NCBI GenBank assembly: GCA_028279645.1
Contig: JANQNJ010000002.1
Coordinates: forward strand, 1-58,905
Direction: 5' to 3'
Origin: Thermoplasmatota archaeon
GTDB taxonomy: Archaea; Thermoplasmatota; JAKEGO01; JANQNJ01
Length of the DNA: 58,905 nucleotides
Of the stretch, positions 1-58,905 are shown piece by piece. The translations under genes were made by a program, and so were the position numbers. How positions within the stretch are numbered: position 1 is the first letter of the stretch; the number at the start of each line of letters is the position of its first letter. The notes below the pieces were generated by a model that saw only the letters and a list, made by a program, of their open reading frames with translations, did no database searches and was not told where the DNA came from.

Positions 1-206
1 TGGGCGAGGACGTCGGCAAGCTGCGCGACGAGATGATGAAGCTCCGCGACAACCTCGGCGACATCAAGGTCGAGGTGCGTGCAGCCACCCCGGCCGGCGA
101 GATCGAGGCAGAGGTGGAGGCGGAGCCCGTAGAGGCCGAGGAAGCGCCTAAAGAGGAGAAGAAGGTCATCAAGAAGAAGAAGACCTTCAAGAAGAAGAAG
201 AAATAA
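1..206 (+). CDS. 3' end of a hypothetical protein whose start lies upstream of the window (acidic coiled-coil-like segment, Lys-rich tail)
   Basis: Frame open from window edge (codons from nt 3): GEDVGKLRDEMMKLRDNLGDIKVEV...EEKKVIKKKKTFKKKKK, TAA at 204-206. Absent from the ORF track only because it has no start codon in the window. Confidence 0.5.
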   Translation, partial: GEDVGKLRDEMMKLRDNLGDIKVEVRAATPAGEIEAEVEAEPVEAEEAPKEEKKVIKKKKTFKKKKK

Positions 207-391
207 GCGTCCAGAATCGGTCCCGACAACGCTTGTAATATTCCATCATTTAGCCTGCAAGAGATTCTGGACTAAACCGGCCTTTTCTTGGCATGTTAAT
301 CGTATAGATACGAAAAGGTATGACGTGGCTGACGGAATATGCTGATATTCACAATGATATCGCTTTCAGGTCCGTTGACCGGAGGCGATGA

Positions 392-574
392 TCATCGCAT
401 ATAGTACATTCCGTGGCGGCGGAGCATCTTTCGATCTTCGACCCACTTGTCGAGCTGCTCCTTCGGGTCGGGGCCGCCAAGCTCCCCGAGGATGCGCTCC
501 ATGTCCTCCTCGAGGATGTTCGTATGGACCGGTAGAGCGACGAAAAGCCTGCCCCAGAGCTCCTGATCATCCAT
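392..574 (-). CDS. small hypothetical protein (60 aa)
   Basis: ATG at 574; MDDQELWGRLFVALPVHTNILEEDMERILGELGGPDPKEQLDKWVEDRKMLRRHGMYYMR. Lies 60 nt downstream of and co-directional with the GyrI-like gene. The longer track ORF (to 910) overlaps that gene and is rejected. Confidence 0.3.
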   Translation of the reverse strand: MDDQELWGRLFVALPVHTNILEEDMERILGELGGPDPKEQLDKWVEDRKMLRRHGMYYMR

Positions 575-633
575 ATGGTCACCTACGTATTTGACCTTTG
601 GAACGATGTATCGGCTACTTGATCCCAACGGGT

Positions 634-1167
634 TCAGAGGAAAAAAGCAGGTGTGAACGACTTCTTCGGCGTCTCCTTGACCGGTATCTGGATCTCCACC
701 TCGCCCAGTCCGTCGACGGGCTCCTTGTTGTAGATCTCCAGACAGGGGCCGTTGGGCTCGTACCCCTTGCTGAACAGCCAGCCCATCATCTCGGAGTAGG
801 CCCGGTCGATGTCGGACATCGAGCCTATGTATGTTGCCTTGGCTGTCAGCCGGCTCTTGATGTGGCCCTTTCTGACCTCGACATCGGTGGTCTCGCCTTC
901 GGGTGCACATTCATCCGGGCAGGGGTTCACGGTCTCGGGAGCGTTCCGGGCGTCGATGCCGACCATGGCCCAGCTCTTCATCCTGTCGTTGGGAGTGGAC
1001 TCGGGATCGGAAAAATACTGACCCATTGTGGGCCCGGTGGGAAGGACCTCGTTATCGTCGAGATAGTGGAATAACATCTGGAACGTATGGCATATCTCGT
1101 CGTAAGGACCTCTGTGCTCCACGTACATGAAGTCGATGGAGCCGCTCTCCTCTATCTCGATCTCCAT
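634..1167 (-). CDS. GyrI-like (AraC effector-binding / SOUL-like fold) small-molecule-binding protein
   Basis: 177 aa. The pattern ...YVEHRGPYDEI...F..L..YL.......GP.MG.Y.DP...P......W...V.I... and the C-terminal PCLEIY.....DGLGEVEIQIPV are typical of GyrI-like domain duplications. Confidence 0.7.
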   Translation of the reverse strand: MEIEIEESGSIDFMYVEHRGPYDEICHTFQMLFHYLDDNEVLPTGPTMGQYFSDPESTPNDRMKSWAMVGIDARNAPETVNPCPDECAPEGETTDVEVRKGHIKSRLTAKATYIGSMSDIDRAYSEMMGWLFSKGYEPNGPCLEIYNKEPVDGLGEVEIQIPVKETPKKSFTPAFFL

Positions 1168-1271
1168 CTTTCGCCCCCGCTATCTGGTATTATTAATATT
1201 CCCCTTCTAACTACATAATACCTTCGAATCGGGGCGATTTCGCCGTTTTCCGCCGATTCGTGGATTTATAA

Positions 1272-1292
1272 GTGTTTTTTTATAAAAAACAC
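1272..1292. promoter_or_regulatory. AT-rich near-palindrome containing a TATA-like box in the divergent GyrI-like/FAH intergenic region
   Basis: gtgtttttt-tat-aaaaaacac has 9-nt arms and a central TTTATAAA. Confidence 0.3.
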
Positions 1293-1337
1293 GAGTGTGG
1301 AGGGCCGCCGTCCTTGGGAAGGCGGCCCTCGGTAAGA

Positions 1338-1445
1338 AGTGGTATGGGACTCTTACCTCGTCCGTCGGGCGGGTCCGAACTTCATACAGGCATGGGTCCA
1401 AGCAATTTTCAAGCATGGGCGTCGTCGCCGCACCGCCAATCTTTA
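1338..1445. repeat. copy A of a degenerate ~67-bp tandem intergenic repeat family
   Basis: ...cctcGTCCGTCGGGCGGGTCCGAACttcatacagGCATGGGTCCAAGCaaTTTTCaagcatGGGCGTCGTCGccg... shares long blocks with the loci at 44881-45020 and 57845-58075. Confidence 0.75.
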
Positions 1446-1471
1446 TGATTCCGAACGTCGTTGCCACGCTC

Positions 1472-2131
1472 ATGTGGCTCGATGTCATTGGAAGCGATGA
1501 CCGTATCCGGATCAACAACATCATCTGCCTGGCACGTACCTACAGGAAGCACGCCGAGGAGCTCGGGAACGTCGTACCCGATGAACCCGTGGTATTCCTG
1601 AAGCCGAACTCGGCCGCCATCGCCAACGGTGAGAGCATCGTCGTTCCGGATGACATCGGAGCGGTGCACCACGAGGTCGAGCTGGGCGTCGTCATCGGCC
1701 TGGAGGGGCACAAGATACCCGAGGAGAGGGCGCTCGATCATGTCCTAGGCTACAACGTTGTCCTGGACCTGACGGCAAGGGACATCCAGAGCCAGCTCAA
1801 GGAGAAGCGCCTGCCGTGGGCGCGGGCGAAGGGCTTCGACACCTTCGCGCCGATGTCGGCGGTCAGGTCGAAGGCCGAGATCGAGGACCCACATAACCTC
1901 GGTGTCAGGTGCACCGTCGCCGGCGAGGTTAGGCAGGATTCCAACACCAGCTACATGATATTCACGATACCGCAGATGATCGCCTACATATCGAACTTCA
2001 TGACATTGCAGAGGGGGGACGTCATCGCAACCGGCACTCCGGAGGGGGTGGGGCCGATCGTTCCCGGGAACAGGATCGTCGGCGAGATCGAGGGAGTGGG
2101 CAGGCTGGAGTGTCCGGTGGACAGAGAATGA
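1472..2131 (+). CDS. fumarylacetoacetate hydrolase (FAH) family protein (2-keto-4-pentenoate hydratase / oxaloacetate decarboxylase-like)
   Basis: NIICLARTYRKHAEELG...PVVFLKPNSA...HHEVELGVVIG...GYNVVLDLTARDIQ...PWARAKGFDTFAPMS...MIFTIPQMIAYISNFMTLQRGDVIATGTPEGVG are FAH-family motifs. The track ORF starts at 1295, but the first ~59 codons run through an intergenic repeat. ATG 1472 (or 1445) fits short FAH proteins. Confidence 0.85.
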   Translation: MWLDVIGSDDRIRINNIICLARTYRKHAEELGNVVPDEPVVFLKPNSAAIANGESIVVPDDIGAVHHEVELGVVIGLEGHKIPEERALDHVLGYNVVLDLTARDIQSQLKEKRLPWARAKGFDTFAPMSAVRSKAEIEDPHNLGVRCTVAGEVRQDSNTSYMIFTIPQMIAYISNFMTLQRGDVIATGTPEGVGPIVPGNRIVGEIEGVGRLECPVDRE

Positions 2132-2205
2132 GATCAACGGGATACAGCCTTCGCTATTATTGTTGTCGTATTCAGTATCTTAACCGCCGGCGCCCTTCGC
2201 CGGGG

Positions 2206-2820
2206 TCACCATATCGGCACTACGCTCAGTACGAAGTAGACACCGAAGACCGACAGAAGAAGGCCGCAGCCTCCGAAAACGAGGATGTGGGTCCTCTTCG
2301 TCCAGAACTTCCTGGACCTGTATGTGGTGTACGCAACGAAGTATTCCCAGACGAGGTCGCAAGCCTCGTGGACGATGATGAAAAGAACGAGCCCGATGGC
2401 GCCGAACTCCAGGGCCGCCAGTATGAGGGCCGCACCTACAGTGGCCCACCAGAGGAAGAGATACGGGTTCGATATCGTCGTGATGACCCCTGCGAAGAAG
2501 GCGTGGGTCGGGAAGGCCTCGTCCATGGCCTTCGTGTCCTCGCGCATCATGAACATCCTTGTTCCCATGTAGATGAGCGAGGCGCCGCCTGCGAGGCCGA
2601 TACCCATCTTGACCTCGTCGGCCTTGAGAAGATAGTGGAAGCCAGCGGCGATGGCCAGGATCAGCGGAACTTCAACGACCAGATGGCCAGCGGCGATCCA
2701 GGCCCCTGCGTGCTTGTCCTTCGCCCCCTTCACGATGGCGGCGGCGAATACGGGGCCGGGCATCATCACTCCTGAAAGAGAGATGAAGGCCACCATGAAC
2801 AGGAACAGGACTATCTCCAT
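2206..2820 (-). CDS. LysE/RhtB-family amino-acid exporter
   Basis: About six hydrophobic helices. N-terminal ...ISLSGVMMPGPVF... (family PGP motif). ATG at 2820; the track start at 2835 is TTG. Confidence 0.8.
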   Translation of the reverse strand: MEIVLFLFMVAFISLSGVMMPGPVFAAAIVKGAKDKHAGAWIAAGHLVVEVPLILAIAAGFHYLLKADEVKMGIGLAGGASLIYMGTRMFMMREDTKAMDEAFPTHAFFAGVITTISNPYLFLWWATVGAALILAALEFGAIGLVLFIIVHEACDLVWEYFVAYTTYRSRKFWTKRTHILVFGGCGLLLSVFGVYFVLSVVPIW

Positions 2821-2877
2821 GCTTGGTGCAGACAATACGGTGTATTTATCTTGTTTGGATATTAGATTTAAGCTGCT

Positions 2878-3414
2878 TCAGGCGTCGATCTTGCCCTGGA
2901 GCACCCGCTTGAACGCCTTCGTCGACCTGTCGTCGAACAGCACGAAGACGACGAGAGCGAGATCGCCGGTACCCGTACCCTCCCCGTGGGCGATCGCCTC
3001 GGATATCATGATCTCGGCTGCATCGTCGGCGTCGAACCCGCCGACGCCGGTGCCAAGGGCGGGGAAGGCGATGCTCTCCAGGCCCAGCTTGCTGGCGATC
3101 TGGAGCGAATGGCACGTGGCCTCGGAGATCTTCGTCGCATCGGTCTGAAGGTCCTGGCCCATGGCTGCAGCATGGATGACATACTTGATCGGGAGATCTC
3201 CGGCCGTGGTCTCCACAGCACCGCCGATGGGGATCGGACCTTTTGCGACCGCCTCCTTCTCTATCTGCTGGCCGCCCTTGCGCTTGATGGCGCCGGCGAC
3301 GCCGGAGCCCATCCAGAGATGGTTGTTGGCGGCGTTGACGATGGCGTCGGTGGTCTCGTTGGTGATGTCGCCCTGCTTGATCTCTATCGTCAGACTTCCG
3401 AACTTCCCTTCCAT
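2878..3414 (-). CDS. macro-domain protein (ADP-ribose / O-acetyl-ADP-ribose hydrolase, Af1521-like)
   Basis: 178 aa from ATG 3414: ...IKQGDITNETTDAIVNAANNHLWMGSGVAGAIKRKGG...VIHAAAMG...IAFPALGTGVGGF are classic macro-domain motifs. The upstream part of track ORF 2878..3591 is Arg/Pro-rich and discarded. Confidence 0.85.
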   Translation of the reverse strand: MEGKFGSLTIEIKQGDITNETTDAIVNAANNHLWMGSGVAGAIKRKGGQQIEKEAVAKGPIPIGGAVETTAGDLPIKYVIHAAAMGQDLQTDATKISEATCHSLQIASKLGLESIAFPALGTGVGGFDADDAAEIMISEAIAHGEGTGTGDLALVVFVLFDDRSTKAFKRVLQGKIDA

Positions 3415-3475
3415 AATCACGCCCTCTGCAAGTTCGCATTCGGTACGTGTGATAAGTATGTAACCCCGAGGAGGT

Positions 3476-4915
3476 TCAGAGGTGGATCGCCTTCGTCCTG
3501 GTGTAACCGGCCAGGCCCTCGAGCCCGAGCTCCTTGCCGAGGCCGCTCTGACGGAAGCCGCCGAATGGGACGGCAAGGTCAATGGCCGCATGCTTGTTGA
3601 TCCAGACCGTGCCTGCTTCCAGTCGTCCAGCGATATCCAGGGCCTTCTTGGCGTCTGCAGACCAGACGGAGGCTCCTAGCCCGTACTCGGTGGCGTTGGC
3701 CGCCTCGACGGCATCGTCGATATCGGAGAACGACATGATCGGTACCACGGGGCCAAACTGCTCCTCGGCCACGCTGCGCATGTCATCCACTACGTCTACG
3801 AGAACTGTCGGTGGATAGAAAAAACCGAACATGCCCGGACCGAACTGCTCCGGGATCGGCGTCTTCCCGCCGACCAGCGCCTTCGCCCCGTTGTCGAGGG
3901 CGTCGTCAACGAGCATCTCGATCCGTTTCTCCTGATACAGGTTCTGGATGGGCCCCATCTGCGTATCGCTCAGAGAGGGGTCGCCCACCAGCAGGTTCGA
4001 GGCTGTCTCGACGTACTTGCCCACGAACTCATCGTAGATCGCATCGTGAACATACAGCCGCTTGATGGCGATGCAGATCTGACCCGCGTTGGTGAAGCTG
4101 CTCCAGAAGACCGAACCGAGTTTGGACATATCGAAGTCGTCCATGATGATGGCTGGATCGTTCCCGCCGAGCTCGAGAGTGACCGCCTTCAGCGTACCGG
4201 AGGCGCCGCACATGACCTCCCTGCCCGTCTCGATGTGCCCAGTGAACGATACCTTTGCGATATCGGGTGACGAAACAAGCCGTCTGCCGGCATCGTCCAG
4301 GCCGGTTACCACGTTCACGGCCCCTTCGGGGAGGTGCTCGGATGCAATGAAACAGGCACGTGATACCGCAAGGGGGGCGGTGGGGGCGGGCTTCACGACG
4401 ATGGGATTGCCCGCTAGAAGCGCCGGAGCGCATTTCCAGGCGAATACTGTCAGTGGATAGTTCCATGGAAGGATGAGGGCCGATGGGCCGACCGGAACGC
4501 TTTCAAGAAGCGTCTTCGCATCCTCCGCGGGTGGGCCCTCGACGCACGTGTTGTCAGAGAGAAGATGCGATATCGGCTCGAACGGCGCCTCGGCGTAGTG
4601 CCGGAACGTCGCCGCCGCGCCTTTCACCTCGCGCCTTGCCTGCGCGGTCGGCTTGCCCACCTCGGACACGAGCAGTTCCGTCAAGAGCTCGATGCCGTCA
4701 ACGATCGCCTCTGATATTCGCATCAACGCGGCGCGCCGCTCCGCGAGCGGCGTGCCGGACCAGGATGGAAAAGCATTGCTGGCCGAAGCGATGGCGTTGT
4801 CGATCGTGCCCTTCTTGGAGTCAGTTACGACGCCGACGACGTCCAGCGTGGCCGGGTTCACGACCTCCATGGTCCCGTCGGCGCTCTCGTCAACAGTGAT
4901 ATCCTCGTCGTCCAT
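3476..4915 (-). CDS. NAD(P)+-dependent aldehyde dehydrogenase
   Basis: VVNPATLDVVG..., FPSWS..., ILPWNYPL, FTGHIETGREV, LELGGNDPAII, catalytic-Cys region NAGQICIAIKRLYVH, and EQFGPVVPIMSF. Start is ATG 4915, or GTG 4942 which overlaps the upstream stop as GTGA. Confidence 0.9.
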   Translation of the reverse strand: MDDEDITVDESADGTMEVVNPATLDVVGVVTDSKKGTIDNAIASASNAFPSWSGTPLAERRAALMRISEAIVDGIELLTELLVSEVGKPTAQARREVKGAAATFRHYAEAPFEPISHLLSDNTCVEGPPAEDAKTLLESVPVGPSALILPWNYPLTVFAWKCAPALLAGNPIVVKPAPTAPLAVSRACFIASEHLPEGAVNVVTGLDDAGRRLVSSPDIAKVSFTGHIETGREVMCGASGTLKAVTLELGGNDPAIIMDDFDMSKLGSVFWSSFTNAGQICIAIKRLYVHDAIYDEFVGKYVETASNLLVGDPSLSDTQMGPIQNLYQEKRIEMLVDDALDNGAKALVGGKTPIPEQFGPGMFGFFYPPTVLVDVVDDMRSVAEEQFGPVVPIMSFSDIDDAVEAANATEYGLGASVWSADAKKALDIAGRLEAGTVWINKHAAIDLAVPFGGFRQSGLGKELGLEGLAGYTRTKAIHL

Positions 4916-4938
4916 TTGGTATCCGCCCCGGTGTCGAT

Positions 4939-5946
4939 TCACATCTTCCAGAACTTCGATGCAAGCTCTCTCACGTCTCCGACGATGCGGGAGCCCTCGC
5001 GGTTCTCGGCCCAGTCCATCGGTTCTACCGCGGGCGTCTTGTCGGTGCCGACGGCGATCATGGCGGCGCCGACCTCGGCCATGATGTCGAGGTTGTAGCC
5101 GCCTTCAAGATAGAAGGCCAGCCTGCCGGCGCAGACCTCGTTGGCGATAGCAATAAGGTCGTTCACCGTCTCCATGTAGCCTTCGGATGAGAGTCCGAGG
5201 CCGGTGAGCGGGTCGTGCTTGTGGGCGTCCATACCCACGCTCACGAGCATGAGGTCAGGCTTGAACTCCGCGATGACCGGCGTGACGACCCGGTCCATGG
5301 CGGCTGCGAACGAGCTGTCGCCACATCCCATGACGAATGGGAAGTTGAGGGTGAAGCCGGACCCCTCCCCCCGCCCCAGGTCGACCCCCGCACCGGTGCC
5401 GGGGAAGATGCCGTAATGATGGGTCGACATGTAAAGGACGTCGGGACGCTCCAGGAAGATGTCGCTGGTACCGTTGCCGTGGTGCCCGTCGATATCGATG
5501 ACGGCCACGCGGTCCACGTCGCCCCGGGAGAGGGCGTGCTCTGCAGCAATGGCGATGTTGTTGAAGTAGCAGAAGCCGCCGCCGTAGTCCTTTCCGGCAT
5601 GGTGGCCCGGAGGCCTCATGAGCCCCATGCAGAGATCGCCGTTCATCGCGGTCTCGGCGGCGAGCACGCCGCCGCCTGCCGCGAGGCGCGCTATCTGCGT
5701 CGTGTCGGGATGAACGAACGTATCGGGATCGTAGGAGCCCTCGCCGATGGAGTCGATCCTGGCGATGTAGTCCGGGTCGTGGACCCTGGCCAGGAGCTCC
5801 TCGTCCACCGGCTCCGGTGTGAGTACCTCGGGCTCGATCTCCTCGGTCTTGAGACGGGCCATCAGGGAGACTAGCCGCTCGGGGCGCTCCGGATGGCCGG
5901 GATACTGGTTGTGATCGACATATCTCGGATGATATACTACCTTCAT
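4939..5946 (-). CDS. histone deacetylase-family Zn-dependent deacylase (AcuC / acetylpolyamine amidohydrolase-like)
   Basis: RPPGHHA, GFCYFNNIAIAA, VAVIDIDGHHGNGT, MSTHHYGIFPGTG, VSVGMDAHKHDPL, and LEGGYN are arginase/HDAC-superfamily signatures. Confidence 0.9.
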   Translation of the reverse strand: MKVVYHPRYVDHNQYPGHPERPERLVSLMARLKTEEIEPEVLTPEPVDEELLARVHDPDYIARIDSIGEGSYDPDTFVHPDTTQIARLAAGGGVLAAETAMNGDLCMGLMRPPGHHAGKDYGGGFCYFNNIAIAAEHALSRGDVDRVAVIDIDGHHGNGTSDIFLERPDVLYMSTHHYGIFPGTGAGVDLGRGEGSGFTLNFPFVMGCGDSSFAAAMDRVVTPVIAEFKPDLMLVSVGMDAHKHDPLTGLGLSSEGYMETVNDLIAIANEVCAGRLAFYLEGGYNLDIMAEVGAAMIAVGTDKTPAVEPMDWAENREGSRIVGDVRELASKFWKM

Positions 5947-6099
5947 GTGATCTGTTCAAGATAGCCCTAGGCGGTTATTGAACCTTTCCCAGCCCGGCGG
6001 CCTGACCTGTATCTGGGGGGTTGGTAGACCAGCCTCTATCAATCAGTATATATAACCGGCTGGTCCATTCACCGCCATAGACCGCATGGCCTTGATCCT

Positions 6100-6906
6100 A
6101 TGGCTGACACCAAGAAGATGTTCAATAACATCCTGATAGCCACGGACGGGTCCCCGAGGATGAGGGATGCCATCTCGTACGCGGGGAACCTTTTCCTTTT
6201 CTCCCAGTTCCACGTGCTCACCTGCGTCGATACCAACGTGGGGAGCCTGCATCAACCCAGCTTTCTGATAAAGATACTTGAGGAGCGGGCCGAGCTTGCG
6301 CTCCATGAGGCGGAGGACATACTGGGAGAGGTCGGAATAGATCCGATCGTGGTCCACGAGAAGGGAGATCCCGCCAAGGCGATCCTCCGCTACATCGACA
6401 AGGAGCACATCGACCTGATGGTGCTAGGGACCACGACCAGCGCTGGTTTCCAGAGGATCACGTTCGGAAGGGTGGGGGACAAGGTGGCGAAGAAGGCGAA
6501 GTGTCCCGTGCTCGTGATAAGCGGACCGGTGGACCCGCACGTCAACAGCATACTGAACCCAACCGACGGTCAGACGCACTCGGTGGAGGCGGGAGAGACG
6601 GCGATCAGGCTGGCCAAGTACTTCAACGCCAAACTGACGAAGTTCTACGTCGGAAGCGACCTTGACGAGGGCAGGCGGATCGTGAAGGAGGCGGAGGCAA
6701 AAGCGAAGAAGCTCGGCGTCAAGGAGGTGGGGAGCATCGAGATCGTCAAGGGGGATCCGGCCGCCCAGATCCTGGATATCGGGAAGGAGTACGATCTGAT
6801 AGTGATGGGGAATGGGCGGAGGGGATATCTCTGCAGGGACACTCTGTGCATCACCTCCAGGGAGGTCGCCGCAATGGCGCCTGCGCCCGTGATACTCGTC
6901 AGCTGA
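6100..6906 (+). CDS. tandem universal stress protein (UspA-family) domains
   Basis: Two Usp repeats: ...NILIATDGS...DLMVLGTTTSAGFQRITFGRVGDKVAKKAKCPVLVI and ...ILNPTDGQ...YDLIVMGNGRRG...SREVAAMAPAPVILV. Confidence 0.85.
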   Translation: MADTKKMFNNILIATDGSPRMRDAISYAGNLFLFSQFHVLTCVDTNVGSLHQPSFLIKILEERAELALHEAEDILGEVGIDPIVVHEKGDPAKAILRYIDKEHIDLMVLGTTTSAGFQRITFGRVGDKVAKKAKCPVLVISGPVDPHVNSILNPTDGQTHSVEAGETAIRLAKYFNAKLTKFYVGSDLDEGRRIVKEAEAKAKKLGVKEVGSIEIVKGDPAAQILDIGKEYDLIVMGNGRRGYLCRDTLCITSREVAAMAPAPVILVS

Positions 6907-6938
6907 CATTCACTAAGATATCAATGATGGGATAGGAA

Positions 6939-8462
6939 ATGGACCGATACTGGAAGAAGTTCGGACGATGGATGCCGCTGCTGGCCTTCGCCCTGATCAC
7001 GGCCATGGTCGTCGCACAGATGGTCCTGCCGTCCGAAGATAGCGAGGACCGTGACCGGACGTTCTACGGCGCCGATGCTTCAAGCGGTTTCCAGGCGCCG
7101 GGGAACGGAACAGGCGGTAACGGGACAGGGGGCCAGATAGAAAAAGACACCACGTCAGGCGGGAAGGTCTTCTCCGACACCGACAAGGCCGTGATCCTGA
7201 TCATCTTCATCGCCACGTACATCATGATCTTCTCGGAGAAGGTGCATCGCACCACTGCCGCCATGTGCGGCGCCATCGCGGTCCTGTTATACGGAGAGTA
7301 TCAGGAGGTCTTCTCGGAGGCGGAGATATTCGGCCTTGTGAAGATCGACATAATCGGCCTGCTAATGGGGATGATGATGCTGGTCGGCATCCTCAGCCGG
7401 ACCGGCTTCTTCGAGTTCGTCGCGGTGAAGATGGCCGTCTATTCCAGGGGCAGGCCCTGGAAGCTCTATCTCCTTCTGGGAGTGTCTGCGGCCTTCCTCT
7501 CCATGATCGTGGACAATATCACCACTGTCCTTCTCATGGTCCCGCTGATAATCGAGATCACCAACAAGCTGCATATCAGCCCGAAGCCGCTGTTCATCGG
7601 GGTAGCGATCCTGTCGAACATCGGCGGCCTCGGAACGATGATCGGGGATCCGCCGAACATCCTGATCGCATCGTATGCTGATCTGACGTTCATCGACTTC
7701 ATCGTCCACCTCTTGCCCGCCGCCCTGGTCCTGCTCGCCGCCGCCCTACTGTACTCGAAGTTCGTCTACAGGGGCTGGAGCAGAACGGAACCGGAGAGGG
7801 TCGAGGAGGTCCTGGAGATGGACGCCTGGAGCGTTCTCCGGGACCCGAAGGGGATGAAGGTCAACGTGGCAATTCTCCTCGGCACGATATTCTTCTTCTT
7901 CATCCATGAACCGCTAGGCATCACGCCGGCGGCGGTGGCGCTGGCGGGGGGCGGGGTGGCGTTGTTCGTGAGCCGAATAGATCCATACAGGGCCCTGGGA
8001 GCCGTCGAATGGCCGACGCTGATGTTCTTTGCCAGCCTGTTCGTCCTCATCGGGGCGGTGGAGGATATCGGAATGATGGACAGCGTTGCCTCCGGGATCG
8101 AGACCGTCTCGGGTTCGGACATGATCATCGCCGCGATGATGATCCTCTGGATATCTGCATTCCTGTCCTCGTTCCTGGACAACGTCCCGCTGGCTGCAGC
8201 TTTGATCCCGGTCATCCTGCGCATGGGTGCCGGCGGTATGGAGATCGGCCTTCTATGGTGGGCCCTGGCCATGGGCGTCATGCTCGGGGGGAACGCCAGC
8301 CCGGTAGGGTCTACGGCCGGCGTGATAGTCACGGGACTGAGCGACAAGTTCGGGCACCGTATCACGATGAGGGAATGGGTAGTGGTCAACCTGCCGCTGG
8401 CGATAATAACATTGTCGATCGCGTCACTGGTGCTGGTGGTCCAGGGCTGGTACTTCTACTGA
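6939..8462 (+). CDS. ArsB/NhaD-superfamily (CitMHS / YbiR-like) ion permease
   Basis: Polytopic membrane protein with ...LSMIVDNITTVLLMVPL..., NIGGLGTMIGDPPNILIA, and a second half ...FLSSFLDNVPLAAALIP. It follows the Usp gene, a common pairing. N-terminal Gly/Asn/Thr-rich exposed stretch (GNGTGGNGTGG). Confidence 0.8.
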   Translation: MDRYWKKFGRWMPLLAFALITAMVVAQMVLPSEDSEDRDRTFYGADASSGFQAPGNGTGGNGTGGQIEKDTTSGGKVFSDTDKAVILIIFIATYIMIFSEKVHRTTAAMCGAIAVLLYGEYQEVFSEAEIFGLVKIDIIGLLMGMMMLVGILSRTGFFEFVAVKMAVYSRGRPWKLYLLLGVSAAFLSMIVDNITTVLLMVPLIIEITNKLHISPKPLFIGVAILSNIGGLGTMIGDPPNILIASYADLTFIDFIVHLLPAALVLLAAALLYSKFVYRGWSRTEPERVEEVLEMDAWSVLRDPKGMKVNVAILLGTIFFFFIHEPLGITPAAVALAGGGVALFVSRIDPYRALGAVEWPTLMFFASLFVLIGAVEDIGMMDSVASGIETVSGSDMIIAAMMILWISAFLSSFLDNVPLAAALIPVILRMGAGGMEIGLLWWALAMGVMLGGNASPVGSTAGVIVTGLSDKFGHRITMREWVVVNLPLAIITLSIASLVLVVQGWYFY

Positions 8463-8538
8463 GATCGACGACGCTGGGACAGCGCCACGGCTAAAGCTGT
8501 TTGAAATTCTCGGGTAGCTACCGGAAGGAGTGGTCTGC

Positions 8539-9855
8539 TCAGACGACCTTCTGGATCGCCTTCTCCATGATATCCAGCGCCGTCTTGATCTGCTCGTCGG
8601 TGACGACCAGAGCCGGGATGTAGCGGATGGCGGACCTGCCGCAAGGCAGAAGGATGAGGCCCATCTTGTAGGCCTCCTCGCAGATGGCGTTCCGCTCCTT
8701 GATGGCGAACTCCTTGGTCTTCCGGTCCTTGACGAACTCTGTGGCGAGCATCAAGCCGAGGCCGCGAACGTCGCCGATGAGATCGTACTTCTCCTGGAGC
8801 TCCAGGAAGCCCTCCTTGAGCTGGACCCCGCGCTCGACGCAGTTCCCCAGGAGGTTCTCCTCCTGGATGACATCGATCGTCGCACTGGCAGAGGCGCATG
8901 CTACGAGGTTGCCGCCGTAGGTGTTGGAGTGCGCTCCCTCCACGCCGAAGTCGAGGTCGGCGCGGAACACGGCTGCCCCTATCGGCATGCCGGAGCCCAT
9001 CCCCTTTGCGATCGTGATGATATCCGGAACGACGTTGAAGTGCTCCGTCGCGAACATCTTGCCGGTCCTGCCGAAGCCGGCCTGGACCTCGTCATCGATG
9101 AAGATCAGGTCGTGGTCCTCGGCGAGCTTCTTGAGCGCCGGATAGAAGTCCATCGGGGGAACGATGTATCCGCCCTCCCCCTGGACCGGCTCTGCCACTA
9201 TGGCGCAGCCCTGGTCCCCGAGCATTGTGTCGAAAAGGCTCTCGATATGGGCAATGCAGTGTTCGGTCAGGTCCTCGACGGCAACGCCGACAGGGGGCCT
9301 GTATGGATTCGGATAAGGAACGTGTATCACACCGGGCATCCAGGGGAAGAAGCGCTCTTTCTGGACGTACTTGCTGGCTGTGAAGGCCAGAGCGCCCAGA
9401 GTCCTTCCGTGGAAGCCACCCCTGAAGGCGATGAACTGGTGCTTGTTCTTGTTCCACTTCGAGACCTTGACCGCCGCCTCGACCGATTCCGCGCCGCTGT
9501 TTGTGAAGAACACCTTCTTGTCGTGGTCGCCGGGAGTTACCCCCGACAGCTTCTCGGCGAGGTCGGCCTGCTGCGAATAATAGAAATCGGTACCGGCGAA
9601 ATGGACCAGCTTGCCGGCCTGGTCCTGGACGGCCTTGACGACCTTGGGATGGCAGTGTCCAGTGTTCGTCACGCCGATGCCGCTGGTGAAATCGAGGAGG
9701 GTATTTCCGTCTGCGTCCCAGACCACCGCGCCCTCGCCGCGGACGCCCACGATGGGCGACGTCTTCGTCGATGTCGCAAGGTACTTCGTATCCTTGTCGA
9801 TGACCTTCTGCGATTCGCTTCCTGGTGGTATTGAGACTATCTCGGGTGCCCTCAT
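8539..9855 (-). CDS. class-III PLP aminotransferase (4-aminobutyrate / putrescine / ornithine aminotransferase-like)
   Basis: DADGNTLLDFTSGIGVTNTGHCHPKVV, FFTNSGAESVEAAVK, AFRGGFHGRT, LIFIDDEVQAGFGRTGKMFA, PDIITIAKGMGSGMPIGA (PLP-Lys), and NTYGGN. ATG 9855 gives the usual N-terminus (MRAPEIVSIPPGS...). ATG 9903 is an alternative. Confidence 0.9.
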   Translation of the reverse strand: MRAPEIVSIPPGSESQKVIDKDTKYLATSTKTSPIVGVRGEGAVVWDADGNTLLDFTSGIGVTNTGHCHPKVVKAVQDQAGKLVHFAGTDFYYSQQADLAEKLSGVTPGDHDKKVFFTNSGAESVEAAVKVSKWNKNKHQFIAFRGGFHGRTLGALAFTASKYVQKERFFPWMPGVIHVPYPNPYRPPVGVAVEDLTEHCIAHIESLFDTMLGDQGCAIVAEPVQGEGGYIVPPMDFYPALKKLAEDHDLIFIDDEVQAGFGRTGKMFATEHFNVVPDIITIAKGMGSGMPIGAAVFRADLDFGVEGAHSNTYGGNLVACASASATIDVIQEENLLGNCVERGVQLKEGFLELQEKYDLIGDVRGLGLMLATEFVKDRKTKEFAIKERNAICEEAYKMGLILLPCGRSAIRYIPALVVTDEQIKTALDIMEKAIQKVV

Positions 9856-9953
9856 GAAAATCACCGATTCTGAGATATCCGTCGCCCATAAAAGGGTTTC
9901 CATAGGGACTGTTCAAAGACGTCAACCATCGAGCAGAATCGCTGAAAAAACAC

Positions 9954-10562
9954 TCACTCTACAACGCGGCGCTCAGTTGTTTGGGGTCCTTGATCGATGA
10001 CGGCGAATATCTGCTCGATGTCGAATCCGCAGAGCTCCGAGAGCTCGGCGTGGATGGCTCTAGCCTTCTCACACTGGCCTGCAAGGCCCTTCTCCGTCAT
10101 CCTCTCGCAAAACGCATCGAGCCCCAGTATCTCGTCGTAGTATACGAGGTTATCAGAATGGGAAACGATCTTCTCCTCCAGGCTCACCGGGCGTAGGTCC
10201 CTGGCCGGCAGTCCCAGCCCCTCCGCCTCCTCCGCACCTACGCCTGCTCCCAGATGACGCTCGGCGATCAGTGCCAGCTCCTCCGGGAGACCTCGCTCCC
10301 GGATGATATCGGCGCTGGCGATCACATGGCCAAGACACCCATCCCTCGACCTGCCGATGTCGTGAAGCAGGGCCCCCGCGAAGACCATATCGACGTCGGC
10401 CCCGCATGCGGATGCTATGGCCAGCGCAAGCTGGGCCACAACGATCGAGTGGTCGATGATCCCCTGGGCGCACCCCTCCGCCTCGAGCAGGTCCAGGCAG
10501 TCCCTCAGGGCCGGCCACCTCACCTCGCTCGAGGGCGGGCCGAGCGGACATCCTCCTTCCAT
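9954..10562 (-). CDS. HD-domain metal-dependent phosphohydrolase
   Basis: ...IIDHSIVVAQLAL...GALLHDIGR...AERHLGAG... shows an H...HD...H pattern. 202 aa. Confidence 0.8.
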   Translation of the reverse strand: MEGGCPLGPPSSEVRWPALRDCLDLLEAEGCAQGIIDHSIVVAQLALAIASACGADVDMVFAGALLHDIGRSRDGCLGHVIASADIIRERGLPEELALIAERHLGAGVGAEEAEGLGLPARDLRPVSLEEKIVSHSDNLVYYDEILGLDAFCERMTEKGLAGQCEKARAIHAELSELCGFDIEQIFAVIDQGPQTTERRVVE

Positions 10563-11048
10563 ACCGGGATGATGCGCTTACGGCTAGTAAAGGTTGCGCA
10601 CAGAGATCAATATCGAGCCGGCCCGCTCTCAAGAGCTATGAAAAGAAGAAAGCTCAGGCTGGAAGATGGAAGATGTCCCCCGAGAGGGGGGGGGGTCCGG
10701 GGGACGAGAACGAAGGAGAGTCGCCTGCCGGCCTAAAAGGAGCAATAATCTTCCGGGAGGTGACCTTGATTATTGGAGAGATCTCATGCAATGGTTACCA
10801 TGAGGTTTGTAGGTCAAACGGCAGTGCGACTCCAGAGAAAGGTGCAGTTTGAAGATACTTAAAGGACTAGGTAGAGGCCAGTGAAGCGATTCGGCCTCTA
10901 GGGCATAATTTAGGGGGTTTCTTTATAAACTCAACGTCTGAGTGAAAGCGACAGATAGGTACCTCTGCCGCATCCGTGGTGGAAAATGGATGCTTCGCGG
11001 TGCCGTGAACGGTGCGTTTTGGTAATATCCGGGGCTCGTTAATGGCTT

Positions 11049-11486
11049 TCAGCCCTTCCGGGCGTAGCGCCATGCGCCCTCGAACCCATCGTTCATGCAC
11101 TTGACGCACTTGCCGTAGTAGAGCGCCCTGATGTTGAGCACCCTCTTGTCGTTCCAGTCGATGTAGAACATCACATCGGTGAACCCGATGTATCCGGCGT
11201 TGATCTCCTTCCCCTTGTGGACCTTGTAGACCTTGGCCTTGGTGGTGGCAACGTCGCCCAGCTCCCTGAGCTCCTTGTTCGATCTCTTGCCCCGCGGCAG
11301 GATGATCTTCAGGTCCGGGACGCTCTCGAGGTCCGGCTTCAGGTCGTAGAGCATCTTCATCGGGATCGAGTTGATGCGTACCTTGCGCGCCTTCTCCAGC
11401 CTCTTCCTGATCTCGGCAAGCCCTTCCTTCGGGCTGGAGTAGGTCTCGGATATCTTGATCTCGTATCTTCCTTTCACAACAGGCAT
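11049..11486 (-). CDS. hypothetical basic protein (145 aa)
   Basis: ATG start and protein-like composition (MPVVKGRYEIKISETYSSPKEGLAEIRKRLEKARK...). Lies 60 nt downstream of and co-directional with the response-regulator gene. No family recognised. Confidence 0.5.
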   Translation of the reverse strand: MPVVKGRYEIKISETYSSPKEGLAEIRKRLEKARKVRINSIPMKMLYDLKPDLESVPDLKIILPRGKRSNKELRELGDVATTKAKVYKVHKGKEINAGYIGFTDVMFYIDWNDKRVLNIRALYYGKCVKCMNDGFEGAWRYARKG

Positions 11487-11545
11487 TTCGATCTCCTCCT
11501 ATAATTGAGGATGCGCGGATCCGTTCCGGCATCTTTGAGCTTGAA

Positions 11546-12655
11546 TCATCCCTTCAGGGAGAGTATGGTCCCGCCGCTCGGGCCTTCCTCCCATTCCGCC
11601 CCCGCTTTCATGAGGTCCACGAGCTTCTGTCCCTTCGTGGTGAGGTTGTAGCGGCCGTCGCCGTCCTTTGCCACGATCCCGGTGGAGCTCAGCGTCCGGA
11701 GGTGGAAGGCCAGGGTGCTGGAGTTCTCTATGTCCAGGTCGGCCTTGATCGAGTTGAAGTTCATGTGCGGGGTGTTGGTGAGGAGGTTCAGCAGGTCGAG
11801 CCTCAGCGGATGTGCGATGATGCTGGCGAACTCGGAGATCCGGTCCCTGGTCAGCAGATGTGACAGCTCCTGGTATGCAGAGGGCGTGAGGTGGGTGGAG
11901 TTGGTGGTGATGAACAGGCCGCTACCTTCCGGAACGATCTTCTCGTTAAGGAAGGCCACGTACTTCACGATATGATCTGGAGAGTGGGCCTCGATCAGAT
12001 AATCGATATTGAAGAACAGCAGCTGTGACTCCGGATGCTCCTCGAAGAACTGGCGGATCCTCTCGGTGAGGTTGTTGAGCTTCTTCGGGGACATAGTGTC
12101 CTCCTCCGCCGCGAGGTCCAGGCGCACTACGGCAATACTGGTCCCCTTTGATCGTATCTCGTCGATCTGGTCCCTGTGGTTGGAGAAGTCGGACTCGGGC
12201 ATTATCATCAACGTCGTGCTGGTGCATATACCGGCGAGGAAGTCGGTCTCGGTGTGGGCCTGGTCGCTTCCGAACTCACCCATCTTCCTGTTCAGCTCCC
12301 AGTCCTCCTTTGCCTCCTCGATCTTGCTAACGATGCTCTCGATCTTGAACGGCTTCGTAAGGTAGTCGTAGGCGCCGGACCTGAGGGCCTGGACCGCGGT
12401 CTCCACCGTTGCGTGGCCCGTGAACAGAATGACCTGGGTATCCTTGTTCCTCTCCTTGACCCGCTCCAGGAGGCCCAGTCCGTCGATGCCGGGCATCTTG
12501 AGATCGGTCATCACCAGCCAGAAGTCCGTTGCATCCATCTTCTTGAGCGCCTCCTTGCTGGAGCTGGCGCACTCGATCTCGTACCCGCTGTCGCCGAGGC
12601 CGGTCTGGACCGTCTCGAGGAATAGCTTATCGTCGTCCACGATAAGAATGCCCAT
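11546..12655 (-). CDS. response regulator: CheY-like receiver + DUF835-like middle domain + C-terminal ArsR-type winged helix
   Basis: REC: ILIVDDD...WLVMTDLKMPGIDGL...ILFTGHA...AYDYLTKPF. Middle ~150 aa (SIAVVRLD...MSPKKLNNLTERIRQFFEEHPESQLLFFNIDYLIEAHSPDHIVKYVAFLNEKI...GLFITTN) resembles archaeal DUF835 (from memory). C-terminus HPLRLDLLNLL...NFNSIKADLDIENSSTLAFHLRTLSSTGIV...RYNLT is an ArsR-like wHTH. Confidence 0.8.
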   Translation of the reverse strand: MGILIVDDDKLFLETVQTGLGDSGYEIECASSSKEALKKMDATDFWLVMTDLKMPGIDGLGLLERVKERNKDTQVILFTGHATVETAVQALRSGAYDYLTKPFKIESIVSKIEEAKEDWELNRKMGEFGSDQAHTETDFLAGICTSTTLMIMPESDFSNHRDQIDEIRSKGTSIAVVRLDLAAEEDTMSPKKLNNLTERIRQFFEEHPESQLLFFNIDYLIEAHSPDHIVKYVAFLNEKIVPEGSGLFITTNSTHLTPSAYQELSHLLTRDRISEFASIIAHPLRLDLLNLLTNTPHMNFNSIKADLDIENSSTLAFHLRTLSSTGIVAKDGDGRYNLTTKGQKLVDLMKAGAEWEEGPSGGTILSLKG

Positions 12656-12860
12656 GTGCTACACATCCTTCAATGGGGGTCGACAGGGTCCACGGTAGAC
12701 CTGCCCCGTAGGTTCAGATGTCCGACAGGAACAGCCTAATGACCTCGACCCCTCCCGGGGTTCAATCCATCTCCTGCATATTTAATGGTTATGCGAAGGA
12801 AGCCACGCAAACCTTATCTACTGGCCACTGCGGTCCCGGGTCTGGAAGGAACGTGGCGCC

Positions 12861-13067
12861 ATGGACCATGACAGCATCTCCATCGAGGTCGACGACCTGT
12901 CGACCTTCACGCACGATGTCAACAACCACCTCGCGAACATCACATTGCTAGCGCAGGTCCTGAAGAACCGGCTCGAGCCGCAGGACCATGAGAAGGTGGA
13001 GCAGATCCTCGGACAGGTGAAGAGGGTCGAGGTCCTGGTGAGGGAGATGCGGGACCGGGCGCCGTAG
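12861..13067 (+). CDS. stand-alone histidine-kinase DHp (HisKA-like) domain protein, no ATPase domain (68 aa)
   Basis: LSTFTHDVNNHLANITLLAQVLKNRL...QILGQVKRVEVLVREMRD is an H-box-like helix (compare HisKA_2 HHRVKNNL) followed by a second helix. Divergent from the REC gene. Confidence 0.5.
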   Translation: MDHDSISIEVDDLSTFTHDVNNHLANITLLAQVLKNRLEPQDHEKVEQILGQVKRVEVLVREMRDRAP

Positions 13068-13127
13068 GCTCACCCATCCCGTCGATTGTGATAAGGTTTA
13101 AGTAAATATAGTAGAATCCGACCGACG

Positions 13128-13535
13128 ATGAGGCCCTCCATGAACCTTTCCCGCACACTTGGTATTCTAGCAGCCATAGTGCTCGCGGTCTCGTTCTCCA
13201 CCCTGGCATTCAACTCCATGAAGGCTCAGGAAAGCCTCGGAACGGTGGAGATAACGGGAGAGGAGTTCACCTGGGAGGAGCTCGAGGAGGAGTACGGCCT
13301 CAGGACGATCGGGGAGCATAAAGGGCTCCCTCTCAGCGACATCGTGAACGACACCGGCCTCGAGGACCCGGACAAGCATCAGTACAGGATAACGGGTGTC
13401 GACGGCTACCAGAAGACGGTGAAGTGGAAGGATATGCTGAACTGCGTCATCGACATGGGCGAGAAGCGGACGGTCTTCCCGCACCTGCCCAAGGCGATGT
13501 ACGTCCGGGATGTAGTGGAGATAGAGGCGGTGTGA
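13128..13535 (+). CDS. membrane-anchored exported protein, one copy of a ~100-aa domain with SUOX/YedY-type 'oxidoreductase molybdopterin-binding'-like motif pattern
   Basis: N-terminal anchor LGILAAIVLAVSFSTLAF, then ...HKGLPLSDIVNDTGL...YRITGVDGYQKTVKWKDM...RTVFPHLPKAMYVRDVVEIEAV. First gene of a tightly spaced five-gene cluster. Confidence 0.6.
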   Translation: MRPSMNLSRTLGILAAIVLAVSFSTLAFNSMKAQESLGTVEITGEEFTWEELEEEYGLRTIGEHKGLPLSDIVNDTGLEDPDKHQYRITGVDGYQKTVKWKDMLNCVIDMGEKRTVFPHLPKAMYVRDVVEIEAV

Positions 13536-13537
13536 AG

Positions 13538-14287
13538 ATGAAGAGCTTGCATTTCTATCTCATTTGCTTAACGATGATCGTTGCAGCGGCGGCCATGGCC
13601 GGCTGCCTTGATGACGATAACGGTGACGGGGACAATGGCGGTAACGGAGGCAGTGGAGCCAAGATCACGATCAACGGGGTCGAGTTCCTCCTGAAGGATA
13701 TCTTCAAGGACTACGGGTCCAGGACCGTGAACAGCGACGGCAGCACCCTGACTGGCACGCCGCTTGACGCGCTGATCAACGCGACCAACCTCACGACCCC
13801 GGAGAACTGGCAGTACAAGATAACTGCGGGTGACGGCTTCTACAGGAACGTCACCTGGACCGACCTGACCAAGGGCGTTCTCGTGGAGGACGAGACCAAG
13901 ACCGCGTTCTCCAACCTTCCGAAGGGATATCAGGTCAGGGAGGTCGAGAAGATAGAGAAGATCACCACCGACCTCCTGGTGTTCGCGGACAGAACCTACA
14001 CATGGGACCAGCCGTTCGCCATATTCAAATGGGATATGAAGGACCATGTGGAGGACGCCAACACGACGCATACAGGCGTCGTCCTATGGGACCTGGCGAA
14101 CTTCACCGGGATCTCGGACGCCGAGAACGCGACCTTCAGGGTGACCGCCTCCGACGGCTACAACAAGAGCGTCGCAGGCGAGAACTTCACGAAGGGGCTC
14201 TTGGTCAAGGGGGAGATGAAGGTCGTCTTCCCTGACCTGGCCAAGTCGTTCTGGGTCAGGGACGTCGTGACGATAGAGATAATTTGA
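13538..14287 (+). CDS. putative lipoprotein with two copies of the same exported domain
   Basis: ATG 13538, 2 nt after the upstream stop. Signal plus lipobox-like ...AAAAMAGC, a Gly/Asp/Asn linker, then two repeats (...GTPLDALINATNL...YKITAGDGFYRNVTWTDL...FSNLPKGYQVREVEKIEKI and ...FRVTASDGYNKSVAGENF...VFPDLAKSFWVRDVVTIEII). Several N-x-S/T sequons. Confidence 0.65.
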   Translation: MKSLHFYLICLTMIVAAAAMAGCLDDDNGDGDNGGNGGSGAKITINGVEFLLKDIFKDYGSRTVNSDGSTLTGTPLDALINATNLTTPENWQYKITAGDGFYRNVTWTDLTKGVLVEDETKTAFSNLPKGYQVREVEKIEKITTDLLVFADRTYTWDQPFAIFKWDMKDHVEDANTTHTGVVLWDLANFTGISDAENATFRVTASDGYNKSVAGENFTKGLLVKGEMKVVFPDLAKSFWVRDVVTIEII

Positions 14288-14317
14288 CGATAACTCAATA
14301 ACAACAGGTGATGACCA

Positions 14318-15004
14318 ATGAACAGATACAGGATGATCGCAGGGATCATAGTGTTCGGCTCGATATGGGGGATGCTCGAGTGCTTCCTCGGCGGGTTCAA
14401 CCCGCAGGTCGGAATGCTCGGCGAGTTCCCGTCCGGCGCCCTTCTGGGAGGGTTCTTCGGGCTCGGGATCATGGCGATGACGAGGATGTGGTTCGGCGTG
14501 CGCGGCATGGCCTTCGGAATGGCCATCGTCGCGGGTTCGCTCCGATACATCGCGCCGGTGGGCACCTTCGTGATCTGCTCCGCCATCGCCATCGTGGCAG
14601 AGGGAGCGGTCTTCGAGATCATAATGAGCAGGAAGCAGCTGGACATCTCCAGGATAGCGACCCGAAGGTCGCTGGCGAGCGGCGCCGCATCCTATCCGAT
14701 GCTGGCCTTCCTGGGTGTGATAACCGGTTACGTGATCTTTGTAACGGGGTATGCGATCACTCAGATCCTGACGCCCTACCTGGGCACCGGGACCATCGTC
14801 CTCGCGGATGTGGCTGCCGTGATGCCGATAATCATCGGGAGGGGCTTCTATGCGGCAGTGCTCGGTGCGGTATCGCTTCCGCTGGCGGTCTACGTCGGCA
14901 ACCTGCACCTGGACCTTGACAGGATCAAGAAGGAGGTCTTCTATCCGCTGACCACCGCCGCGTCGGTCTGCTGCTGGATGGCCGTGATCATAGTGTTCTA
15001 CTGA
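14318..15004 (+). CDS. polytopic integral membrane protein (about 6 TM), family not recognised
   Basis: 228 aa, hydrophobic throughout (IIVFGSIWGMLECFLGG...). AGGTGA Shine-Dalgarno about 15 nt upstream. Lies inside the AOR cluster. Confidence 0.65.
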   Translation: MNRYRMIAGIIVFGSIWGMLECFLGGFNPQVGMLGEFPSGALLGGFFGLGIMAMTRMWFGVRGMAFGMAIVAGSLRYIAPVGTFVICSAIAIVAEGAVFEIIMSRKQLDISRIATRRSLASGAASYPMLAFLGVITGYVIFVTGYAITQILTPYLGTGTIVLADVAAVMPIIIGRGFYAAVLGAVSLPLAVYVGNLHLDLDRIKKEVFYPLTTAASVCCWMAVIIVFY

Positions 15005-15030
15005 GGACCCGAGACGAGGGGTGTGTTCCA

Positions 15031-15549
15031 ATGACAGGCGAGAAGGTGAAGGTCCTCAGGTACAGGGCCGATAAATGTGTTGGATGCCGGAAGTGCGAGA
15101 AGGCCTGCTCCAAGGTCCACTTCAAGGTCGAAAAGGGAGGGGACAGGTCCGCCATCAGGATAATGAAGGCAAAGGGAGACTGGTGGGAAAAGCTTCCCGA
15201 GGCGGTAAGGAAGGGTCTCCAGGGAGCCTCTGACGGAGAGGCCGAGGGCAAGTATGTCATGCACGTCTGCGACCAGCGCGGGCTATGCATCGATGTATGC
15301 CCGGTGGCCGCCATCACGAGGAAGCCAACAGGTGCCGTCTGGCTAGACAGGAAGCGTTGCGTGGGCTGCCTCTCCTGTATCGGCTTCTGTCCGATAGACG
15401 CCATGAGGCGCTGGGAGGGCGAGATCGAGCCGTTCAAGTGCATATCATGCGGCTCATGCGTCCGGGCCTGCCCGGAGGAGGCGCTCTACATGGAGGAAAG
15501 GGACGTGGAAGAGATCAAGGAAGTGGTGCACCACAGGATGGGGCCGTGA
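15031..15549 (+). CDS. 4Fe-4S dicluster ferredoxin-type protein (electron-transfer partner of the AOR)
   Basis: Cys motifs CVGCRKCEKAC, CDQRGLCIDVCP, CVGCLSCIGFCP, and CISCGSCVRACP. Confidence 0.85.
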   Translation: MTGEKVKVLRYRADKCVGCRKCEKACSKVHFKVEKGGDRSAIRIMKAKGDWWEKLPEAVRKGLQGASDGEAEGKYVMHVCDQRGLCIDVCPVAAITRKPTGAVWLDRKRCVGCLSCIGFCPIDAMRRWEGEIEPFKCISCGSCVRACPEEALYMEERDVEEIKEVVHHRMGP

Positions 15550-15554
15550 TATCA

Positions 15555-17927
15555 ATGGAGGGAAAGGATATGTTGAAGGGACAGGTCCCGCCGGAGGAGT
15601 ACGAGACCGGCAACACCAGGCACACATGGGACATCGAGGAGCTGAAGAAGGCCCACGAGGTCCTGGCCGAGGTGGGATACGAGAAGGGCGAGATCGTTCG
15701 CGGCTATGCCGGAAAGACGCTGTACGTCAACCTCTCCACCAACGAGATCAAGGAGAAACCGGTCACCGAGGAGATGAAGGAGCTGTTCACAGGCGGTAAG
15801 GGGTTCGGCCTCAAGCTGCTGTGGGACGGTATCAACAAGGACACCAAATGGGACAGCGATGAGAACGAGCTCGTCATGAGCGCCGGTCCGCTGAACGGCA
15901 TGACGCAGTACTCCGGCCTTGGAAAGTGTCTGTCGGTCACGATATCTCCATCCACCGGCCTGGTATGCGACTCCAACGCGGGCGGCTACTTCGCCCCGTA
16001 CATGAAGTTCTCGGGCTTCGACGCCCTGGAGGTCCAGGGCAAGGCCGACGAGGATGTGATCATATTCATCGACGGCATCGAGGGGAAGGTGTCGATAGAG
16101 AAGGCGCCGCTGGAGGAGACCAACGCACACCTTCTCTCGGAGCAGCTCACCTACCTGTACGCCGCCGAGGATACGGAGAAGGCGAGGCAGATGGTAACTG
16201 TGGTGTCGGCTGGAAAGGGAGCCGAACATAGCTACTGGGGCTGCCTGAACATATCGTTCTACGACCTACGCCGGAAGGTGCCGCGCCTGAAGCAGCATGG
16301 CCGCGGCGGCCTGGGCGCTGTCCTCAGGAACAAGAACATCAAGGCCATCGTCGCCCGGATCGAAGGATTCGACGGAATGGCGGACGACCCCGCCGATATA
16401 AGCAGGATCGCCAAGGTCGGCGAGAAGTACAACCGCGAGATGCGCGACCTCGACAGGTTCCAGAACAACATGCGCCAGGTCGGTACGGGGAATATCGTCG
16501 AGGTCATGGACGCCTACGACCTCCTGCCCACCGAGAACTATCGATTCGGCTCGTTCCCCAAGGCGTCGAACCTTCACTCGCCGAACTTCTTCGAGTACTT
16601 CACCAAGATCATACCCGACGGCTGCTGGTACGGCTGCACCATGGCATGCGCCAAGGCCATCGACGGCTTCGAGATCAGGACCGGGCCGTACAAGGGACAC
16701 AAGGTGACCGTTGACGGACCCGAGTACGAGAACGCCGCCGGCTGCGCCAACATGGGTCTCTGGATGCCCGAGTGGGTCATCGAGTGGAACTTCTACTGCG
16801 ACACCTACGGACTGGACACGATAAGCTTCGCCACCGGTGTCGCCTACTACATGGAGATGTACGAGTACGGCATCCTCAACAAGGAGCGTTGCGGCGGACT
16901 GGAGCTCTGCTTCGGCAACTTCGAGGCGACCATGGAGCTGATGCACAGGATCGCCGTGGGCGACGAGGACGAGTTCGTCAGGGTGGCGGCCAAGGGGATC
17001 AGGAGGATGAAGGACTGGCTCATCGCCAACAAGTGGGGCGAACAGCTCCTGATCGAGGACTGCGGAATGGAGGTCAAGGGCCTGGAGTACAGCGAGTATG
17101 TCTCCAAGGAATCGCTTGCCCAGCAGGGCGGCTATGGATTGGCAACCAAGGGCCCGCAGCACGACGAGGCCTGGCTTATCTTCATGGACATGGTCAACAA
17201 CCAGATCCCGACATTCAAGGACAAGGCCGAGGCGCTCCACTACTTCCCGATATGGAGGACCTGGTTCGGCCTCGCCGGCCTCTGCAAGCTTCCTTGGAAC
17301 GATATCACTCCGGCGGACAACGCCAAGACGTTCTCGCCGGCAAAGATCCCCGAGCACGTGCAGAACTACGCCGACCTGATGTCGGGCCTCTTCGGAAAGG
17401 AGGTCACGAAGAACGACCTCATCGACCAGAGCGAGAAGGTCTACAACTTCCAGCGTGCTATGTCCGTCTGGATGGGCAAGGGCCGCAGGGAGCACGACCA
17501 TCCCCCGTTCAGGTCCATGGGCCCCGTCACGAAGATGGAGTACGTCTCCCGTCAGGACCGCTACGACCAGGAGCTCGAGGAGAAGCTCGGACACTCAGAG
17601 GACGACATCGAGAAGATGACGGTGGACCAGAAGCTTCAGCTCATCTACGAGTACAGACGCGACCAGTACGAGAAGCTGGCCGACGCGGTCTACTATCGCA
17701 GGGGGTGGACCCAGAACGGCGTCCCGACGCCACAGAAGATGGCCTCCCTCGGCTTCGGCGGATACACCGCGATGCTCGAGATGCTCCAGGCCGCCATCGA
17801 CGCCGACGATGCTGACGGGAAGAACGTCTGGTACGGCGACTACGGCGCTGATGAAGAAGTGCCGTGCGACGATCTCCGGTACTGGGAGAACGACGGACTG
17901 GTGCAAGAGGACTACTTCGACGAATAA
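15555..17927 (+). CDS. aldehyde:ferredoxin oxidoreductase (AOR) family tungstopterin enzyme, long form (790 aa)
   Basis: ATG 15555 is 5 nt after the ferredoxin stop. AOR N-domain (GYAGKTLYVNLSTNEIKEKPV...GGKGFGLKLL...SAGPLNG...GGYFAPYMKFSGFDALEVQGKA), HGRGGLGAVLRNKNIKAI, cluster/pterin region (CWYGCTMACAK, GPEYEN), and GLDTISF. About 185 aa longer than the ~605-aa Pyrococcus AOR. Confidence 0.9.
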   Translation: MEGKDMLKGQVPPEEYETGNTRHTWDIEELKKAHEVLAEVGYEKGEIVRGYAGKTLYVNLSTNEIKEKPVTEEMKELFTGGKGFGLKLLWDGINKDTKWDSDENELVMSAGPLNGMTQYSGLGKCLSVTISPSTGLVCDSNAGGYFAPYMKFSGFDALEVQGKADEDVIIFIDGIEGKVSIEKAPLEETNAHLLSEQLTYLYAAEDTEKARQMVTVVSAGKGAEHSYWGCLNISFYDLRRKVPRLKQHGRGGLGAVLRNKNIKAIVARIEGFDGMADDPADISRIAKVGEKYNREMRDLDRFQNNMRQVGTGNIVEVMDAYDLLPTENYRFGSFPKASNLHSPNFFEYFTKIIPDGCWYGCTMACAKAIDGFEIRTGPYKGHKVTVDGPEYENAAGCANMGLWMPEWVIEWNFYCDTYGLDTISFATGVAYYMEMYEYGILNKERCGGLELCFGNFEATMELMHRIAVGDEDEFVRVAAKGIRRMKDWLIANKWGEQLLIEDCGMEVKGLEYSEYVSKESLAQQGGYGLATKGPQHDEAWLIFMDMVNNQIPTFKDKAEALHYFPIWRTWFGLAGLCKLPWNDITPADNAKTFSPAKIPEHVQNYADLMSGLFGKEVTKNDLIDQSEKVYNFQRAMSVWMGKGRREHDHPPFRSMGPVTKMEYVSRQDRYDQELEEKLGHSEDDIEKMTVDQKLQLIYEYRRDQYEKLADAVYYRRGWTQNGVPTPQKMASLGFGGYTAMLEMLQAAIDADDADGKNVWYGDYGADEEVPCDDLRYWENDGLVQEDYFDE

Positions 17928-17995
17928 AAGCGACGCTCGTTCCCGAGGTCAAGCTCTACTAACGAAGTCAATTCAAGCAATGTCCCAGCTATGGC

Positions 17996-18709
17996 TCAGA
18001 CCTTGTCATCCATCAGTTTCTCGTATTCATCCCGGGATAGGATGAAACCGTCGGAGACAGGATCGTAGAACTCCTTGTCCTTCTTGGGCCCATTCTTGAC
18101 CTCCATCTCCACCGTCTTGCGCGTCGATGCGATGAACTCCTCCGTGAGGACGTATCCGCCGTTCGACTGCCTGACAACGCCGGCCTTCATCATCTTCCGG
18201 ATGTGCCTTGAAACAGCTGGTTGAGAGACCTTGAGCTTAGCGGCGAGCTGGCTCTGTGTCATCTTGCCCTTCCGTCGGAGCAGGCCGCCGATGGCGGCCT
18301 GCGTCTTCGTCAGATTGTACTCGGGGCGCTGATATCCGTGAGGATAGAAGCGCTTGTAAATTCCGTCGTTGTCGTACTTGAGATATCCCGCCTTGACCAG
18401 GACCTGCAGGTGGTGTGCAAGCTTGCCGTTGGTCAGCTCGAGGTCCTTCTTGATCTTGTTGTAGTGGGTCCCCGGATTCGTCCCTATGTAGCCGACGATC
18501 CGGCCGCGCGTCTTATCGTCCAGGACCCTGGACCTCTTGACCTTGGCATACAGCCCGATCAGAACGGAGAGAAGGAGGTATTTTCCTACCTCAGTCCCTC
18601 CGACGACGAAAGCATAATACCAGAGCTCCCGCCGCAATTCCAGCAAAGATCGTGGGAGGGCCAAAGCCCGGGATGCCGTCGCTGTCGTCGTCCTTCTTGC
18701 CTCCGTCAT
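17996..18709 (-). CDS. membrane-anchored transcriptional regulator with two ArsR-like winged-helix domains
   Basis: One TM helix (WYYAFVVGGTEVGKYLLLSVLIGLYA), then wHTH 1 (RGRIVGYIGTNPGTHYNKIKKDLELTNGKLAHHLQVLVKAGYL) and wHTH 2 (MTQSQLAAKLKVSQPAVSRHIRKMMKAGVV). The only upstream in-frame starts (ATG 18709, TTG 18646/18637) lie inside the 3' end of the giant gene, so the exact start is uncertain. Confidence 0.6.
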   Translation of the reverse strand: MTEARRTTTATASRALALPRSLLELRRELWYYAFVVGGTEVGKYLLLSVLIGLYAKVKRSRVLDDKTRGRIVGYIGTNPGTHYNKIKKDLELTNGKLAHHLQVLVKAGYLKYDNDGIYKRFYPHGYQRPEYNLTKTQAAIGGLLRRKGKMTQSQLAAKLKVSQPAVSRHIRKMMKAGVVRQSNGGYVLTEEFIASTRKTVEMEVKNGPKKDKEFYDPVSDGFILSRDEYEKLMDDKV

Positions 18710-21700
18710 TCTTGCCGTCACCCTGCTCCTGGATAACGAGGTTGATGGAGGTGACATTGGAATATTGATAGCCGTCGTAGCTGCGGAAACGGAGCCTGTA
18801 CCTGGCAGGGGCGAACCCTGTCATGTTCAGGGAATATGACCAGTTGAACGTGGTGTTGGGCTGGATCGAGTATTCCGAGAGGTTGACAGAGAACCATGAG
18901 CCGTTGCCGATGCGGACCTCGACCTTCGTGATGTTGGAGAGTGCGTCGTAGGCTGTGCCGTTGATCACGACGACGCCGGTGACGGTGGTGCCGTTGGGTG
19001 GATACGTGATCGTGATGGTCGGGACAGCGATATCCGTTTCGACCACGGGAGTGGTGTTTATGATCGTAAGGGTGAAGTCTATCCGCCTTGATACCGACGG
19101 GTCCTTTGCCGAGATGATCTTCAGCTTCAGCGTGTAGTTGCCGACATCGAGATCGTCGAGGTCATCTGCCTCGATGTAGAACGTGTAATTGAAGGAGTAG
19201 TAGGGTGCCAGCGATGTGACGTTCGGTAACGGTCCAAGGGTGAATCCGCTCGGTACCTTGGTCGCGTTGATGGAATATGAGTCGGTGTCAGTGCCTGTAT
19301 TCGTTATCTGGAACTCCAGATCGATCCTCACTTCGTCATCATATTGGTCCAGGGTGCCATTGGTCGTGACGCCGATCTCTTCGAGATCGTAATTGTCCTC
19401 GAACCAGCTGGTGATCGACACCGATGTCGTCGGTCCCGATCCGATGGATGAGGTCACGGTTATCGTCTCGTTGATCATCTCATCGTCGATCTCGGGGGCG
19501 TCCGAGGTGTTCACGAAGACCTTGTACGACAGACTGTACCACTCACCGGGCTCGAGCCCGAAGATGGTCACCTCGTCGGTGCCGTTGATCGTGCCGTACA
19601 TGTCATCGGAGGCCGTATCGATGCTGAGGGTAAGATCATCGTTATCGTTGCCCATGTTCGTTATCTTGATGGAATATTCGGACTCCTCTCCGACCTCAAG
19701 CTTCTGTGTAGCGGGTCCGATGATCTCTATCTTGGGAGCGCCCTTGGATGCGATGTCGATCTCGTAGTCGAAGTAGACCTTCTTTGCATCGTCCGGTGCA
19801 TCTGGTCCGCTGAGACCATGGACCGGATCTATGCTGACGTTGATCAGATATGGAGCGTCGCTCACCGGTAGATCTGTTAGGTCGTCCGTATCGTAGGTCA
19901 CGTTGATGATTAACAATATCTCGTCTCCGAGATCGTAAATGCTCAAGGTCTTGGACCCATCATTAAAAGCCGCATCGAGATCATTGGGACCGTTGTTGAT
20001 GGAGATGACGAAGTCCTCTGGATGGATCCCGACATTCGTGATCTTGAGGTGGCATTTGAGGGTATCACCTTTAACGGGATCGTGGAAAATGCGATCCTCG
20101 ACCGGGAGATCATACTCGTAGGACACGATCCGTTCGAGAGTGCCTGTGACAGAGACCTCATCACCGAATCCTGAGGATGCGGAACCTCGGACCTTGAAGA
20201 ATATCTTATTCCGACTGCTGACCTCAGGATCGAATTGGTTCTCTTCGAGGGCTTCTTCCCGGGTATACACAAGGTTCACGTAGATGGAGCGCGTCTCCTT
20301 GAAATCCAGTGATATCGTTCCGTCGATCTCGAATGCGAGGGCGGAATCGGAATAGAATGTCACCCAATCCATATTATTTGGGGTTATCTCTGGAATATCC
20401 AGATCAATAATATCGTCGGCGTTGCCGATGTTCGTCAGCTCGATCTCGAAGGTGTTGTTCACATCGGCGGAGACCGTCTTTGTTGCGTTGGAGGCATATA
20501 ATTCCACGTCGTAGAACGGTTCGATGGTCAGGGTCAACGTCCGCTGTTTCACGATCGAAGGATCTGCATCGGATTTCACCTTGATCGTAAAAGTGTAGTT
20601 GCCGGCCTTGATGTCATTGGCGTCCTTGTCCAATGCATAGGACACGTTGATGAACACCGTTCTAGAGTGGTCCTCTTCGATGTCGTTGATACTTTGTGTT
20701 GGAATGCTCTTGAACTTGTTCGTAGAGTAACCGGACGCTTCTATTCGATAATCATCGGTCCGGGTCCCGGTATTTACGATCTCGAAATCGAACCGGGTAC
20801 CGAACTCTCCAGCATCGGGATCGATGGTCATGTTCATGTCGCCATTGATAATATCGAACTCAAGGGAGTATTCCAGGATCTCAAGGGTGAAATTGATCGT
20901 GTGCCGTACCGAGGTGTTGCTGCTCGAGGTCACGAGCAGGATGATCGTATGCTCGCCCTCCTCGATGTCGGAGTCTGAGGAGGGGATCGCAACATCGAAA
21001 TTGTAGTCGGTGTTCTCATCAGCATCGACGTTATTTACAGATCCGAGGGAACCAACGTTGAACTTGCTAGGAACGAAGACCTTCTCGACGAGGTAATCGT
21101 CCTCCCTCGTGCCGAGATTGTGAATGCGGAAGGTGAACTCTGCTTCATCCTCACCGTCGGCCGCATCGACCGAAACGAAATCATCGATCCCGATAAGCTC
21201 GAACTCGAACAGTTCCTTCAATCTGAGGGTGACGTTCTCCTCCAGTTCCACATCGTCGTCGCCTTCAGAGACGCCTTTGATCATGAACTCGGTCTTCACT
21301 AGCTCATCCCATTCGCTGCCTCTATCCCTTTTCGGGACCGAGACGTTCACGAACACTAGATGCTCCGAGGTCGAGCTTTCGAGTTCGACGTCGATCTCCC
21401 GGCCTTCGTGATGGACTGTTGTATTGTCCACGTTCTGAAGATAGTACAGGTTCGCCCAATCACCGTACGGACCGGTGACCGACATCTGGATCTCGTCCCC
21501 GATGTTGCCGTCGTTTATTATCAGTACCTCGAACTGCACGCTCTCGTTGAACCCTGCCCAGCGAGTGGTGGTGTTGATCTCCAATGAGAAATCGTATCTC
21601 TCGTCAACATCCACCTTGAAGGTGAAGTTCTTGATCAGCTCGGTCTCGCCGATCGACTTGACCTCGATGATGATCTCGTGGAAACCGACCTTAAGGGCTT

Positions 21701-24700
21701 CAGCGTTCTTCGGGACCTCGATGAAGACGTTCACATACGCCTCCTCGCCGGGATCGCCGTCCTTGCTGGCGTTGGCCTGGGAGTTATGGGACACCTTCCA
21801 TTCGGCAGCTGGGGTCTGTTGGGTCGTGATCCTGTAATCGTCCTCGTCGTTGCCGTCGTTATTTATTCTTAAGGTAGCGTTGTAACTGTCGCCGGCATCG
21901 ACGGTCATGTACTCGTCCGCACTGTGCACTTCGAAGTCATAGAACGGTTCGAGATCTATGGTGCAGACAATGTAGTCGAATACCGTCGGCTTTTCCTTTG
22001 AGGTAACGGTGATATTGATGTCGTGTTCACCGGGGTCCACATCGTTATCGTCAGCCACGTCGATAACGACCTGGATCAAGACATGTGTGTTGTCAGCAAG
22101 ATCAAGAATCTCCTGGATCTTGACCGCCTGGGTCTCGTTCCAAACCGCAGTAAAGCCCCAGCCAGCCATGGTGTCGGATAGGTCGATGTCATAGTCGTCC
22201 ATGATCGAGCCGGAGTTCTTGACCTTGATCTCGAAGGCGACCTCGTCGCCGGGATCAGCCGATTTGTAGGTGTCGAAGGAGGAGAGCTCCACGTCCCAAT
22301 CGTGCTCGATCCGGACCGTTAGGAACTGCCTCTCGAAGAGGGTCTGACCGCCGGATGAGAAGGTGACGTTCATGATGAAAACGTAATCATCAGGATCCTC
22401 GTCCTGGGGCACCTCGATCTCGATGTCGATGGTCTCGTCATCGTTGTATCCGAACAGCTCCACCGAAGGTGGATCGACATCCTGCACCCAAGTGGCCCAT
22501 TCGCCCTCTACCTCGATCTGGAAGGTGTCGTCGCCGTTGCCCTTGTTGATAAGACGAGGTGTGAACGTCACAGTGTCGCCCTTGTCGACCTTCTTCAGGT
22601 CGGAGGTGACCTTGATCTCGACGTCGTGGTACTGGTCGACCTCGACCGTCAGGTTCCGAGTGGCTATCGGCGAGGTGGTTTCATCGTTCACCGAGTCGAT
22701 AATCACAGAGATATCGTAATCCTGGTTCTGCGCCTCCTCCATATCGAGGGGTATGTCCAGGTAGATCTGGACCGTAGCCTGCTCGTTGGGATCGATCGTG
22801 ACCATGGATTCGTTGGCATCGGTAAACATGAAGAACCAGCCGGTCGGGACGGTGTCTCCGTCCACGGATATGTTGAAGGTGTCCGTGTGAGTGCCGGTGT
22901 TCTGCAAGGTCATGTTGAAATAGGAGTAGCTACCGGGCAGGCCGGTCGAGGTCCGAAGACCGCCGACCTCGAGACCATACTGGACCTTGATCGTCGTGTT
23001 GAACTCGTGTGTTTCAACGACGCCTGTGTCTTCCTGACAGGTGACCCGGAGGCTGATCAGCACGTAGCCCGCGTCCCTGACCTCCGGCGGCGTGTTGTCC
23101 CAATCCTTCAGGGTCACGTTGAGATAAGCCTCGACGGTCTCGCCGGCGTCGATAATAGGTGCTGTTGTACCCTTCTCCGTTCCATGGGAGGCCCAGGTCT
23201 TGTATGTACCTGTTCTCTCAATATTGAATCCGCTCGAACCTGTTCCAGTGTTCTTCACGTTCAGGGCATAGTACAGGGTGTCTCCGGGCTCGCCCTCGAG
23301 CGCATCGGTCTGGCTCGAGAGAAGCAACGAATAGACAGGATTCACAACAAGGGTGAACACCTCCGTCACAACGATGTCATCAGACGGGGATACGGTCCCG
23401 TTTTCCGACGTCCCGTTGACGTAGATGATGTAGGTGCTGGGATCCAGTTTGTTCGCATCCGGAAGCTCAACGGTGATCGTTGTCGTGTTGATCTCGTACA
23501 CGGCAAGGTCGATCCATGTGTCTTCGATAGTAATGATCGCATCACTATCTCTAGGCCACATGCTGGCCTCCAGTTCGACCTCATCTGAGCCGGTACCCTT
23601 GTTGACGACCTGCAGAGTATAGTTGACCACCCAGTTCGGATCACCGTTCTTCTGGGGGTTCGGTGATGTCAGCTCGAAATCATATAGTTGCCTTACACTG
23701 ACCACGACCTGTTGGTTCTTATCGTACTCGCCGTGAGTGGTCGCGTTCAGCTTGACCTCGTATTCGCCCTTGGGAGCGTCGCCTGCGGGTGTGACGGTAA
23801 GTGTCACTGTCGTCTGATCGTTCGCGGTGATAACGGGACTCGCACTTGGGGTGAAAATATAATCCCAATCGGCCTGCTTGTTGTCGACATCGATGCTGAT
23901 GGTGTCCTCACCATTACCCTCGTTCTTGATGATGATGTCGAAGGTCACGGCTTCGGCTGGATAGGTCTCCTTCGTGTTGATGCCGGATACCTGTACCTCG
24001 ACGGCATACGCTTGCTGAACGCTAACCTGAAGGCTCTTCGAAACATCGGTCCCGTCGGGGAGTGTGGAGTTCGCATAGAGCCATACAGAATATTCCTGGT
24101 TCAATGCGTCGCTGCCGACGCGGAAGGAGATCCTTGCCGATGCTTGCTCTTCGTAACCTATGTCGATCTGGTGATCAGGATCGATTCCGAGATCCAACCA
24201 ACCAGCTGGAAGCCACATCTCCAGCTCCGCGGTATCGTTATCGTTCCCGATGTTCTCGATCCATACGTCGGCGTTGACCACACCGGTCCCATTCCCTTCA
24301 GCCGAATATGGATAACGACTCGAGTTGATCTCATCTATGGATATCGCTACTATCCTGAACACACTGTACTTCTCCACCTGCACCTGATATGTGAGCTCGT
24401 TGGAATAATTGAGGTCCTCCATCAGGGCGCGGACCCTGAATTGATAGGTGCCTGCCTCGAACTTGTGTTCAGCGGTGATGGTAAGCTGAACGTTCTCGAC
24501 CTCCCCTCCATCGAGGTCCGGTTGATTGTTATCGAGCGCGCAGATCCAACCGGTACTGGAAACGTCGATCACTTCGAGATCGAACTCGGTGTTCCTGTTA
24601 CCAGCGTTCTCCACGCTGAAATTAAACATGGCCGATCTGTCCTGGTATCGGGTCATGACCTCATCTGAGGAGGAACCAAGATTGGTGAGCTTGCAGTCGA

Positions 24701-26132
24701 ACTTCTCTTCGACGTATACAGTGAGTGTGAGATTTACCATTATTGAGGTATCGCCTTGGCTCTGAGCATAGATCTTGACATTGTGACCGCCATAAGGAGC
24801 GTCCTCGCCGATCGTTATCCTTGCGATCACGGATTCGTTGTCGAACCGGTCAACATCCATCGTGGTCTGGGGTATGAACTGGATCAACCAACCCGAAGGT
24901 TCGGATGAGCTGAGGTAGAACCGGTCCTCGGCGTTGCCGTCGTTGTGTAGATATATCTCAACGTCGACAGAATCCTCTGGAAGAGTGTATTCGCCGGGGG
25001 ATTCGCCTTCGAGGTGCGCTTCATAGACCTGTAGGACGGTTGTTGTGACATTGATATCGATCGCAGGTGCTTGGGCACTCCCCTCATCCGGGGTTGCGGT
25101 TATGGTGATGGTTTTTGTCCTGTCCGGACCTTCTGCAGGGGCATTTTCGTCAGGTGTGATCTCGACTCTGAACGTTGCAGTCTCGTTGGTATCAAGGATG
25201 GCATATGCTGGATTCATGCCGATGGTCCAATCGTCAAGGGTTCCTGAATAACTGAGATCGTAGCGTACTTCGCTGTTTCCTCTATTGGTCAAGGTGAAGT
25301 TGTATTGTGCTTCCTGTCCGGGGAATGTGGAAAGGGAGGTGTCCTCGCATTCGAATTGATAGGAATAATATGGTAGTACCGTGAAGTTGAAGGGCACAGA
25401 AGATGTCGTTTCGCCTTCATCATCGGTTGCTGATACTGTTATGTAGTATACTTTTGCGGTCGCCATTCCAATATCAACGGTGAGATTGAAGTATTCTGTA
25501 GCACCCGAGAGTACATAGAGTGACGAGGGACCGATAACAGATATGTCGCCAGGAGAATGTGTAATACCGATATCGAACGTTTGATTATAATTCCAATGGT
25601 TCTCCAGTTTGAAGGGGATGTTAACAGTTGTCTCCACAGAACCGTTCAGGCGAGGATTGCCAACCATGGAAAGTAAATGCCATCCGCCTCGTCCGACTGT
25701 CGTTTCAATGTAGATATTGGCAGGTTCGGTTCCATTAGTATTCGATATGGACACGTAGGTCTCTTCCGATTCCTGATATTCGACGTCTCCGGGAGCGGTC
25801 ACCCTAACGTTGGTATACTTCCAGCCCGAGGCATCGATGTGCCAGGAGTTGGAACCCACGAATTCTGTAGTCCAACCCGAGCTAGGTGTGCTCAAGGTGA
25901 GCGTCACATCGGTCTCATACGGCGAAGAGCCATCCTTTGTTGCTTTGATACCGATCTGATATGTGACAGAATCTCCTGGATCTACTTCCTTCCCAGCTGG
26001 TGTGTTGGTATCATCAATATCTACATCTCCCAATGCAGCCGTTGTTACTATCATGAAAAAGAAGACTACCATCGCTGCAAGTAACAGCCGCTCGACCATG
26101 CTTCGAGACTGACGACTAAGCGAATCGTTCAT
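18591..26132 (-). CDS. giant (2513 aa) repeat-rich cell-surface protein / adhesin with PGF-CTERM archaeosortase sorting signal
   Basis: Uninterrupted 7.5-kb ORF with an N-terminal hydrophobic signal (LLLAAMVVFFFMIVTTAALG). The body is many ~100-130-aa beta-rich modules with the recurring pattern Y[DE]h.h.......V..G....F.h.h.N.G...D.[FY].[IL] (CARDB/NEW3/COG1470-like S-layer modules) and many N-x-S/T sequons. The C-terminus GIPGFGPPTIFAGIAAGALVLCFRRRRD is a PGF-CTERM signal. Confidence 0.9.
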   Translation of the reverse strand: MNDSLSRQSRSMVERLLLAAMVVFFFMIVTTAALGDVDIDDTNTPAGKEVDPGDSVTYQIGIKATKDGSSPYETDVTLTLSTPSSGWTTEFVGSNSWHIDASGWKYTNVRVTAPGDVEYQESEETYVSISNTNGTEPANIYIETTVGRGGWHLLSMVGNPRLNGSVETTVNIPFKLENHWNYNQTFDIGITHSPGDISVIGPSSLYVLSGATEYFNLTVDIGMATAKVYYITVSATDDEGETTSSVPFNFTVLPYYSYQFECEDTSLSTFPGQEAQYNFTLTNRGNSEVRYDLSYSGTLDDWTIGMNPAYAILDTNETATFRVEITPDENAPAEGPDRTKTITITATPDEGSAQAPAIDINVTTTVLQVYEAHLEGESPGEYTLPEDSVDVEIYLHNDGNAEDRFYLSSSEPSGWLIQFIPQTTMDVDRFDNESVIARITIGEDAPYGGHNVKIYAQSQGDTSIMVNLTLTVYVEEKFDCKLTNLGSSSDEVMTRYQDRSAMFNFSVENAGNRNTEFDLEVIDVSSTGWICALDNNQPDLDGGEVENVQLTITAEHKFEAGTYQFRVRALMEDLNYSNELTYQVQVEKYSVFRIVAISIDEINSSRYPYSAEGNGTGVVNADVWIENIGNDNDTAELEMWLPAGWLDLGIDPDHQIDIGYEEQASARISFRVGSDALNQEYSVWLYANSTLPDGTDVSKSLQVSVQQAYAVEVQVSGINTKETYPAEAVTFDIIIKNEGNGEDTISIDVDNKQADWDYIFTPSASPVITANDQTTVTLTVTPAGDAPKGEYEVKLNATTHGEYDKNQQVVVSVRQLYDFELTSPNPQKNGDPNWVVNYTLQVVNKGTGSDEVELEASMWPRDSDAIITIEDTWIDLAVYEINTTTITVELPDANKLDPSTYIIYVNGTSENGTVSPSDDIVVTEVFTLVVNPVYSLLLSSQTDALEGEPGDTLYYALNVKNTGTGSSGFNIERTGTYKTWASHGTEKGTTAPIIDAGETVEAYLNVTLKDWDNTPPEVRDAGYVLISLRVTCQEDTGVVETHEFNTTIKVQYGLEVGGLRTSTGLPGSYSYFNMTLQNTGTHTDTFNISVDGDTVPTGWFFMFTDANESMVTIDPNEQATVQIYLDIPLDMEEAQNQDYDISVIIDSVNDETTSPIATRNLTVEVDQYHDVEIKVTSDLKKVDKGDTVTFTPRLINKGNGDDTFQIEVEGEWATWVQDVDPPSVELFGYNDDETIDIEIEVPQDEDPDDYVFIMNVTFSSGGQTLFERQFLTVRIEHDWDVELSSFDTYKSADPGDEVAFEIKVKNSGSIMDDYDIDLSDTMAGWGFTAVWNETQAVKIQEILDLADNTHVLIQVVIDVADDNDVDPGEHDINITVTSKEKPTVFDYIVCTIDLEPFYDFEVHSADEYMTVDAGDSYNATLRINNDGNDEDDYRITTQQTPAAEWKVSHNSQANASKDGDPGEEAYVNVFIEVPKNAEALKVGFHEIIIEVKSIGETELIKNFTFKVDVDERYDFSLEINTTTRWAGFNESVQFEVLIINDGNIGDEIQMSVTGPYGDWANLYYLQNVDNTTVHHEGREIDVELESSTSEHLVFVNVSVPKRDRGSEWDELVKTEFMIKGVSEGDDDVELEENVTLRLKELFEFELIGIDDFVSVDAADGEDEAEFTFRIHNLGTREDDYLVEKVFVPSKFNVGSLGSVNNVDADENTDYNFDVAIPSSDSDIEEGEHTIILLVTSSSNTSVRHTINFTLEILEYSLEFDIINGDMNMTIDPDAGEFGTRFDFEIVNTGTRTDDYRIEASGYSTNKFKSIPTQSINDIEEDHSRTVFINVSYALDKDANDIKAGNYTFTIKVKSDADPSIVKQRTLTLTIEPFYDVELYASNATKTVSADVNNTFEIELTNIGNADDIIDLDIPEITPNNMDWVTFYSDSALAFEIDGTISLDFKETRSIYVNLVYTREEALEENQFDPEVSSRNKIFFKVRGSASSGFGDEVSVTGTLERIVSYEYDLPVEDRIFHDPVKGDTLKCHLKITNVGIHPEDFVISINNGPNDLDAAFNDGSKTLSIYDLGDEILLIINVTYDTDDLTDLPVSDAPYLINVSIDPVHGLSGPDAPDDAKKVYFDYEIDIASKGAPKIEIIGPATQKLEVGEESEYSIKITNMGNDNDDLTLSIDTASDDMYGTINGTDEVTIFGLEPGEWYSLSYKVFVNTSDAPEIDDEMINETITVTSSIGSGPTTSVSITSWFEDNYDLEEIGVTTNGTLDQYDDEVRIDLEFQITNTGTDTDSYSINATKVPSGFTLGPLPNVTSLAPYYSFNYTFYIEADDLDDLDVGNYTLKLKIISAKDPSVSRRIDFTLTIINTTPVVETDIAVPTITITYPPNGTTVTGVVVINGTAYDALSNITKVEVRIGNGSWFSVNLSEYSIQPNTTFNWSYSLNMTGFAPARYRLRFRSYDGYQYSNVTSINLVIQEQGDGKNDGGKKDDDSDGIPGFGPPTIFAGIAAGALVLCFRRRRD

Positions 26133-26195
26133 ACGAATCCCTCTTGCTCCATATCTCCCTCGCCTGTTCCTACCCAGAAAAACTACGAGCCGGAG

Positions 26196-26208
26196 AATAT
26201 AAATAAAG
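26196..26208 (-). promoter_or_regulatory. TATA-like box upstream of the giant surface-protein gene
   Basis: Minus strand reads ctTTATTTATATT, 64-76 nt upstream of ATG 26132, in an otherwise GC-rich region. Confidence 0.3.
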
Positions 26209-26371
26209 ATTGGTACGAGATGTTATAATCTGACCCTTTTGTTGGAGTCGATATTGCCTTTGGAGGACCTGAGGGGGGTTTTCCATGCGTTTTGGCAGGA
26301 AAACCGCCGTTCGTTACAATGACATGCACTGAGAGACGGAAATACGCGTATTGGGAAAGATATTAATCATA

Positions 26372-26983
26372 ATGAACACGGTCAGGATGTTGATGGACGA
26401 CCCAGCCGTGATCGATAAGCTGCAAAATGCCACAGTTGGTATCGCCGGGGCCGGCGGCCTCGGTTCCAACATCGCAATGGCACTGGCCAGGGCCGGCGTG
26501 GGCAGGTTGGTCATTGTCGACTTCGACGAGATCGAGGAGAGCAACCTCAACCGCCAGTACTACTTCCTGGACCAGGTCGGAAAATCGAAGCTGCAGATGC
26601 TGAAACAGAACATCGATGCAGCAGTAAGGTCGTGCGATGTGGATATCATCGAACGGAAGCTGGAGGCGGGGGCGATGTCCGCTCCTTTCGGCGACGTGGA
26701 CGTCGTCGTAGAGGCCCTGGACGCCGCATCGACCAAGGTCAAGTTCATCGAGGAATGCCTGACCGATCTGGACGTTCCCGTGGTCGCCGCCTCGGGGGTG
26801 GCGGGGTGGGGTGGTTCCGAACGCGTTAAACTAACGAGATCCGGCAAGCTCTATCTGATCAACGACCCCGAGTCGCTTTCAAGCGACGAGGGCGTCCTGC
26901 TTGCTCCGAAGGTCGGTCTGCTGGCCCATTATCAGGCCAATACGGTGCTGGAGATCATACTGGGTGTGGAGGGTGGCCGTTGA
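26372..26983 (+). CDS. ThiF/MoeB-family E1-like adenylyltransferase (short form, no rhodanese domain)
   Basis: VGIAGAGGLGSNIAMALARAGVGRLVIVDFDEIEESNLNRQ is a Rossmann/ATP motif. ATG 26372 (the track start 26351 is TTG). Its stop overlaps the next gene's TTG start. Confidence 0.85.
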   Translation: MNTVRMLMDDPAVIDKLQNATVGIAGAGGLGSNIAMALARAGVGRLVIVDFDEIEESNLNRQYYFLDQVGKSKLQMLKQNIDAAVRSCDVDIIERKLEAGAMSAPFGDVDVVVEALDAASTKVKFIEECLTDLDVPVVAASGVAGWGGSERVKLTRSGKLYLINDPESLSSDEGVLLAPKVGLLAHYQANTVLEIILGVEGGR

Positions 26984-27180
26984 CTATACGGGTTAATGGG
27001 CTCAAGAAGGACTTCGTAGAGGGGGAGACGATCTCGAAGCTCCTCAAGCGGATGAAGTACGTCTTTCCCATGGTCATCGTCAAGATCGACGGCGAGCTCG
27101 TTCAGAACGAGGACTTCAAGGCGACCACGTTCGAGGACGGGGCCGTGATCGAGGTCATCCATCTCACCAGCGGCGGCTGA
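26980..27180 (+). CDS. ThiS/MoaD-type ubiquitin-like sulfur carrier (66 aa, C-terminal Gly-Gly)
   Basis: MTIRVNG...ISKLL...VKIDGELV...DGAVIEVIHLTSGG* is a beta-grasp pattern ending in GG. The TTG start overlaps the ThiF-like stop (TTGA). Confidence 0.75.
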   Translation: MTIRVNGLKKDFVEGETISKLLKRMKYVFPMVIVKIDGELVQNEDFKATTFEDGAVIEVIHLTSGG

Positions 27181-27230
27181 TCCGGTCGGTGTGCTGGTTT
27201 TTTATGGCCTGAGACCCTTGTTATCGGCGC

Positions 27231-27425
27231 ATGACCGAAGTTCCGAGCGAAGTTCAGGATAATTTTCTAGAGTTGATACGGAACCGGTCCAGGGACGGAG
27301 AGATCGCCTGTGCATCGGTCCTGGAGATATCCAAGCAGACAGGTTTTCCATCGAAACAGGCCGGTCTGCTGCTCAAAGAACACGACATCAGGATCGTTCA
27401 CTGCCAGCTGGGTTGTTTTCCATAA
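27231..27425 (+). CDS. small conserved-Cys hypothetical protein (64 aa)
   Basis: ATG start. ...GEIACASVLEISKQTGFPSKQAGLLLKEHDIRIVHCQLGCFP. Sits between the ThiS-like and MobB genes. Family not identified. Confidence 0.45.
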   Translation: MTEVPSEVQDNFLELIRNRSRDGEIACASVLEISKQTGFPSKQAGLLLKEHDIRIVHCQLGCFP

Positions 27426-27500
27426 GTGAGCGGAGATCCGTATACCCAGTTCACCTAGGTCATACATTAAATAGGATAAAATCTCCTAGAGGAGCCTATC

Positions 27501-28028
27501 ATGATCGTAGTCACCTTCGTCGGCCTGAAGAAGTGCGGCAAGACCACCACGATAGAGGCAGTCGTGAAAGAGCTCAAGTCGAGAGGCCTAGCCGTCGGAA
27601 CGATCAAATACATGCCCCATTCAAGCTTCACGGTCGATATCGAGGGGAAGGATACCTGGAGGCATAAGGAGGCGGGGGCGGATTTCGTCATCTCGCAGTC
27701 GGCCGACGAACTGGCGTTCATCCGTAGGACGCCGGAGCGGCCGCCTTTGAGCGAATTGTTGGCGCTTGTTCCCGAGGGGACCGATGTTCTGCTCTGCGAG
27801 GGCCTGGAGGATCCTGGAGATGGCGGCCTCACGGTCGTTCTGGCCAAGGAGCCAGGTCTCCTTCAGGAGACGTTCGAGGTAAGACAGCCTAAAGGGACCA
27901 TTATTGCACTTTCCGGAATAATGTCCAACGAGATCCGCCTCCATCCAGACAATCCAGAGCTTCCCGTTCTTAGTGCAGTGGTGGATATCGATGTCCAGCG
28001 AATGGCGAACCTTATCCTGAATTCATAA
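27501..28028 (+). CDS. mobB: molybdopterin-guanine dinucleotide biosynthesis adapter protein MobB
   Basis: MIVVTFVGLKKCGKTTTIEAVVKELKSRGLAVGTIKY...KDTWRHKEAGA...LLCEG shows a P-loop and MobB pattern. GAGGAG Shine-Dalgarno upstream. Confidence 0.8.
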   Translation: MIVVTFVGLKKCGKTTTIEAVVKELKSRGLAVGTIKYMPHSSFTVDIEGKDTWRHKEAGADFVISQSADELAFIRRTPERPPLSELLALVPEGTDVLLCEGLEDPGDGGLTVVLAKEPGLLQETFEVRQPKGTIIALSGIMSNEIRLHPDNPELPVLSAVVDIDVQRMANLILNS

Positions 28029-28105
28029 AGAAGGGCCGGTTTTCCAGGGGCCCCAGGGCAGAAATATAAATAGAAGTTGTTTCTATTGGCCGTTACGGGA
28101 TAGAA

Positions 28106-28453
28106 ATGATGGTCACGAGCGTAGAGAAGGTACCACAGAAGGACGTCGAGGTGAAGGGAGCCGAAGGCGTGCAGATCCAGTGGCTCGTTGACAGGAACGC
28201 AGGGGCCGACAGGTTCGCCATGCGCCGATTCGAGCTGGCAAAGGGCGGCTACACCCCTGAGCACGCCCACGACTGGGAGCACGAGGTCCTTGTGCTGGAG
28301 GGCGAGGGGCAGGTCATCGAGGACGGTAGGAAGCCCCACGACGTCGCTTCGGGCAGCGTGATCTACGTCCCGCCGAACCAGGTGCACCAGTTCAAGAATG
28401 CAGGAGAGAAGAGCTTCGCGTTCCTCTGCTTGGTACCGGACCACGGATATTGA
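28106..28453 (+). CDS. cupin-domain protein
   Basis: ...GGYTPEHAHDWEHEVLVLEGEG...GSVIYVPPNQVHQFKN are the two cupin motifs (G.....H.H..E / P....H...N). Confidence 0.8.
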   Translation: MMVTSVEKVPQKDVEVKGAEGVQIQWLVDRNAGADRFAMRRFELAKGGYTPEHAHDWEHEVLVLEGEGQVIEDGRKPHDVASGSVIYVPPNQVHQFKNAGEKSFAFLCLVPDHGY

Positions 28454-28476
28454 TATCCCGATCACGGGTGAAGTTC

Positions 28477-28761
28477 ATGGAGATCATACTCGTCAACAAG
28501 GACAAGAACAGCATGGAGGTCGAGCTTCCGGGGACCAACGAGACCGTTCTCTCTCCCCTGGTGGAGGCCCTTCTGGACGACCCTAAGGTCGAGTTCGCGA
28601 CCTCGCTCAAGGGGCACCCGCTCCTCGAGAGGCCCACCCTTTACGTCCGCGTGACCTCGGGCAAGCCCCAGACCGCGTTCAAGAGGGCGGCGACCAAGGT
28701 GTCCAACCAGTACAAGGACGCCCTCGAGGAGATCGAGAGGCTCGTTCCCGCCGAGAAGTGA
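28477..28761 (+). CDS. rpoL: DNA-directed RNA polymerase subunit L (Rpo11)
   Basis: MEIILVNKDKNSMEVELPGTNETVLSPLVEALLDDPKVEFATSLKGHPLLERPTLYVRV... matches the archaeal RpoL pattern (E..GEDHT..N.L...L...P.V.FA.Y...HPL). 94 aa. Confidence 0.85.
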   Translation: MEIILVNKDKNSMEVELPGTNETVLSPLVEALLDDPKVEFATSLKGHPLLERPTLYVRVTSGKPQTAFKRAATKVSNQYKDALEEIERLVPAEK

Positions 28762-28898
28762 TGATAGCGATCAGGCAGGGAGACGCCTTGCCTTCTGTGT
28801 CAGTGAGAGTTCTAGCTAGAGGGTACTTTGGGAGAAGGGTATCTGAAGCGCAAGTATCATACGGTATGAGACCAAGTATCACCGGAGGTCGTGACGAT

Positions 28899-30290
28899 AT
28901 GACGATCGGGACCGGCATGGAGCGATATCTCACCGATCCGCCCGGTATCGGAGGCCGCCTGAGGGCGATAGCCGCCCACTTCAGGGTGGAGGAGGTTCCA
29001 TTTCCAGCTTTAAAAGGAACGGGCAGGAACCTCATGCTCGTCATAGAACTGGACAACTGGGAGACCAACAGGTTCGTCCACATGCTCGGGACCAGGCTCG
29101 GGATCAGGTCCGATCTGATCTCATTCGCAGGATTGAAGGATAAACGCGCCGTCACGGTACAGCAGTTCAGCCTCAGGGGGATGGGGGAGGGTGGGAAGAA
29201 CCCGATCCTGCCCTCTGCCAAGGTGGCGCCGGTACCGTCCGGTCCTTATTCGAAGGTCGCCACTGTTGACAGGCCAGGTCCCGAGAATGGCGTCGACCCT
29301 ATTGCTGCCTTCGTGCAGAACAAGATCGACCTAAACGGAGTGTCTGTACTGGACGCGTTCTCGACGGACAGCTCGCTCAGACCAGGCGGCCTTGTCGGGA
29401 ACCGGTTCCGGATAGTCGTCACTGATCCGGACCTGGTCGGCCAGGCCCTTGAGGACGAGATCGCCCGGATCCAGGGCCAGATGGAGGCGGTGGGCGGTGC
29501 GCCGAACTTCTTCGGCGTCCAGCGCTTCGGCGCGGTACGGACCAATACCCACCTCGTCGGCCTGAAGGTCCTGAACGGCGACTTCATGGGAGCCGTGGAC
29601 GAATATGTCGGAAAACCACGGCAGAATGAGCCGGATGCGATCAAGGAGGCCCGCGCGGCCCACGACCGAGGAGATCCGCCGGAGGACATCATGGACATGC
29701 TCCCGAAGGAGTATTCCTACGAGAGAATGCTCCTATCGTCCCTGGTTCAGTACCCGGACGAGCCCCGCCGGGCCTTCGAGAGGCTTCCGGCAACGCTGCG
29801 CCGAATCTTCATCCAGGCCGTCCAGGCCTACGTCTTCAACAAGATACTGTCGGCCCGCATGGAAGAGGGACTTCTCGACCCCGTGGTCGGCGATACCGTC
29901 CTTCCCATGGACGGGAGATTTCCAGATCGACGCAGATGGATACCCGTGAGCGACTTCAACCTCCCGAAGATCCAGGAGCAGTGCTCCAGGGACAAGGCGA
30001 GGGTCGCAGGGCCGCTGCCGGGGTCGGACATTCCGCCGATGACCGGCCGCCCTGGTGAGATACACGATGCGATCCTTGAGGAGTTGGGCCTCACGCGGGA
30101 ATCCTTCCTGACCCCGGAAATGCCCGAGATCGGATCGAAAGGCAGGTTCAGGGAGCTCGTCACCCCGGTACAGGACCTTATCTTCGAACCGGAACCCCTG
30201 CCGACCTTCTCCTTCTTCCTCTCCAAAGGGGTCTACGCCACGACGATCATGCGGGAGTTCATGAAGGTCGGCGACCCCATGGCGTACTAG
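28899..30290 (+). CDS. truD: tRNA pseudouridine synthase TruD (archaeal Pus7-type)
   Basis: GMERYLTDPPGIGGRLR...HFRVEEV, FAGLKDKRAVTVQ (catalytic Asp), and FFGVQRFG. GGAGGT lies 9 nt before ATG 28899. Codons 28761-28898 use rare A/T-ending codons, so they are treated as non-coding. Confidence 0.85.
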   Translation: MTIGTGMERYLTDPPGIGGRLRAIAAHFRVEEVPFPALKGTGRNLMLVIELDNWETNRFVHMLGTRLGIRSDLISFAGLKDKRAVTVQQFSLRGMGEGGKNPILPSAKVAPVPSGPYSKVATVDRPGPENGVDPIAAFVQNKIDLNGVSVLDAFSTDSSLRPGGLVGNRFRIVVTDPDLVGQALEDEIARIQGQMEAVGGAPNFFGVQRFGAVRTNTHLVGLKVLNGDFMGAVDEYVGKPRQNEPDAIKEARAAHDRGDPPEDIMDMLPKEYSYERMLLSSLVQYPDEPRRAFERLPATLRRIFIQAVQAYVFNKILSARMEEGLLDPVVGDTVLPMDGRFPDRRRWIPVSDFNLPKIQEQCSRDKARVAGPLPGSDIPPMTGRPGEIHDAILEELGLTRESFLTPEMPEIGSKGRFRELVTPVQDLIFEPEPLPTFSFFLSKGVYATTIMREFMKVGDPMAY

Positions 30291-30338
30291 ACCACAACGT
30301 TCTTATATCGACCTTCCAGCTTATCCAGAGTGGTTCGA

Positions 30339-31178
30339 ATGGAGATGACCAGACACCTCCCACTGACGTTGATATTGACGATGATCGCACTCTCGGCGCT
30401 CATGCTTCTGACCGGAGCAACCGCGGGAGATATGGGGATGGAGGTCACGCCCAGCGGCGCCGTCTCGCGATCGATGGACCCGACCGGCCTGTCGGGGGAT
30501 ACCGATCTATCCTACACCGTTAAGATCACAAACAACGGCCTCGCGGACGAGAACGTGACGATCTCCTTCGCCAATGTGCATCATTACGTCGAACCGACGG
30601 TGAACGGCAACGCAACCGCCTCTGGTACGGTGTCAGGTGGAACCTCCTGGACTGTCACTGTAAAGGTGATGAACGCATCCTACTTCGACCCCTATGACGG
30701 AGCTTTCGACATCGTCGCTACCAACGACACTCACGCTGTAAGCGAGTCGGTCTCCGTGGTCCTTCTGAAAGGGCAGGTGGATATCCCCGAGGTGGTCCAG
30801 AAGCCGAATGTCGCCTATTCCGGCGACGACGTCGAGGTCATCGCGACGGTCGTGAACGTCGGAACGGCGAGGCTGGAGGGCGTGGTCGTCACATTCACCG
30901 CGGACCAGGTGGAGGTCAAGACCATGACCATCGACCTGGATGTCAATGAATCGGTCAAGGTGAGGTACACCTGGAAGGATATCTCGCTCGAAGAACACCA
31001 TGTCGGTGTCAAGGTTCGGGGATGGGACAGCGACATCGGTGCCGATGAGGGCCAGACGATCTTCGTGTTCAAGGACAACTACAAGGACAATCCCACAGGG
31101 CCAGGGTTCGCCGGTATGGCCTTTCTCCTGGTCGCTGGCCTGCTTATGGCCGTCATTGGACGGCGGGAGAGGTCCTAG
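30339..31178 (+). CDS. secreted surface protein with CARDB-like modules and PGF-CTERM anchor
   Basis: Signal peptide (LTLILTMIALSALMLLTGATAG), two beta-rich modules (...YTVKITNNGLADENVTI..., ...VIATVVNVGTARLEGVVVTF...), and C-terminus NPTGPGFAGMAFLLVAGLLMAVIGRRERS (PGF-CTERM). Confidence 0.8.
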   Translation: MEMTRHLPLTLILTMIALSALMLLTGATAGDMGMEVTPSGAVSRSMDPTGLSGDTDLSYTVKITNNGLADENVTISFANVHHYVEPTVNGNATASGTVSGGTSWTVTVKVMNASYFDPYDGAFDIVATNDTHAVSESVSVVLLKGQVDIPEVVQKPNVAYSGDDVEVIATVVNVGTARLEGVVVTFTADQVEVKTMTIDLDVNESVKVRYTWKDISLEEHHVGVKVRGWDSDIGADEGQTIFVFKDNYKDNPTGPGFAGMAFLLVAGLLMAVIGRRERS

Positions 31179-31253
31179 GCAGTAGGTTTTTTATTTCAAG
31201 TGATGCATTGGTCTCCGATACAGGAAACCTCTGCAGACCGGAGGGGCGATAAT

Positions 31254-32255
31254 ATGAACGAACATAGAATGGCCGCGGACCAGCCCAAGGGATCAGACGC
31301 GACGGAGGTCAGCTCTGCTTACTGTCCGGCTCATGTCAGCTGTTTCTTCACAATAGATGCGACCAGCCCCAACCCGTTCCAGAAGGGATCGGTGGGCGCC
31401 GGTTTCAGCCTCGAGAAGGGCGTGACCGCCATCGTCAAGCTGATCGACAAGCCCGGTATCCAGGTCGTCCTGAACGGCGGCGCAGTGGATTTCCCCACCG
31501 TCAAGACCGTGGTCGAGCACTATCTCGATCCGGATACCATGCTCCCGGACACTCCAAGCGCAGAGAGGCTCAGCACGGCGGGCCACATGCTAGGGATACA
31601 CGTCTCATTACTGTCCGAGCTTCCGCTGTCCCAGGGATTCGGCCTGAGCGGCGCCTGCGCCCTGGCGACATCCTACGCACTCTCAAAGTTACTGCCCAAT
31701 TATAGGACCCCTGCCGAGATCGCCCACCTTGCCGAGCTGGAGAACAGCACCGGCCTTGGAGATGTCCCGGGACAGACCATCGGCGGCTTCGAGGCCCGGA
31801 TCAGCCCGGGTGTACCGCCCCACGGCGAGGTCGTGGACCTCGACCCGACGGTCCCGGCGTTCCTGGACGAGCACCGGTTCACTGGCATCCCGGTCCTGCT
31901 CTGCGTCCTAGGTGAGCATGTCGGTACTAAGAACGTGCTGGAGGACCAGAGGCTCCACGAGCTGATCAACTACGCCGGAAAGGAGTCCCTGGACGCACTG
32001 ATGCACGACAAGACCCTGGAGAACCTCTGCATCCAGTCGAACCTCTTCGCGGAGCGGGTCGGCTTCAACAACCTGAAGACCGAGAGGACGGTGGAGCTGA
32101 TCCGAAGGTACAACTACGGTATAACGGGTCGATGCATGCTCGGGAACTCGATCTTCGTCTTCGGCAAGGTCGAACGGCTCAAGCCGATCCTGGAGCCCCT
32201 GGGCGAGGTCTTCGTGACGAAGATCACGTCGAGAGGCGCGCATCTGCTGGAATAG
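31254..32255 (+). CDS. pantoate kinase (archaeal CoA pathway, GHMP-kinase fold)
   Basis: AYCPAHVSCFF...GSVGAGFSLEKGV..., GHMP motif LPLSQGFGLSGACALA, and ...AHLAELENSTGLGDVPGQTIGGFE. GGAGGGG Shine-Dalgarno 7 nt before ATG 31254. Confidence 0.75.
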   Translation: MNEHRMAADQPKGSDATEVSSAYCPAHVSCFFTIDATSPNPFQKGSVGAGFSLEKGVTAIVKLIDKPGIQVVLNGGAVDFPTVKTVVEHYLDPDTMLPDTPSAERLSTAGHMLGIHVSLLSELPLSQGFGLSGACALATSYALSKLLPNYRTPAEIAHLAELENSTGLGDVPGQTIGGFEARISPGVPPHGEVVDLDPTVPAFLDEHRFTGIPVLLCVLGEHVGTKNVLEDQRLHELINYAGKESLDALMHDKTLENLCIQSNLFAERVGFNNLKTERTVELIRRYNYGITGRCMLGNSIFVFGKVERLKPILEPLGEVFVTKITSRGAHLLE

Positions 32256-32473
32256 GCTTTCTGTCGGTTCGGACCACATTGCACGTATTAGCTTCGATCA
32301 GAGGAGGTTCTGTGCAGGGGGAGGAACCGCAGAAACGCTTCTAATTGACGACCAACGAGTTGATGCGGTCCAGCTGTGTTCGTATGTCATAGTTGAACCA
32401 ACTAAGAACACAGCGTATACCGGCATCTTCTCGCACCATCTCCCGAAGAAATCTCTCATTGACGTAAGGGAGA

Positions 32474-32594
32474 TGGTGCAGGGGGAGGGATTCGAACCCA
32501 CGAACCACTTCTGGACAGGATGGCTCATCAGGACCCCGCGACCGGAAACCCGATCTTAAGTCCTGCGCCGTTGGCCAAGCTTGGCTACCCCTGC
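32474..32594 (-). tRNA. tRNA-Leu (anticodon UAA), class II with long variable arm, genomically encoded CCA, 33-nt intron at canonical 37/38 position
   Basis: Minus strand: GCAGGGG-TA-GCCAAGCTTGGCCAACGGC-G-CAGGA-CTTAAG[intron]A-TCCTG-TCCAGAAGTGGTTC-GTGGG-TTCGAAT-CCCTC-CCCCTGC-A-CCA. The 7-bp acceptor and 5-bp anticodon stems pair perfectly. The T stem has one U-U mismatch. The variable arm CCA/GAAG/TGG is like other archaeal tRNA-Leu. Confidence 0.9.
32522..32554 (-). other. tRNA intron with bulge-helix-bulge (hBHBh') splicing motif
   Basis: Intron ATCGGGTTTCCGGTCGCGGGGTCCTGATGAGCC. The central 4-bp helix pairs C32-U33-U34-A35 with intron UGAG. The 3-nt bulges A36-G37|A and C-C|A38 each carry a splice site after their second nucleotide. 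Inner 5-bp helix UCGGG/CCUGA. Confidence 0.85.
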
Positions 32595-32700
32595 ACGCCT
32601 TCGTTGTCTGCAATATTATTACGTTTATAAATCACGTGCGGTGCCGGCCGCAGCCTGGCACCGGATATTTAAATCGAGGATTCAGAGGTTCTAGAGCAGT

Positions 32701-33282
32701 CTAATCCTTCGGTATCGCCCTCAACACAAGCTCCTTCTCCCCCGGCCCTCCCTTCTCGTCGACCCTGACCAGGCACTTCACGTCGATGCCCGTGGTCTCC
32801 ATGACCCGCTGGCGGCCGCGGCCCTTGTCGACGACCATGAGCGTGTCCACGATCTCGACGTTCATGTTGTTTAGAGCGTCGATCAGCGCTATCAGGGTGC
32901 CGCCGGTACTGACTATGTCGTCGATTATGGCGACCTTCATTCCAGGCTGTAATCCGTTGATATACAGTGTGGACTCGGAATATCCGGTCCTCTGGGTCAC
33001 CATTACCTCGCCCTTCAGGCCGTAGCTGCGCTTTCGAACGGTCGTGAACGGAATGCCGGTCTCGGCGGACAAAGCGGTCGCCAGCGGTATGCCCATGGAC
33101 TCGACGGTCACGATACGGTCCACATCGAGGTCCATGCGGCCCATCGCCTCGCTGACGATCTCCTTGATTATGTCCGGCTGGAGCATCGGAACCCCGTCGG
33201 TGATCGGGAATACGTAGTAGTTGTAATTGCCCATCTCGACGATGGGCGCGTTCTTCATCTCATCGATAAGTCGCTCGAGCAA
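32701..33282 (-). CDS. purine phosphoribosyltransferase (archaeal HGPRT/adenine PRT-like)
   Basis: MLERLIDEMKNAPIVEMGNYNYYVFPITDGVP... and the PRPP loop KVAIIDDIVSTGGT. A TTG start at 33282 gives the family-typical N-terminus. Confidence 0.8.
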   Translation of the reverse strand: MLERLIDEMKNAPIVEMGNYNYYVFPITDGVPMLQPDIIKEIVSEAMGRMDLDVDRIVTVESMGIPLATALSAETGIPFTTVRKRSYGLKGEVMVTQRTGYSESTLYINGLQPGMKVAIIDDIVSTGGTLIALIDALNNMNVEIVDTLMVVDKGRGRQRVMETTGIDVKCLVRVDEKGGPGEKELVLRAIPKD

Positions 33283-33317
33283 TTATCGCACCGGAACGAA
33301 CAACGTCGATACGGCAT

Positions 33318-34514
33318 TTATTCTTTACTGATTCCATCGCCGTTCCCGGCAGTATCCGTCCGTTGCCGTGTCATGAACATGAAGAGGATGACCATAGCCG
33401 CGGACGCGGTCAATGCGAAGGGCGTATTGATGCCGAGACGGTCCGCCACGGCCCCCCCGACGGTTATGAACGCAACCCCCCCGGCGAGCTGCGCGGTGAA
33501 GGCGTAGGCGAAGTGCTTCGTATGCTCGCCTTCCCCCGCCCCCTCCGATATCTCGGAAAACATTATGGGATAGGTTATGAAAAGCGAGACCCCGAGCAGG
33601 GCCGCTATTGGATACAATGCAACGTCAAGCCCCTTGGGGAGGGCAAAAAGGAGGACACCGGACAGGATCATGCCGCTGTAGCAGAGGGTGAATAACCGTC
33701 CCCTCTCGATGTGCTTCCGGACCCGGCTGTACATGAACGTCGCGAAGGTACCGGTACCGTACCAGACAGCGAGAATGATGCCTATGGTCCCCTCGTTCAG
33801 ATCGAAGGTGTCCGTGAAGTGGAGCGGTCCGAAGCTTGCAAAGGTGCCCCATGTCGCGCCCGAGACGATCATCGGGCCGATCATAGCGCGGAATCCGGCC
33901 CCGGCCGGTCTCCCATCCTCCCCTTTTACTGCTCCTTTCATGCTCGGCCTGTTGAGCTCGCCGTAGCTCCGCTCGAAGACGATCAGGCCGATCAGGATCA
34001 ACGGAATGGCGATCGCGCCCCAGAACGTCAATGGGGCTCTCCAGCCCCAGGCGAATGCCATGTAGCCGGTCACCATCACCGATATGAACAGTGCCAGATC
34101 GGCGGATGCGCTCTGGATGCTCATCGCTTTCTCCATCGTTGTGCCTTTGTACAGCCTCGAGACCCAGCCGATCCCTACAGGATGGTATACGCTTGCGCCG
34201 AACCTCAGCAAGCAGTATGCCAGCATCAGCTGCCAGAAGACGGTGCTGAACGTCATCGCCAGAATCGATATCGCAAGAAGGAGCACTCCTGCACCTATCA
34301 GGCGGCCCGGGGCGTGATAATCGCCCTTCCGCCCCATGAAAAGCTGTCCTCCGAGGGTGATGGAGAGCCCGATCCCGGTCAAAATGCCGATCTGGGTGTA
34401 GTTGAGATCGTACTCGTCCCTGATCAGGGGCATGACCACCGGTATCGCCGCCAGACAGGCGTCGTTGATGGCATGGTGGACCGATATCGTCGCCAGGACC
34501 CCGGAATGCTTCAC
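33318..34514 (-). CDS. major facilitator superfamily (MFS) transporter
   Basis: 398 aa, about 12 TM helices, loop motif FMGRKGDY... between TM2 and TM3, two-fold internal symmetry. Confidence 0.8.
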   Translation of the reverse strand: MKHSGVLATISVHHAINDACLAAIPVVMPLIRDEYDLNYTQIGILTGIGLSITLGGQLFMGRKGDYHAPGRLIGAGVLLLAISILAMTFSTVFWQLMLAYCLLRFGASVYHPVGIGWVSRLYKGTTMEKAMSIQSASADLALFISVMVTGYMAFAWGWRAPLTFWGAIAIPLILIGLIVFERSYGELNRPSMKGAVKGEDGRPAGAGFRAMIGPMIVSGATWGTFASFGPLHFTDTFDLNEGTIGIILAVWYGTGTFATFMYSRVRKHIERGRLFTLCYSGMILSGVLLFALPKGLDVALYPIAALLGVSLFITYPIMFSEISEGAGEGEHTKHFAYAFTAQLAGGVAFITVGGAVADRLGINTPFALTASAAMVILFMFMTRQRTDTAGNGDGISKE

Positions 34515-34597
34515 ACGGATGAATCAGCGACCTGGATTAAAATCTATTGATGGCGAAAGAGGCCGGATCCGTGGAGTTCTCAATGCCTCGATCATGA

Positions 34598-35194
34598 TCA
34601 TTTCTTCTTGAATCGCGGCAGGAACCTATACCTGGACCACTTCCGGATCGGTCTCGGCTGGACTATGGAAACGTCGGAGGAGATCGATCTGACATCCTCT
34701 AGCGTGTAGAACGCCTTTGGATTGTACCTCTTGATGTCCTTGACCACCTCTGGCACATCCTTCCTCTTCAATGGAAGATATATGATATTTATAGGGCCGT
34801 CGTCGCTGAAACCGTCGACCATGGTGAATTTCCTGCCGGATCTACGGAAGTACTGCTTGAGCTCTACCGCCTGAATGCGCGTTATCACCCGAAGGAGCAC
34901 GTATCCTAACGAAATCCGCTCCTCCAGGATGATCCCGACGTAGTTGCCGATGGCGAAACCGAGGCCGTAGGCGACGTAGTTCACGGCGTTGGTCAGGTTG
35001 TTCATGATCTGCCCGATGGCGACGAGCCAGATGATGACCTCGAAGAAGCCCAGGGCCGGGGCCATGTACTTGAGTCCTCTGGAAACGAAGATTATGCGAA
35101 GCGTCCCGATGGAAACATCCAGTATCCTGGCCAGGCAGATCAGGACCGGTATGCCCACGGTCGCGAACATCTCTGAGTCGGTGAATCCGGACAT
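34598..35194 (-). CDS. UPF0316-family membrane protein (DUF5698 + DUF2179)
   Basis: ARILDVSIGTLRIIFVSRGLKYMAPALGFFEVIIWLVAI...YGLGFAIGNYVGIILEERI followed by a soluble C-terminal domain. Pattern recalled from UPF0316 proteins. Confidence 0.7.
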   Translation of the reverse strand: MSGFTDSEMFATVGIPVLICLARILDVSIGTLRIIFVSRGLKYMAPALGFFEVIIWLVAIGQIMNNLTNAVNYVAYGLGFAIGNYVGIILEERISLGYVLLRVITRIQAVELKQYFRRSGRKFTMVDGFSDDGPINIIYLPLKRKDVPEVVKDIKRYNPKAFYTLEDVRSISSDVSIVQPRPIRKWSRYRFLPRFKKK

Positions 35195-35573
35195 TGCGCC
35201 ATACTCCTCTCTTGCTTCGCCCTCAAAAATCCTCTGGTATATATAACTAGCTGTGAAAGTGACGGAGATCGCCCTTATTAAGTTGATAACTGAACACCGA
35301 AGGTCATTGTGTGGGGGTGAAGGTGGGGCCTGACATCCGTTCCTATCCTTTATTCAATTAATACCAAAGATAGGTCCATTCTGAATTTACTTTATTAATT
35401 AATCAGAGTATAGATGGTTCACCTGTAATTCTTTGGTTATACCCTGGTGCTAACCTGGCAGTCTATATATAGTCTGCATGGCATCTTTGCATTGCGAAAG
35501 GAGCAGGAACTATCCCGAGAGGGCTAGAACTGTTCACTTTCGGCGAGCAATCGCGAATCAGGAGGAAAAGAAA

Positions 35574-36332
35574 ATGTGGCAGAAGTTAGCGGCAATGGCC
35601 CTCGTGGTCACTATGCTGACAACGCTGGCATACAGCACATCCGCGGAAATGGCTGCACCCACGGTGGATTTCAGTCAGACACCGACGGAACAAGCGGACT
35701 GGGTTTTCATCGCAGCAGCGCTGCACGACCCTGTGAACTATATGGACGACCCTGATTATCAGGAGGCCATGGCCCTGCACGACTACTTCTTGGGTCTCGG
35801 TTTCGATGAGGAGCATATCATCCTTCTCGTCGACTACGACACCATGAACCCCATAGTCGACGGCGCGGCCACCAAGGGCAACATCTTTGCGGCCCTTGAT
35901 TTCCTGGCTACCGTGTCCACCTCGGACAGTTTCCTATTCATTGGGATCCTGAACCTTGGACATGAGAGCGGGGACGGCTTCTGGGTCCAGCTGAGCGACG
36001 AACCTCTGTACGACTGCGATCTGGATACGAAGCTGGACGCACTGACGTACGACGAGATGGTCGTTACGCTGGTCTTCAGGTACTCTGGCGGGTTCCTGCC
36101 AGAGATCGGCCAGAGCGGCAGGCTCTGCATTGCGAGCTGTAAGAACAACATCGACGTGGATACCGACTTCAGGCTGTCCAACGCCCTTACCAACCCCAAC
36201 GCGGATTGGAACGGCAACGGCAGGATCTCCTTCGAGGAGGCCTTTTGGGACCAGTGGTCCTGGGCGAACTGGGAGTACAACCCCACCGCCAAGGACAAGA
36301 TCTGGGGCTCGGTCTACGCACCAGGCGCTTGA
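35574..36332 (+). CDS. secreted legumain/caspase-fold (peptidase C13-like, clan CD) paralog 1, type A; nucleophile Cys replaced by Tyr; C-terminal EF-hand loop
   Basis: AGGAGG Shine-Dalgarno 8 nt before ATG 35574. Signal peptide MWQKLAAMALVVTMLTTLAYSTSAE. Motif order follows legumain: DWVFIAAAL / DPDYQEAMALHDYFLGLGFDEEHIILLVDYD / NPIVDG / ATKGNIFAALDFL / SFLFIGILNLGHE (His-Gly) / VVTLVFRYSGGF (Cys position) / LCIASC. Also DWNGNGRISFEE and a C-terminus ending VYAPGA*. Confidence 0.8.
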   Translation: MWQKLAAMALVVTMLTTLAYSTSAEMAAPTVDFSQTPTEQADWVFIAAALHDPVNYMDDPDYQEAMALHDYFLGLGFDEEHIILLVDYDTMNPIVDGAATKGNIFAALDFLATVSTSDSFLFIGILNLGHESGDGFWVQLSDEPLYDCDLDTKLDALTYDEMVVTLVFRYSGGFLPEIGQSGRLCIASCKNNIDVDTDFRLSNALTNPNADWNGNGRISFEEAFWDQWSWANWEYNPTAKDKIWGSVYAPGA

Positions 36333-36557
36333 TCGCGTCAATAATGGAGAAAAAGGGAAAAATGGCTTGAAATGAGAAAGAACATTCGCCTTTCATGGAT
36401 TCTGGCCGATAATTGGTGGCGCGGAGACGGCGGCGCGGGGCGGCGGTTCGGAAGGTCACCGGTGGAAAAGGGGTCGTGGGTAAGGACCAACGGCGGCCGA
36501 GGATAATGATTGCGAGAAAGCACCAAGGGGTGCGAAAAGCCTGATTCGCTAAAGATT

Positions 36558-36575
36558 GGGGGGCGCAAGCCCCCC
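36558..36575 (+). other. 7-bp G/C hairpin with GCAA (GNRA) tetraloop in spacer 1
   Basis: ggggggc-gcaa-gcccccc, about 226 nt downstream of the paralog-1 stop. Function unknown. Confidence 0.5.
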
Positions 36576-36737
36576 GGTCTTTACCCCCCCGGCGGATCAG
36601 GCGCGGAATGCCTAGGGGTATCACAGATAGCACACTTGCAGTTAAAGCTCTAAAAATAAAAAAAGGCGATAAGGTTGCCTCCTTCTATCGTCTACGCCTC
36701 TGAGAGAGTTTTACCCCAATACAGCGAGCACATCTTC

Positions 36738-36803
36738 GCCGGCCCGGTCTGCCTCCCGGGCCGGCTTTAGCCCCCCTCGGACCCTGCCTAGGTCCGGGGG
36801 GCT
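36738..36803 (+). other. two adjacent strong GC hairpins in spacer 1
   Basis: gccggcccgg-tctgcctc-ccgggccggc is a perfect 10-bp stem (36738-36765). It is followed by agcccccc..ggacc-ctgccta-ggtcc-ggggggct (36769-36803), then tatatataa. Confidence 0.5.
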
Positions 36804-36928
36804 GTGCCTTCTATATATAATTAAAGTAACAAATAGATACGTCTGTCATCGGCGGGATCCCGGGCGTCGATCGAGTGGTTTTTTGACCGCAGGTAGAGCC
36901 GAATGTACCGGCCGAGGGTGGTTTTCAT

Positions 36929-36982
36929 TGGTTATTTGGGTTATAACCATCGATCTATCGTTATAACCAAATTCGGGTTATA
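36929..36982. promoter_or_regulatory. cluster of GGTTATAACC palindromes / GGTTAT half-sites upstream of paralog 2
   Basis: cattGGTTATttgGGTTATAACCatcgatctatcGTTATAACCaaattcgGGTTATAtac. Perfect 10-bp palindrome at 36939-36948, about 140-190 nt upstream of ATG 37119. Confidence 0.4.
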
Positions 36983-37118
36983 TACTTCGAACGCGTCGTT
37001 CTTTTTCCTACGAGGTAGAAAAGCTTCGTAGGGACCTTGAGATATCAAGGGCTCGCCGCCGGATTAGGCGCCGGCGGTCAATAGGTGACGAAAATAGATA
37101 GAAGGAGGCAAGAACAAG

Positions 37119-37895
37119 ATGTGGAAAAAGGCTGTAAGTATGGGCTTTGTCGCTATGCTGATGATGACGCTTTTCACGGGTGTCACAGGCGACATGGCCG
37201 CGCCGACCGTAGATTATAGCGGTTACAACACCGCACAGGCCGATTGGGTCCTGATCGCCGCTGCACTGCACGACGAGGCAGGGTTCTTCAACGATCCGGA
37301 CTACCAGGAGGCAATTGCTCTGCACGACTATTTTGCGAGCATAGGCTTTGATGAGGAACATATCATCCTGCTCGTGGACTTCGATCTGGCAAACCCGATC
37401 GTTGACGGACCGGCGACCAAGGGAGATATCTATCACGCCCTTGACTTCCTCGCCACCGTGACGACCCCCGACAGCTTCGTGTTCGTCGGGATCCTCGATC
37501 TCGGCCATGAGAACATGCAGGGATACTATGTCGAGCTGAACGACGAGCCGCTCTACGATCACGAGCTGGACGCCAAGCTCGATATGCTTCAGTATGAGGA
37601 TCTCGTTGTGGACCTGGTCTTCAGGCACGCCGCCGGCTTCTTCGACTACATCGCGGAGGATGGCAGGCTCTGCTTCGGATCGACCAAGGACAACAAGGAC
37701 CTGGACGTACCGTTCCATATCTCCATTGGTCTTCAGGACATGGAGGCCGACCAGGAGTTCGGCAACGGCAACGGCAGGATCGCCTTCGAGGAGGCTTACA
37801 AGTACGAGAAGGATCGCTTGAGAGACATCGACGATTCCTTCAAGCCCAAGAAGGACGACGAGATATCCGGAAAGGTTTACGCCCCCGGAGTATAA
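37119..37895 (+). CDS. secreted legumain/caspase-fold paralog 2, type B; Cys position is His
   Basis: GAAGGAGG Shine-Dalgarno. Signal peptide MWKKAVSMGFVAMLMMTLFTGVTGD. Same motif order as paralog 1 with LDLGHE retained and LVFRHAAGFF at the Cys position. FGNGNGRIAFEE loop; ends VYAPGV*. Confidence 0.8.
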   Translation: MWKKAVSMGFVAMLMMTLFTGVTGDMAAPTVDYSGYNTAQADWVLIAAALHDEAGFFNDPDYQEAIALHDYFASIGFDEEHIILLVDFDLANPIVDGPATKGDIYHALDFLATVTTPDSFVFVGILDLGHENMQGYYVELNDEPLYDHELDAKLDMLQYEDLVVDLVFRHAAGFFDYIAEDGRLCFGSTKDNKDLDVPFHISIGLQDMEADQEFGNGNGRIAFEEAYKYEKDRLRDIDDSFKPKKDDEISGKVYAPGV

Positions 37896-38104
37896 ATCTA
37901 AAGGGACTACAACCGTAGGTCGACGGTTGAAAGGTCTTTGACTGCCATGCGCCCCCCGCTCGCAGGCAACAGTGGGTCTCCCACCCTGCTGTTGAACTGT
38001 ATGTTCGAGCCTTAGACATGTTCTGCGGGCGATCAGGGGTTTAAGTCGTGGCATTAAGGCCTTTGACCGCATCTTGCGAAGTCTCTTTTTCGTGAGGGGG
38101 GCCT

Positions 38105-38150
38105 TGCGGGCGCTTCGGCGCCTGCGGGTCCTTTTTCTTTTTTTCTTTTT
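38105..38150 (+). terminator. hairpin with UUCG tetraloop followed by long T-rich run
   Basis: tgcgggcgc-ttcg-gcgcctgcg (9 bp including 2 G-U), then ggtcc-TTTTT-c-TTTTTTT-c-TTTTT. About 210 nt downstream of the paralog-2 stop. Confidence 0.45.
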
Positions 38151-38506
38151 CATTTATCATCCCTAGCTTTGAGCTTTTTACGTCGGGTTCTTTCGTTATT
38201 GTTCTGATACCGGAACGATATCGATGGTTTTCGCTGGAGAAGCCCTTGGGATCTTTTCACCGGAATTAGGCCTTTGGGCGGCTCCTGATTTAACTTATCA
38301 CGACAAGATATTGGCTCTCAATATTCGTGATCTCAGGGGAAAGATCGGCCGAGATCCCGATGTGTCCGGGTGTGCGCCGACCCTGGTGTGAGAGTGGTTA
38401 CATTGGTGCACCAATGTAGGCGATCTCGTGAAAATGCTACTTTCGTGAAATGCCCCTTTAATTGCCATTTTCAGCATCTACAGCCGAAAAACGCCTGATG
38501 GTTGTC

Positions 38507-38553
38507 TTGGTTATAACCATCGATTTTCAAAACACCCCCAATGTTATAACCAA
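38507..38553. promoter_or_regulatory. GGTTATAACC palindrome pair upstream of paralog 3
   Basis: cttGGTTATAACCatcgattttcaaaacacccccaatGTTATAACCaaa. Same TTGGTTATAACCATCGAT core as upstream of paralog 2, about 140-180 nt before ATG 38691. Confidence 0.4.
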
Positions 38554-38690
38554 AGAGGGTTCAAATACTTTCGAGCCGAGTATCAATGTGAGTCTCGGGT
38601 TGAGATTCCGTGACAATGGTGGAAGATAAGGGGCCTGCACCGACGGGGTGCAGCATCAGAGGCGTAGAATCATAGAAGGAGGCACCAAGA

Positions 38691-39467
38691 ATGTGGAAGA
38701 AAATAGCTGTCATGACCTTTTCGGTGATGATGGTACTGACGCTCTTCTCGGGCGTGACCGCCGAGATAGCAGCGCCGACGGTAGACTATAGTGTGTATAA
38801 CACGGCAGAGGCCGATTGGGTCCTGATCGCCGCTGCCCTGCATGACGAGGCAGGGTTCTTCGATGATCCGGACTACCAGGAGGCAATTGCCCTGCACGAC
38901 TACTTTGTTAGTATTGGGATAGATGAAGAACATATCATAACTCTGATCGATTTCGATCTGGCCAACCCGATCGTGGACGGACCTGCGACGAAGGGAGACA
39001 TATATGCCGCTCTCGACTTCCTCGCCACCGTGACGACCCCGAACAGCTTCGTGTTCGTCGGGATCCTCGATCTTGGCCACGAGAACGAGCAGGGATACTA
39101 TGTCGAGCTGAACGACGAGCCGCTCTACGATCACGAGCTGGACGCCAAGCTTGACATGCTACAGTACGAGGATCTCGTCGTGGACCTTGTCTTCAGGCAC
39201 GCAGCCGGCTTCTTCGACTACATATCGGAGGATGGCAGGCTCTGCTTCGGATCGACCAAGGACAACAAGGACCTGGACGTACCGTTCCATATCTCCATAG
39301 GTCTTCAGGACATGGAGGCCGACCAGGAGTTCGGCAACGGCAACGGCAGGATCGCCTTCGAAGAGGCTTACAAGTACGAGAAGGATCGCCTGAGAGACAT
39401 CGACGATTCCTTCAAGCCCAAGAAGGACGACGAGATATCCGGTAAGGTGTACGCCCCCGGAGTCTGA
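38691..39467 (+). CDS. secreted legumain/caspase-fold paralog 3, type B'
   Basis: GAAGGAGG Shine-Dalgarno. Signal peptide MWKKIAVMTFSVMMVLTLFSGVTAE. Same length as paralog 2, with a near-identical 3' two-thirds. Confidence 0.8.
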   Translation: MWKKIAVMTFSVMMVLTLFSGVTAEIAAPTVDYSVYNTAEADWVLIAAALHDEAGFFDDPDYQEAIALHDYFVSIGIDEEHIITLIDFDLANPIVDGPATKGDIYAALDFLATVTTPNSFVFVGILDLGHENEQGYYVELNDEPLYDHELDAKLDMLQYEDLVVDLVFRHAAGFFDYISEDGRLCFGSTKDNKDLDVPFHISIGLQDMEADQEFGNGNGRIAFEEAYKYEKDRLRDIDDSFKPKKDDEISGKVYAPGV

Positions 39468-39736
39468 ACGATCAAATACGGCCGGCCATAAGGAGTAAAT
39501 GGCAGAAAGGGGAGTGCTCGCCCCTGTTGTCACCGAGGCCCTTATGGCCGTCCGGCGAGGTGCAATCGCATCGCATACATCCCCGTTGATCCTCATCAGG
39601 ATCAATCCGATGGGCTCTTTCCCCCCGTCGCCCATCGATCCGGAAAGCATGCCGCTTTGAATAAGGGATCCCCAAGGCGGGGATGTGTGTACAGTTCCGC
39701 ATTCAGTTAGGACTGCCTCCTGCTGACTTGTTGGAG

Positions 39737-39788
39737 CCGGCTGAGCGGGTGGGTAAAAAAGGCGCCCGCTCAGCCCGGGGATTTTTTT
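39737..39788 (+). terminator. long GC hairpin followed by T7
   Basis: ccggctgagcggg-(15 nt)-cccgctcagcccgg, then gg-a-TTTTTTT. About 270 nt downstream of the paralog-3 stop. Confidence 0.45.
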
Positions 39789-39854
39789 ATTTAGACGCCG
39801 AGGAGAGCATGCTCGCCGCTCCTCGATCACATAACGCTCAATAGATGGGGTCTT

Positions 39855-39914
39855 GAGGGGCCGCGCGGTAGGGGAAAGACGCGCGGTCCCCTCTCTTTTT
39901 GTTTCTTTGTTTTG
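39855..39914 (+). terminator. 13-bp GC hairpin (one bulge) followed by T-rich run
   Basis: gaggggccgcgcg-gtaggggaaaga-cgcgcggtcccctc, then tcTTTTTgTTTcTTTgTTTTg. Confidence 0.45.
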
Positions 39915-40157
39915 TACGTTGAGATAACTTCCAGCGATCATCCCTTGACGTGGAGGTCCAATTTCTCGATCCCGTTCGGGGGTGCGGGGAGGGGATGTGA
40001 ACATCCCATCTGGAAGTCTTCGCCGAACCATTATGTCGTCGATAGCACATCTCTGCATGGCGTTCCGGCAGTGCGTACTTAAAGCTTATATATCGTCAGT
40101 CGGACTATCTATATGCTTTGGGCTCTGCCCGGAGTTCCATCACGGAGGCTCGAACAT

Positions 40158-40916
40158 ATGCTTAAGGAGGCGACCAGTGTCGTAGTAGCAGCGGCACTCC
40201 TGTTAACCATGCTTTCAGGAGTTTCCGCCGAGATGGCAGCACCAACGGTAGATTTTTCCGAAATGCCTACCGGCCAGGGGGACTGGGTTTTCATCGCAGC
40301 AGCGCTGCATGATCCCCTGGACTATCTGAACGATCCTGACTACCAGGAGGCCTTGGCCCTTCACGACTATTTTGCGGGACTCGGATTCGACGAGGAGCAC
40401 ATCATCCTGCTCGTTGACTTCGATACGACGAACCCCGTTATAGATGGAGAGGTCACCAAGGGCAACATAATGGCAGCGCTCGACTTCCTCGCGGCGGTGT
40501 CGACGGAGGACAGCTTCGTCTTCTGCGGCATCCTGGATCTCGGCCACGAGGGCGGAGAGGGCTATTACGTCGAACTGAACGACGAGCCGTTGTACGATCA
40601 CGAGCTCGATGCGAAGCTCGACGCCATAGACTGCGACGACCTGGTGATCAACCTCGTGTTCAGGTATTCCGGCGGATTCCTGCCGGAGATCGGTCAGTGG
40701 GGCCGGCTCTGCATCGCGTCGTGCAAGAACAACATCGACGTTGACACGGACTTCCGCCTGTCAGTAGCCCTTACTGACCCCAATGCAGACTGGAACGGCA
40801 ACGGCAGGATCTCCTTCGAGGAGGCGTTCTGGGACCAGTGGTCCTGGGCCAACTGGGAGTACAACCCGACCTGCAAGGACAGGATCTGGGGCTCGGTATA
40901 CGCACCGGGAGCCTGA
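40158..40916 (+). CDS. secreted legumain/caspase-fold paralog 4, type A'
   Basis: GGAGG lies 8 nt before ATG 40158. Signal peptide MLKEATSVVVAAALLLTMLSGVSAE. LDLGHE retained; LVFRYSGGF at the Cys position; DWNGNGRISFEE; ends VYAPGA*. The C-terminal ~90 aa are almost identical to paralog 1. Confidence 0.8.
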   Translation: MLKEATSVVVAAALLLTMLSGVSAEMAAPTVDFSEMPTGQGDWVFIAAALHDPLDYLNDPDYQEALALHDYFAGLGFDEEHIILLVDFDTTNPVIDGEVTKGNIMAALDFLAAVSTEDSFVFCGILDLGHEGGEGYYVELNDEPLYDHELDAKLDAIDCDDLVINLVFRYSGGFLPEIGQWGRLCIASCKNNIDVDTDFRLSVALTDPNADWNGNGRISFEEAFWDQWSWANWEYNPTCKDRIWGSVYAPGA

Positions 40917-41059
40917 AGACAGTATATCGACGAATATTCACCCAAGAGTTAGCCCTGGCTCCGCCTACAGATAGCCGGGTAAATGCTTGAACATCGCTAG
41001 CAAGCGCGCTGATCGGATGAGATGCTAACAAGAGGGAGGGGGGGGCAAGGGAATACGGC

Positions 41060-43750
41060 CTACTTCTTCTTTCCGCCCTTCTCGGCCTCGTTGAGCTCCT
41101 TGAGCTCCTTCTCCACACGGTCTATCAGGTTGCCCTTGCCGTGCTCCTTGTATATCGTCATGGCCTCTTCGAGATACTTCCGGGCGTTCTTGTTGTCGCC
41201 CTTCTTCTTGTACATCTGGGAGTAGAAATAGTACCGTTCGGCGAGGTTGAACGGCATGTCGATCTCCTGGACGATCTTGATCGACTCGTCGAAGTGCTTC
41301 ATCGCCTCGTCCCAGTTGCCCAGCTCCGAGTAGACCTCGCCGTAGATCTGGTGGACGTAGGACTCGCCGATCCGGTCCTCCATGGAGCGCAGGATGGAAT
41401 ATGACTCTGAAAGATACATCAGCGCCTCTTCGGTCTTGTTCTGCTTGCTGAGGACGCTGCTGACGTTGAGCAGGGCGTAGGCCAGGCGCTTCGTGTTGGC
41501 AGTGTTCCGGGCCAGCTCTATGCACCGCTCCCAGCTGTTCCTGGCGTCGTCGAGGTTGTTCAGGATATAATGGGCCACTCCGAGCTCGTTGTAGGCCCTT
41601 CCAACGCGGTAGTTGTCACCCTGGTCCTCGAAGTACTTGATGGAGCGCTCGCAGACCTCCACGGCCTCGGTGGAGCGGTTCATCTCGTTGAGGACCATGG
41701 CCTCGTCGATGAGGGCCTCGTTGGATACCTCCTCATCCCCGGCGGCCTCCGCGCTCTCCTGGGCCCGGACCATGTACTCAAGGGCTCGCTTGTGGTCGCC
41801 GCGCCGCAGCTGGATCTTTCCCAGGCCGCGCATGGTGTCCGCCTCTGCAGATCGGTCTCCAAGCTTGGCGGCCTCGTCCAGGGCCATCTGGAAGTAGTCC
41901 ACGGCCCGATCGAGGGTCCCCTTCTCCATCTCCAGGTGGCCGATCTGCCTGAAGGCGTGGGACCGGACCTTGTAGTTGGTGCTGGAGCAGGACTTGAGCG
42001 CGGTGTGGTACTTGTCGAGCGCCGCCTCCCATTCGCCCTCGGCGAAGAAGAGGTCGCCCGATATGAGCATCATTCCGTAATGGTAATCGGTGGGGATATT
42101 GTCCTCGAGCTTCTGGATGACGACGTGGAGCTCATCGAGGAGTCCCCGGTTGATCATCATGCGGCCGTTGTCCACCAGGATCTCGGCGGCGGTGTCGAAG
42201 TCCTCCGCCTCCAGGAAGTGGAGCGTGGCGGAAAGGAGCGAGCTGAGGTCGCCCTTGCCCTGATAGTACGTGGCGGCGAGCGTGTGGTTCGACTGCCGTT
42301 CCTCCGGTGTGAGCCGGCTGTAGGCGAGCTCACGCACGATGTCGTGGAGGTATATCCCCTCGTAGGGGATCTCCTGGAGAAGATCGTGCTCGATGAGGGC
42401 GTCGAACGCCTCGTAGGGGAGCCCGGCCACCGACAGGGCCTCGTGCTCTATGGGATAACGGTAAACGGAAGCGAGACCCAGGAGCTGCTGCTCCTCGGGC
42501 TTGAGCTTCGAGAAGATCTCGGAGTTCATGAAACGGTGGATATCGGACGGACGACGCGCGTCGCCCGGCGTCCTGATCAGCTCCAGCGCCAGCGGATGGC
42601 CGCCGGTCATCTGGATGATCCTGTCGACGTCGTCCTCCGGGATACCCCTGGCCATCAACAGTTCCTTCGAGCTGATCTCGTCGAGACCCTTCAGGCGGAT
42701 CTCGCCGATGGTCCCGCGGACGCGCACCTCCCTCCGGTCGTAGAAGTTCGGCTGGATCCTGGATGTGACCAGGATCTTGACCTCCTTGCCCCGGAGGACC
42801 TGGTGGAAGAGCTTGAACATCGTCTCCAGGCGCTCGGGGTTCTTGTGGTAGTCGTCGTAGACCAGGATCGCCTGCATCCCTTCGAACGCCTTGTCCAGGA
42901 TGTTGTAGAGCTCGCTGTAGTTGATCGTCTTGTTCGTCTTGAGATAGGACTGCAGGTCCCTCTCCGATAGATGCGAGAGGAACTCGCCCAGCGGCGTGAT
43001 GGCCGCTCTGACGGTGTCCCACTCGTGGAACTGGTACCAGAAGAGGTTCGCCTTGTCGGCGAACTCGTTGATGATGTGATAGACCAGGGTGGACTTGCCG
43101 ATACCGGGGATACCGGTCACCACGCCGATGCGGATGTCCGACTCGAGCCACTCCATGATCTGTCCGACCTCGTCGTCCCTTCCGAAGAACTGCTTCAGCG
43201 GGGGCTGCCCCTCTGTGTACTTGATGTACTTCGGCCGGTCCTCTCCCGCGTCCTTGCCGGTCTCGTAATCGACGACGAGGGAGTCGAAGTCGAGCTTCGT
43301 GGTGTTGAGGTCGTCAAGGGTCCTGACGAGCTTCAGAAGCGGGAACTCCGGCGGGAGCTTAGAGAGGACCTCCTTCAGGGTGTACCTGTTGACCTTGCCC
43401 TTCTCGGTGACGGAGAGCTCCGCCTCCTCGATGTTGTCCAGGATCTCCGTCCCCTTCTCCATGCCAATGGCTGTGAGGAAGTAGACGGCTCTGCGCCGGG
43501 ACTCGCCGGTCACGGTGCCCGAAAAACGATCGACGAGGCCCTCGGTCTCGAGGTCCTTCATGGCCCTTGGAACGTGGTTCCAGCGGATGCCGACGGCGTC
43601 GGCGATGCCGGGCTGGGATATGCCGATGGGAGTCGATTTGTAAAGTTCGTCTCCGGGATTTGCGTCAGGGGCGAACCTGTCTTTAGGGAAGGTTAGAAGA
43701 TGGAGTAGTATCTTTTCCTTTACGGTGATGGGGTTCTTTCGCCCTGGCAT
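41060..43750 (-). CDS. STAND ATPase: N-terminal winged helix + NB-ARC/AP-ATPase module + C-terminal TPR array (896 aa)
   Basis: wHTH (GISQPGIADAVGIRWNHVPRAMKDLETEGLV), Walker A GVVTGIPGIGKSTLV, Walker B AILVYDDYH, VLVTSR-like KILVTSR, and TGGHPLALELI (the GxPLAL signature of NB-ARC). About 450 aa of TPR-like repeats follow (...AFRQIGHLEMEKGTLDRAVDYFQMAL..., ...YFYSQMYKKKGDNKNARKYLEEAM). Confidence 0.85.
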   Translation of the reverse strand: MPGRKNPITVKEKILLHLLTFPKDRFAPDANPGDELYKSTPIGISQPGIADAVGIRWNHVPRAMKDLETEGLVDRFSGTVTGESRRRAVYFLTAIGMEKGTEILDNIEEAELSVTEKGKVNRYTLKEVLSKLPPEFPLLKLVRTLDDLNTTKLDFDSLVVDYETGKDAGEDRPKYIKYTEGQPPLKQFFGRDDEVGQIMEWLESDIRIGVVTGIPGIGKSTLVYHIINEFADKANLFWYQFHEWDTVRAAITPLGEFLSHLSERDLQSYLKTNKTINYSELYNILDKAFEGMQAILVYDDYHKNPERLETMFKLFHQVLRGKEVKILVTSRIQPNFYDRREVRVRGTIGEIRLKGLDEISSKELLMARGIPEDDVDRIIQMTGGHPLALELIRTPGDARRPSDIHRFMNSEIFSKLKPEEQQLLGLASVYRYPIEHEALSVAGLPYEAFDALIEHDLLQEIPYEGIYLHDIVRELAYSRLTPEERQSNHTLAATYYQGKGDLSSLLSATLHFLEAEDFDTAAEILVDNGRMMINRGLLDELHVVIQKLEDNIPTDYHYGMMLISGDLFFAEGEWEAALDKYHTALKSCSSTNYKVRSHAFRQIGHLEMEKGTLDRAVDYFQMALDEAAKLGDRSAEADTMRGLGKIQLRRGDHKRALEYMVRAQESAEAAGDEEVSNEALIDEAMVLNEMNRSTEAVEVCERSIKYFEDQGDNYRVGRAYNELGVAHYILNNLDDARNSWERCIELARNTANTKRLAYALLNVSSVLSKQNKTEEALMYLSESYSILRSMEDRIGESYVHQIYGEVYSELGNWDEAMKHFDESIKIVQEIDMPFNLAERYYFYSQMYKKKGDNKNARKYLEEAMTIYKEHGKGNLIDRVEKELKELNEAEKGGKKK

Positions 43751-43941
43751 TTGCGGGTCTCCCGATTTCCGCCCCGTATCGATTAGGGCCTATTTCCGGA
43801 ATAATAACGGATATGTTTATAATAAAGGTTTCGTGGCGGTAATTTTACCCGCGTCGGTCTGGAGTGGTAGCGAAGGTCGGCTGGGGTATGGGCCGCGGTT
43901 CGGCGCAACCTACATCAATCACGATTTGGGTAGATGCTGTG

Positions 43942-44193
43942 ATGGCGAAGGGAACAGGACCGGATATCCGATCATCATTGATCACCGAACGGATCGATGC
44001 GGCGGCTCTTGAACTGCTTGAAGGACATCCAGATGGACTGAGGTGGTCGGAACTGTTGGCCAAGGTTCTCGGATCCGACCCCGCCTTTCATCCCAAGACC
44101 GCCAACGGTCGGATATGGCGGCTCGCGGAGAACTACCCCGACATCGTTTACAAACCGTCGAAAGGTGTCTTCCGGTTGGTGAGTTTCCGATAG
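43942..44193 (+). CDS. small winged-helix protein (Mrr_N/HARE-HTH-like), 83 aa
   Basis: ATG 43942. ...IDAAALELLEGHPDGLRWSELLAKVLGSD...NGRIWRLAENYPDIVYKPSKGVFRL. Divergent from the STAND gene. Confidence 0.5.
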   Translation: MAKGTGPDIRSSLITERIDAAALELLEGHPDGLRWSELLAKVLGSDPAFHPKTANGRIWRLAENYPDIVYKPSKGVFRLVSFR

Positions 44194-44267
44194 TCGGCGG
44201 GAAGGGATATTAAGGCGGATCACTATAACAGCTCATCCCGGAGATCGGGCATCACGAGGGACGAGGA

Positions 44268-44840
44268 ATGACCATCAGGATCTACGTCGTGGACAACGGA
44301 GGACAGTGGACGCACAGGGAATGGAGGGTGCTCAAAGAACTTGGTGCCGACACCAAGCAGATACCCAACGACACCCCCCTCGAGGGATTGGAGGTCGATG
44401 GACTTGTTCTTTCAGGCGGAGCGCCTAGGGTGGGTCTCGCGGAGACCCTGGGCCTGACCGGGGAGTACCTGGATAAAGCTGAATTTCCACTCCTAGGTAT
44501 ATGCGCCGGCCACCAGTTCATGGCCAAGCATTTCGGAGGCGAGGTCGGCCCCGCCGCCCGCCCCGAGTTCGGAAGCGCCGATATCACCGTCCACGCCCCC
44601 GACCCCCTCTTCAAGAATGTCCCGGAGACGTTCAAGGCCTGGGAGTCCCACAACGACGAGGTCCTGAGGCCGCCGGAGGCGTTCTCGGTCCTGGCAGGGT
44701 CCCCTGACTGCAAGGTCCAGGCCATGAAGCACACGGAGAGGGAGATCTGGGGGATACAGTTCCATCCAGAGGTTTCTCACACAGAGCATGGTCACAAGAT
44801 ATTCCAGAACTTCATGGACATCTGCGAGGAGAGCAAGTAG
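44268..44840 (+). CDS. guaA: GMP synthase (glutamine-hydrolysing) subunit A, class-I glutamine amidotransferase
   Basis: IYVVDNGGQWTHREWRVLKELG..., nucleophile elbow LLGICAGHQFMA, and GIQFHPEVSHTEHG. The stand-alone GATase subunit is typical of archaea. Confidence 0.9.
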   Translation: MTIRIYVVDNGGQWTHREWRVLKELGADTKQIPNDTPLEGLEVDGLVLSGGAPRVGLAETLGLTGEYLDKAEFPLLGICAGHQFMAKHFGGEVGPAARPEFGSADITVHAPDPLFKNVPETFKAWESHNDEVLRPPEAFSVLAGSPDCKVQAMKHTEREIWGIQFHPEVSHTEHGHKIFQNFMDICEESK

Positions 44841-44880
44841 AGGCAGTTCCCGTCTTTTCATCGTTCGTCAAGGGCCAGTC

Positions 44881-45020
44881 GTTTTCTCAGCATGGGTGAA
44901 GGCATCTTCCAAGAATGGGTGCTAGCATTTTCCTGGCGCGGGCCGTCCGTCCGTCGGGCGGGTTCGAACATTATTCTAGCATGGGTCCAAGTGTTTTCCG
45001 GCGTGGGCGTCGTCGTTCAT
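44881..45020. repeat. copy B of the ~67-bp repeat family (about two units)
   Basis: ...cagCATGGGTgaAGgcaTcTTCCaagaATGGGTgctAGCaTTTTCCtGGCGCGGGCCGTCCGTCCGTCGGGCGGGTTCGAACattattctaGCATGGGTCCAAGtgTTTTCCgGCGTGGGCGTCGTCGttc. Lies in the convergent intergenic region between guaA and the GNAT gene. Confidence 0.75.
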
Positions 45021-45146
45021 AGTGCGTGTCCTTCTTTGACATCTGTGAACCCGCCCCTGATCGGATCAGTTGTCTACAGCGGAGATCCTCATCGCATAGG
45101 AGAGGTCGATGCGGCCGCCCATGAGTGGAAATGGCACCACATCGTG

Positions 45147-45728
45147 TCAGATCCGCTTCCGCATATACAGCCAGTCTCCCAGCCTGTTGTGATACTTCGT
45201 GACCACCTCGAAACCGAGCCTTTCGTAGAACCTTACTGCCTCGCTGTTCTCCTTGACACCCAGACCGAAGGTCTTCATTCCGAGGTTCTTCAGGCGGGCT
45301 TCCGCCCGTCTGACGAGCAGTCCGCCGACGCCCTGGCCCCGATGGTCTTCCATGACACCCACGGCCTCGAGGACCCCCTCCTTCTCCAGGCGCTTGGGTG
45401 TACTCCTCGTGTAGCTCCTTGCGACCCTCCAGGCCTTCAGCGCCCCGAAGAGGCCCAGGACCTTGACCACCTTCAAGACATTGCCGTCCACAGGGTCGAT
45501 CTCCTCGGTGGTCACGATGATAGCTCCCACCACCTCGCCTCCGGTGACTGCAATGAACTTCTCGCCCCTCATGGACCCGACGATGATGGGTACCACGCGC
45601 CCGGCCCTTTTTTGGCCTCCGATGGCCACGATCTTGTCGTCGAAGGCCGAGGCGATGACGCGGGATACAGCGTCCATGTCCGGCGCGCCTGCCCTCCGGA
45701 TGATGATGTCGTCGATCCGGCGCATCAT
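45147..45728 (-). CDS. GNAT-family N-acetyltransferase
   Basis: ...LEAVGVMEDHRGQGVGGLLVRRAEARLKNLG...ENSEAVRFYERLGFEVV is the acetyl-CoA motif Q/RxxGxG/A. The ATG overlaps the upstream stop (ATGA). Confidence 0.85.
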   Translation of the reverse strand: MMRRIDDIIIRRAGAPDMDAVSRVIASAFDDKIVAIGGQKRAGRVVPIIVGSMRGEKFIAVTGGEVVGAIIVTTEEIDPVDGNVLKVVKVLGLFGALKAWRVARSYTRSTPKRLEKEGVLEAVGVMEDHRGQGVGGLLVRRAEARLKNLGMKTFGLGVKENSEAVRFYERLGFEVVTKYHNRLGDWLYMRKRI

Positions 45729-46840
45729 ATTGGGATCATCTCCACCAGGTCCAGGGTCTCGATATCCCCCTTGGCCGCCCTGGCGAATCGGGTGGTGCAG
45801 GTCTGGCATGTCGATACCAGCGCATCCGCTCCCATGGCCAGAGCCTCGTCGACCCGGTCCCTGGCCAGCTCGAGCGAGCTCTCCGGGTGAACGGTGCCTA
45901 GACCCCCTCCACCTCCGCAGCAGGCCGATCTCGCCCTGTTGAAGCGGAACTCGAGGAGCTCGAAGCCGAGTGCCTCGATGATCTTGCGGGGTTCCTCCGT
46001 GATCCCGAGCTTGCGCCCCAGGTTGCAGGGGTCGTGGTAGGCCACCCGCCCTCCAGCCGCCTTTCCCGCGTCGCCGGGCAACGCTTTCCCTGGCTTCCTT
46101 GAGGCGAGGAACTCCGTGATATGGACCGTCTTGAAGGGCATCTTCGCCACCTTCGGTTGCAGGTTCACGAGGACGTTCGTGCATCCGGGGCAGGAGGTGA
46201 TAAGCCTCTTGACCCCCTTCTTCTTGATCTCCGCTGCGATCATACCGGCGTTGTCACGGAAATCGTCGGCCATACCGGCATTGAACACCGACGAACCGCA
46301 GCAGTGCTCGTCGATGGCGGCCGGCCGGACCCCTTCCCGCTCCAGGAGGGCGACCGTGTGAACGGCAAGCTTCGGATTGTTTGCCAGGACGTTGCAGCCG
46401 GGGAAGTATCCAACGCTCGCCTTTTCCGGCAGCCCCTCCGACCAGGACCTGTCCTTTGAGGGATAGGGTGTTCCATCGTCCAGGGCGCGCCTGGCGCTGG
46501 CGTTCATCTCCTCGGGTATGAGCCCCTCCCGCTGGAGGAACTCCCTGACCTTGGGGATCTGTCCGTAGATGCCGGCGTCGGCAAGGCAGGCCTCTGAACA
46601 TTGCCCGCATACCGCGCAGTCCAGAACGATCTCCAGAAGGTCCTCGATATCCAGCCTTCCCTCCGAGTATGCGGCAAGGACCCTGTTCTTCCCCCTTGGA
46701 TTGCCTGATTCGAAGGCGTTGAGACGGTACGATGGGCAGTTGTCCCGGCAGAACGAGCACTCTGTGGTGGAGCACCTCTCCGCCTGCCGCAGCGCCTCCT
46801 CGAGCTCGTGTTCGTGCTCCCTGGCCCTCTTCGCACCCAT
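45725..46840 (-). CDS. Fe-S / CCG-domain subunit (GlcF/LutA/HdrD-like) of FAD-linked 2-hydroxyacid oxidoreductase
   Basis: Ferredoxin-like Cys motifs (CSFCRDNCP, CAVCGQCSEAC) and two CCG domains (YFPGCNV...HCCGS; YHDPCNLGR...ACCGGGGG). ATG 46840 lies 1 nt after the upstream stop. Confidence 0.85.
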   Translation of the reverse strand: MGAKRAREHEHELEEALRQAERCSTTECSFCRDNCPSYRLNAFESGNPRGKNRVLAAYSEGRLDIEDLLEIVLDCAVCGQCSEACLADAGIYGQIPKVREFLQREGLIPEEMNASARRALDDGTPYPSKDRSWSEGLPEKASVGYFPGCNVLANNPKLAVHTVALLEREGVRPAAIDEHCCGSSVFNAGMADDFRDNAGMIAAEIKKKGVKRLITSCPGCTNVLVNLQPKVAKMPFKTVHITEFLASRKPGKALPGDAGKAAGGRVAYHDPCNLGRKLGITEEPRKIIEALGFELLEFRFNRARSACCGGGGGLGTVHPESSLELARDRVDEALAMGADALVSTCQTCTTRFARAAKGDIETLDLVEMIPI

Positions 46841-46841
46841 C

Positions 46842-48338
46842 TCAATCGCCTCCCGTCGAGGCGAATGGGCCGCGGACCCTACCACCACCCGTCCTTGTCC
46901 GTGGCCCGGCCCCCTGTCCGCCATCCACTTCCGTGCGATCGGGAAGCATCACACCGGGATTCAGGGTCCCGTTGGGGTCCAGGACCTTTTTCAACCGCCC
47001 GAGCATCCCCAGGTCGTCGCCCATGTCCCTCTGGACCGCCTGATGATCGATTAGCGTCCCGTATCCATGGGTCCTCGAGACCGTACCGCCGCTCTGCCAG
47101 ACCAGCTCGAACAGCTCCCTTGAAAGGGTCGATATCCGATGGGACCCCAGCTCCTCCGCGGTCAGGAAGAGGCTGACGGTGTAGGCGTCCGTCGAGGTGA
47201 ACAGCGTGTGGCTCAGCCGGTCGGCGAACCCTGCTTTTTCCATGAGCTCCTCCACCCTCGCGACGAGCCCGGGGACCTCCCTTTCGGGCACCGCTAGGTC
47301 GAACACGTGGGGCGACAACCCCTCGTTCACCAGCCCTTCGTTGGATTCGAAGTACGTGTGCCTGTTCGGCCACCATTCCTCGGAATATTTCTGCGGCATC
47401 AACTTGCCGGCCCTGGAGAGGATCTCCTTCGAGGCCGCCACACGTGCGGTCGATCCATCAATGTCGCCCTCGTAGTACGCGAACAGCGCGGCCTTGATCC
47501 TGAGGGCCCTGATCAGGACCCTCTCGGCCTTCGGCTGCAGCTTCGCGGTGACCCGTGGAATGGTCCCTCCGATGAAGGAATCCGGCGACAGTCCTGCACG
47601 TTCCAGTTCGAGCAATGCGTCGAACATCGAGCTGAAAGATGTGAAGGCGCATCCGACCGTCTCGTGATGAGGGGGTACCGGATACACGGCGAACGTGGCC
47701 TCGAGGATGACGCCAAGGGTGCCCTCGCTGCCCATGAACAGCCGGAACAGCTGGGGCATGGAGGCGGCGCGAGTACCGGGCCCAAGGTCCATCATCGTGC
47801 CGTCCGCAAGGGCCACCCTGAGTGAGAGCACCTCGTCCCCGACCCCTCCGTGGACCGGGTACAGACTCCCGTTGGCGTTCATGGCGAGGGCCCCTCCGAT
47901 GGTGCAGGAGAACCTGCTCCAGGGGTCGAAATGGAACCTGAATCCGCGCGCGGCGAGGTAGGAGTCGATGTCATCCGGCGTGGCGCCGGCCTGGACCGTG
48001 ACCGTCCCGGTGACCTCATCGAAACCGATGATACGTCCGAGGGACTTCATGTCCAGGGCCACAGAGGCCCTGGAAGGCGACAATGCCCGGCAGAGGTTGG
48101 TACCCCCTCCCCAGGGAACCACGCCGAGCCCTCTCTCATCGCAGTGGCGTAGGACCTTCCTGACATCCTCATAGGAGGACGGCAGGACCACGCACACGAC
48201 CGGAACGTTCCCTCCATCGATGTCCCTGTAAGGCTCAATGTCGGTGGGCCTGTCCGTGACCCTGGCGTTTGGCAGCAGGGTCCTAAGTTCGTCCGCCGTC
48301 GCCATCCCTCCGACAATGCGCTCCGCAATAGAAGTCAT
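46842..48338 (-). CDS. FAD-binding oxidase (GlcD / D-lactate dehydrogenase family)
   Basis: FAD_binding_4 pattern: VVCVVLPSSYEDVRKVLRHCDERGLGVVPWGGGTNL...GTVTVQAGA...GFRFHFDPWS...TIGGALAMNANG. C-terminal FAD-oxidase_C region ...HGYGTL...LDPNGTLNPG. Confidence 0.9.
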   Translation of the reverse strand: MTSIAERIVGGMATADELRTLLPNARVTDRPTDIEPYRDIDGGNVPVVCVVLPSSYEDVRKVLRHCDERGLGVVPWGGGTNLCRALSPSRASVALDMKSLGRIIGFDEVTGTVTVQAGATPDDIDSYLAARGFRFHFDPWSRFSCTIGGALAMNANGSLYPVHGGVGDEVLSLRVALADGTMMDLGPGTRAASMPQLFRLFMGSEGTLGVILEATFAVYPVPPHHETVGCAFTSFSSMFDALLELERAGLSPDSFIGGTIPRVTAKLQPKAERVLIRALRIKAALFAYYEGDIDGSTARVAASKEILSRAGKLMPQKYSEEWWPNRHTYFESNEGLVNEGLSPHVFDLAVPEREVPGLVARVEELMEKAGFADRLSHTLFTSTDAYTVSLFLTAEELGSHRISTLSRELFELVWQSGGTVSRTHGYGTLIDHQAVQRDMGDDLGMLGRLKKVLDPNGTLNPGVMLPDRTEVDGGQGAGPRTRTGGGRVRGPFASTGGD

Positions 48339-48410
48339 TTATGGTGAACAGGGCCGGAAACGGGTGCGGGCACCGATCTGGTCCCCGGACCCCCCCCGCT
48401 CATCTCCCGC

Positions 48411-49082
48411 CTACTCCGCCGACGACACACCCTCGTTCTCGCCAGCATTCGCCTTGCCCTCGGCCCCGGTCCACAGCACCGCCACCAGATCGTAGGCGAG
48501 GTCGAAGCATAGGAACCCCACAAGGTGTATCCACTCGGCGAAGTGAACAACGACCGCCAGAAGGGCAACGCACTTCAGCACCGGCCTGTGGTGAAAGAAC
48601 CGCGCGAGCGCCCGGCTCTCCCCTTTCTCGAACCGGTCGTGGGTCCACTCGTCGGCGAGGTTTCCGGCCGCCGCCATCGGGATGAGAAGGTAGGAGGACA
48701 TGGGGGTATCCGGCCTCAAGAACGCTACACCCAAGACGAGAAGGACCACCGATACGATCATTGCAGTGAGGAGCGCCGGATGGTCTATCTTGCCGGCCAG
48801 AAGAAGCCCCAGTGCCGTGCCCACCACCATCCCGAACACGGGGTCGTGCTCCATGGCGAGATAGAACACGATGGCGGCGATGGCCAGCGCGAGCGTGAAG
48901 CCGACCTTCCTATGGTCATCGAACACGCCGAGGTCGATGAGCTGGTCGAGACCCTTGATGAAGATGCCGAGGAGGAGGCAGAGGCCTATCAGAGCGGCGC
49001 CGGAGTGGCCGATATATAGGCCCGTTATAGCGATGCCCGCACTGACCCCGGCAAGGGCCGCGAGTTCGGTCATCCTCAGCAT
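48411..49082 (-). CDS. hypothetical integral membrane protein (about 6-7 TM)
   Basis: 223 aa, hydrophobic, ATG start. Divergent from the polyprenyl synthase gene. No family recognised. Confidence 0.6.
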   Translation of the reverse strand: MLRMTELAALAGVSAGIAITGLYIGHSGAALIGLCLLLGIFIKGLDQLIDLGVFDDHRKVGFTLALAIAAIVFYLAMEHDPVFGMVVGTALGLLLAGKIDHPALLTAMIVSVVLLVLGVAFLRPDTPMSSYLLIPMAAAGNLADEWTHDRFEKGESRALARFFHHRPVLKCVALLAVVVHFAEWIHLVGFLCFDLAYDLVAVLWTGAEGKANAGENEGVSSAE

Positions 49083-49178
49083 ACTGGAAGAACCGCCGGA
49101 CCTTATTTAAACCGTATGGGGCCACTCCCTCGCCTGATAAAATACATAAAGCATGGCATGATACCATATCAAGGTTCA

Positions 49179-50165
49179 ATGACGCTAGAAGAGGACGCCC
49201 GGCAGTTCCTTGATGACGAGATCAAGGGTTACCTGAAAGCGGTGGAGGTAGAGCTCCAGAAGCATATCAAGAGCGATACCAAGCTCGAGGAGATCGTGTC
49301 CTATCTGCTGAACGCCGACGGGAAGAGGCTTCGCCCGGCTCTCCTCATCATAGCGTACAAGGCAGTCGGTGGCGAGGAGATCGAGGAGGTTGTCCCCATC
49401 TCAGCGGCCATCGAGCTGATCCACACGGCGACCCTCATCCACGACGACATCAACGATGACAACGACTTCCGCCGGGGCCAGGAGACGACCAACAGGAAGT
49501 ACGGGACCCTCAACGCGATCGTTGGCGGCGATTTCCTCTTCGTACAGGCCTTCCGGGTGGGTGGGACCTACCCCTGGGATGTCATCCGAATGATCGCCGA
49601 TGCCTGCCGTGAGCTGGCCGAGGGCGAGGTCATCCAGAACTCCAACCGGTACAACACGGGCGAGACCTACGAGATATATCAGGAGATCATCCGAATGAAG
49701 ACGGCCTCCCTGATCACCGGCAGCCTGAAGGTGGGCTGTTACCTCGGCGGAGGCAGCGAGGAGGCCATCCAGGCCATGGCAGACTACGGCTACGGCATCG
49801 GGATGATATTCCAGATCACGGACGACATCCTCGACGTAGAGGGGGACGTCGAGAAGACCGGAAAGCCGCTTGGATCCGACATCCGCGAGGGGCAGCTCAC
49901 GATCCTCGCCATCCGCGCCCTGGAGACCCTCCCGGACGAGGAGAGGGACGAGCTGGCCGGCATCCTGTCCAGGGTCGAACACTCCGAGGAGGAGGTCGGT
50001 CGGGCACTCGACCTCATCAAGAGCACCGATGCCGTGGAGTACGCGTACGAGCAGACCCACCATTACGCGGATGTCTGCCGCCAGGCCCTCGAGCACCTCC
50101 CGGAATCAGATTACCGGGACCGGCTCGAGCTCGGCATAGGCGTCATCATGACGCGGAACTATTGA
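49179..50165 (+). CDS. idsA: trans-polyprenyl diphosphate synthase (geranylgeranyl diphosphate synthase-type)
   Basis: GKRLRPAL, first DDxxD region LIHDDINDDNDFRRG, GDFLF, KTASL, and second motif FQITDDILD. ATG 49179 preferred over track start 49116. Confidence 0.9.
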   Translation: MTLEEDARQFLDDEIKGYLKAVEVELQKHIKSDTKLEEIVSYLLNADGKRLRPALLIIAYKAVGGEEIEEVVPISAAIELIHTATLIHDDINDDNDFRRGQETTNRKYGTLNAIVGGDFLFVQAFRVGGTYPWDVIRMIADACRELAEGEVIQNSNRYNTGETYEIYQEIIRMKTASLITGSLKVGCYLGGGSEEAIQAMADYGYGIGMIFQITDDILDVEGDVEKTGKPLGSDIREGQLTILAIRALETLPDEERDELAGILSRVEHSEEEVGRALDLIKSTDAVEYAYEQTHHYADVCRQALEHLPESDYRDRLELGIGVIMTRNY

Positions 50166-50396
50166 TCGTTTCTGGCAGCGGACGAACCCCCGCAGCAGAA
50201 ATTTCTGTACTCTCATCGGAAGCGCTTGGATCCACCCATTTCCTCATCCGAGCGCTAATTCTACATTCCGATCTACCAGTTAAGTTAACGAGATATCATC
50301 ATACGACCTGGTCCTTACAGTTAAGATCATGGGGAGCTGCCCCGTCCCAGGGGAGGACATGCGACTTCTCTCGAATTGGAACCTTTGGAAAGGGGC

Positions 50397-51818
50397 TCAC
50401 TTCATGTCGTCCTTGCTGAGAGAGCCAAAGCATCCGCCGCCGGTCTCCACTTCCGGGTCATCCGGGGGAGCAGGGCCGTCGTCCTTCTTTCCGCCGCATG
50501 GGCCCTCATTGATCGCGCTCATGCAGCCCTGGGCCTTCTTCTTCTTCCCCATCCCCTTTAGCTCCTCCTCGGTCCAGGTGTAGGGCATGCCGAGCTCCTT
50601 GAAGCAGTCGGACATCTTCCAGTTCTTGACCCTGTTGGCTATCTCCAGGGACTTCTCCCTGCTGAGGGGGAGCTTGCCCTCCTCCTCGTATGCCTTCCCG
50701 ATGAGGGTGACCGCGGCGCGGACGAAGCAGTCATATCTCGGGTTGCGGAAGGTGTCGGCCATCCGATTGTACGATTTCTCGATCCCGCAGGAGTAGATGT
50801 TGCCGAAGTTGAGCGGGATCATATCGCATGGCGTGACGGTCCCGTCGGCCTCGATGAACATGTGGAAGGTGCCGGCGGTGCAGCCCAGGAAGCTCTCCGC
50901 CTCTATGTAGCCGAAGACGGTGACCCTTGGATATTCACGGTCGGCGTTGCACCTCTTGTGGATCTCGAACATCTCCATGGCCTGGTCCTTCTGCCACCTC
51001 AGCTCCCGCTGTCCGACGATCTTGCCGGTCGGGATCGGCGCGAGGAAGCGGATCTCATGGACGCCAAGGTCCTTGGCGAACTCGACGAACTCCCAGATCT
51101 CTCCGGACTCGATCATCTCGATGGACGGGACGGTCGAGGCGACGGTGTAGAAACCGGTCTCCTTGAAGAGCTTGAGGGCGTCCACCCCGATCTGGAAGGC
51201 GCCTTCAAAGCCCCTCACCTTGTCGTGCTTCTCGGGGATGAAATGGTCCAGTGACACGACCGCATAGAAAAGACCGGCGTCCTTCAGCTTCTGAGCCCTC
51301 TCCGGGGTCAGTCCGTAGCCGGTGGTGAACAGCATCTTCACGGACCGTTCATCGATCGCCGAGAGTATCTCCTCCAGGTCGTCCCTGAGGAGGGGCTCTC
51401 CCCCGGTGATGCCGATGAGGCTGTTTCCCATGTCCTGAAGCTTGCCCAGGGTCTCCTTGAGGACGTCCAGGTCCAGGTCGCCCTTGTCCTCCCGGTTCGC
51501 GTTCGAGCAGTGCCAGCAGTCCATCGGGCAGGCGTTGGTGACCGCGATATGGACGGACGACGGCGCCGTCTTCCCCTCGCGTACCGCGTTACCCACCTTC
51601 AGGAACTGTTTGAAAGCCGGCGATGGATAGGGTGGCAGCTGGCTGTTGATGATGTACCTGTTCCCCAGCTTGACGAACTTCTCGTACTTCAGCTGTTCTC
51701 GAAGGTAGAACAGGAAGCTCTTCGGAAGGCTCCTGACCTCCTTTTCCTTGAGCATCTTGACAAGAAGGAGGTCCTTCTTCACGCCCAGTATGTTCTTGGC
51801 CTCCGGTACTTCAGTCAT
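50397..51818 (-). CDS. radical-SAM enzyme with SPASM-like auxiliary-cluster domain and Cys-containing C-terminal tail
   Basis: HIAVTNACPMDCWHCS (CxxxCxxC), GITGGEPLL, and a SPASM-like region CTAGTFHMFIEADGTVTPCDMIP. About 95-aa N-terminal extension. Tail ...GCMSAINEGPCGG...GGGCFGS. ATG 51818 (track TTG 51869). Confidence 0.85.
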   Translation of the reverse strand: MTEVPEAKNILGVKKDLLLVKMLKEKEVRSLPKSFLFYLREQLKYEKFVKLGNRYIINSQLPPYPSPAFKQFLKVGNAVREGKTAPSSVHIAVTNACPMDCWHCSNANREDKGDLDLDVLKETLGKLQDMGNSLIGITGGEPLLRDDLEEILSAIDERSVKMLFTTGYGLTPERAQKLKDAGLFYAVVSLDHFIPEKHDKVRGFEGAFQIGVDALKLFKETGFYTVASTVPSIEMIESGEIWEFVEFAKDLGVHEIRFLAPIPTGKIVGQRELRWQKDQAMEMFEIHKRCNADREYPRVTVFGYIEAESFLGCTAGTFHMFIEADGTVTPCDMIPLNFGNIYSCGIEKSYNRMADTFRNPRYDCFVRAAVTLIGKAYEEEGKLPLSREKSLEIANRVKNWKMSDCFKELGMPYTWTEEELKGMGKKKKAQGCMSAINEGPCGGKKDDGPAPPDDPEVETGGGCFGSLSKDDMK

Positions 51819-52054
51819 TGGTGTCACCAGTGGTCGAGCGGAGCCGTAATAGTTAAGGTTTATGGTCAAGGACTTGACTATCGGTGGTTCAATGGTCCTG
51901 TGCCAGCAACTGTTCTCGAGAACCTCGAGCCGTTCTCCACCTTCGCCGTGGTCGTTGTTCCACCGAAGGTTCGAGGATCGACCGAACCGGTCCGGCGCAA
52001 ACTACATCTACCGTACCCTCCATCGCGTGGATACACGATCAACGGAGTGATATC

Positions 52055-52402
52055 ATGACATCAATAGGCATCGGGCTTGGTTCCCCGGCATACTCCTCAG
52101 AAAGGGCCTTCACTGCCCTGAACTTCATGCGCACGGCCCTTCTCGAGGGCCACAGTATCAGGGTATTCCTCTTCGAGGACGCGGTATTCCTTGCCAAGAG
52201 GGGTCAGGACCCCGGCAACTTCTCCAACCCCCTGGAATGGCTCGGGGAGGTCGTGGAAGGCGCCGAGGCCGTCAAGGCCTGCGGCACATGTTGCCAGGAA
52301 AGGGGGCTCGTTCAGGACGAGCTCATCCACGGCGTCGTCATCGGCAGCATGAACGACTTCGTCGGCTTCATCGCGGATAGCGACAGATCGGTGATCTTCT
52401 AA
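52055..52402 (+). CDS. DsrE/DsrF-family sulfur-relay protein
   Basis: 115 aa. ...AFTALNFMRTALLEGHSIRVFLFEDAVFLAKRG...VKACGTCCQERGL... is a DsrE-fold pattern with an active-site Cys region. Confidence 0.7.
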   Translation: MTSIGIGLGSPAYSSERAFTALNFMRTALLEGHSIRVFLFEDAVFLAKRGQDPGNFSNPLEWLGEVVEGAEAVKACGTCCQERGLVQDELIHGVVIGSMNDFVGFIADSDRSVIF

Positions 52403-52504
52403 TAATTCCACACACAGAAGGGGAACGGTCCGACCAGGAAGGCAAGGAACGGCCTTTCCCAATAGCTAGAGGAACGGTCTGTCCCGATGGTCGGACGACC
52501 TGGA

Positions 52505-52924
52505 TCATTCCCTGTTGGTGCAGATGCCGCACTCCGACATCTCTCCCGCCCCGACCATCTCCTTGAACAGGGGGTTCCTCTGGAGCTGCATACAGAACCT
52601 ACCGAGCATATAGGAGAGCTCGAACTGCTCCCCCGCGGCATGTTTCTCGGCCAGGGTGGCGGCGGCCATGGCAGCGAACGCCTCCACCTCCGGGAACTCC
52701 TTGATGACCTCCTCGTCGCCTCCGCGGACCCCGGATGTGTACTGGCTCACAGCGGCGTTGGAGGTCCCTATCATCACCGCGATATCCGAGGGTCGGACCC
52801 CATGGTCATGGCGCAATCCGTATGCCACACGCGCCCTAAGCGTCGGAAAGAAGCGGATGACTATCAGCTCGCATGGTGTTCTCATGCTCTTGTCCCCGTC
52901 CTGCCACCCTTCATGATATTTCAT
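52505..52924 (-). CDS. HTH transcriptional regulator (COG2522-like archaeal regulator)
   Basis: ...PCELIVIRFFPTLRARVAYGLRHDHGVRPSDIAVMIGTSNAAVSQYTSGVRGG... is an XRE-type HTH plus C-terminal Cys pair (CGIC). Divergent from the YeeE gene. Confidence 0.65.
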   Translation of the reverse strand: MKYHEGWQDGDKSMRTPCELIVIRFFPTLRARVAYGLRHDHGVRPSDIAVMIGTSNAAVSQYTSGVRGGDEEVIKEFPEVEAFAAMAAATLAEKHAAGEQFELSYMLGRFCMQLQRNPLFKEMVGAGEMSECGICTNRE

Positions 52925-53039
52925 CTAAAAAGGCCTTTCGGACGGAGCTGTCGTGGGGATATCGGCCACCGACGCAGATAGAATTAACGGTGTGAAATTC
53001 TTAAATAGATGGAACCGTGATGCCGTGACAGGTGCAAAA

Positions 53040-54338
53040 ATGCCCGAAAAAGAGCACGATACAAAGGAGTTCCCTGACGAAGACCCGGCTGCAGAGGCCA
53101 AGGACACCGGGACCGATAGGCGGTCCGATAAGGGAACGAGGGAAGATCGGGGAGAGCCTCCCGCCAAGCAAAAGGCCCCTCGTGCCACAAAGAAGGCCGG
53201 GCCCTCTGCGAGACCAACGCCCCCTTCGGGACCACTGGACGGCATCCGCACCATGAGCAACAGGCTGTTCAGCTCTAAGATAGGGATCATCATCGCCGGT
53301 GCATTCATAGGTATCGTCGCGGCCCTGCTCCAGAGCAAGGGGAACCCCGGGAACATGGGTTTCTGTATCGCCTGTTTCCAGAGGGACATCGTCGGAGCCC
53401 TGCGCCTCCACAGCGCCGGCCCCGTCCAATACATCCGACCGGAGATCATCGGGATAGTCCTCGGGGCGCTGATAGCGTCCCTGTTCTTCAAGGAGTACAG
53501 GGCGCGCAGCGGCAGTGCCCCCATCATCCGCTTCGTACTGGGCTTCTTCGCCATGATGGGCGCCCTGGTCTTCCTGGGCTGCCCGTGGAGGGCTTACCTA
53601 AGGCTTGCTGGAGGCGACTGGAATGCCATCGTCGGCCTGGTCGGCCTGGGCTTCGGTGTGTTCGTCGGGACCCTCTTCATCAGGAACGGCTTCAACCTGG
53701 GCCGGAGCAGGAAGACCTATAGACACGTGGGTCTAGTCATCCCGATCCTCATGATCGGGCTCCTGCTCGCTCTTCTCGTCGACCCGGCATGGACCGGCGG
53801 GGGGAAGATCTTCGCATCCACACCAGGAGGAGGCGGGCCGGGCGCCATGGCAGCCCCCATCGCCATGTCCCTCGCCATCGCCCTAGCGGTGGGCTTCCTT
53901 GCCCAGAGGACGCGGTTCTGCACGATCGGCGGCATGAGGGATGCGATCCTCATCAGGGACTTCCACCTCCTGTTCGGCGCCCTTGCGCTCCTCATCGCGG
54001 CCTTTGTCACGAACATGGTCCTTGGCCAGTACGAGGCCGGTTGGGAGGACCAACCGCTCGCCCATACCGACGGACTGTGGAACTTCCTAGGAATGACCCT
54101 TTCCGGCCTTGCATTCGCCCTGGCAGGCGGGTGCCCCGGCAGGCAGCTCGTTCTGTCCGGCGAGGGCGATGCGGATGCCGGAATCTTCATTTTCGGGATG
54201 ATGGCCGCCGCCGCCTTCGCACACAACTTCAGGATAGCCGCCACCGGCGCGGGTGTGAGCGAATGGAGCGGCAACGCGGTCCTTCTCGGGCTGCTCGTTT
54301 GCGGCATCATAGGGTTCACCATGAGGGATAGGGCCTGA
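53040..54338 (+). CDS. YeeE/YedE-family sulfur-compound (thiosulfate) transporter
   Basis: Conserved core from MSNRLFSS (ATG 53253) with GNMGFCIACFQRDIVG and FLGCPWR motifs repeated in the second half (RTRFCTIGG..., LAGGCPGRQ). ATG 53040 would add a 71-aa charged, disordered N-terminus, so the start is uncertain. Confidence 0.8.
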   Translation: MPEKEHDTKEFPDEDPAAEAKDTGTDRRSDKGTREDRGEPPAKQKAPRATKKAGPSARPTPPSGPLDGIRTMSNRLFSSKIGIIIAGAFIGIVAALLQSKGNPGNMGFCIACFQRDIVGALRLHSAGPVQYIRPEIIGIVLGALIASLFFKEYRARSGSAPIIRFVLGFFAMMGALVFLGCPWRAYLRLAGGDWNAIVGLVGLGFGVFVGTLFIRNGFNLGRSRKTYRHVGLVIPILMIGLLLALLVDPAWTGGGKIFASTPGGGGPGAMAAPIAMSLAIALAVGFLAQRTRFCTIGGMRDAILIRDFHLLFGALALLIAAFVTNMVLGQYEAGWEDQPLAHTDGLWNFLGMTLSGLAFALAGGCPGRQLVLSGEGDADAGIFIFGMMAAAAFAHNFRIAATGAGVSEWSGNAVLLGLLVCGIIGFTMRDRA

Positions 54339-54406
54339 AGATCAACAGGGGCTCCTCCACCGCTCGAACAGGGCCATCGTCCTGGTGGAGCCCTCGACAT
54401 TCATGA

Positions 54407-54631
54407 ATGGAGATGCTTGAAATGGAACGTTTGGATGTAAGGGGCCTCTCCTGCCCCATGCCCGCCATGCAGGTGCGGAAGATGATAAAGAAGGTCGGAA
54501 CCGGAAGTATCGAGGTACTTGTCGACGTGGGGGCGGGCAGGGACAATATCGTCCGCATCGCGGGCGAACAGGGCTGGAAGGTAGACGAGGAGCCAGGAGA
54601 CGAGTACTCGACCCTGACCCTTAAGAAGTAG
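54407..54631 (+). CDS. tusA: TusA/SirA-family sulfurtransferase
   Basis: LDVRGLSCPMPAMQVRKMIKKV... is the canonical CPxP active-site motif. 74 aa. Confidence 0.85.
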   Translation: MEMLEMERLDVRGLSCPMPAMQVRKMIKKVGTGSIEVLVDVGAGRDNIVRIAGEQGWKVDEEPGDEYSTLTLKK

Positions 54632-54663
54632 CTATGACATCGAGGCTTCGAGGCACCGAACAC

Positions 54664-55836
54664 ATGATCTACTTCGACAACGCAGCCACTTCTTGGCCCA
54701 AGCCGGAAGGCGTCATCGAGGCAATGGCGGCCTTCAGCAGGGAGGTGGGCGCCAACCCCGGGCGTGCCGGCCACCGCATGTCTGTCGAAGCGGGACGCAT
54801 CGTGAACGACGCCCGTGACGCCGTGGCCGAACTCCTCCACGTCAATGATCCACTACGTGTCGTTCTCGGCTCTAACGCCACGGAAGCCCTCAACCTCGCC
54901 ATCTTCGGTCTGCTCGGGTCGGGCGACCATGTCGTTACCTCAGGCATGGAGCACAACTCCGTCATGAGGCCGCTTCGGCAGCTCGAGGCGATCGGTGTCG
55001 AGCTGACCGTCGTCGAATGCGCAGCGGACGGCTCGATGGACCCGTACGACGTCGACGCGGCCATCCGTCAGGAGACACGGCTTGTGGTGCTCAATCATGC
55101 ATCCAACGTCGTCGGCACCCTTCTCCCGGTCAGCGACGTGGGCGCGATATGCAGGGAGAACGACGCCCTGCTGCTGGTCGACGCGGCTCAGACCGCCGGC
55201 ACCCACCCCGTCCACATGGACGATGACAACATCGACCTCATCGCGTTCACGGGTCACAAGGGGATGATGGGCCCCCAGGGCACCGGCGGACTGGTCATCG
55301 GCGAGCGTGTGAACATAGCCGACCTACGACCGCTCAAGCACGGAGGCACCGGCAGCCGCTCGGAGCTCGAGGTGCAGCCCGATTTCCTCCCGGACAGGTA
55401 CGAGAGCGGGACAATGAACACCATCGGCCTGGCAGGCCTGATCGCGGGCATAGAGTACGTACTGCAGAAGGGTGTCGAAGCGATCAGGGAGCACGAGTCA
55501 TCACTGCTGGCCCGTTTCATCGACGGGGCGAGGACGATCCCAGGAGCGACCCTGTACGGTCCGATGGATACGGCCCGACAGACGGCCACCACTTCCTTGA
55601 ATATCGACGGCCTCTCGCAATCGGAGGCCGGCCTGATGCTCGACGAGGAGCACAACATAATGTCCCGGGTGGGGCTCCATTGCTCGCCGTCCGCTCACCG
55701 AACCCTTGGGACCTTCCCGGACGGCACCGTCCGATTCGGCTTCGGCCTCTTCAATACCGCCGAGGAGATCGACATTTCCCTCGAAGCCCTGGAGAATATG
55801 GCGGAGGGTGCCAGAACCTCCGGGGGTGGCCGGTGA
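54664..55836 (+). CDS. cysteine desulfurase (class-V PLP aminotransferase fold)
   Basis: MIYFDNAATSWPKP..., GSNATEALN, MEHNSV, LLVDAAQTAG, FTGHKGMMGPQGTG (PLP-Lys), and RVGLHCSPSAH (active Cys). ATG 54634 is an alternative start. Confidence 0.9.
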   Translation: MIYFDNAATSWPKPEGVIEAMAAFSREVGANPGRAGHRMSVEAGRIVNDARDAVAELLHVNDPLRVVLGSNATEALNLAIFGLLGSGDHVVTSGMEHNSVMRPLRQLEAIGVELTVVECAADGSMDPYDVDAAIRQETRLVVLNHASNVVGTLLPVSDVGAICRENDALLLVDAAQTAGTHPVHMDDDNIDLIAFTGHKGMMGPQGTGGLVIGERVNIADLRPLKHGGTGSRSELEVQPDFLPDRYESGTMNTIGLAGLIAGIEYVLQKGVEAIREHESSLLARFIDGARTIPGATLYGPMDTARQTATTSLNIDGLSQSEAGLMLDEEHNIMSRVGLHCSPSAHRTLGTFPDGTVRFGFGLFNTAEEIDISLEALENMAEGARTSGGGR

Positions 55837-56061
55837 ATGACGGAGTTCTGCGTCGCCCTGTTCTACTCCAACAGCCACGCCCTCAGGGCCGAGAAGCTGG
55901 CCAAGAAGGCCGGCTTCAAGGTCAAGGTCATCCCTACGCCCAGACACCTGAGCTCCGACTGTGGCTTCGCTCTCAGGTGCGACGAGGACGACGTCCCGGC
56001 GATCCAGGGGATCATGGACGGAGACAGCGTGGAGTACGACCGGATAGAGAAGGTAGGCTAA
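55837..56061 (+). CDS. DUF3343-family small protein (putative S/Se carrier-associated)
   Basis: CVALFYSNSHALRAEKLAKKAGFKVKVIPTPRHLSSDCGFALRC. The start abuts the desulfurase stop. Confidence 0.65.
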   Translation: MTEFCVALFYSNSHALRAEKLAKKAGFKVKVIPTPRHLSSDCGFALRCDEDDVPAIQGIMDGDSVEYDRIEKVG

Positions 56062-56182
56062 CCGGTGCTCCCTTCTTTCATTGAGGCCGGCGGTCCTGCC
56101 TCCCACGGTAGTGTCTTCGGCCCCATGGCAGAACCACTTGAACCCGCACTTGGACGCATTCGTGCACCCGCCGCAGATACTT

Positions 56183-56219
56183 CCGCCCCGTGGCGGCTTT
56201 GCTGAACCCCCTTTTTTTT
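56183..56219 (+). terminator. short hairpin plus T8 run downstream of the sulfur operon
   Basis: ccgcc-ccgt-ggcgg, then ...ccccc-TTTTTTTT (56212-56219). Confidence 0.4.
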
Positions 56220-56297
56220 AAAGATCGTGATCGTGAAAGACGGAACAGAAAACAATAAGCTCCATGATGTACATCCACCTCATCGAGCTGAAGGACC

Positions 56298-56573
56298 ATG
56301 GCGGATGTAGAGAAAGGGTCGAAGGAGGCGATAGGGGCCTCGATGGACATCAGGGGGCGCGTATGTTCAAAGCCGTTCATGGACATCAGGAGGACCATAT
56401 CGCGTCTCGGCCCGGGCGACCTCGTCGAACTTCTCATGGACCAGAAACAGGTAGCCACAGTGAAGCGGATTTTCGTACGGGTCCATGGCCACGAGATGGT
56501 CGTCGAATCCCACGCCGAAGGTGGTGGGGCGAGGCTCGTCCTCCGGGTCGACCCCGCGGGGAAAGGGAAGTGA
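56298..56573 (+). CDS. TusA-like protein with degenerate active-site motif
   Basis: MDIRGRVCSKPFMDIRRTISRLGPGDLVELLMD... has the TusA fold pattern, but with CSKP in place of CPxP. Confidence 0.6.
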   Translation: MADVEKGSKEAIGASMDIRGRVCSKPFMDIRRTISRLGPGDLVELLMDQKQVATVKRIFVRVHGHEMVVESHAEGGGARLVLRVDPAGKGK

Positions 56574-56645
56574 GGTATTCTGACACCTTTCTATCTGTCA
56601 CACATCCGATCTATGTCCGATCTCCACGACGATAGAGAGGGGATC

Positions 56646-57044
56646 TTAAAAGCTCAACTGGACGTCGCTCTCCTCCAGGATACCGGCGAACTCCGGCATT
56701 CCCGTCTGCTTGACGCCCTCAAGGAGGGCGCTTTCCCTCAGGAGGCCGAGCTTGACGCACAGGTCGCACACGTGGAAGTTCACTCCGAGCTCGCGCGCCG
56801 TCTCGAGCTGCTCGGGGTATGTGAAGGCCCCTGCGGTCTTTAACTTCCGTTCATAGAACCATGTTACAGGGAAAAGCAGTCCAGGAAACCATGGCCGGTA
56901 CCCCTTCTTCATTATCCTTGCGCCTCTGAAGATCCCGTAAAGATGGACTTCGTGACCTGATAGGGCTAGGTTGTTAGCCGACATCAGGGCAGTCATGGCC
57001 TGCTCGTAATGACACGATGTAAGTATGATCGCCGCCTTCCCCAT
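56646..57044 (-). CDS. DsrE/DsrF-like family protein
   Basis: AAIILTSCHYEQAMTALMSANNLALSGHEVHLYGIFRGARIM...FHVCDLCVKLGL. 132 aa. Confidence 0.6.
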   Translation of the reverse strand: MGKAAIILTSCHYEQAMTALMSANNLALSGHEVHLYGIFRGARIMKKGYRPWFPGLLFPVTWFYERKLKTAGAFTYPEQLETARELGVNFHVCDLCVKLGLLRESALLEGVKQTGMPEFAGILEESDVQLSF

Positions 57045-57202
57045 TGGCCGGATATTGGATTCCGGGTGATATAGCTTTTGCGAGGGCTCCCGGGTGTGGA
57101 AAGGCCGAGGCAGTGATCAATGATGGTGTGATGACGGGCCCCTGCTCCCGATCCAATGGTTGCGGCGGGGGTAGTCCGTATTCTGGCCAACGTGGAACCG
57201 TA

Positions 57203-57766
57203 TCAGATGAAGACAGCTGCTGCGACCACCGTGGTCCAGTTCCCATCTCCCTCGCATCGGGCTTGGCGGACCGCGTGCCTGGTGTCGATAGGATATCCGG
57301 CGTCCCCCATCACGACGGCCTTGAGGGCCGCTTCCGCGTCCAGGTCCAGCTCGACGCCGAGCGAGGCCGCCAGCATCTCGACGGCCAGGTCCTCTGCCAT
57401 CGCTACCGATCGCTCGAGCGGTTCATCGCCGGCCATGAACTCGCTAATGTACCCGCGGATGGAACGGTCCTCCGGGAAGGCGCATCCCACCGTGGCGGTG
57501 ATCCGTTCTCCGCCGGCCTTACCGTCCTTCCTGGACATGACAGCGTGGACGATCTGCCCCTCGGCGAGCTCCCTTGCCCCCTCATTGCGGTCGACGATCT
57601 CGCATCCTGGCGGAAGGATGGAGGACACACCTACCAGATTGAAACCGTTTATCCCGGCGTCCGCCAGTGCAAGTTCGAAGCTGGTGAGCCTGTATCTGTG
57701 TGTTCCGGCTCCGCTGGTGAAGAAGACCTTTTTCGGCACGTGGGGGCCGTTCTCGCCGCTAGTCAT
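57203..57766 (-). CDS. pdaD: pyruvoyl-dependent arginine decarboxylase
   Basis: VPKKVFFTSGAGTH...TSFELALADAGINGFNLVGVSSILPPGC is the self-cleavage Ser-Ser site context. ATG 57766; upstream track codons run into the intergenic repeat. Confidence 0.9.
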   Translation of the reverse strand: MTSGENGPHVPKKVFFTSGAGTHRYRLTSFELALADAGINGFNLVGVSSILPPGCEIVDRNEGARELAEGQIVHAVMSRKDGKAGGERITATVGCAFPEDRSIRGYISEFMAGDEPLERSVAMAEDLAVEMLAASLGVELDLDAEAALKAVVMGDAGYPIDTRHAVRQARCEGDGNWTTVVAAAVFI

Positions 57767-57844
57767 GGAGCCGAACAATGCCCCCTCAAATAATAAAGAT
57801 ATGGGTGAACGCGGGGCCTTCCGGATCGTTGCTGGCCGCTGGAC

Positions 57845-58075
57845 CGCCGTCCGCGCCGTCGTCCGTAGGGAGGGGCCGAACAATATTCTAGCAGGGGCCC
57901 AAGCGTTTTCCAACCGGGGGCGTCATCGTCCGTTGGGCGGGTGCTAACCGCATTCAAGCACGGGTGAATGCGTTTTCTTGGCGCGGACGCCGTCGTCCGT
58001 TGGGCGGGTCCGGCTGAATCAAAGCAAGGGTCTAGGCATTCTCCAAGCAAGGGAGTCGGCGCCAGCGCTATTGCT
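57845..58075. repeat. copy C of the ~67-bp repeat family (about 3.3 units)
   Basis: Units begin at about 57852, 57917 and 57984: gCGCCGTCGTCCGTaGGGaGGGgCCGAACaatattctaGCAgGGGcCCAAGCgTTTTCCaaccgg / GGGCGTCaTCGTCCGTTGGGCGGGTgCtAACcgcattcaaGCAcGGGTgaAtGCgTTTTCttGGCGC / GGaCGCCGTCGTCCGTTGGGCGGGTCCGgctgaatcaaaGCAaGGGTCtAgGCaTTcTCCaagcaagg. Confidence 0.8.
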
Positions 58076-58108
58076 ATTTATTGTTGAAAAAGAAGAAACG
58101 GATAAGGC

Positions 58109-58903
58109 TCAGTACTTGAAACCGTTGCGCCGGGATCCGAGTGCGCAGAAGAGCGCGCATGACAGCGGGATACCGACGGCCAGGAGCGAGCCGTAGAAGC
58201 CGAAGCGGTAGCCCTTGATGTTCATGATCAGAAGCATGAACAGGCTCACGCTGAGTATCGTTCCGTAGATCCCGCCGGCAACGAGTCCAGCACGGACAGG
58301 CCGGGCGCTCCCGGACCTCTTCGCACCGAGCTCTCCAGCGAGGAACGGGCCGAGCATGATGACCATGATCGGACCGGCGATGGGCACGGCGACGAAGACC
58401 GTGAACAGGAGCTGAAGGATCACTGTCTTCCTGACAGCCGCGACGAAGTACTTCGCCTCGAACGGATCGTCCTCGTCGTCGCCGTAGGTCTCCGGCCTGT
58501 TGATGTCGAAGAAGTCCTTCTTCGTTCGCGCCTGCCTGCGGCGCTTCTCCGGCCTCCGTTGAGGCGGGCGGGAGGACTGCTGCTGCGGGGGGCCGCCGCG
58601 CCGGACCGGCGTTTGCGGCTGAGATGGGGGTCTCGATGAAGGAAGGTACTGGGGTTGGCCATGTGGATGGCCAGGTGAAGGAGGGGGGCTCTGGCCGGCA
58701 GGAGGGTGGTGGCCGTGGGAATGAAGGTGGGACTGCCCCGATGGAGAATGATGTTGTTCATGAGTGGGTGGGAATGACTGAGGCGTATGGCCGTGTGAGT
58801 GGGCAGCCGGGCCTTCGGCCTGCGGCTGGTCCCAGTGGCCGGACGGGGTGGGGCCCAGGCCGGGTTCGTCCTGGGCGGGGGGTTGATCGAAGTAACCGTG
58901 GGG
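58109..58903 (-). CDS. 5'-truncated membrane protein: long His/Pro/Gln/Gly-rich low-complexity region + acidic linker + three C-terminal TM helices
   Basis: The frame is open from the window edge: PHGYFDQPPAQDEPGLGPTPSGHWDQPQAEGPAAHSHGHTPQSFPPTHEQHHSPSGQSHLHSHGHHPPAGQSPPPSPGHPHGQPQYLPSS...EKRRRQARTKKDFFDINRPETYGDDEDDPFEAKYFVAAVRKTVILQLLFTVFVAVPIAG... It runs straight into the 104-aa track ORF 58109..58423, whose 'start' is only an internal GTG. Confidence 0.6.
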   Translation of the reverse strand, partial: PHGYFDQPPAQDEPGLGPTPSGHWDQPQAEGPAAHSHGHTPQSFPPTHEQHHSPSGQSHLHSHGHHPPAGQSPPPSPGHPHGQPQYLPSSRPPSQPQTPVRRGGPPQQQSSRPPQRRPEKRRRQARTKKDFFDINRPETYGDDEDDPFEAKYFVAAVRKTVILQLLFTVFVAVPIAGPIMVIMLGPFLAGELGAKRSGSARPVRAGLVAGGIYGTILSVSLFMLLIMNIKGYRFGFYGSLLAVGIPLSCALFCALGSRRNGFKY

Positions 58904-58905
58904 GC

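Follow-up and report, generated by a model that had tools for sequence, protein, structure and literature searches.

The legumain family is known for its active enzymes, which are cysteine peptidases, ligases or transamidases. For prokaryotes, the literature searched surveys dead homologs of clan CD peptidases for the caspase-like family C14 only. In these bacterial pseudo-orthocaspases the His-Cys dyad is replaced by Tyr-Ser, and pseudo-variants are apparently absent from Archaea (Klemencic et al. 2019, PMC6426788). Active C13, C11 and C25 peptidase genes have been reported from Thermoplasmatota (Thermoprofundales) MAGs (PMC6461988). The window analysed here, a 58,905-nucleotide stretch of DNA from a Thermoplasmatota archaeon, carries an array of four genes whose products are, like the pseudo-orthocaspases, prokaryotic clan CD proteins that keep the fold, have lost both dyad residues and are conserved under selection. 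They differ in belonging to C13 and being apparently exported, whereas the pseudo-orthocaspases have a C14 p20 domain and other substitutions, are cytoplasmic and occur in photosynthetic bacteria.

Compared with legumain/AEP and PIGK (MEROPS C13, PF01650), the array proteins have the same alpha/beta fold in the predicted model (Foldseek E 2.5e-8, TM 0.6-0.69), the conserved blocks in the same order and, as in legumain, a probable export route. Retained are the Asp before the His column, the Gly after it and the S-G-G after the Cys column, of which Ser171-Gly172 read Ala-Ala in type B. In contrast, legumain His148 and Cys189 are replaced, the C-terminal LSAM/prodomain is absent, the mature protein is much smaller (about 227 aa, about 25 kDa), an EF-hand-like loop stands in place of the DSDVEDLTKETL segment, and the sequences fall below the PF01650 threshold. 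The loop after beta1 is presumably four residues longer, with D-P-D-Y against Y-R-H in legumain, as compared by eye.

The features of the locus are listed in Table 1. An ORF check bore out the four co-directional reading frames of the sequence-only reading, and protein alignment bore out their A-B-B'-A' order, with identities of 75% for A1/A2, 91% for B1/B2 and 57-61% between types. A GGAGG-type ribosome-binding site precedes each gene. The four are lineage-specific tandem duplicates; the A and B types split earliest, A1 and A2 separated next and B1 and B2 last, and the 3' halves of B1 and B2 are 92-100% identical at the DNA level. For every measurable pair dN/dS is 0.12-0.19 (0.12 for B1 and B2), even for copies with dS of at least 1.4; the genes are functional and under purifying selection. 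No content was detectable in the intergenic spacers of 690-795 bp.

Table 1. Array genes, promoter elements and convergent neighbour, with positions in the window
Feature	Position	Strand	Description
Gene A1	35574..36332	+	252 aa; ORF, alignments, AF2 model, Foldseek; putative export signal residues 1-25, legumain-fold domain, Leu128, Arg169, EF-hand-like loop 211-222
Gene B1	37119..37895	+	258 aa; type-B paralog; same L/R substitutions; loop insertion
Gene B2	38691..39467	+	258 aa; type-B paralog
Gene A2	40158..40916	+	252 aa; type-A paralog
Convergent neighbour	41060..43750	-	896 aa; N-terminal winged helix, STAND-type ATPase, MalT-like TPR; Pfam
GGTTATACCC	35435..35444	.	GGTTATAACC palindrome copy with 1 mismatch, upstream of A1 TATA-like box
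A1 TATA-like box CTATATATAG	35463-35472		
Two GGTTATAACC-type palindromes, B1	36939-36948, 36959-36968	.	just upstream of TATA-like box
B1 TATA-like box TTATATAC	36978-36985		
Two GGTTATAACC-type palindromes, B2	38509-38518, 38542-38551	.	just upstream of TATA-like box
B2 TATA-like box TCAAATA	38561-38567		
A2 TATA-like box TTATATAT	40086..40093	+	upstream of A2

The legumain (peptidase C13, clan CD) fold proposed from the letters was confirmed by structure prediction and profile searches. The AF2 model of mature A1, built from a 53-sequence alignment, has a pLDDT of 96.1 and a pTM of 0.93, and its top 50 Foldseek matches in the PDB are almost all C13 enzymes, led by legumain, AEP, PAL and PIGK (E 2.5e-8 to 2.5e-6, probability 1.00). 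Among them are human legumain (7fqj_C, E 2.5e-8), 4awb_A (TMq 0.69), PIGK (8imy_K) and plant AEP/PAL. A profile of the clade matched 522 proteins at E<=1e-3, and 34 of the 50 sequences scanned (A1 and 49 matches) carry Pfam PF01650 (Peptidase_C13). The four array proteins do not match PF01650 even at E<=10, but the Cys-less bridge proteins P0008, P0009 and P0012, reached by the clade profile at E 1e-22 to 1e-27, exceed its gathering score unaided; by sequence, therefore, homology of the array to C13 is transitive only.

Both dyad residues are replaced in the aligned sequences, His by Leu and Cys by Arg. The canonical D-H-G reads D/N-L-G-H, with Leu128 in the His column of all four array proteins (Trp in the two relatives P0003 and P0005) and Arg169 in the Cys column of all six clade members. 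This mapping was obtained from profile alignments to legumain (FTDHG / EACESG) and metacaspase-4 (SGHG / DSCHSGG), from 154 relatives counted by column, 82 of which have His and Cys in exactly the mapped columns, from direct BLASTP of A1 against the canonical relatives P0017 and P0018, and from the A1 model, which puts both positions directly after strands beta3 and beta4. The sequence-only reading had the His-Gly dyad kept and the Cys replaced by Tyr or His. The first does not hold, since the histidine it saw is His130, one residue past the conserved Gly and itself Tyr in P0005. The loss of Cys stands, with the replacement being the invariant Arg169; the by-eye alignment had been shifted by one residue at this column, as its author had warned it might be. 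A search for a nucleophile elsewhere found no Cys invariant among the six clade members. Because both residues are replaced, the proteins cannot act as cysteine peptidases, and altered chemistry using the old His becomes a weaker option. They are double-dead pseudo-legumains rather than variants that kept His and lost Cys, and combine the retained fold, lost dyad and purifying selection that characterize clan CD pseudo-peptidases.

An EF-hand loop had been claimed for all four proteins. The type A sequence DWNGNGRISFEE fits the 12-residue pattern D-x-[DNS]-x-[DNS]-G-x-[ILV]-x-x-x-E, while type B DQEFGNGNGRIAFEE has a three-residue insertion after the Asp. In the A1 model helices flank the loop (mature residues 176-180 and 195-205). 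Pfam EF-hand_1 scores are below threshold (12.6-12.9 bits against a cut-off of 25.4; Pfam E 0.08), and matches to EF-hands in the PDB have E-values of 8e-4 to 0.3. The loop also occurs in relatives that keep His and Cys, and appears to be an ancestral feature of the prokaryotic C13 branch, not one special to the array.

The N-termini of all four proteins fit an export-type segment, in agreement with the Sec-type signal proposed earlier: a K/R-containing start is followed by a hydrophobic stretch of 15-20 residues (mean Kyte-Doolittle 2.1-2.5), which closes with small residues (TSA/VSA/VTG/VTA) ahead of a conserved MAAPTVD. A cleavable signal peptide is putative, with an uncleaved membrane anchor as the alternative. 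The proteins are very acidic, with a net charge of -12 to -15 per 100 aa, resembling the giant CARDB/Ig surface protein of the window and differing from the cytoplasmic proteins. The VYAPG[AV] ending seen in the letters is present in all four; of it, only Y248 and P250 are invariant when P0003 and P0005 are included.

The clade is very rare: outside the window P0003 and P0005 are its only members among 5.8 billion proteins, and no member was found among 185,579 reference genomes. The six proteins, which come from three or more organisms, share 91 invariant residues. The array proteins match no annotated Pfam or NCBIfam family, and every relative with a source name is annotated 'hypothetical protein'; the clade is an undescribed pseudo-legumain subfamily, as had been suspected. 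It nests within a group of small, apparently exported C13-like proteins that lack the Cys (about 50 cluster representatives), of which those with a named organism all come from Thermoplasmatota MAGs (for example P0038, P0042, P0162 and P0164; GCA_016928095.1, GCA_049472275.1, GCA_964445525.1). These resemble the array proteins in size (225-250 aa), N-terminal hydrophobic signal (a hydrophobic stretch in 46/50), loop, Cys loss and wHTH/TPR neighbour, but are only 21-31% identical to them. The His persists in half of them; the Cys column, fixed as Arg in the clade, varies (N, P, D, S, I and others). Their genes are single-copy, in an operon with a TPR gene and usually then a small 4-Cys gene, which the window lacks. 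A branch of dead legumains is defined, whose named members are from uncultured Thermoplasmatota; its most derived clade is that of the window, where it has been amplified to four copies.

The convergent neighbour is a candidate regulator of the array. Its ortholog (54% identity) holds the same convergent-downstream place beside P0003 in locus L001, from another organism, even though the TruD proteins of the two contigs share only 38% identity. Each of the four distant loci has a wHTH-TPR gene directly upstream and in the same orientation, so that such a gene adjoins the family gene in 6/6 loci examined. The GGTTATAACC palindrome has 5 matches against 0.67 expected, all in the A1, B1 and B2 promoters, and the single match in the 9 kb of L001 lies in the P0003 promoter; the A2 promoter has none within 1 mismatch. 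An exported protein and a cytoplasmic regulator cannot meet directly, and the link, suggested by adjacency in six loci and by the motif, could therefore only be transcriptional.

Judged from the sequences and the model, the array proteins are most likely non-cutting binding proteins. The full reading, with somewhat better than even confidence, is that of exported, acidic, double-dead legumain-fold duplicates acting as extracellular non-catalytic binders, stabilised by the loop and switched by the adjacent regulator. As pseudopeptidases they would bind through the old substrate cleft, now remodelled; its lining in the clade is predicted, from alignment and secondary structure, to consist of the conserved His51-Asp52, Gly129-His/Tyr130 and Arg169-Tyr/His170. 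The Ca2+-type helix-loop-helix loop, probably inherited from active prokaryotic C13 ancestors, may stabilise the proteins, and the wHTH-STAND-TPR regulator would switch transcription via the GGTTATAACC palindromes just upstream of the TATA boxes.

The same residues (His51-Asp52, Arg169, His/Tyr130, Tyr/His170) could instead form a rebuilt catalytic or metal-binding centre in proteins that are still enzymes with an extracellular substrate. All six clade members share His51, Asp52 and Arg169, which sit at the C-terminal ends of beta1 and beta4, the place of active-site formation in clan CD, and the strong purifying selection and the fixed Arg also point this way. No complete candidate triad is invariant, however, given the changes at residues 130, 170 and 171-172; His51-Asp52 is not conserved across the wider Cys-less family, and searches revealed no resemblance to another family of enzymes. 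An enzyme of this kind is considered unlikely. That these residues make up a new ligand-binding or catalytic centre and, with the regulator, an unknown archaeal module that senses or processes an extracellular molecule is a distinctly doubtful proposal. Clan CD pseudo-enzymes commonly regulate active paralogs, with cFLIP-caspase-8 as the model, and the array proteins might similarly be decoys or modulators that pair with active clan CD peptidases of the same cell or its neighbours, or compete for their substrates. The peptidase genes reported from Thermoprofundales would agree with this, as would the canonical His/Cys relatives that have the same domain and loop. Yet an active C13-like gene is absent from the window and from every locus examined, identity to the closest canonical relatives is no more than about 27-32%, and of the Asn/Asp-specific S1 pocket of legumain (Arg44, His45, Glu187 and Asp231) the first two residues are apparently not conserved in the alignment as read by eye; such a role does not seem likely.

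A structural or adhesive role at the cell surface, with the legumain fold as scaffold and the loop as a dockerin-like attachment to a surface component, would suit the extreme acidity, the resemblance of the loop to the dockerin/EF-hand pattern D-x-N-x-N-G-x-I, the match of one relative to Pfam Dockerin_1 and the frequent fusion of relatives to PKD, Big and secretion-tail domains. It is quite improbable, as only one loop is present against the duplicated dockerin repeat, a cohesin-like partner was not identified, and the C-terminus has no membrane anchor, sorting signal or hydrophobic tail. The loss of both catalytic residues and the long empty spacers might suggest functionless copies, pseudogenes in the making; this is contradicted by the four intact frames with ribosome-binding sites, the low dN/dS even between diverged copies, the 91 invariant residues and the confidently folded A1 model, and is scarcely credible. 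In metabolic reconstructions of sediment archaea the array genes should not be tallied as peptidases acting outside the cell. Anyone studying the extracellular role of a non-cutting legumain fold in archaea is given a clean sequence set, a model of high confidence, and candidates for the regulator and the operator.

The neighbour shares with MalT-type STAND regulators the architecture of an ATPase_2/AAA_16/NB-ARC region and TPR_MalT, and its relatives are annotated by JGI as MalT/MarR-type regulators. Its DNA-binding domain is a winged helix at the N-terminus, in contrast to the C-terminal LuxR-type domain of MalT-type regulators. Against its link with the array stand the remoter STAND/TPR paralogs (34-36% identity), which lie beside unrelated genes, and the abundance of TPR regulators in these genomes.

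The four tandem paralogs A1, B1, B2 and A2 were recovered by an ORF scan with exactly the coordinates, strand and lengths that the sequence-only reading had assigned to them. A GGAGG-type ribosome-binding site precedes the start codon in all four, and the mean column identity of their full-length alignment is 78%. Protein identity is 75% between A1 and A2, 91% between B1 and B2, and 57-61% between types A and B. By the Nei-Gojobori method dN/dS is 0.12-0.19 in each measurable paralog pair, with dS values of 1.4 (A1/A2) and 0.47 (B1/B2). Because the homologous reading frames are intact, carry ribosome-binding sites and have such dN/dS values, the paralogs are functional genes, neither chance ORFs nor decaying copies. 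The coordinates of all features are shown in the table.

Features of the window and of the fetched loci (L numbers)
Feature	Sequence	Position	Strand	Description
A1	window	35574-36332	+	ORF, 252 aa
B1	window	37119-37895	+	ORF, 258 aa
B2	window	38691-39467	+	ORF, 258 aa
A2	window	40158-40916	+	ORF, 252 aa
Inter-paralog spacers	window	36333-37118, 37896-38690, 39468-40157		690-795 bp each
Palindrome TACATTGGTGCACCAATGTA	window	38399-38418		perfect, 20 nt; in spacer upstream of B2
896-aa gene	window	41060-43750	-	wHTH/STAND/TPR neighbor
Giant ORF	window	18591-26132	-	2513 aa; CARDB, NPCBM_assoc, FixG_C-like and Ig-like domains
tRNA gene	window	32477-32594	-	Rfam, 118 nt, 40.6 bits; missed by ARAGORN
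Inverted repeat	L002	21-40		GGTGAAT-N6-ATTCACC, P0005 promoter
P0003 called start	L001	6864-6960		286 aa as called; hydrophobic signal from Met33 (6960)
Unannotated gene	L001	464-1222		252 aa
Small 4-Cys gene	L005	10738-11061		directly after Cys-less C13-like gene
Small 4-Cys gene	L009	10717-11058		directly after Cys-less C13-like gene
Small 4-Cys gene	L011	10675-11040		directly after Cys-less C13-like gene
Coiled-coil genes	L037	903-5882		five consecutive genes beside P0170

Queried singly, the four proteins gave no significant match to a Pfam or NCBIfam model, and a single-sequence search against PDB sequences gave no match. An exhaustive HMMER search with a six-sequence clade profile, built from the four window proteins and their two outside relatives P0003 and P0005, retrieved 522 proteins at E<=1e-3. 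Pfam Peptidase_C13 (PF01650) was found in 34 of 50 scanned sequences (A1 and 49 of the 522), which contained no competing protease family except for one C14 match. The nearest relatives are small (about 230-250 aa; 24-31% identity to A1), and P0008, P0009 and P0012 among them each exceed the PF01650 gathering threshold unaided. Mature A1 was modeled by AlphaFold2 with a 53-sequence alignment at pLDDT 96.1 and pTM 0.93; the best Foldseek match of the model in the PDB had an E-value of 2.5e-8, with TM up to 0.69, and nearly all of the top 50 matches were legumain, plant asparaginyl endopeptidases/ligases and the GPI-transamidase subunit PIGK. The HMMER/Pfam chain and these structural matches together bear out the legumain fold proposed in the sequence-only reading. 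A six-sequence AlphaFold2 run (pLDDT 52, weak fold matches at E about 4e-3) was superseded by the 53-sequence run, and an hhalign comparison of two family alignments was set aside as circular, A1 being present in both, and its E-value was not used.

The clade itself has only two members outside the window among 5.8 billion clustered proteins, P0003 from a 9-kb Logan contig and P0005 from one JGI contig and one ENA contig (about 1.1-1.3 kb). The clade alignment found zero relatives in the GTDB species representatives (185,579 genomes), and a metagenome scan with it found nothing beyond the known P0005 contig.

In all clan CD enzymes the positions of the catalytic His-Cys dyad directly follow strands beta3 and beta4. 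When the profile was compared with PDB sequences, FIYFTDHG of legumain and HYSGHG of metacaspase-4 paired with I-L-D-h-G of the family, and IEACESGS and SDSCHSGG, respectively, with l-s-g-n-y-S-G-G. When the 154 retrieved relatives were aligned with an HMM, His and Cys occupied precisely these two columns in 82 domains; the corresponding residues of the window proteins are Leu and Arg. BLASTP of A1 against P0017 and P0018, both canonical relatives (E 9e-13 and 9e-18, respectively), pairs LNLGHE with LNDHGD and LKNHGS, and LVFRYSGGF with VSCCYSGGF and VSCCHSGGF, and in the A1 model the dyad positions directly follow beta3 (F120-L126) and beta4 (E161-V167). These four lines agree in placing Leu128 at the His position (Trp in P0003 and P0005) and Arg169, invariant across the clade, at the Cys position; none of the Cys residues is invariant among the six clade members. 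As judged from the alignments and the predicted model, the array proteins are thus double-dead pseudo-legumains with both dyad residues gone, homologous to family C13 but lacking its catalytic hallmarks. The His-Gly dyad had been taken as retained in a by-eye alignment that proves to be shifted, since the His then noticed is His130, a residue C-terminal to the conserved Gly that is replaced by Tyr in P0005. The loss of the nucleophile Cys was recognized correctly, but its replacement is Arg169 and not the adjacent Tyr/His170, which pairs with legumain Glu190.

The Cys is also missing from about 50 small relatives (<=290 aa), which have N, R, P, D, S, I or other residues in its column; His is kept in half of them, and 46 of 50 have an N-terminal hydrophobic stretch. 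The organism-named members are from Thermoplasmatota archaeon MAGs, and every source-named member is labeled 'hypothetical protein', which, with the lack of Pfam and NCBIfam matches, agrees with the earlier statement that no described archaeal family with this combination of features was known. The 12-residue EF-hand-type loop, which scores below threshold with EF-hand models and carries a 3-residue insertion in type B, is present in all groups, including relatives retaining His and Cys, and is therefore inherited and not an array novelty. The C13-like proteins P0040, P0058, P0080, P0083, P0092, P0094, P0113, P0118, P0132, P0144 and P0166, about 320-350 aa long, form a coherent clade of their own that keeps the catalytic His and has Ser in the Cys column; it may represent a Cys-to-Ser nucleophile swap among prokaryotic legumain homologs.

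A rough NJ tree groups A1 with A2 and B1 with B2 as sister pairs, jointly sister to P0003/P0005, a topology indicating that nested tandem duplications within this lineage made the array. The order read from the sequences is the A/B split, then A, then B. As all four genes share one orientation, the array is not a mirror image. B1 and B2 DNA are 62-75% identical in the first 120 nt, the signal-peptide region, and 92-100% in the 3' half, which suggests gene conversion or a rapidly diverging signal peptide.

The N-termini of the array proteins look like export signals, and the mature proteins are the most acidic of the window (net charge -12 to -15 per 100 residues). The only comparable window protein is the 2513-aa CARDB/Ig protein (-11.8), while the cytoplasmic enzymes range from around -1 to -8. 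Canonical relatives often carry fused PKD, Ig-like and secretion-tail domains. The array proteins are likely extracellular. The giant 2513-aa ORF is very acidic and lies within a lower-GC stretch (0.50-0.55), so it probably encodes a protein of the cell surface. The true start of P0003 probably lies downstream of the called one; a TATA-like box and a palindrome immediately precede the called start codon.

The neighborhood of the array is conserved. The 896-aa gene, convergent and downstream of A2, encodes an N-terminal winged helix, a STAND ATPase (ATPase_2, AAA_16, NB-ARC) and MalT-like TPRs. Its ortholog is convergent-downstream of P0003 in L001 (54% identity over 403 available residues); TruD of the window and of this contig share only 38% identity. 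In four of four distant loci (L005, L007, L009, L011) a same-strand wHTH+TPR gene, its protein split in two in L007, lies 18-44 nt upstream of the C13-like gene. Three of these proteins match the window only at the TPR end of the 896-aa gene, with E-values of 9e-6, 2e-4 and 0.24; that of L005 had no match in the window. STAND/TPR paralogs at 34-36% identity (P0170, P0169, P0172) have other neighbors and no C13-like genes, so the link does not extend to the whole regulator family. The unannotated L001 gene was checked as a possible paralog and is none. The small 4-Cys gene (107-121 aa, two CxxC-type pairs, C-terminal motif HNIRKxNWISxLTFE) is conserved in three distant Thermoplasmatota loci and has no window counterpart. 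The L037 coiled-coil proteins, four of five ending in a DnaJ-type CxxCxGxG...CxxCxGxG zinc finger, are an unrelated tandem family.

The window contains five copies of the palindrome GGTTATAACC (<=1 mismatch) versus 0.67 expected, each in the promoter of A1, B1 or B2, where a TATA-like box follows after about 8-20 nt. L001 has a single copy, at the equivalent position before P0003; the A2 promoter has no such site, and the P0005 promoter has a different inverted repeat at this position. The 896-aa protein is a candidate regulator that would drive expression of the array from these sites. For an archaeal genome the inter-paralog spacers are long; they contained no Rfam family above threshold and no convincing ORF; repeats common to them were not found, the B1 and B2 promoter blocks excepted. 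No counterpart of the TACATTGGTGCACCAATGTA palindrome was found before other array genes, and a bacterial promoter/terminator scan gave results at chance level only.

Pseudo-enzymes are common, and the array proteins would act as non-catalytic binding proteins via a remodeled cleft, possibly stabilized by Ca2+. Rival explanations are that the cleft holds a rebuilt catalytic or metal site, that the proteins are decoys or modulators of active clan CD peptidases, that they form a surface scaffold, and that the genes are decaying; of these four, decay is the one that the data contradict. The closest functional analogy to the array proteins is offered by the bacterial pseudo-orthocaspases (family C14), in whose published survey pseudo-variants were reported to be apparently absent from Archaea (PMC6426788). 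Thermoprofundales MAGs have been described as carrying canonical C13 genes (PMC6461988). In the literature searched, the terms 'prokaryotic legumain', 'bacterial legumain' and 'archaeal legumain' were not found.

A placement of the host by its polyprenyl synthase gave bacterial matches only, at about 30% identity. Its description as Thermoplasmatota-like draws solely on a tRNA gene with an apparent intron, on archaeal Pfam domains and on the organisms named for relatives. The length of this 118-nt tRNA gene, elsewhere in the window, suggests that it contains an intron, fitting an archaeal host.

Follow-up and report, generated by a model that had tools for sequence, protein, structure and literature searches.

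The minus-strand gene at positions 41,060 to 43,750 of the window (the whole stretch of 58,905 nucleotides analyzed here, from contig JANQNJ010000002.1 of a Thermoplasmatota archaeon) encodes an 896-amino-acid STAND ATPase that, on balance, we interpret as a ligand-activated, PH0952-like transcription factor for the neighboring genes, whose products are exported legumain-like proteins (pseudo-legumains). A preliminary description of this locus had offered two readings, an Apaf-1/caspase-like pair or a ligand-sensing regulator, and considered that either would be a new module. This is overstated for the STAND protein itself, which is of a known type, because Lisa et al. 2019 (PMC6468293) already predicts that the PH0952 clade comprises transcription factors with an N-terminal DNA-binding domain. 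What is new here is the target set. The gene, its encoded domains and its putative promoter lie at these positions:

41060..43750, minus strand: STAND gene, 896 aa from an ATG start, encoding a winged helix-turn-helix (wHTH) head, a NOD (NBD-HD-WHD), an arm and TPRs (ORF, Pfam, phmmer against the PDB, AlphaFold2 and Foldseek)
43427..43729, minus strand: N-terminal wHTH head, about aa 8-108 (AlphaFold2 secondary structure, sub-threshold Pfam matches, N-terminal profile)
42311..43198, minus strand: NOD ATPase core, about aa 185-480 (motif positions and alignment to PH0952 residues 7-298)
41063..42310, minus strand: arm and TPR sensor, about aa 481-896 (Pfam TPR matches, AlphaFold2 helices, Foldseek match to the MalT sensor)
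43816-43826, minus strand: putative STAND promoter, TATA-like TTTATTATAAA (read from the sequence, function presumed)
43838-43849, minus strand: inverted repeat GGTAAAATTACC in the putative STAND promoter, 11 nt upstream of TTTATTATAAA (function presumed)

The ORF, Pfam matches and AlphaFold2 (AF2) model confirm the gene as first described, including the 143 bp between its stop codon, which begins at 41060, and that of the fourth pseudo-legumain paralog, which ends at 40916. The protein carries both the Walker A motif (GIPGIGKST, aa 213-221, nt 43088-43114) and the hhhhDD-type Walker B motif (ILVYDDYH, aa 295-302, nt 42845-42868) of a STAND superfamily P-loop NBD. These are accompanied by an hhGRExE-type motif (FFGRDDEV, aa 188-195), a TSR sensor-I-like motif (VTSRIQP, aa 328-334, nt 42749-42769), the GxP motif (TGGHPLALELI, aa 382-392, with GGHPLAL at 383-389; nt 42575-42607) and a C-terminal winged-helix domain whose MHD-like His lies in the LHD of YLHDIV (aa 467-472, nt 42335-42352). 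Columns F188, R191, G213, G218, K219, D299, R331, G384, H385 and P386 are invariant across 28 homologs.

Pfam matches to the ATPase core are modest: ATPase_2 scores 29.0 bits, under its cut-off of 33.2, and NB-ARC (PF00931) passes marginally at 26.1 bits against 23.5, over model positions 2-138 of 248 only. Those to the sensor are strong (TPR_12, E 5e-34; TPR_MalT, 76.8 bits against a cut-off of 45). The AF2 model, built with 28 homologs, has a mean pLDDT of 86.1 and predicts a helix-helix-helix-beta-hairpin head (aa 10-108), a second small alpha/beta domain (aa 109-165), an alpha/beta-plus-helical core and about 20 paired helices spanning aa 482-895. Because of that span, the arm and TPR region, rightly recognized at the outset, is about 410 aa long and not about 450. 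The protein lacks a signal peptide, and we take it to be cytoplasmic.

The predicted head has the secondary structure H10-18, H46-53, H57-69, E73-80, E86-92, H94-108, with a predicted recognition helix at about aa 57-69 (NHVPRAMKDLETE). HTH_Crp_2 and GntR models match aa 1-180 at an E value of 9e-4, which is sub-threshold, as are matches to PadR and MarR. A profile of the N-terminus retrieves from the PDB wHTH transcription factors only (SlyA/MarR, TcaR, CRP/Vfr and PadR; best E 0.003), and homologs of the protein carry precomputed MarR_2/HTH_Crp_2 matches, with ‘MarR family’ among their JGI names. Thus, a winged helix is supported at the N-terminus, through weak scores that are consistent in kind.

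Among known STAND types, the protein is best classified as PH0952-like. PH0952 is predicted in PMC6468293 to be a transcription factor with a DNA-binding domain of ArsR-like type at its N-terminus, a NOD, an arm and TPRs, and in the same paper the PH0952 and APAF1 clades are sisters and MalT is basal. The structure of PH0952, 6mfv, is the best phmmer match in the PDB (E 6e-24 over aa 180-485) and the sole one that runs through the NOD, the other matches listed being confined to the TPR region. It is also the top Foldseek match (6mfv_A, E 7e-20, TM 0.74 over 718 columns), ranking first by nine orders of magnitude, followed by the MalT sensor (8bob_C, TM 0.73 over 416 columns); CED-4, with a TM of about 0.2-0.3, Avs3 and the resistosomes of plants match far less well. 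By this ranking, rather than by phylogeny, the NOD is nearer to PH0952 than to MalT, APAF1 or NACHT proteins. The shared layout of an N-terminal winged-helix DNA-binding domain, here with sub-threshold scores, and a C-terminal arm and TPR region agrees with this placement. The initial label ‘NB-ARC’ accordingly survives as a marginal Pfam pass, and the PH0952 clade describes the protein better.

Many prokaryotic STAND-TPR proteins are defense sensors (PMC13581612), and the presence of Avs3 among the fold matches raises the prospect of an Avs-like antiviral protein whose TPRs recognize a viral protein. We regard this as very unlikely: PADLOC returns generic TPR matches and a weak match to mad8 (E 0.006), Pfam detects no nuclease, protease, TIR or SIR2 effector domain, and the gene has housekeeping neighbors instead of a defense island. 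The family is also widespread in Thermoplasmatota, where GTDB species-representative genomes encode at least 271 relatives in varied housekeeping contexts.

The presumed targets are four paralogous genes on the opposite strand:

35574..36332, plus strand: paralog 1, 252 aa from MWQK, predicted exported Cys-less legumain-like protein
37119..37895, plus strand: paralog 2, 258 aa, predicted exported Cys-less legumain-like protein
38691..39467, plus strand: paralog 3, 258 aa, 91% identical to paralog 2
40158..40916, plus strand: paralog 4, 252 aa from MLKE, convergent with the STAND gene

Sequence comparisons identify these as divergent relatives of legumain (family C13, clan CD), probably exported and, judged by their residue columns, catalytically dead, in agreement with the preliminary description. 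All copies have Sec-type signal peptides. Scanned directly against Pfam, NCBIfam and PADLOC, the four proteins yield nothing usable and reach no Pfam threshold, and homology to the legumain fold emerges transitively from profiles. Searching with a profile built from the paralogs yields 522 relatives at E≤1e-3. Of the 40 highest-ranking, 17 match Pfam Peptidase_C13 (PF01650) with E≤0.01, the best at 8e-15, and nine of ten larger C13-like relatives exceed its 22.8-bit cut-off. The Foldseek top matches of paralog 2 all belong to clan CD (legumain, metacaspase, caspase), none of them significant because the AF2 model is poor (pLDDT 52.6, 6 sequences), and the clan assignment therefore rests on profile homology. 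The His-Gly and Ala-Cys catalytic motifs of C13 peptidases are missing. The Cys column is Arg (R-[HY]-[SA]-[GA]-G-F in place of C-x-S-G-G-F), and in the His column the window copies carry Leu, and relatives P0004 and P0005 Trp (D-[LW]-G-[HY] in place of D-H-G). The nearest relatives are extremely rare, a set of 5.8 billion protein clusters containing only two besides those of the window, and this exported, catalytically dead family is apparently undescribed.

These features bear directly on the proposal that the locus encodes an apoptosome-like pair, in which the oligomerized STAND protein would recruit or activate the clan-CD proteins as Apaf-1 and CED-4 do caspases. The sister relation of the PH0952 and APAF1 clades, a conserved linkage to clan-CD homologs and the appearance of CED-4 among the fold matches all speak for such a pair. 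However, the partners carry signal peptides and the STAND protein does not, so that a cytoplasmic, competent partner with a His/Cys dyad is lacking, both catalytic columns being replaced. Likewise, no CARD or other death-fold adaptor that could provide a homotypic contact appears among the Pfam matches of the STAND protein, whose only extra domain besides the small alpha/beta domain is the wHTH. In addition, STAND-C13 fusions are absent among the 10 large C13-like relatives, and the TM score of CED-4 falls far below the 0.74 of PH0952. The Apaf-1/caspase reading is consequently unsupported, and we consider it very unlikely.

The association of the two genes extends beyond the window, a test that had been set beforehand. 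On four further groups of metagenomic contigs, three clear and one weak, a pseudo-legumain gene is followed by a convergent STAND/TPR gene; this count represents two lineages only and is inflated by shared ancestry. At locus L001, where the pseudo-legumain is 56% identical to those of the window, the convergent gene is a STAND fragment that shares 54% identity with aa 484-886. Locus L006 (partner 28-33% identical) encodes a full 894-aa STAND protein that is 36% identical; the 3′ ends of the two genes overlap by 15 bp. Convergent TPR C-termini are present at L007/L008 (36-47% identical; partner about 26%) and, colinear and with a 14-bp overlap, at L093 (28-31% identical; partner 28-30%). Three of these STAND partners are C-terminal fragments only, and L093 is matched by TPR similarity alone. 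The pairing thus reaches partner identities of about 26-27% with different flanks, a recurrence that favors the ligand-sensing transcription factor proposed in the preliminary description. The C-termini of the STAND proteins form the sister pairs (window, L001) and (L006, L007), and the partner proteins group alike. A literature search found no description of the pairing.

The association also has boundaries. It is absent from one contig, and the convergent neighbor of relative P0005 (L003/L004) is a non-STAND gene. A search of genome and metagenome contigs with the paralog-alignment profile gave no new loci beyond the contig of P0005. The closest full-length homologs of the STAND protein, P0007 and P0008, have no pseudo-legumain gene in the DNA available around them. 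Among more distant relatives, 79 of 80 GTDB loci lack a C13-like neighbor, by which the link is confined to one STAND sub-branch. The gene divergent from the STAND gene is not conserved across loci, where upstream flanks differ, and the STAND gene is the sole regulator-like gene consistently present at the paired loci.

The promoters of the first three paralogs share a short palindrome:

35435..35471, plus strand: paralog 1 promoter, with GGTTATACCC at 35435-35444, GGTGCTAACC at 35446-35455, a gap of 8 nt and TATATATA at 35464-35471
36939..36985, plus strand: paralog 2 promoter, with distal GGTTATAACC at 36939-36948, proximal CGTTATAACC at 36959-36968, a gap of 9 nt and TTATATAC at 36978-36985
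38509..38567, plus strand: paralog 3 promoter, with distal GGTTATAACC at 38509-38518, proximal TGTTATAACC at 38542-38551, a gap of 8 nt and TTCAAATA at 38560-38567

In the promoters of paralogs 2 and 3, 8-9 nt separate the 10-bp palindrome GGTTATAACC from the TATA box that follows it. With at most one mismatch the palindrome occurs five times in the window, always upstream of paralogs 1-3, against an expectation of 0.67, and none of 100 shuffles reaches five. The proximal site of paralog 1, GGTGCTAACC, is a two-mismatch version at the same promoter place; paralogs 1-3 have two sites each. The exact palindrome occurs once in 1.25 Mb (93 loci), at the promoter of the L001 pseudo-legumain, and the layout of palindrome, 8-9 nt and TATA box is common to paralogs 1-3 and L001. 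L006 has GGTGATCACC at the palindrome position upstream of its TATA box, and the P0005 gene has a similar promoter-proximal element, GGGAATCACC. A looser, degenerate pattern gives many chance matches in coding DNA and was used as a locator only, not for counts. We discarded the idea of a conserved structured 5′ leader common to these genes, since only that of paralog 2 folds unusually well.

Pure coincidence of the neighboring genes, with the palindromes as leftovers of tandem duplication, would fit the recent origin of copies 2 and 3, whose 91% amino acid identity implies that shared motifs could be inherited. Nonetheless, the spacers of these two copies have diverged except for the palindromes, TATA boxes and RBSs, which stand out as conserved islands, and the exact palindrome at L001 sits in intergenic DNA that is otherwise unalignable to the window. 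Together with the recurrence on four other contig groups, these observations already largely refute coincidence, which we hold to be very improbable.

A more serious alternative is that the STAND protein is a transcription factor for which the pseudo-legumain genes are not targets: another factor would act on the palindrome, and the two genes would be adjacent because their order was inherited or because they were transferred together as a cassette, with no direct regulation between them. The window and L001 share cupin, RpoL and TruD genes a few kb away, so that some synteny is inherited, and convergent genes cannot share a promoter. Several observations count against our preferred reading in the same way. 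Paralog 4, the copy nearest the STAND gene, has no palindrome upstream; the P0005 gene has GGGAATCACC and a non-STAND neighbor; and P0007 and P0008, with a recognition helix nearly identical to that of the window protein, have neither a pseudo-legumain gene nor a GGTTATAACC-type palindrome in the DNA available around them. Conversely, the adjacency persists at L006, L007 and L093, down to a partner identity of about 27% and amid unrelated flanks, no other regulator gene recurs at these loci, and the background chance of finding a given family immediately downstream is very low. We therefore judge this alternative unlikely, though it deserves to be taken seriously.

Regulation of the pseudo-legumain genes by the STAND protein is thus the reading we favor, with GGTTATAACC as its most likely candidate operator, a link suggested by genomic association and the conserved position of the site. 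The palindrome had been given a possible regulatory role from the start, and the fact that a divergent genome conserves its fixed distance to the TATA box strengthens that suggestion. The further claim that the regulator controls the array applies at most to copies 1-3 because the fourth lacks the palindrome. In the resting state, the NOD would hold ADP and be clamped by the TPR sensor. Binding of a ligand to the arm and TPR region would open the NOD, permitting exchange of ADP for ATP and head-to-tail multimerization, which would gather the winged-helix heads on DNA at the candidate operator, which immediately precedes the BRE/TATA region. Activation of transcription, with the multimer assisting TBP/TFB recruitment, is the most likely outcome of such binding, and repression by occlusion is a second possibility.

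The ligand itself, read by the TPR sensor, might be a peptide or a product of processing connected with the exported pseudo-legumains, or with their unexported precursors, which would close a feedback loop. Conservation of the pairing and the congruent relationships of the two families keep such a partnership in consideration, very improbable as we find it. If true, it would be an archaeal partnership between an APAF1-sister and a caspase/legumain-type protein, one that predates the eukaryotic apoptosome and might represent the ancestral form of its logic.

The locus offers a concrete, testable triplet of a regulator, a 10-bp palindrome by the BRE/TATA region and a small conserved target family, and might serve as an entry point to the question of how STAND multimers work with TBP/TFB in archaea. 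In addition, it suggests that genomic association of NB-ARC-type and clan-CD genes can be regulatory and not apoptosome-like, which calls for caution in inferences on the origin of programmed cell death.

Of the known systems, PH0952 of Pyrococcus horikoshii (6MFV) is the closest, being archaeal, alike in domain order and likewise only a predicted transcription factor. The excerpted text of PMC6468293 gives no target genes, operator or ligand for PH0952, whereas the window protein has a candidate target family and a candidate operator. Identity between the two is only about 20% across the fold alignment, and the window protein is longer, with its second small domain (aa 109-165) and more TPR pairs. 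MalT of Escherichia coli is an ATP- and inducer-dependent STAND activator with a TPR-like (SUPR) sensor and repeated sites upstream of its target promoters. The resemblance to MalT is confined to the sensor, as seen in the TPR_MalT and 8bob_C matches. The DNA-binding domain of MalT is a C-terminal LuxR-type HTH and that of the window protein an N-terminal wHTH; Pfam finds no LuxR/GerE match, and the score of 62.3 bits for the NCBIfam MalT equivalog NF003420, against a cut-off of 537, places the protein outside the MalT/LAL group. Moreover, MalT acts on the bacterial transcription apparatus, from which the archaeal basal machinery differs. GutR of Bacillus subtilis and AfsR of Streptomyces, cited as non-immune STAND regulators (PMC13581612), share an N-terminal DNA-binding domain, an NB-ARC-type NOD and TPRs with the window protein, but are bacterial and have other types of DNA-binding domain (SARP/OmpR-type in AfsR); the AfsR NCBIfam model matches the TPR region at E 8e-19, with 67 bits against an equivalog cut-off of 1430. 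Compared with legumain and other C13 peptidases, the window paralogs are short (about 230 aa when mature) and have no prodomain. Finally, the likeness to Apaf-1/CED-4 with caspase-9/CED-3 consists of a NOD from the APAF1-sister clade and a genomic partner of clan CD, whereas the window protein has no CARD, its partner is exported and devoid of the catalytic dyad, and the link between the two is genomic and probably regulatory rather than a physical scaffold.

The STAND gene, convergent with the last of four exported pseudo-legumain paralogs, is an uninterrupted open reading frame whose stop lies 143 bp from that of paralog 4. Walker A, Walker B and TGGHPLALELI, the motifs named in the preliminary description, all occur where it had reported them. 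They are listed here with three further STAND hallmarks and with the domains of an AlphaFold2 model made from an alignment of 28 homologs (mean pLDDT of 86.1, a confident value).

41060-43750, reverse strand: STAND gene, 896 aa
aa 10-108: head of three helices and a beta-hairpin (model)
aa 109-165: small second domain (model)
N-terminal: FFGRDDEV, hhGRExE type (further hallmark)
NOD (ATPase core): alpha/beta and helical (model)
aa 213-221: Walker A, GIPGIGKST
aa 295-302: Walker B, ILVYDDYH
aa 328-334: sensor-I-like motif, TSR (further hallmark)
aa 382-392: TGGHPLALELI
aa 468-470: MHD-like LHD (further hallmark)
aa 482 to C-terminus: about 20 paired helices (model)

Key motif residues are invariant among the 28 homologs compared. 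Pfam matches are strong on the TPR side (TPR_12, E = 5e-34; TPR_MalT, 76.8 bits). On the ATPase side, NB-ARC reaches 26.1 bits against a cut-off of 23.5 with partial coverage and ATPase_2 stays under its cut-off, matches that loosely support this assignment. Several lines of evidence, each weak, agree that the head is a winged helix. It has sub-threshold Pfam matches to HTH_Crp_2, GntR, PadR, TrmB and MarR, homologs carry MarR_2/HTH_Crp_2 matches and “MarR family” names, and the order of secondary structure elements in the modelled head agrees with a winged helix. Moreover, a PDB search with a profile of ten family N-termini matched winged-helix transcription factors only. We consider it highly probable that the STAND protein is a transcription factor.

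The closest solved relative by sequence is PH0952 from Pyrococcus horikoshii (6mfv; E = 6e-24, aa 180-485), and the other PDB entries among the matches listed align within the TPR region only. PH0952, whose architecture the window protein matches exactly, also ranks first by fold (6mfv_A; E = 7e-20, TM of 0.74 over 718 columns), followed by the MalT sensor region (TM of 0.73 over 416 columns). The 6mfv structure paper (PMC6468293) predicts that PH0952 is a transcription factor, makes the APAF1 clade the sister group of the PH0952 clade, with MalT in a basal position, and describes the NOD of PH0952 as autoinhibited by its TPR sensor. CED-4, Avs3 and a plant resistosome are fold matches at TM values of 0.2-0.3 only. 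A sister clade of APAF1 adjoining a clan-CD gene has mild evolutionary resonance, and the preliminary description had proposed an Apaf-1/caspase-like pairing. With a putative DNA-binding head and so distant a fold match to CED-4, we give an apoptosome-like function very little credence. A role in defence appears very improbable too. The protein collection yields about 100 homologs at E ≤ 1e-10, and the GTDB species representatives at least 271 relatives. The family derives almost entirely from Thermoplasmatota metagenome-assembled genomes, in some cases with several copies per genome (for example, P0012 and P0013 on one contig).

The partner genes and a loop conserved in them are as follows.

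35574-36332, forward strand: paralog 1 (loop, 36210-36254)
37119-37895, forward strand: paralog 2 (loop, 37764-37808)
38691-39467, forward strand: paralog 3 (loop, 39336-39380)
40158-40916, forward strand: paralog 4 (loop, 40794-40838)

Scans with Pfam, NCBIfam and PADLOC give no direct domain match for any of the four, and only two close relatives outside the window (P0004 and P0005) were found among 5.8 billion clusters. A profile search run without a word index recovered 522 relatives at E ≤ 1e-3, of which 35 reach E ≤ 1e-10. Among the top 40 of these 522, Pfam at E ≤ 0.01 identifies Peptidase_C13 in 17 and Peptidase_C14 in two, and nine of ten larger relatives exceed the C13 gathering cut-off. 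Where distant relatives retain D-H-G in a joint alignment, the window family has D-[LW]-G-[HY]; where they retain C-x-S-G-G-F, it has R-[HY]-[SA]-[GA]-G-F. Leu fills the His column of all four copies, and both catalytic columns are therefore replaced. Every copy starts with a signal peptide of the Sec type. Structure prediction was of low quality (pLDDT of 52.6); its top fold matches are a metacaspase, legumain and caspases, none of them significant. We conclude from these comparisons that the paralogs are, as predicted proteins, exported, legumain-like and catalytically dead. The preliminary description of them as exported proteins lacking the catalytic Cys was thus essentially right, and we add that the canonical His is displaced too.

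The conserved loop, D/N-x-N-G-N-G-R-I-S/A-F-E-E-A, is present in the four paralogs and their relatives, in which it produces sub-threshold EF-hand and dockerin matches; it is probably a Ca2+-binding site. A C-terminal V/T-Y-A/T-P-G/E motif is conserved in all close family members.

The pairing was surveyed from the pseudo-legumain side at relative loci with usable downstream DNA (partner identities are to the window paralogs).

L001 (P0004), partner 54-61% identical: convergent STAND fragment downstream, 54% identical to aa 484-886
L006 (P0111), partner 28-33%: convergent full 894-aa STAND, 36% identical, 3' overlap of 15 bp
L007/L008 (P0112), partner about 26%: convergent TPR C-terminus, 36-47% identical
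L093 (P0261), partner 28-30%: convergent TPR C-terminus, 28-31% identical, colinear to the end, 14-bp overlap; the weakest case
L003/L004 (P0005), partner about 51%: convergent downstream gene unrelated to STAND
L009 (P0113), partner about 25%: downstream uninformative

Upstream flanks vary by locus (cupin/RpoL/TruD; an HD-domain gene; a Ras-like GTPase with PAS genes), and the divergent neighbours of the STAND genes are unrelated across loci. A neighbour-joining tree of the common C-terminal 386 aa of the STAND proteins recovers the sister pairs window/L001 and L006/L007, groupings that mirror similarities among the partner proteins. Cupin-RpoL-TruD within a few kb is common to the window and L001, and the L001 pairing is therefore partly inherited synteny. 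With the pairing recurring on four other contig groups, a purely coincidental adjacency seems very improbable.

The cupin-RpoL-TruD block adjoins the pseudo-legumain gene in L001 (4714-6606) and lies ∼5 kb upstream in the window (28106-30287), a difference in spacing that implies an insertion of ∼5 kb in the window (PRTase, MFS transporter, DUF-type membrane protein and tRNA). The tRNA, at 32477-32594 on the reverse strand, is a single Rfam match of 118 nt against a 71-position model; ARAGORN found no tRNA there. An archaeal tRNA with an intron would give such a match.

Seen from the STAND side, the link to pseudo-legumains is limited to the window sub-branch. P0008, a STAND homolog 34% identical, stands beside coiled-coil genes and a gene for a large CARDB protein, no C13 gene lies within 1 kb of homolog P0007, and downstream neighbours of the remaining family members are heterogeneous. 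Among 80 GTDB STAND loci at 23-35% identity, a C13-like neighbour occurs at one, L067. This Thermoplasmata locus (CP070751.1; L067 10001-15075) has a TPR-less 540-aa wHTH-NOD gene and, downstream in the same orientation, a gene for a 994-aa signal-peptide protein that combines beta-helix/NosD repeats with a C13-like region. It represents an independent second case of STAND/C13-like adjacency, of different geometry.

A search for the 10-bp palindrome GGTTATAACC, allowing one mismatch, gives five sites in the window, every one of them upstream of paralogs 1-3 (0.67 expected; 0 of 100 shuffled controls reach five), and no site lies upstream of paralog 4. Copies 2 and 3 share 80-94% nucleotide identity in their coding regions, and their spacers have diverged everywhere but at three islands. 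One holds the distal palindrome, another the proximal palindrome and the TATA box, and the third the ribosome-binding site. Across the 93 fetched loci (1.25 Mb) there is a single exact copy of the 10-mer, at the L001 partner gene, 9 nt upstream of the TATA-like box preceding that gene, in intergenic DNA otherwise unalignable to the window. The layout is fixed across the aligned promoters, where W1-W3 are those of paralogs 1-3.

W1: palindrome GGTGCTAACC, spacer TGGCAGTC, TATA-like TATATATA
W2: palindrome cGTTATAACC, spacer AAATTCGGG, TATA-like TTATATA
W3: palindrome tGTTATAACC, spacer AAAGAGGG, TATA-like TTCAAATA
L001: palindrome GGTTATAACC, spacer AAGTAAGAC, TATA-like TTAAATA
L006: palindrome GGTGATCACC, spacer AAGAAAGAT, TATA-like TTAAATA

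In W1, GGTTATACCC lies directly upstream of the proximal site, and the L003 promoter carries GGGAATCACC AACGAACC TATATTTA. Archaeal activators, and some repressors, act at sites abutting the BRE/TATA region. Paired palindromes would fit cooperative binding by a multimer.

Judged from TATA positions, the pseudo-legumain 5' leaders appear long, about 80-115 nt.

Window 37005-37125: W2 leader region, folding unusually well (−41.3 kcal/mol, z of −3.76)
Window 38590-38697, L001 6880-6966 and L006 1745-1865: leader regions that fold unremarkably

No common structure is evident among these four. The spacer before paralog 2 also contains, 407 nt upstream of the ribosome-binding region (GATAGAAGGAGGCAA), an exact 15-nt inverted copy of that region (36675-36689 versus 37097-37111). 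The copy might serve as an anti-RBS if co-transcribed, or be what is left of an inverted duplication.

The preliminary description had also proposed that the STAND protein regulates the array, a reading that we favour by a modest degree. In a switch of the PH0952/MalT type, a ligand on the TPR region would lift autoinhibition, ADP would be swapped for ATP and the protein would multimerise, placing winged-helix heads on the palindromes to control, most likely activate, pseudo-legumain transcription. The main rival, to which we assign a distinctly smaller chance, is that the protein acts as a transcription factor without regulating these genes. The palindrome-free promoter of paralog 4 and the partly inherited synteny with L001 would suit that rival; the recurrent convergent pairing and the element kept at L001 point to control of the pseudo-legumain genes by the STAND protein.

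The STAND promoter (43816-43849, reverse strand) contains the inverted repeat GGTAAAATTACC, with the TATA-like TTTATTATAAA following 11 nt downstream. That of L006 (about 5250-5300) has the half-site ATCACCAA, half of L006's own GGTGATCACC palindrome, 7 nt upstream of TTTTATA. STAND autoregulation is possible. The promoters of P0008 and P0007 (L002 9883-10005; L090 180-250) have in common a conserved stretch upstream of the start codon, AAAGTGTTTTATG(N)CC(N)ATCC...ATTATCTA, which bears no relation to the GGTTATAACC element. A 109-aa open reading frame (43864-44193, forward strand; probably 83 aa from MAKGTG) runs divergently from the STAND gene. It has no Pfam, NCBIfam or PADLOC match, and none of the fetched loci contains a homolog; its sequence pattern hints at a small winged-helix protein.

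Our literature searches found no earlier description of a STAND/pseudo-legumain pairing. What is new here is this conserved pairing with a hitherto undescribed exported pseudo-legumain family, together with a candidate operator, which opens an uncharacterised archaeal regulator family to experiment. GutR, AfsR and MalT are established non-immune STANDs, DBD-NOD-TPR regulators (PMC13581612), and the STAND gene itself is therefore a further case of a known type. The pairing is solid and testable, and does not amount to a new type of system.

Follow-up and report, generated by a model that had tools for sequence, protein, structure and literature searches.

A degenerate, three-module ~67-nt repeat family in intergenic DNA of a Thermoplasmatota archaeon

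Results

Genes around three repeat arrays

The window analyzed here, the whole 58,905-nucleotide stretch of DNA, is an ordinary archaeal chromosome segment. Its genes, according to Pfam scans, include those for TruD, RpoL, an aldehyde:ferredoxin oxidoreductase, a pyruvoyl arginine decarboxylase and a sulfur-relay cluster. The nearest TruD homologs, from Thermoplasmata and Methanomassiliicoccales MAGs, are 38%–39% identical, and the nearest arginine decarboxylase is 48% identical. Ten window proteins were looked up, of which four were on record; none of these shared a 90%-identity cluster with a protein of another genome, and three of the four clusters were singletons. Such low identities and near-empty clusters point to a deep-branching Thermoplasmatota archaeon as the host, one that has no close relatives among sequenced genomes. 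A tRNA gene at 32477–32594 (minus strand; Rfam 40.6 bits), missed by ARAGORN, is 118 nt long, which implies an intron and supports an archaeal host.

Three gaps between genes hold the arrays. Locus A lies in a divergent gap (1168–1444) between a GyrI-like gene (minus strand, 634–1167) and an FAA hydrolase gene (plus strand, start at 1445 or 1415). Locus C occupies a convergent gap (44841–45146) between a GATase gene (plus strand, ending at 44840) and a GNAT gene (minus strand, ending at 45147), and locus D a co-directional gap (57767–58108) between the pyruvoyl arginine decarboxylase gene (minus strand, start at 57766) and a gene for a small membrane protein (minus strand, stop at 58109). An earlier, sequence-only reading of this DNA had placed all three loci in intergenic DNA, and the Pfam-supported flanking genes confirm this with one caveat: the gene call on a Logan contig puts the FAA hydrolase start at window position 1415, an ATG within the last module of the array. 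Because the gaps are divergent, convergent and co-directional, the arrays do not keep to any one arrangement relative to promoters, terminators or gene direction.

That reading also took the long open reading frame at 44892–45890 to be a product of the repeats. The frame is spurious, begins at an ATG in a repeat module and has no Pfam match, but its length does not derive from the repeats and is mainly a consequence of its antisense position relative to the GNAT gene, which Pfam supports.

Just left of locus A lies an AT-rich palindromic box, GTTTTTTTATAAAAAAC (1273–1289, plus strand), and after it a perfect GC-rich 10-bp hairpin (GAGGGCCGCC at 1300–1309 and GGCGGCCCTC at 1321–1330, with an 11-nt loop). 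Together they may represent a bidirectional TATA element and, within the divergent gap, a hairpin that is terminator-like or part of a leader. At the other end of the window, the sulfur-relay cluster (51884–57044) encodes a DsrE-like protein, a Sulf_transp membrane protein, a class-V aminotransferase (cysteine desulfurase-like), a Se/S carrier, TusA and DsrE/DsrF, and sits directly upstream of the gene for arginine decarboxylase, the one flanking locus D.

A single repeat family at three loci

The stretch at 57845–58075 had been described as three consecutive units of a degenerate ~67-nt repeat, and nhmmer and shuffle tests bear this out. Over the window, nhmmer detected five full units (1349–1422, 44942–45010, 57853–57922, 57918–57982 and 57985–58056), every one on the plus strand, and two half-units at 44886–44942. 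This search was circular, its profile having been built from the units themselves, and was therefore replaced by leave-one-locus-out models. A model built from the three units of locus D only (57848–58047) found 44943–44999 (E = 5e-12) and 1357–1412 (E = 1.3e-10), and a model from the units of loci A and C only recovered the three locus D units (E = 9e-11, 8e-8 and 8e-6); with either model, no other site in the window fell below E = 0.08. The proposal that the same element occurs at 1338–1445 and 44881–45020 is thereby upheld. A pattern of invariant positions, CGTCCGTNGGGNGGG-N(13-19)-GCANGGG-N(6-10)-TTNTC, matched five out of five units and none of 100 dinucleotide shuffles.

Could the likeness be due to chance or to faulty assembly? 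The units are degenerate, and Tandem Repeats Finder did not report the array, a miss explained by units that are merely 65%–80% alike. Against this stand the leave-one-locus-out E-values (5e-12 to 8e-6) and the shuffles, which effectively refute the idea; moreover, the locus D array is also present, with identical sequence and identical scores, on Logan contig L001, an independently stored assembly of run SRR20820740. The three loci form one repeat family, and their cross-locus homology is robust. The repeat is real, non-coding and new by sequence.

Arrays are mosaics of three short modules

Each 67-nt unit is composed of three modules of ~22–23 nt, a (GCGYGGGCGTCGTCGTCCGTY), b (GGGCGGGTYCGAACATTATTCTA) and c (GCAYGGGTCCAAGCGTTTTCC(NN)), and each module opens with G-N3-GGG. 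Locus A (1342–1435, plus strand) reads a-b-c-a′, which is one full unit followed by a truncated a module. Locus C (44868–45022, plus strand) reads c-c-c-a-b-c-a′, with three stand-alone c modules ahead of its one full unit and truncated a′; module c is thus able to repeat alone, with a period of 22–23 nt. Locus D (57846–58069, plus strand) has three full units (57848–57914, 57915–57981 and 57982–58047) and again ends in a′. The truncated a′, GCRTGGGCGTCGTCG, is a right end common to all arrays, although more diverged in locus D, whereas the left ends are not alike between loci.

The core of the unit is CGTCCGTYGGGCGGGT, beside which the tail of b and the c sequence recur. Invariant positions fall in blocks (CGTCCGT-N-GGG-N-GGG, GCA-N-GGG and TT-N-TC), and a T4 run is present in every c module. 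GGG runs recur every 20–25 nt, mostly every 22–23 nt, throughout all three arrays, forming chains of four, seven and five, the last of which resumes past one degenerate GGA; these are the sole plus-strand chains of at least four in the window. Weight matrices for the modules found no extra copies elsewhere in the window on either strand, and the c module of locus A, which was outside the training set, scored 25 bits, whereas shuffles reached at most 15. The sequence-only reading had not described the division of the unit into three modules, the mosaic makeup of the arrays, their shared truncated right end or the lack of homogenization within a locus.

Another stretch of GGG phased at 20–24 nt runs on the minus strand at 56104–56211, within the gap 56062–56297, and shares short words with the family (GTCCAAGTG, GGGTTCAAG and GGGGCCGAAG). 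Its similarity to the arrays was not significant (P = 0.03–0.24; nhmmer E = 2.5), so that the likeness may be due to chance or the stretch may be an inverted copy in advanced decay.

Divergence between units

Pairwise identity between units ranges from 65% to 80%. Adjacent units of locus D share 66%–70%, versus 80% for C1 and D1 and 72% for A1 and C1, which belong to different loci. Since neighbors are no closer than units from separate loci, the pattern suggests an old dispersal and not recent or ongoing local amplification or homogenization, and it fits copies of similar age that would since have diverged roughly equally. The number of invariant columns was 30 out of 63, just slightly above the 24.9 ± 2.4 expected under uniform decay (P = 0.027), and the longest invariant run, seven columns, was not significant (P = 0.12); some constraint on unit positions is possible.

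Folding and coding tests

A structured RNA had been among the candidate roles, and folding did not support it. Compared with shuffles, RNA folds of single units gave z-scores from −1.4 to +2.2 over both strands, and the whole array gave z = −0.19 (plus) and −1.13 (minus). Single-stranded DNA folds were similarly unremarkable (z from −1.3 to +1.4). RNAalifold returned weak consensus folds (−7.6 and −3.7 kcal/mol) with no supporting covariation. The sole helix that it kept consistently was a 5-bp invariant stem, CGTCC-GTY-GGGCG, which includes a G-T pair and is disrupted in unit D1; the outer helix showed a few double changes, alongside broken pairs. An 8-bp hairpin in D2 (CGCATTCA/TGAATGCG, followed by TTTTC) was set aside, as the other units do not keep it in register. 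At the three loci, Rfam searches at E ≤ 10 returned just unrelated families (9–17 bits, E from 1.6 to 9.3), below the gathering threshold.

A period of 67 nt is not a multiple of three, so that no constant reading frame passes through the array; a coding array was rejected because the frame moves by one base with each unit. A G-quadruplex was likewise rejected: the loops between G-runs measure 13–19 nt, and the canonical limit is 7.

Comparison with known repeat classes

The arrays are not CRISPRs, as the sequence-only reading had also concluded. Homology between units, and also between loci, extends to the part of the unit that would have to serve as spacer: the locus D model aligns to loci A and C over model positions 9–66, and 1359–1402 matches 44948–44991 at 86% over 44 nt. 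With the whole unit homologous across loci, there are no unique spacers. CRISPR repeats are near-identical over ~23–50 bp, whereas these units are 65%–80% identical and their best-conserved stretch is ~16–19 nt. Pfam scans of ~60 ORFs found no cas domain in the window.

Terminal inverted repeats had been sought in vain before, and we agree: at none of the loci are the ends paired by an inverted repeat. Read directly, the flanks share no duplicated bases that would mark a target-site duplication, and a MITE was rejected on both counts. Pfam scans likewise found no transposase, RAYT or integrase encoded in the 58.9-kb window. The suggestion of a REP-like element holds if the term is used loosely for any interspersed repeat between genes; it fails in the strict sense, the defining REP palindrome being absent and the single-stranded DNA folds unremarkable. 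One segment had been said to mimic a tRNA T-arm with no cloverleaf to go with it; consistent with this, neither Rfam (E ≤ 10) nor ARAGORN finds a tRNA at the three loci, and a tRNA-derived element was rejected on these grounds. An integron attC site was also rejected: a GTTRRRY site and a hairpin are both absent, and the loci lie 13–43 kb apart and not one per cassette.

Search for relatives

The family had been called undescribed, and matches were absent from Rfam, plasmids, phages and the literature searched. A strict two-block pattern had no match in 185,579 genomes, one per species, a collection that accordingly lacks the host genome as well. A looser three-block pattern had two (in Rhizobiaceae and Streptomyces), which were judged to be chance hits given the number expected for that pattern and their scores of 5–7 bits with the unit model; the same three-block pattern had no match in JGI metagenomes. 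A two-core tandem pattern retrieved 16 contigs, all carrying other repeat families that shared with ours only the 14-nt core forced by the pattern and scored at most 14 bits. Viral contigs held no pattern match, blastn found no match in plasmids and phages, and a search of the literature on Thermoplasmata repeats turned up nothing relevant.

On two of the JGI metagenome contigs, L009 (844–1056, minus strand) and L008 (931–1028, minus strand), the retrieved repeats are 57–75-bp tandem palindromic REP-like elements of the form CCCCATTCTACGGACG-GGTCCAT-CGTCCGTAGGGTGGGG. The 3′ arm of this palindrome coincides with the a/b core of the archaeal family. These contigs are presumably unrelated to the host organism, and because they score 10–14 bits and the core was forced by the pattern, the resemblance is not evidence of homology.

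Four tandem paralogous genes at 35478–40916 (plus strand) encode proteins of 252–284 aa that are 57%–72% identical to one another. By eye, their alignment shows a hydrophobic, signal-peptide-like N-terminus, and the proteins share invariant His and Cys residues (GH-E, GRLC) and a calcium-loop-like NGNGRI-FEEA motif. The gaps between the genes are unusually long (~650–800 nt), being part of a ~1.5-kb duplication unit. The proteins had no Pfam match and no PDB sequence match, and among 5.8 billion proteins only two homologs (53%–54% identity). A profile search with this family reached only two distant homologs, on foreign contigs (L004–L006). L004, the sole syntenic relative reached, carries cupin-RpoL-TruD together with a paralog of this secreted family, its TruD being 38% identical; no copy of the repeat was found in its 9 kb.

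Discussion

Origin of the arrays and competing explanations

We favor, with a probability of roughly 0.55, a lineage-specific, non-coding, interspersed mosaic repeat of intergenic DNA, akin to STAR, MIRU and BIME/BOX elements, a reading that rests on three loci (five full units) in one 58.9-kb contig. In an old episode, copies would have reached several intergenic sites by a transposition-like route or by recombination, leaving a defined right end in the truncated a module. The number of modules would later have been altered by slippage or unequal exchange, of which the c-c-c run of locus C may be a trace, and the copies would then have diverged roughly equally from one another. We infer the mode of spread, the age and, if the element acts at all, an action as DNA rather than as RNA. 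Several observations sit less well with this reading: the window encodes no mobilizing enzyme, the loci have neither target-site duplications nor terminal repeats, and the boxed invariant motifs with their 22–23-nt phasing suit a binding array at least equally. Prokaryotes tend to delete useless DNA, and the retention of 90–220-bp arrays at ~30% divergence therefore hints at some function.

The arrays could instead be phased platforms for a sequence-specific DNA-binding protein (nucleoid-associated, partition/centromere-like or regulatory), the main rival to our reading, somewhat unlikely but suggested by the layout of the modules. With a G-N3-GGG box every 22–23 bp, approximately two helical turns, successive sites would face almost the same side of the helix, as in plasmid iterons or the sopC centromere of F. 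The GGG spacing of 20–25 nt does run through all arrays, which contain the only plus-strand chains of at least four in the window, and the stand-alone c modules of locus C keep the 22–23-nt step. Invariant columns are slightly in excess (P = 0.027), invariant positions are grouped into short boxes, and no RNA or single-stranded DNA structure competes as an explanation. Plasmid iterons are commonly 17–22 bp long with a spacing of ~22 bp. The phasing, however, amounts in essence to a single observation, the units being homologous copies of each other; GGG chains of four to five arise in shuffles too (mean of 1.6 per shuffled window), and a period of 22.3 bp amounts to 2.1 turns, an imperfect phase. 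Outside the heptamer, a, b and c have little sequence in common, no rep, par or orc gene adjoins any locus, and orientation to the neighboring promoters differs between loci A and D. A bolder version, which we consider quite unlikely, makes the arrays chromosomal landing pads for a lineage-specific protein, for example archaeal centromere-like or nucleoid-organizing sites. If it were true, a G-N3-GGG box every two turns would nucleate a protein filament, and the shared plus-strand orientation would reflect chromosome or replichore polarity.

It is very unlikely that the arrays work as transcripts, that is, as an unstructured leader, trailer or small RNA whose repeated GGG or U-rich (UUUUC) sites would be recognized by an RNA-binding protein or by termination factors. 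Every unit is on one strand and each c module has its T4 run; AT-rich, TATA-like boxes upstream of locus A (1264–1290) and locus D (~57795–57810) could fire rightwards, in which case locus A would form the FAA hydrolase 5′ leader, and locus C would fall in the GATase 3′ trailer. Yet neither strand gave a thermodynamic signal or covariation, Rfam offered no family at E ≤ 10, and the position relative to genes is inconsistent, with locus D becoming an orphan transcript between two minus-strand genes. Decay from a known class, whether an orphan degenerate CRISPR, a MITE or a RAYT-mobilized palindromic REP/BIME, is highly improbable. The 67-nt period is within the CRISPR range, D2 and D3 contain short inverted repeats (GGGCG-TCAT-CGTCC and CGGACG-CCGT-CGTCCG), and CGTCCGTAGGGTGGGG is the 3′ arm of the REP-like element in L008 and L009. 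These points are outweighed by the homology of the "spacer" part between units and loci, the conservation of only ~16–19 nt at best, the absence of terminal inverted repeats, and a window devoid of cas genes, transposases and RAYTs; the short hairpins vary across units with no stability signal, and the likeness to L008/L009, forced by the search pattern, scores 10–14 bits against 57–65 for true units.

Relation to described elements

The mosaic repeat that we favor has several counterparts in bacteria. The STAR elements of Staphylococcus aureus are GC-rich direct repeats with recurring spacers, arranged in ~50-nt tandem units in intergenic DNA, and their function is unknown (PMC3532100). The archaeal family resembles them as an interspersed intergenic direct repeat with a short GC-rich core and a recurring spacer, in tandem units of ~50–70 nt. 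Unit number varies by locus in both, the loci are unrelated, and neither the function nor the spreading mechanism of STAR is known (PMC3532100). Unlike STAR, the archaeal units lack the consensus T(G/A/T)TGTTG(G/T)GGCCC(C/A) and have no sequence similarity to it, which makes the family an analog and not a member; the host is an archaeon and not a firmicute, and three-module G-N3-GGG phasing is unreported for STAR in PMC3532100.

MIRUs, the interspersed repetitive units of mycobacteria, are mostly intergenic minisatellites (PMC3635867). Shared features are tandem direct repeats of tens of bases (40–100 bp is the MIRU criterion), multiple, mostly intergenic loci and a GC-rich genome. MIRUs are thought to be co-transcribed within operons, with which they are co-oriented, whereas the archaeal loci include convergent and divergent gaps. 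Supply et al. (1997), who first described MIRUs, reportedly found that they carry small ORFs overlapping the flanking genes; the 67-nt period, in contrast, breaks any frame, and there is no sequence similarity.

The BIMEs of E. coli and the BOX elements of S. pneumoniae are mosaic arrays in which a few short module types, variable in number and order, stand between genes, and the archaeal arrays follow the same plan. However, BIME modules are palindromic REPs in alternating orientation and BOX elements have boxA and boxC ends and stable folds, whereas the archaeal modules are all direct, without palindrome or folding signal. Among protein-binding arrays, the ~22-bp iterons and the sopC centromere of F, with its 43-bp periodicity, are tandem direct repeats as well. 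The G-N3-GGG box found every 20–25 nt here, mostly 22–23 nt, may be likened to them, with the proviso that the units are not independent and that short chains occur in shuffles too. Iterons and sopC are conserved to a far higher degree and sit beside rep or par genes, at a single dedicated locus or a few; the archaeal element lies in three ordinary chromosomal gaps with no rep or par genes near. Judged by these comparisons, it is an analog of STAR, MIRU and BIME/BOX and a member of none.

Interspersed repeats that are neither CRISPRs nor MITEs are poorly catalogued in archaea, and this one comes from a lineage that has no close sequenced relative. New by its sequence but ordinary in kind, the family joins a familiar class of interspersed intergenic repeats, which in general have no known function. 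If abundant across the genome, the repeat would serve as a marker for binning and, through its variable unit number, for strain typing of the lineage; it would also be a candidate DNA-binding array and a source of contig breaks and of wrong start-codon calls, one gene call already starting within a module.

Other features of the window

A 2513-aa ORF at 18591–26132 (minus strand), presumably a giant surface protein, contains many Ig-like, CARDB, NPCBM-associated and FixG_C domains. The G+C content of this stretch is reduced (0.50–0.55 vs. ~0.59 elsewhere), and an ORF for an HTH regulator (17996–18757) overlaps the 3′ end of the giant ORF. An 896-aa STAND-type NTPase (NB-ARC/ATPase_2) at 41060–43750 (minus strand) is fused to a long TPR array; proteins of this architecture often act in defense or signaling. 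Finally, Logan contigs L007 and L001 (SRR20820740) stop at exactly window bases 1 and 58905, which suggests that repeats or low-complexity sequence interrupted the assembly there. At its right end, the window falls within a Gly/Pro/His-rich coding region of a minus-strand ORF.
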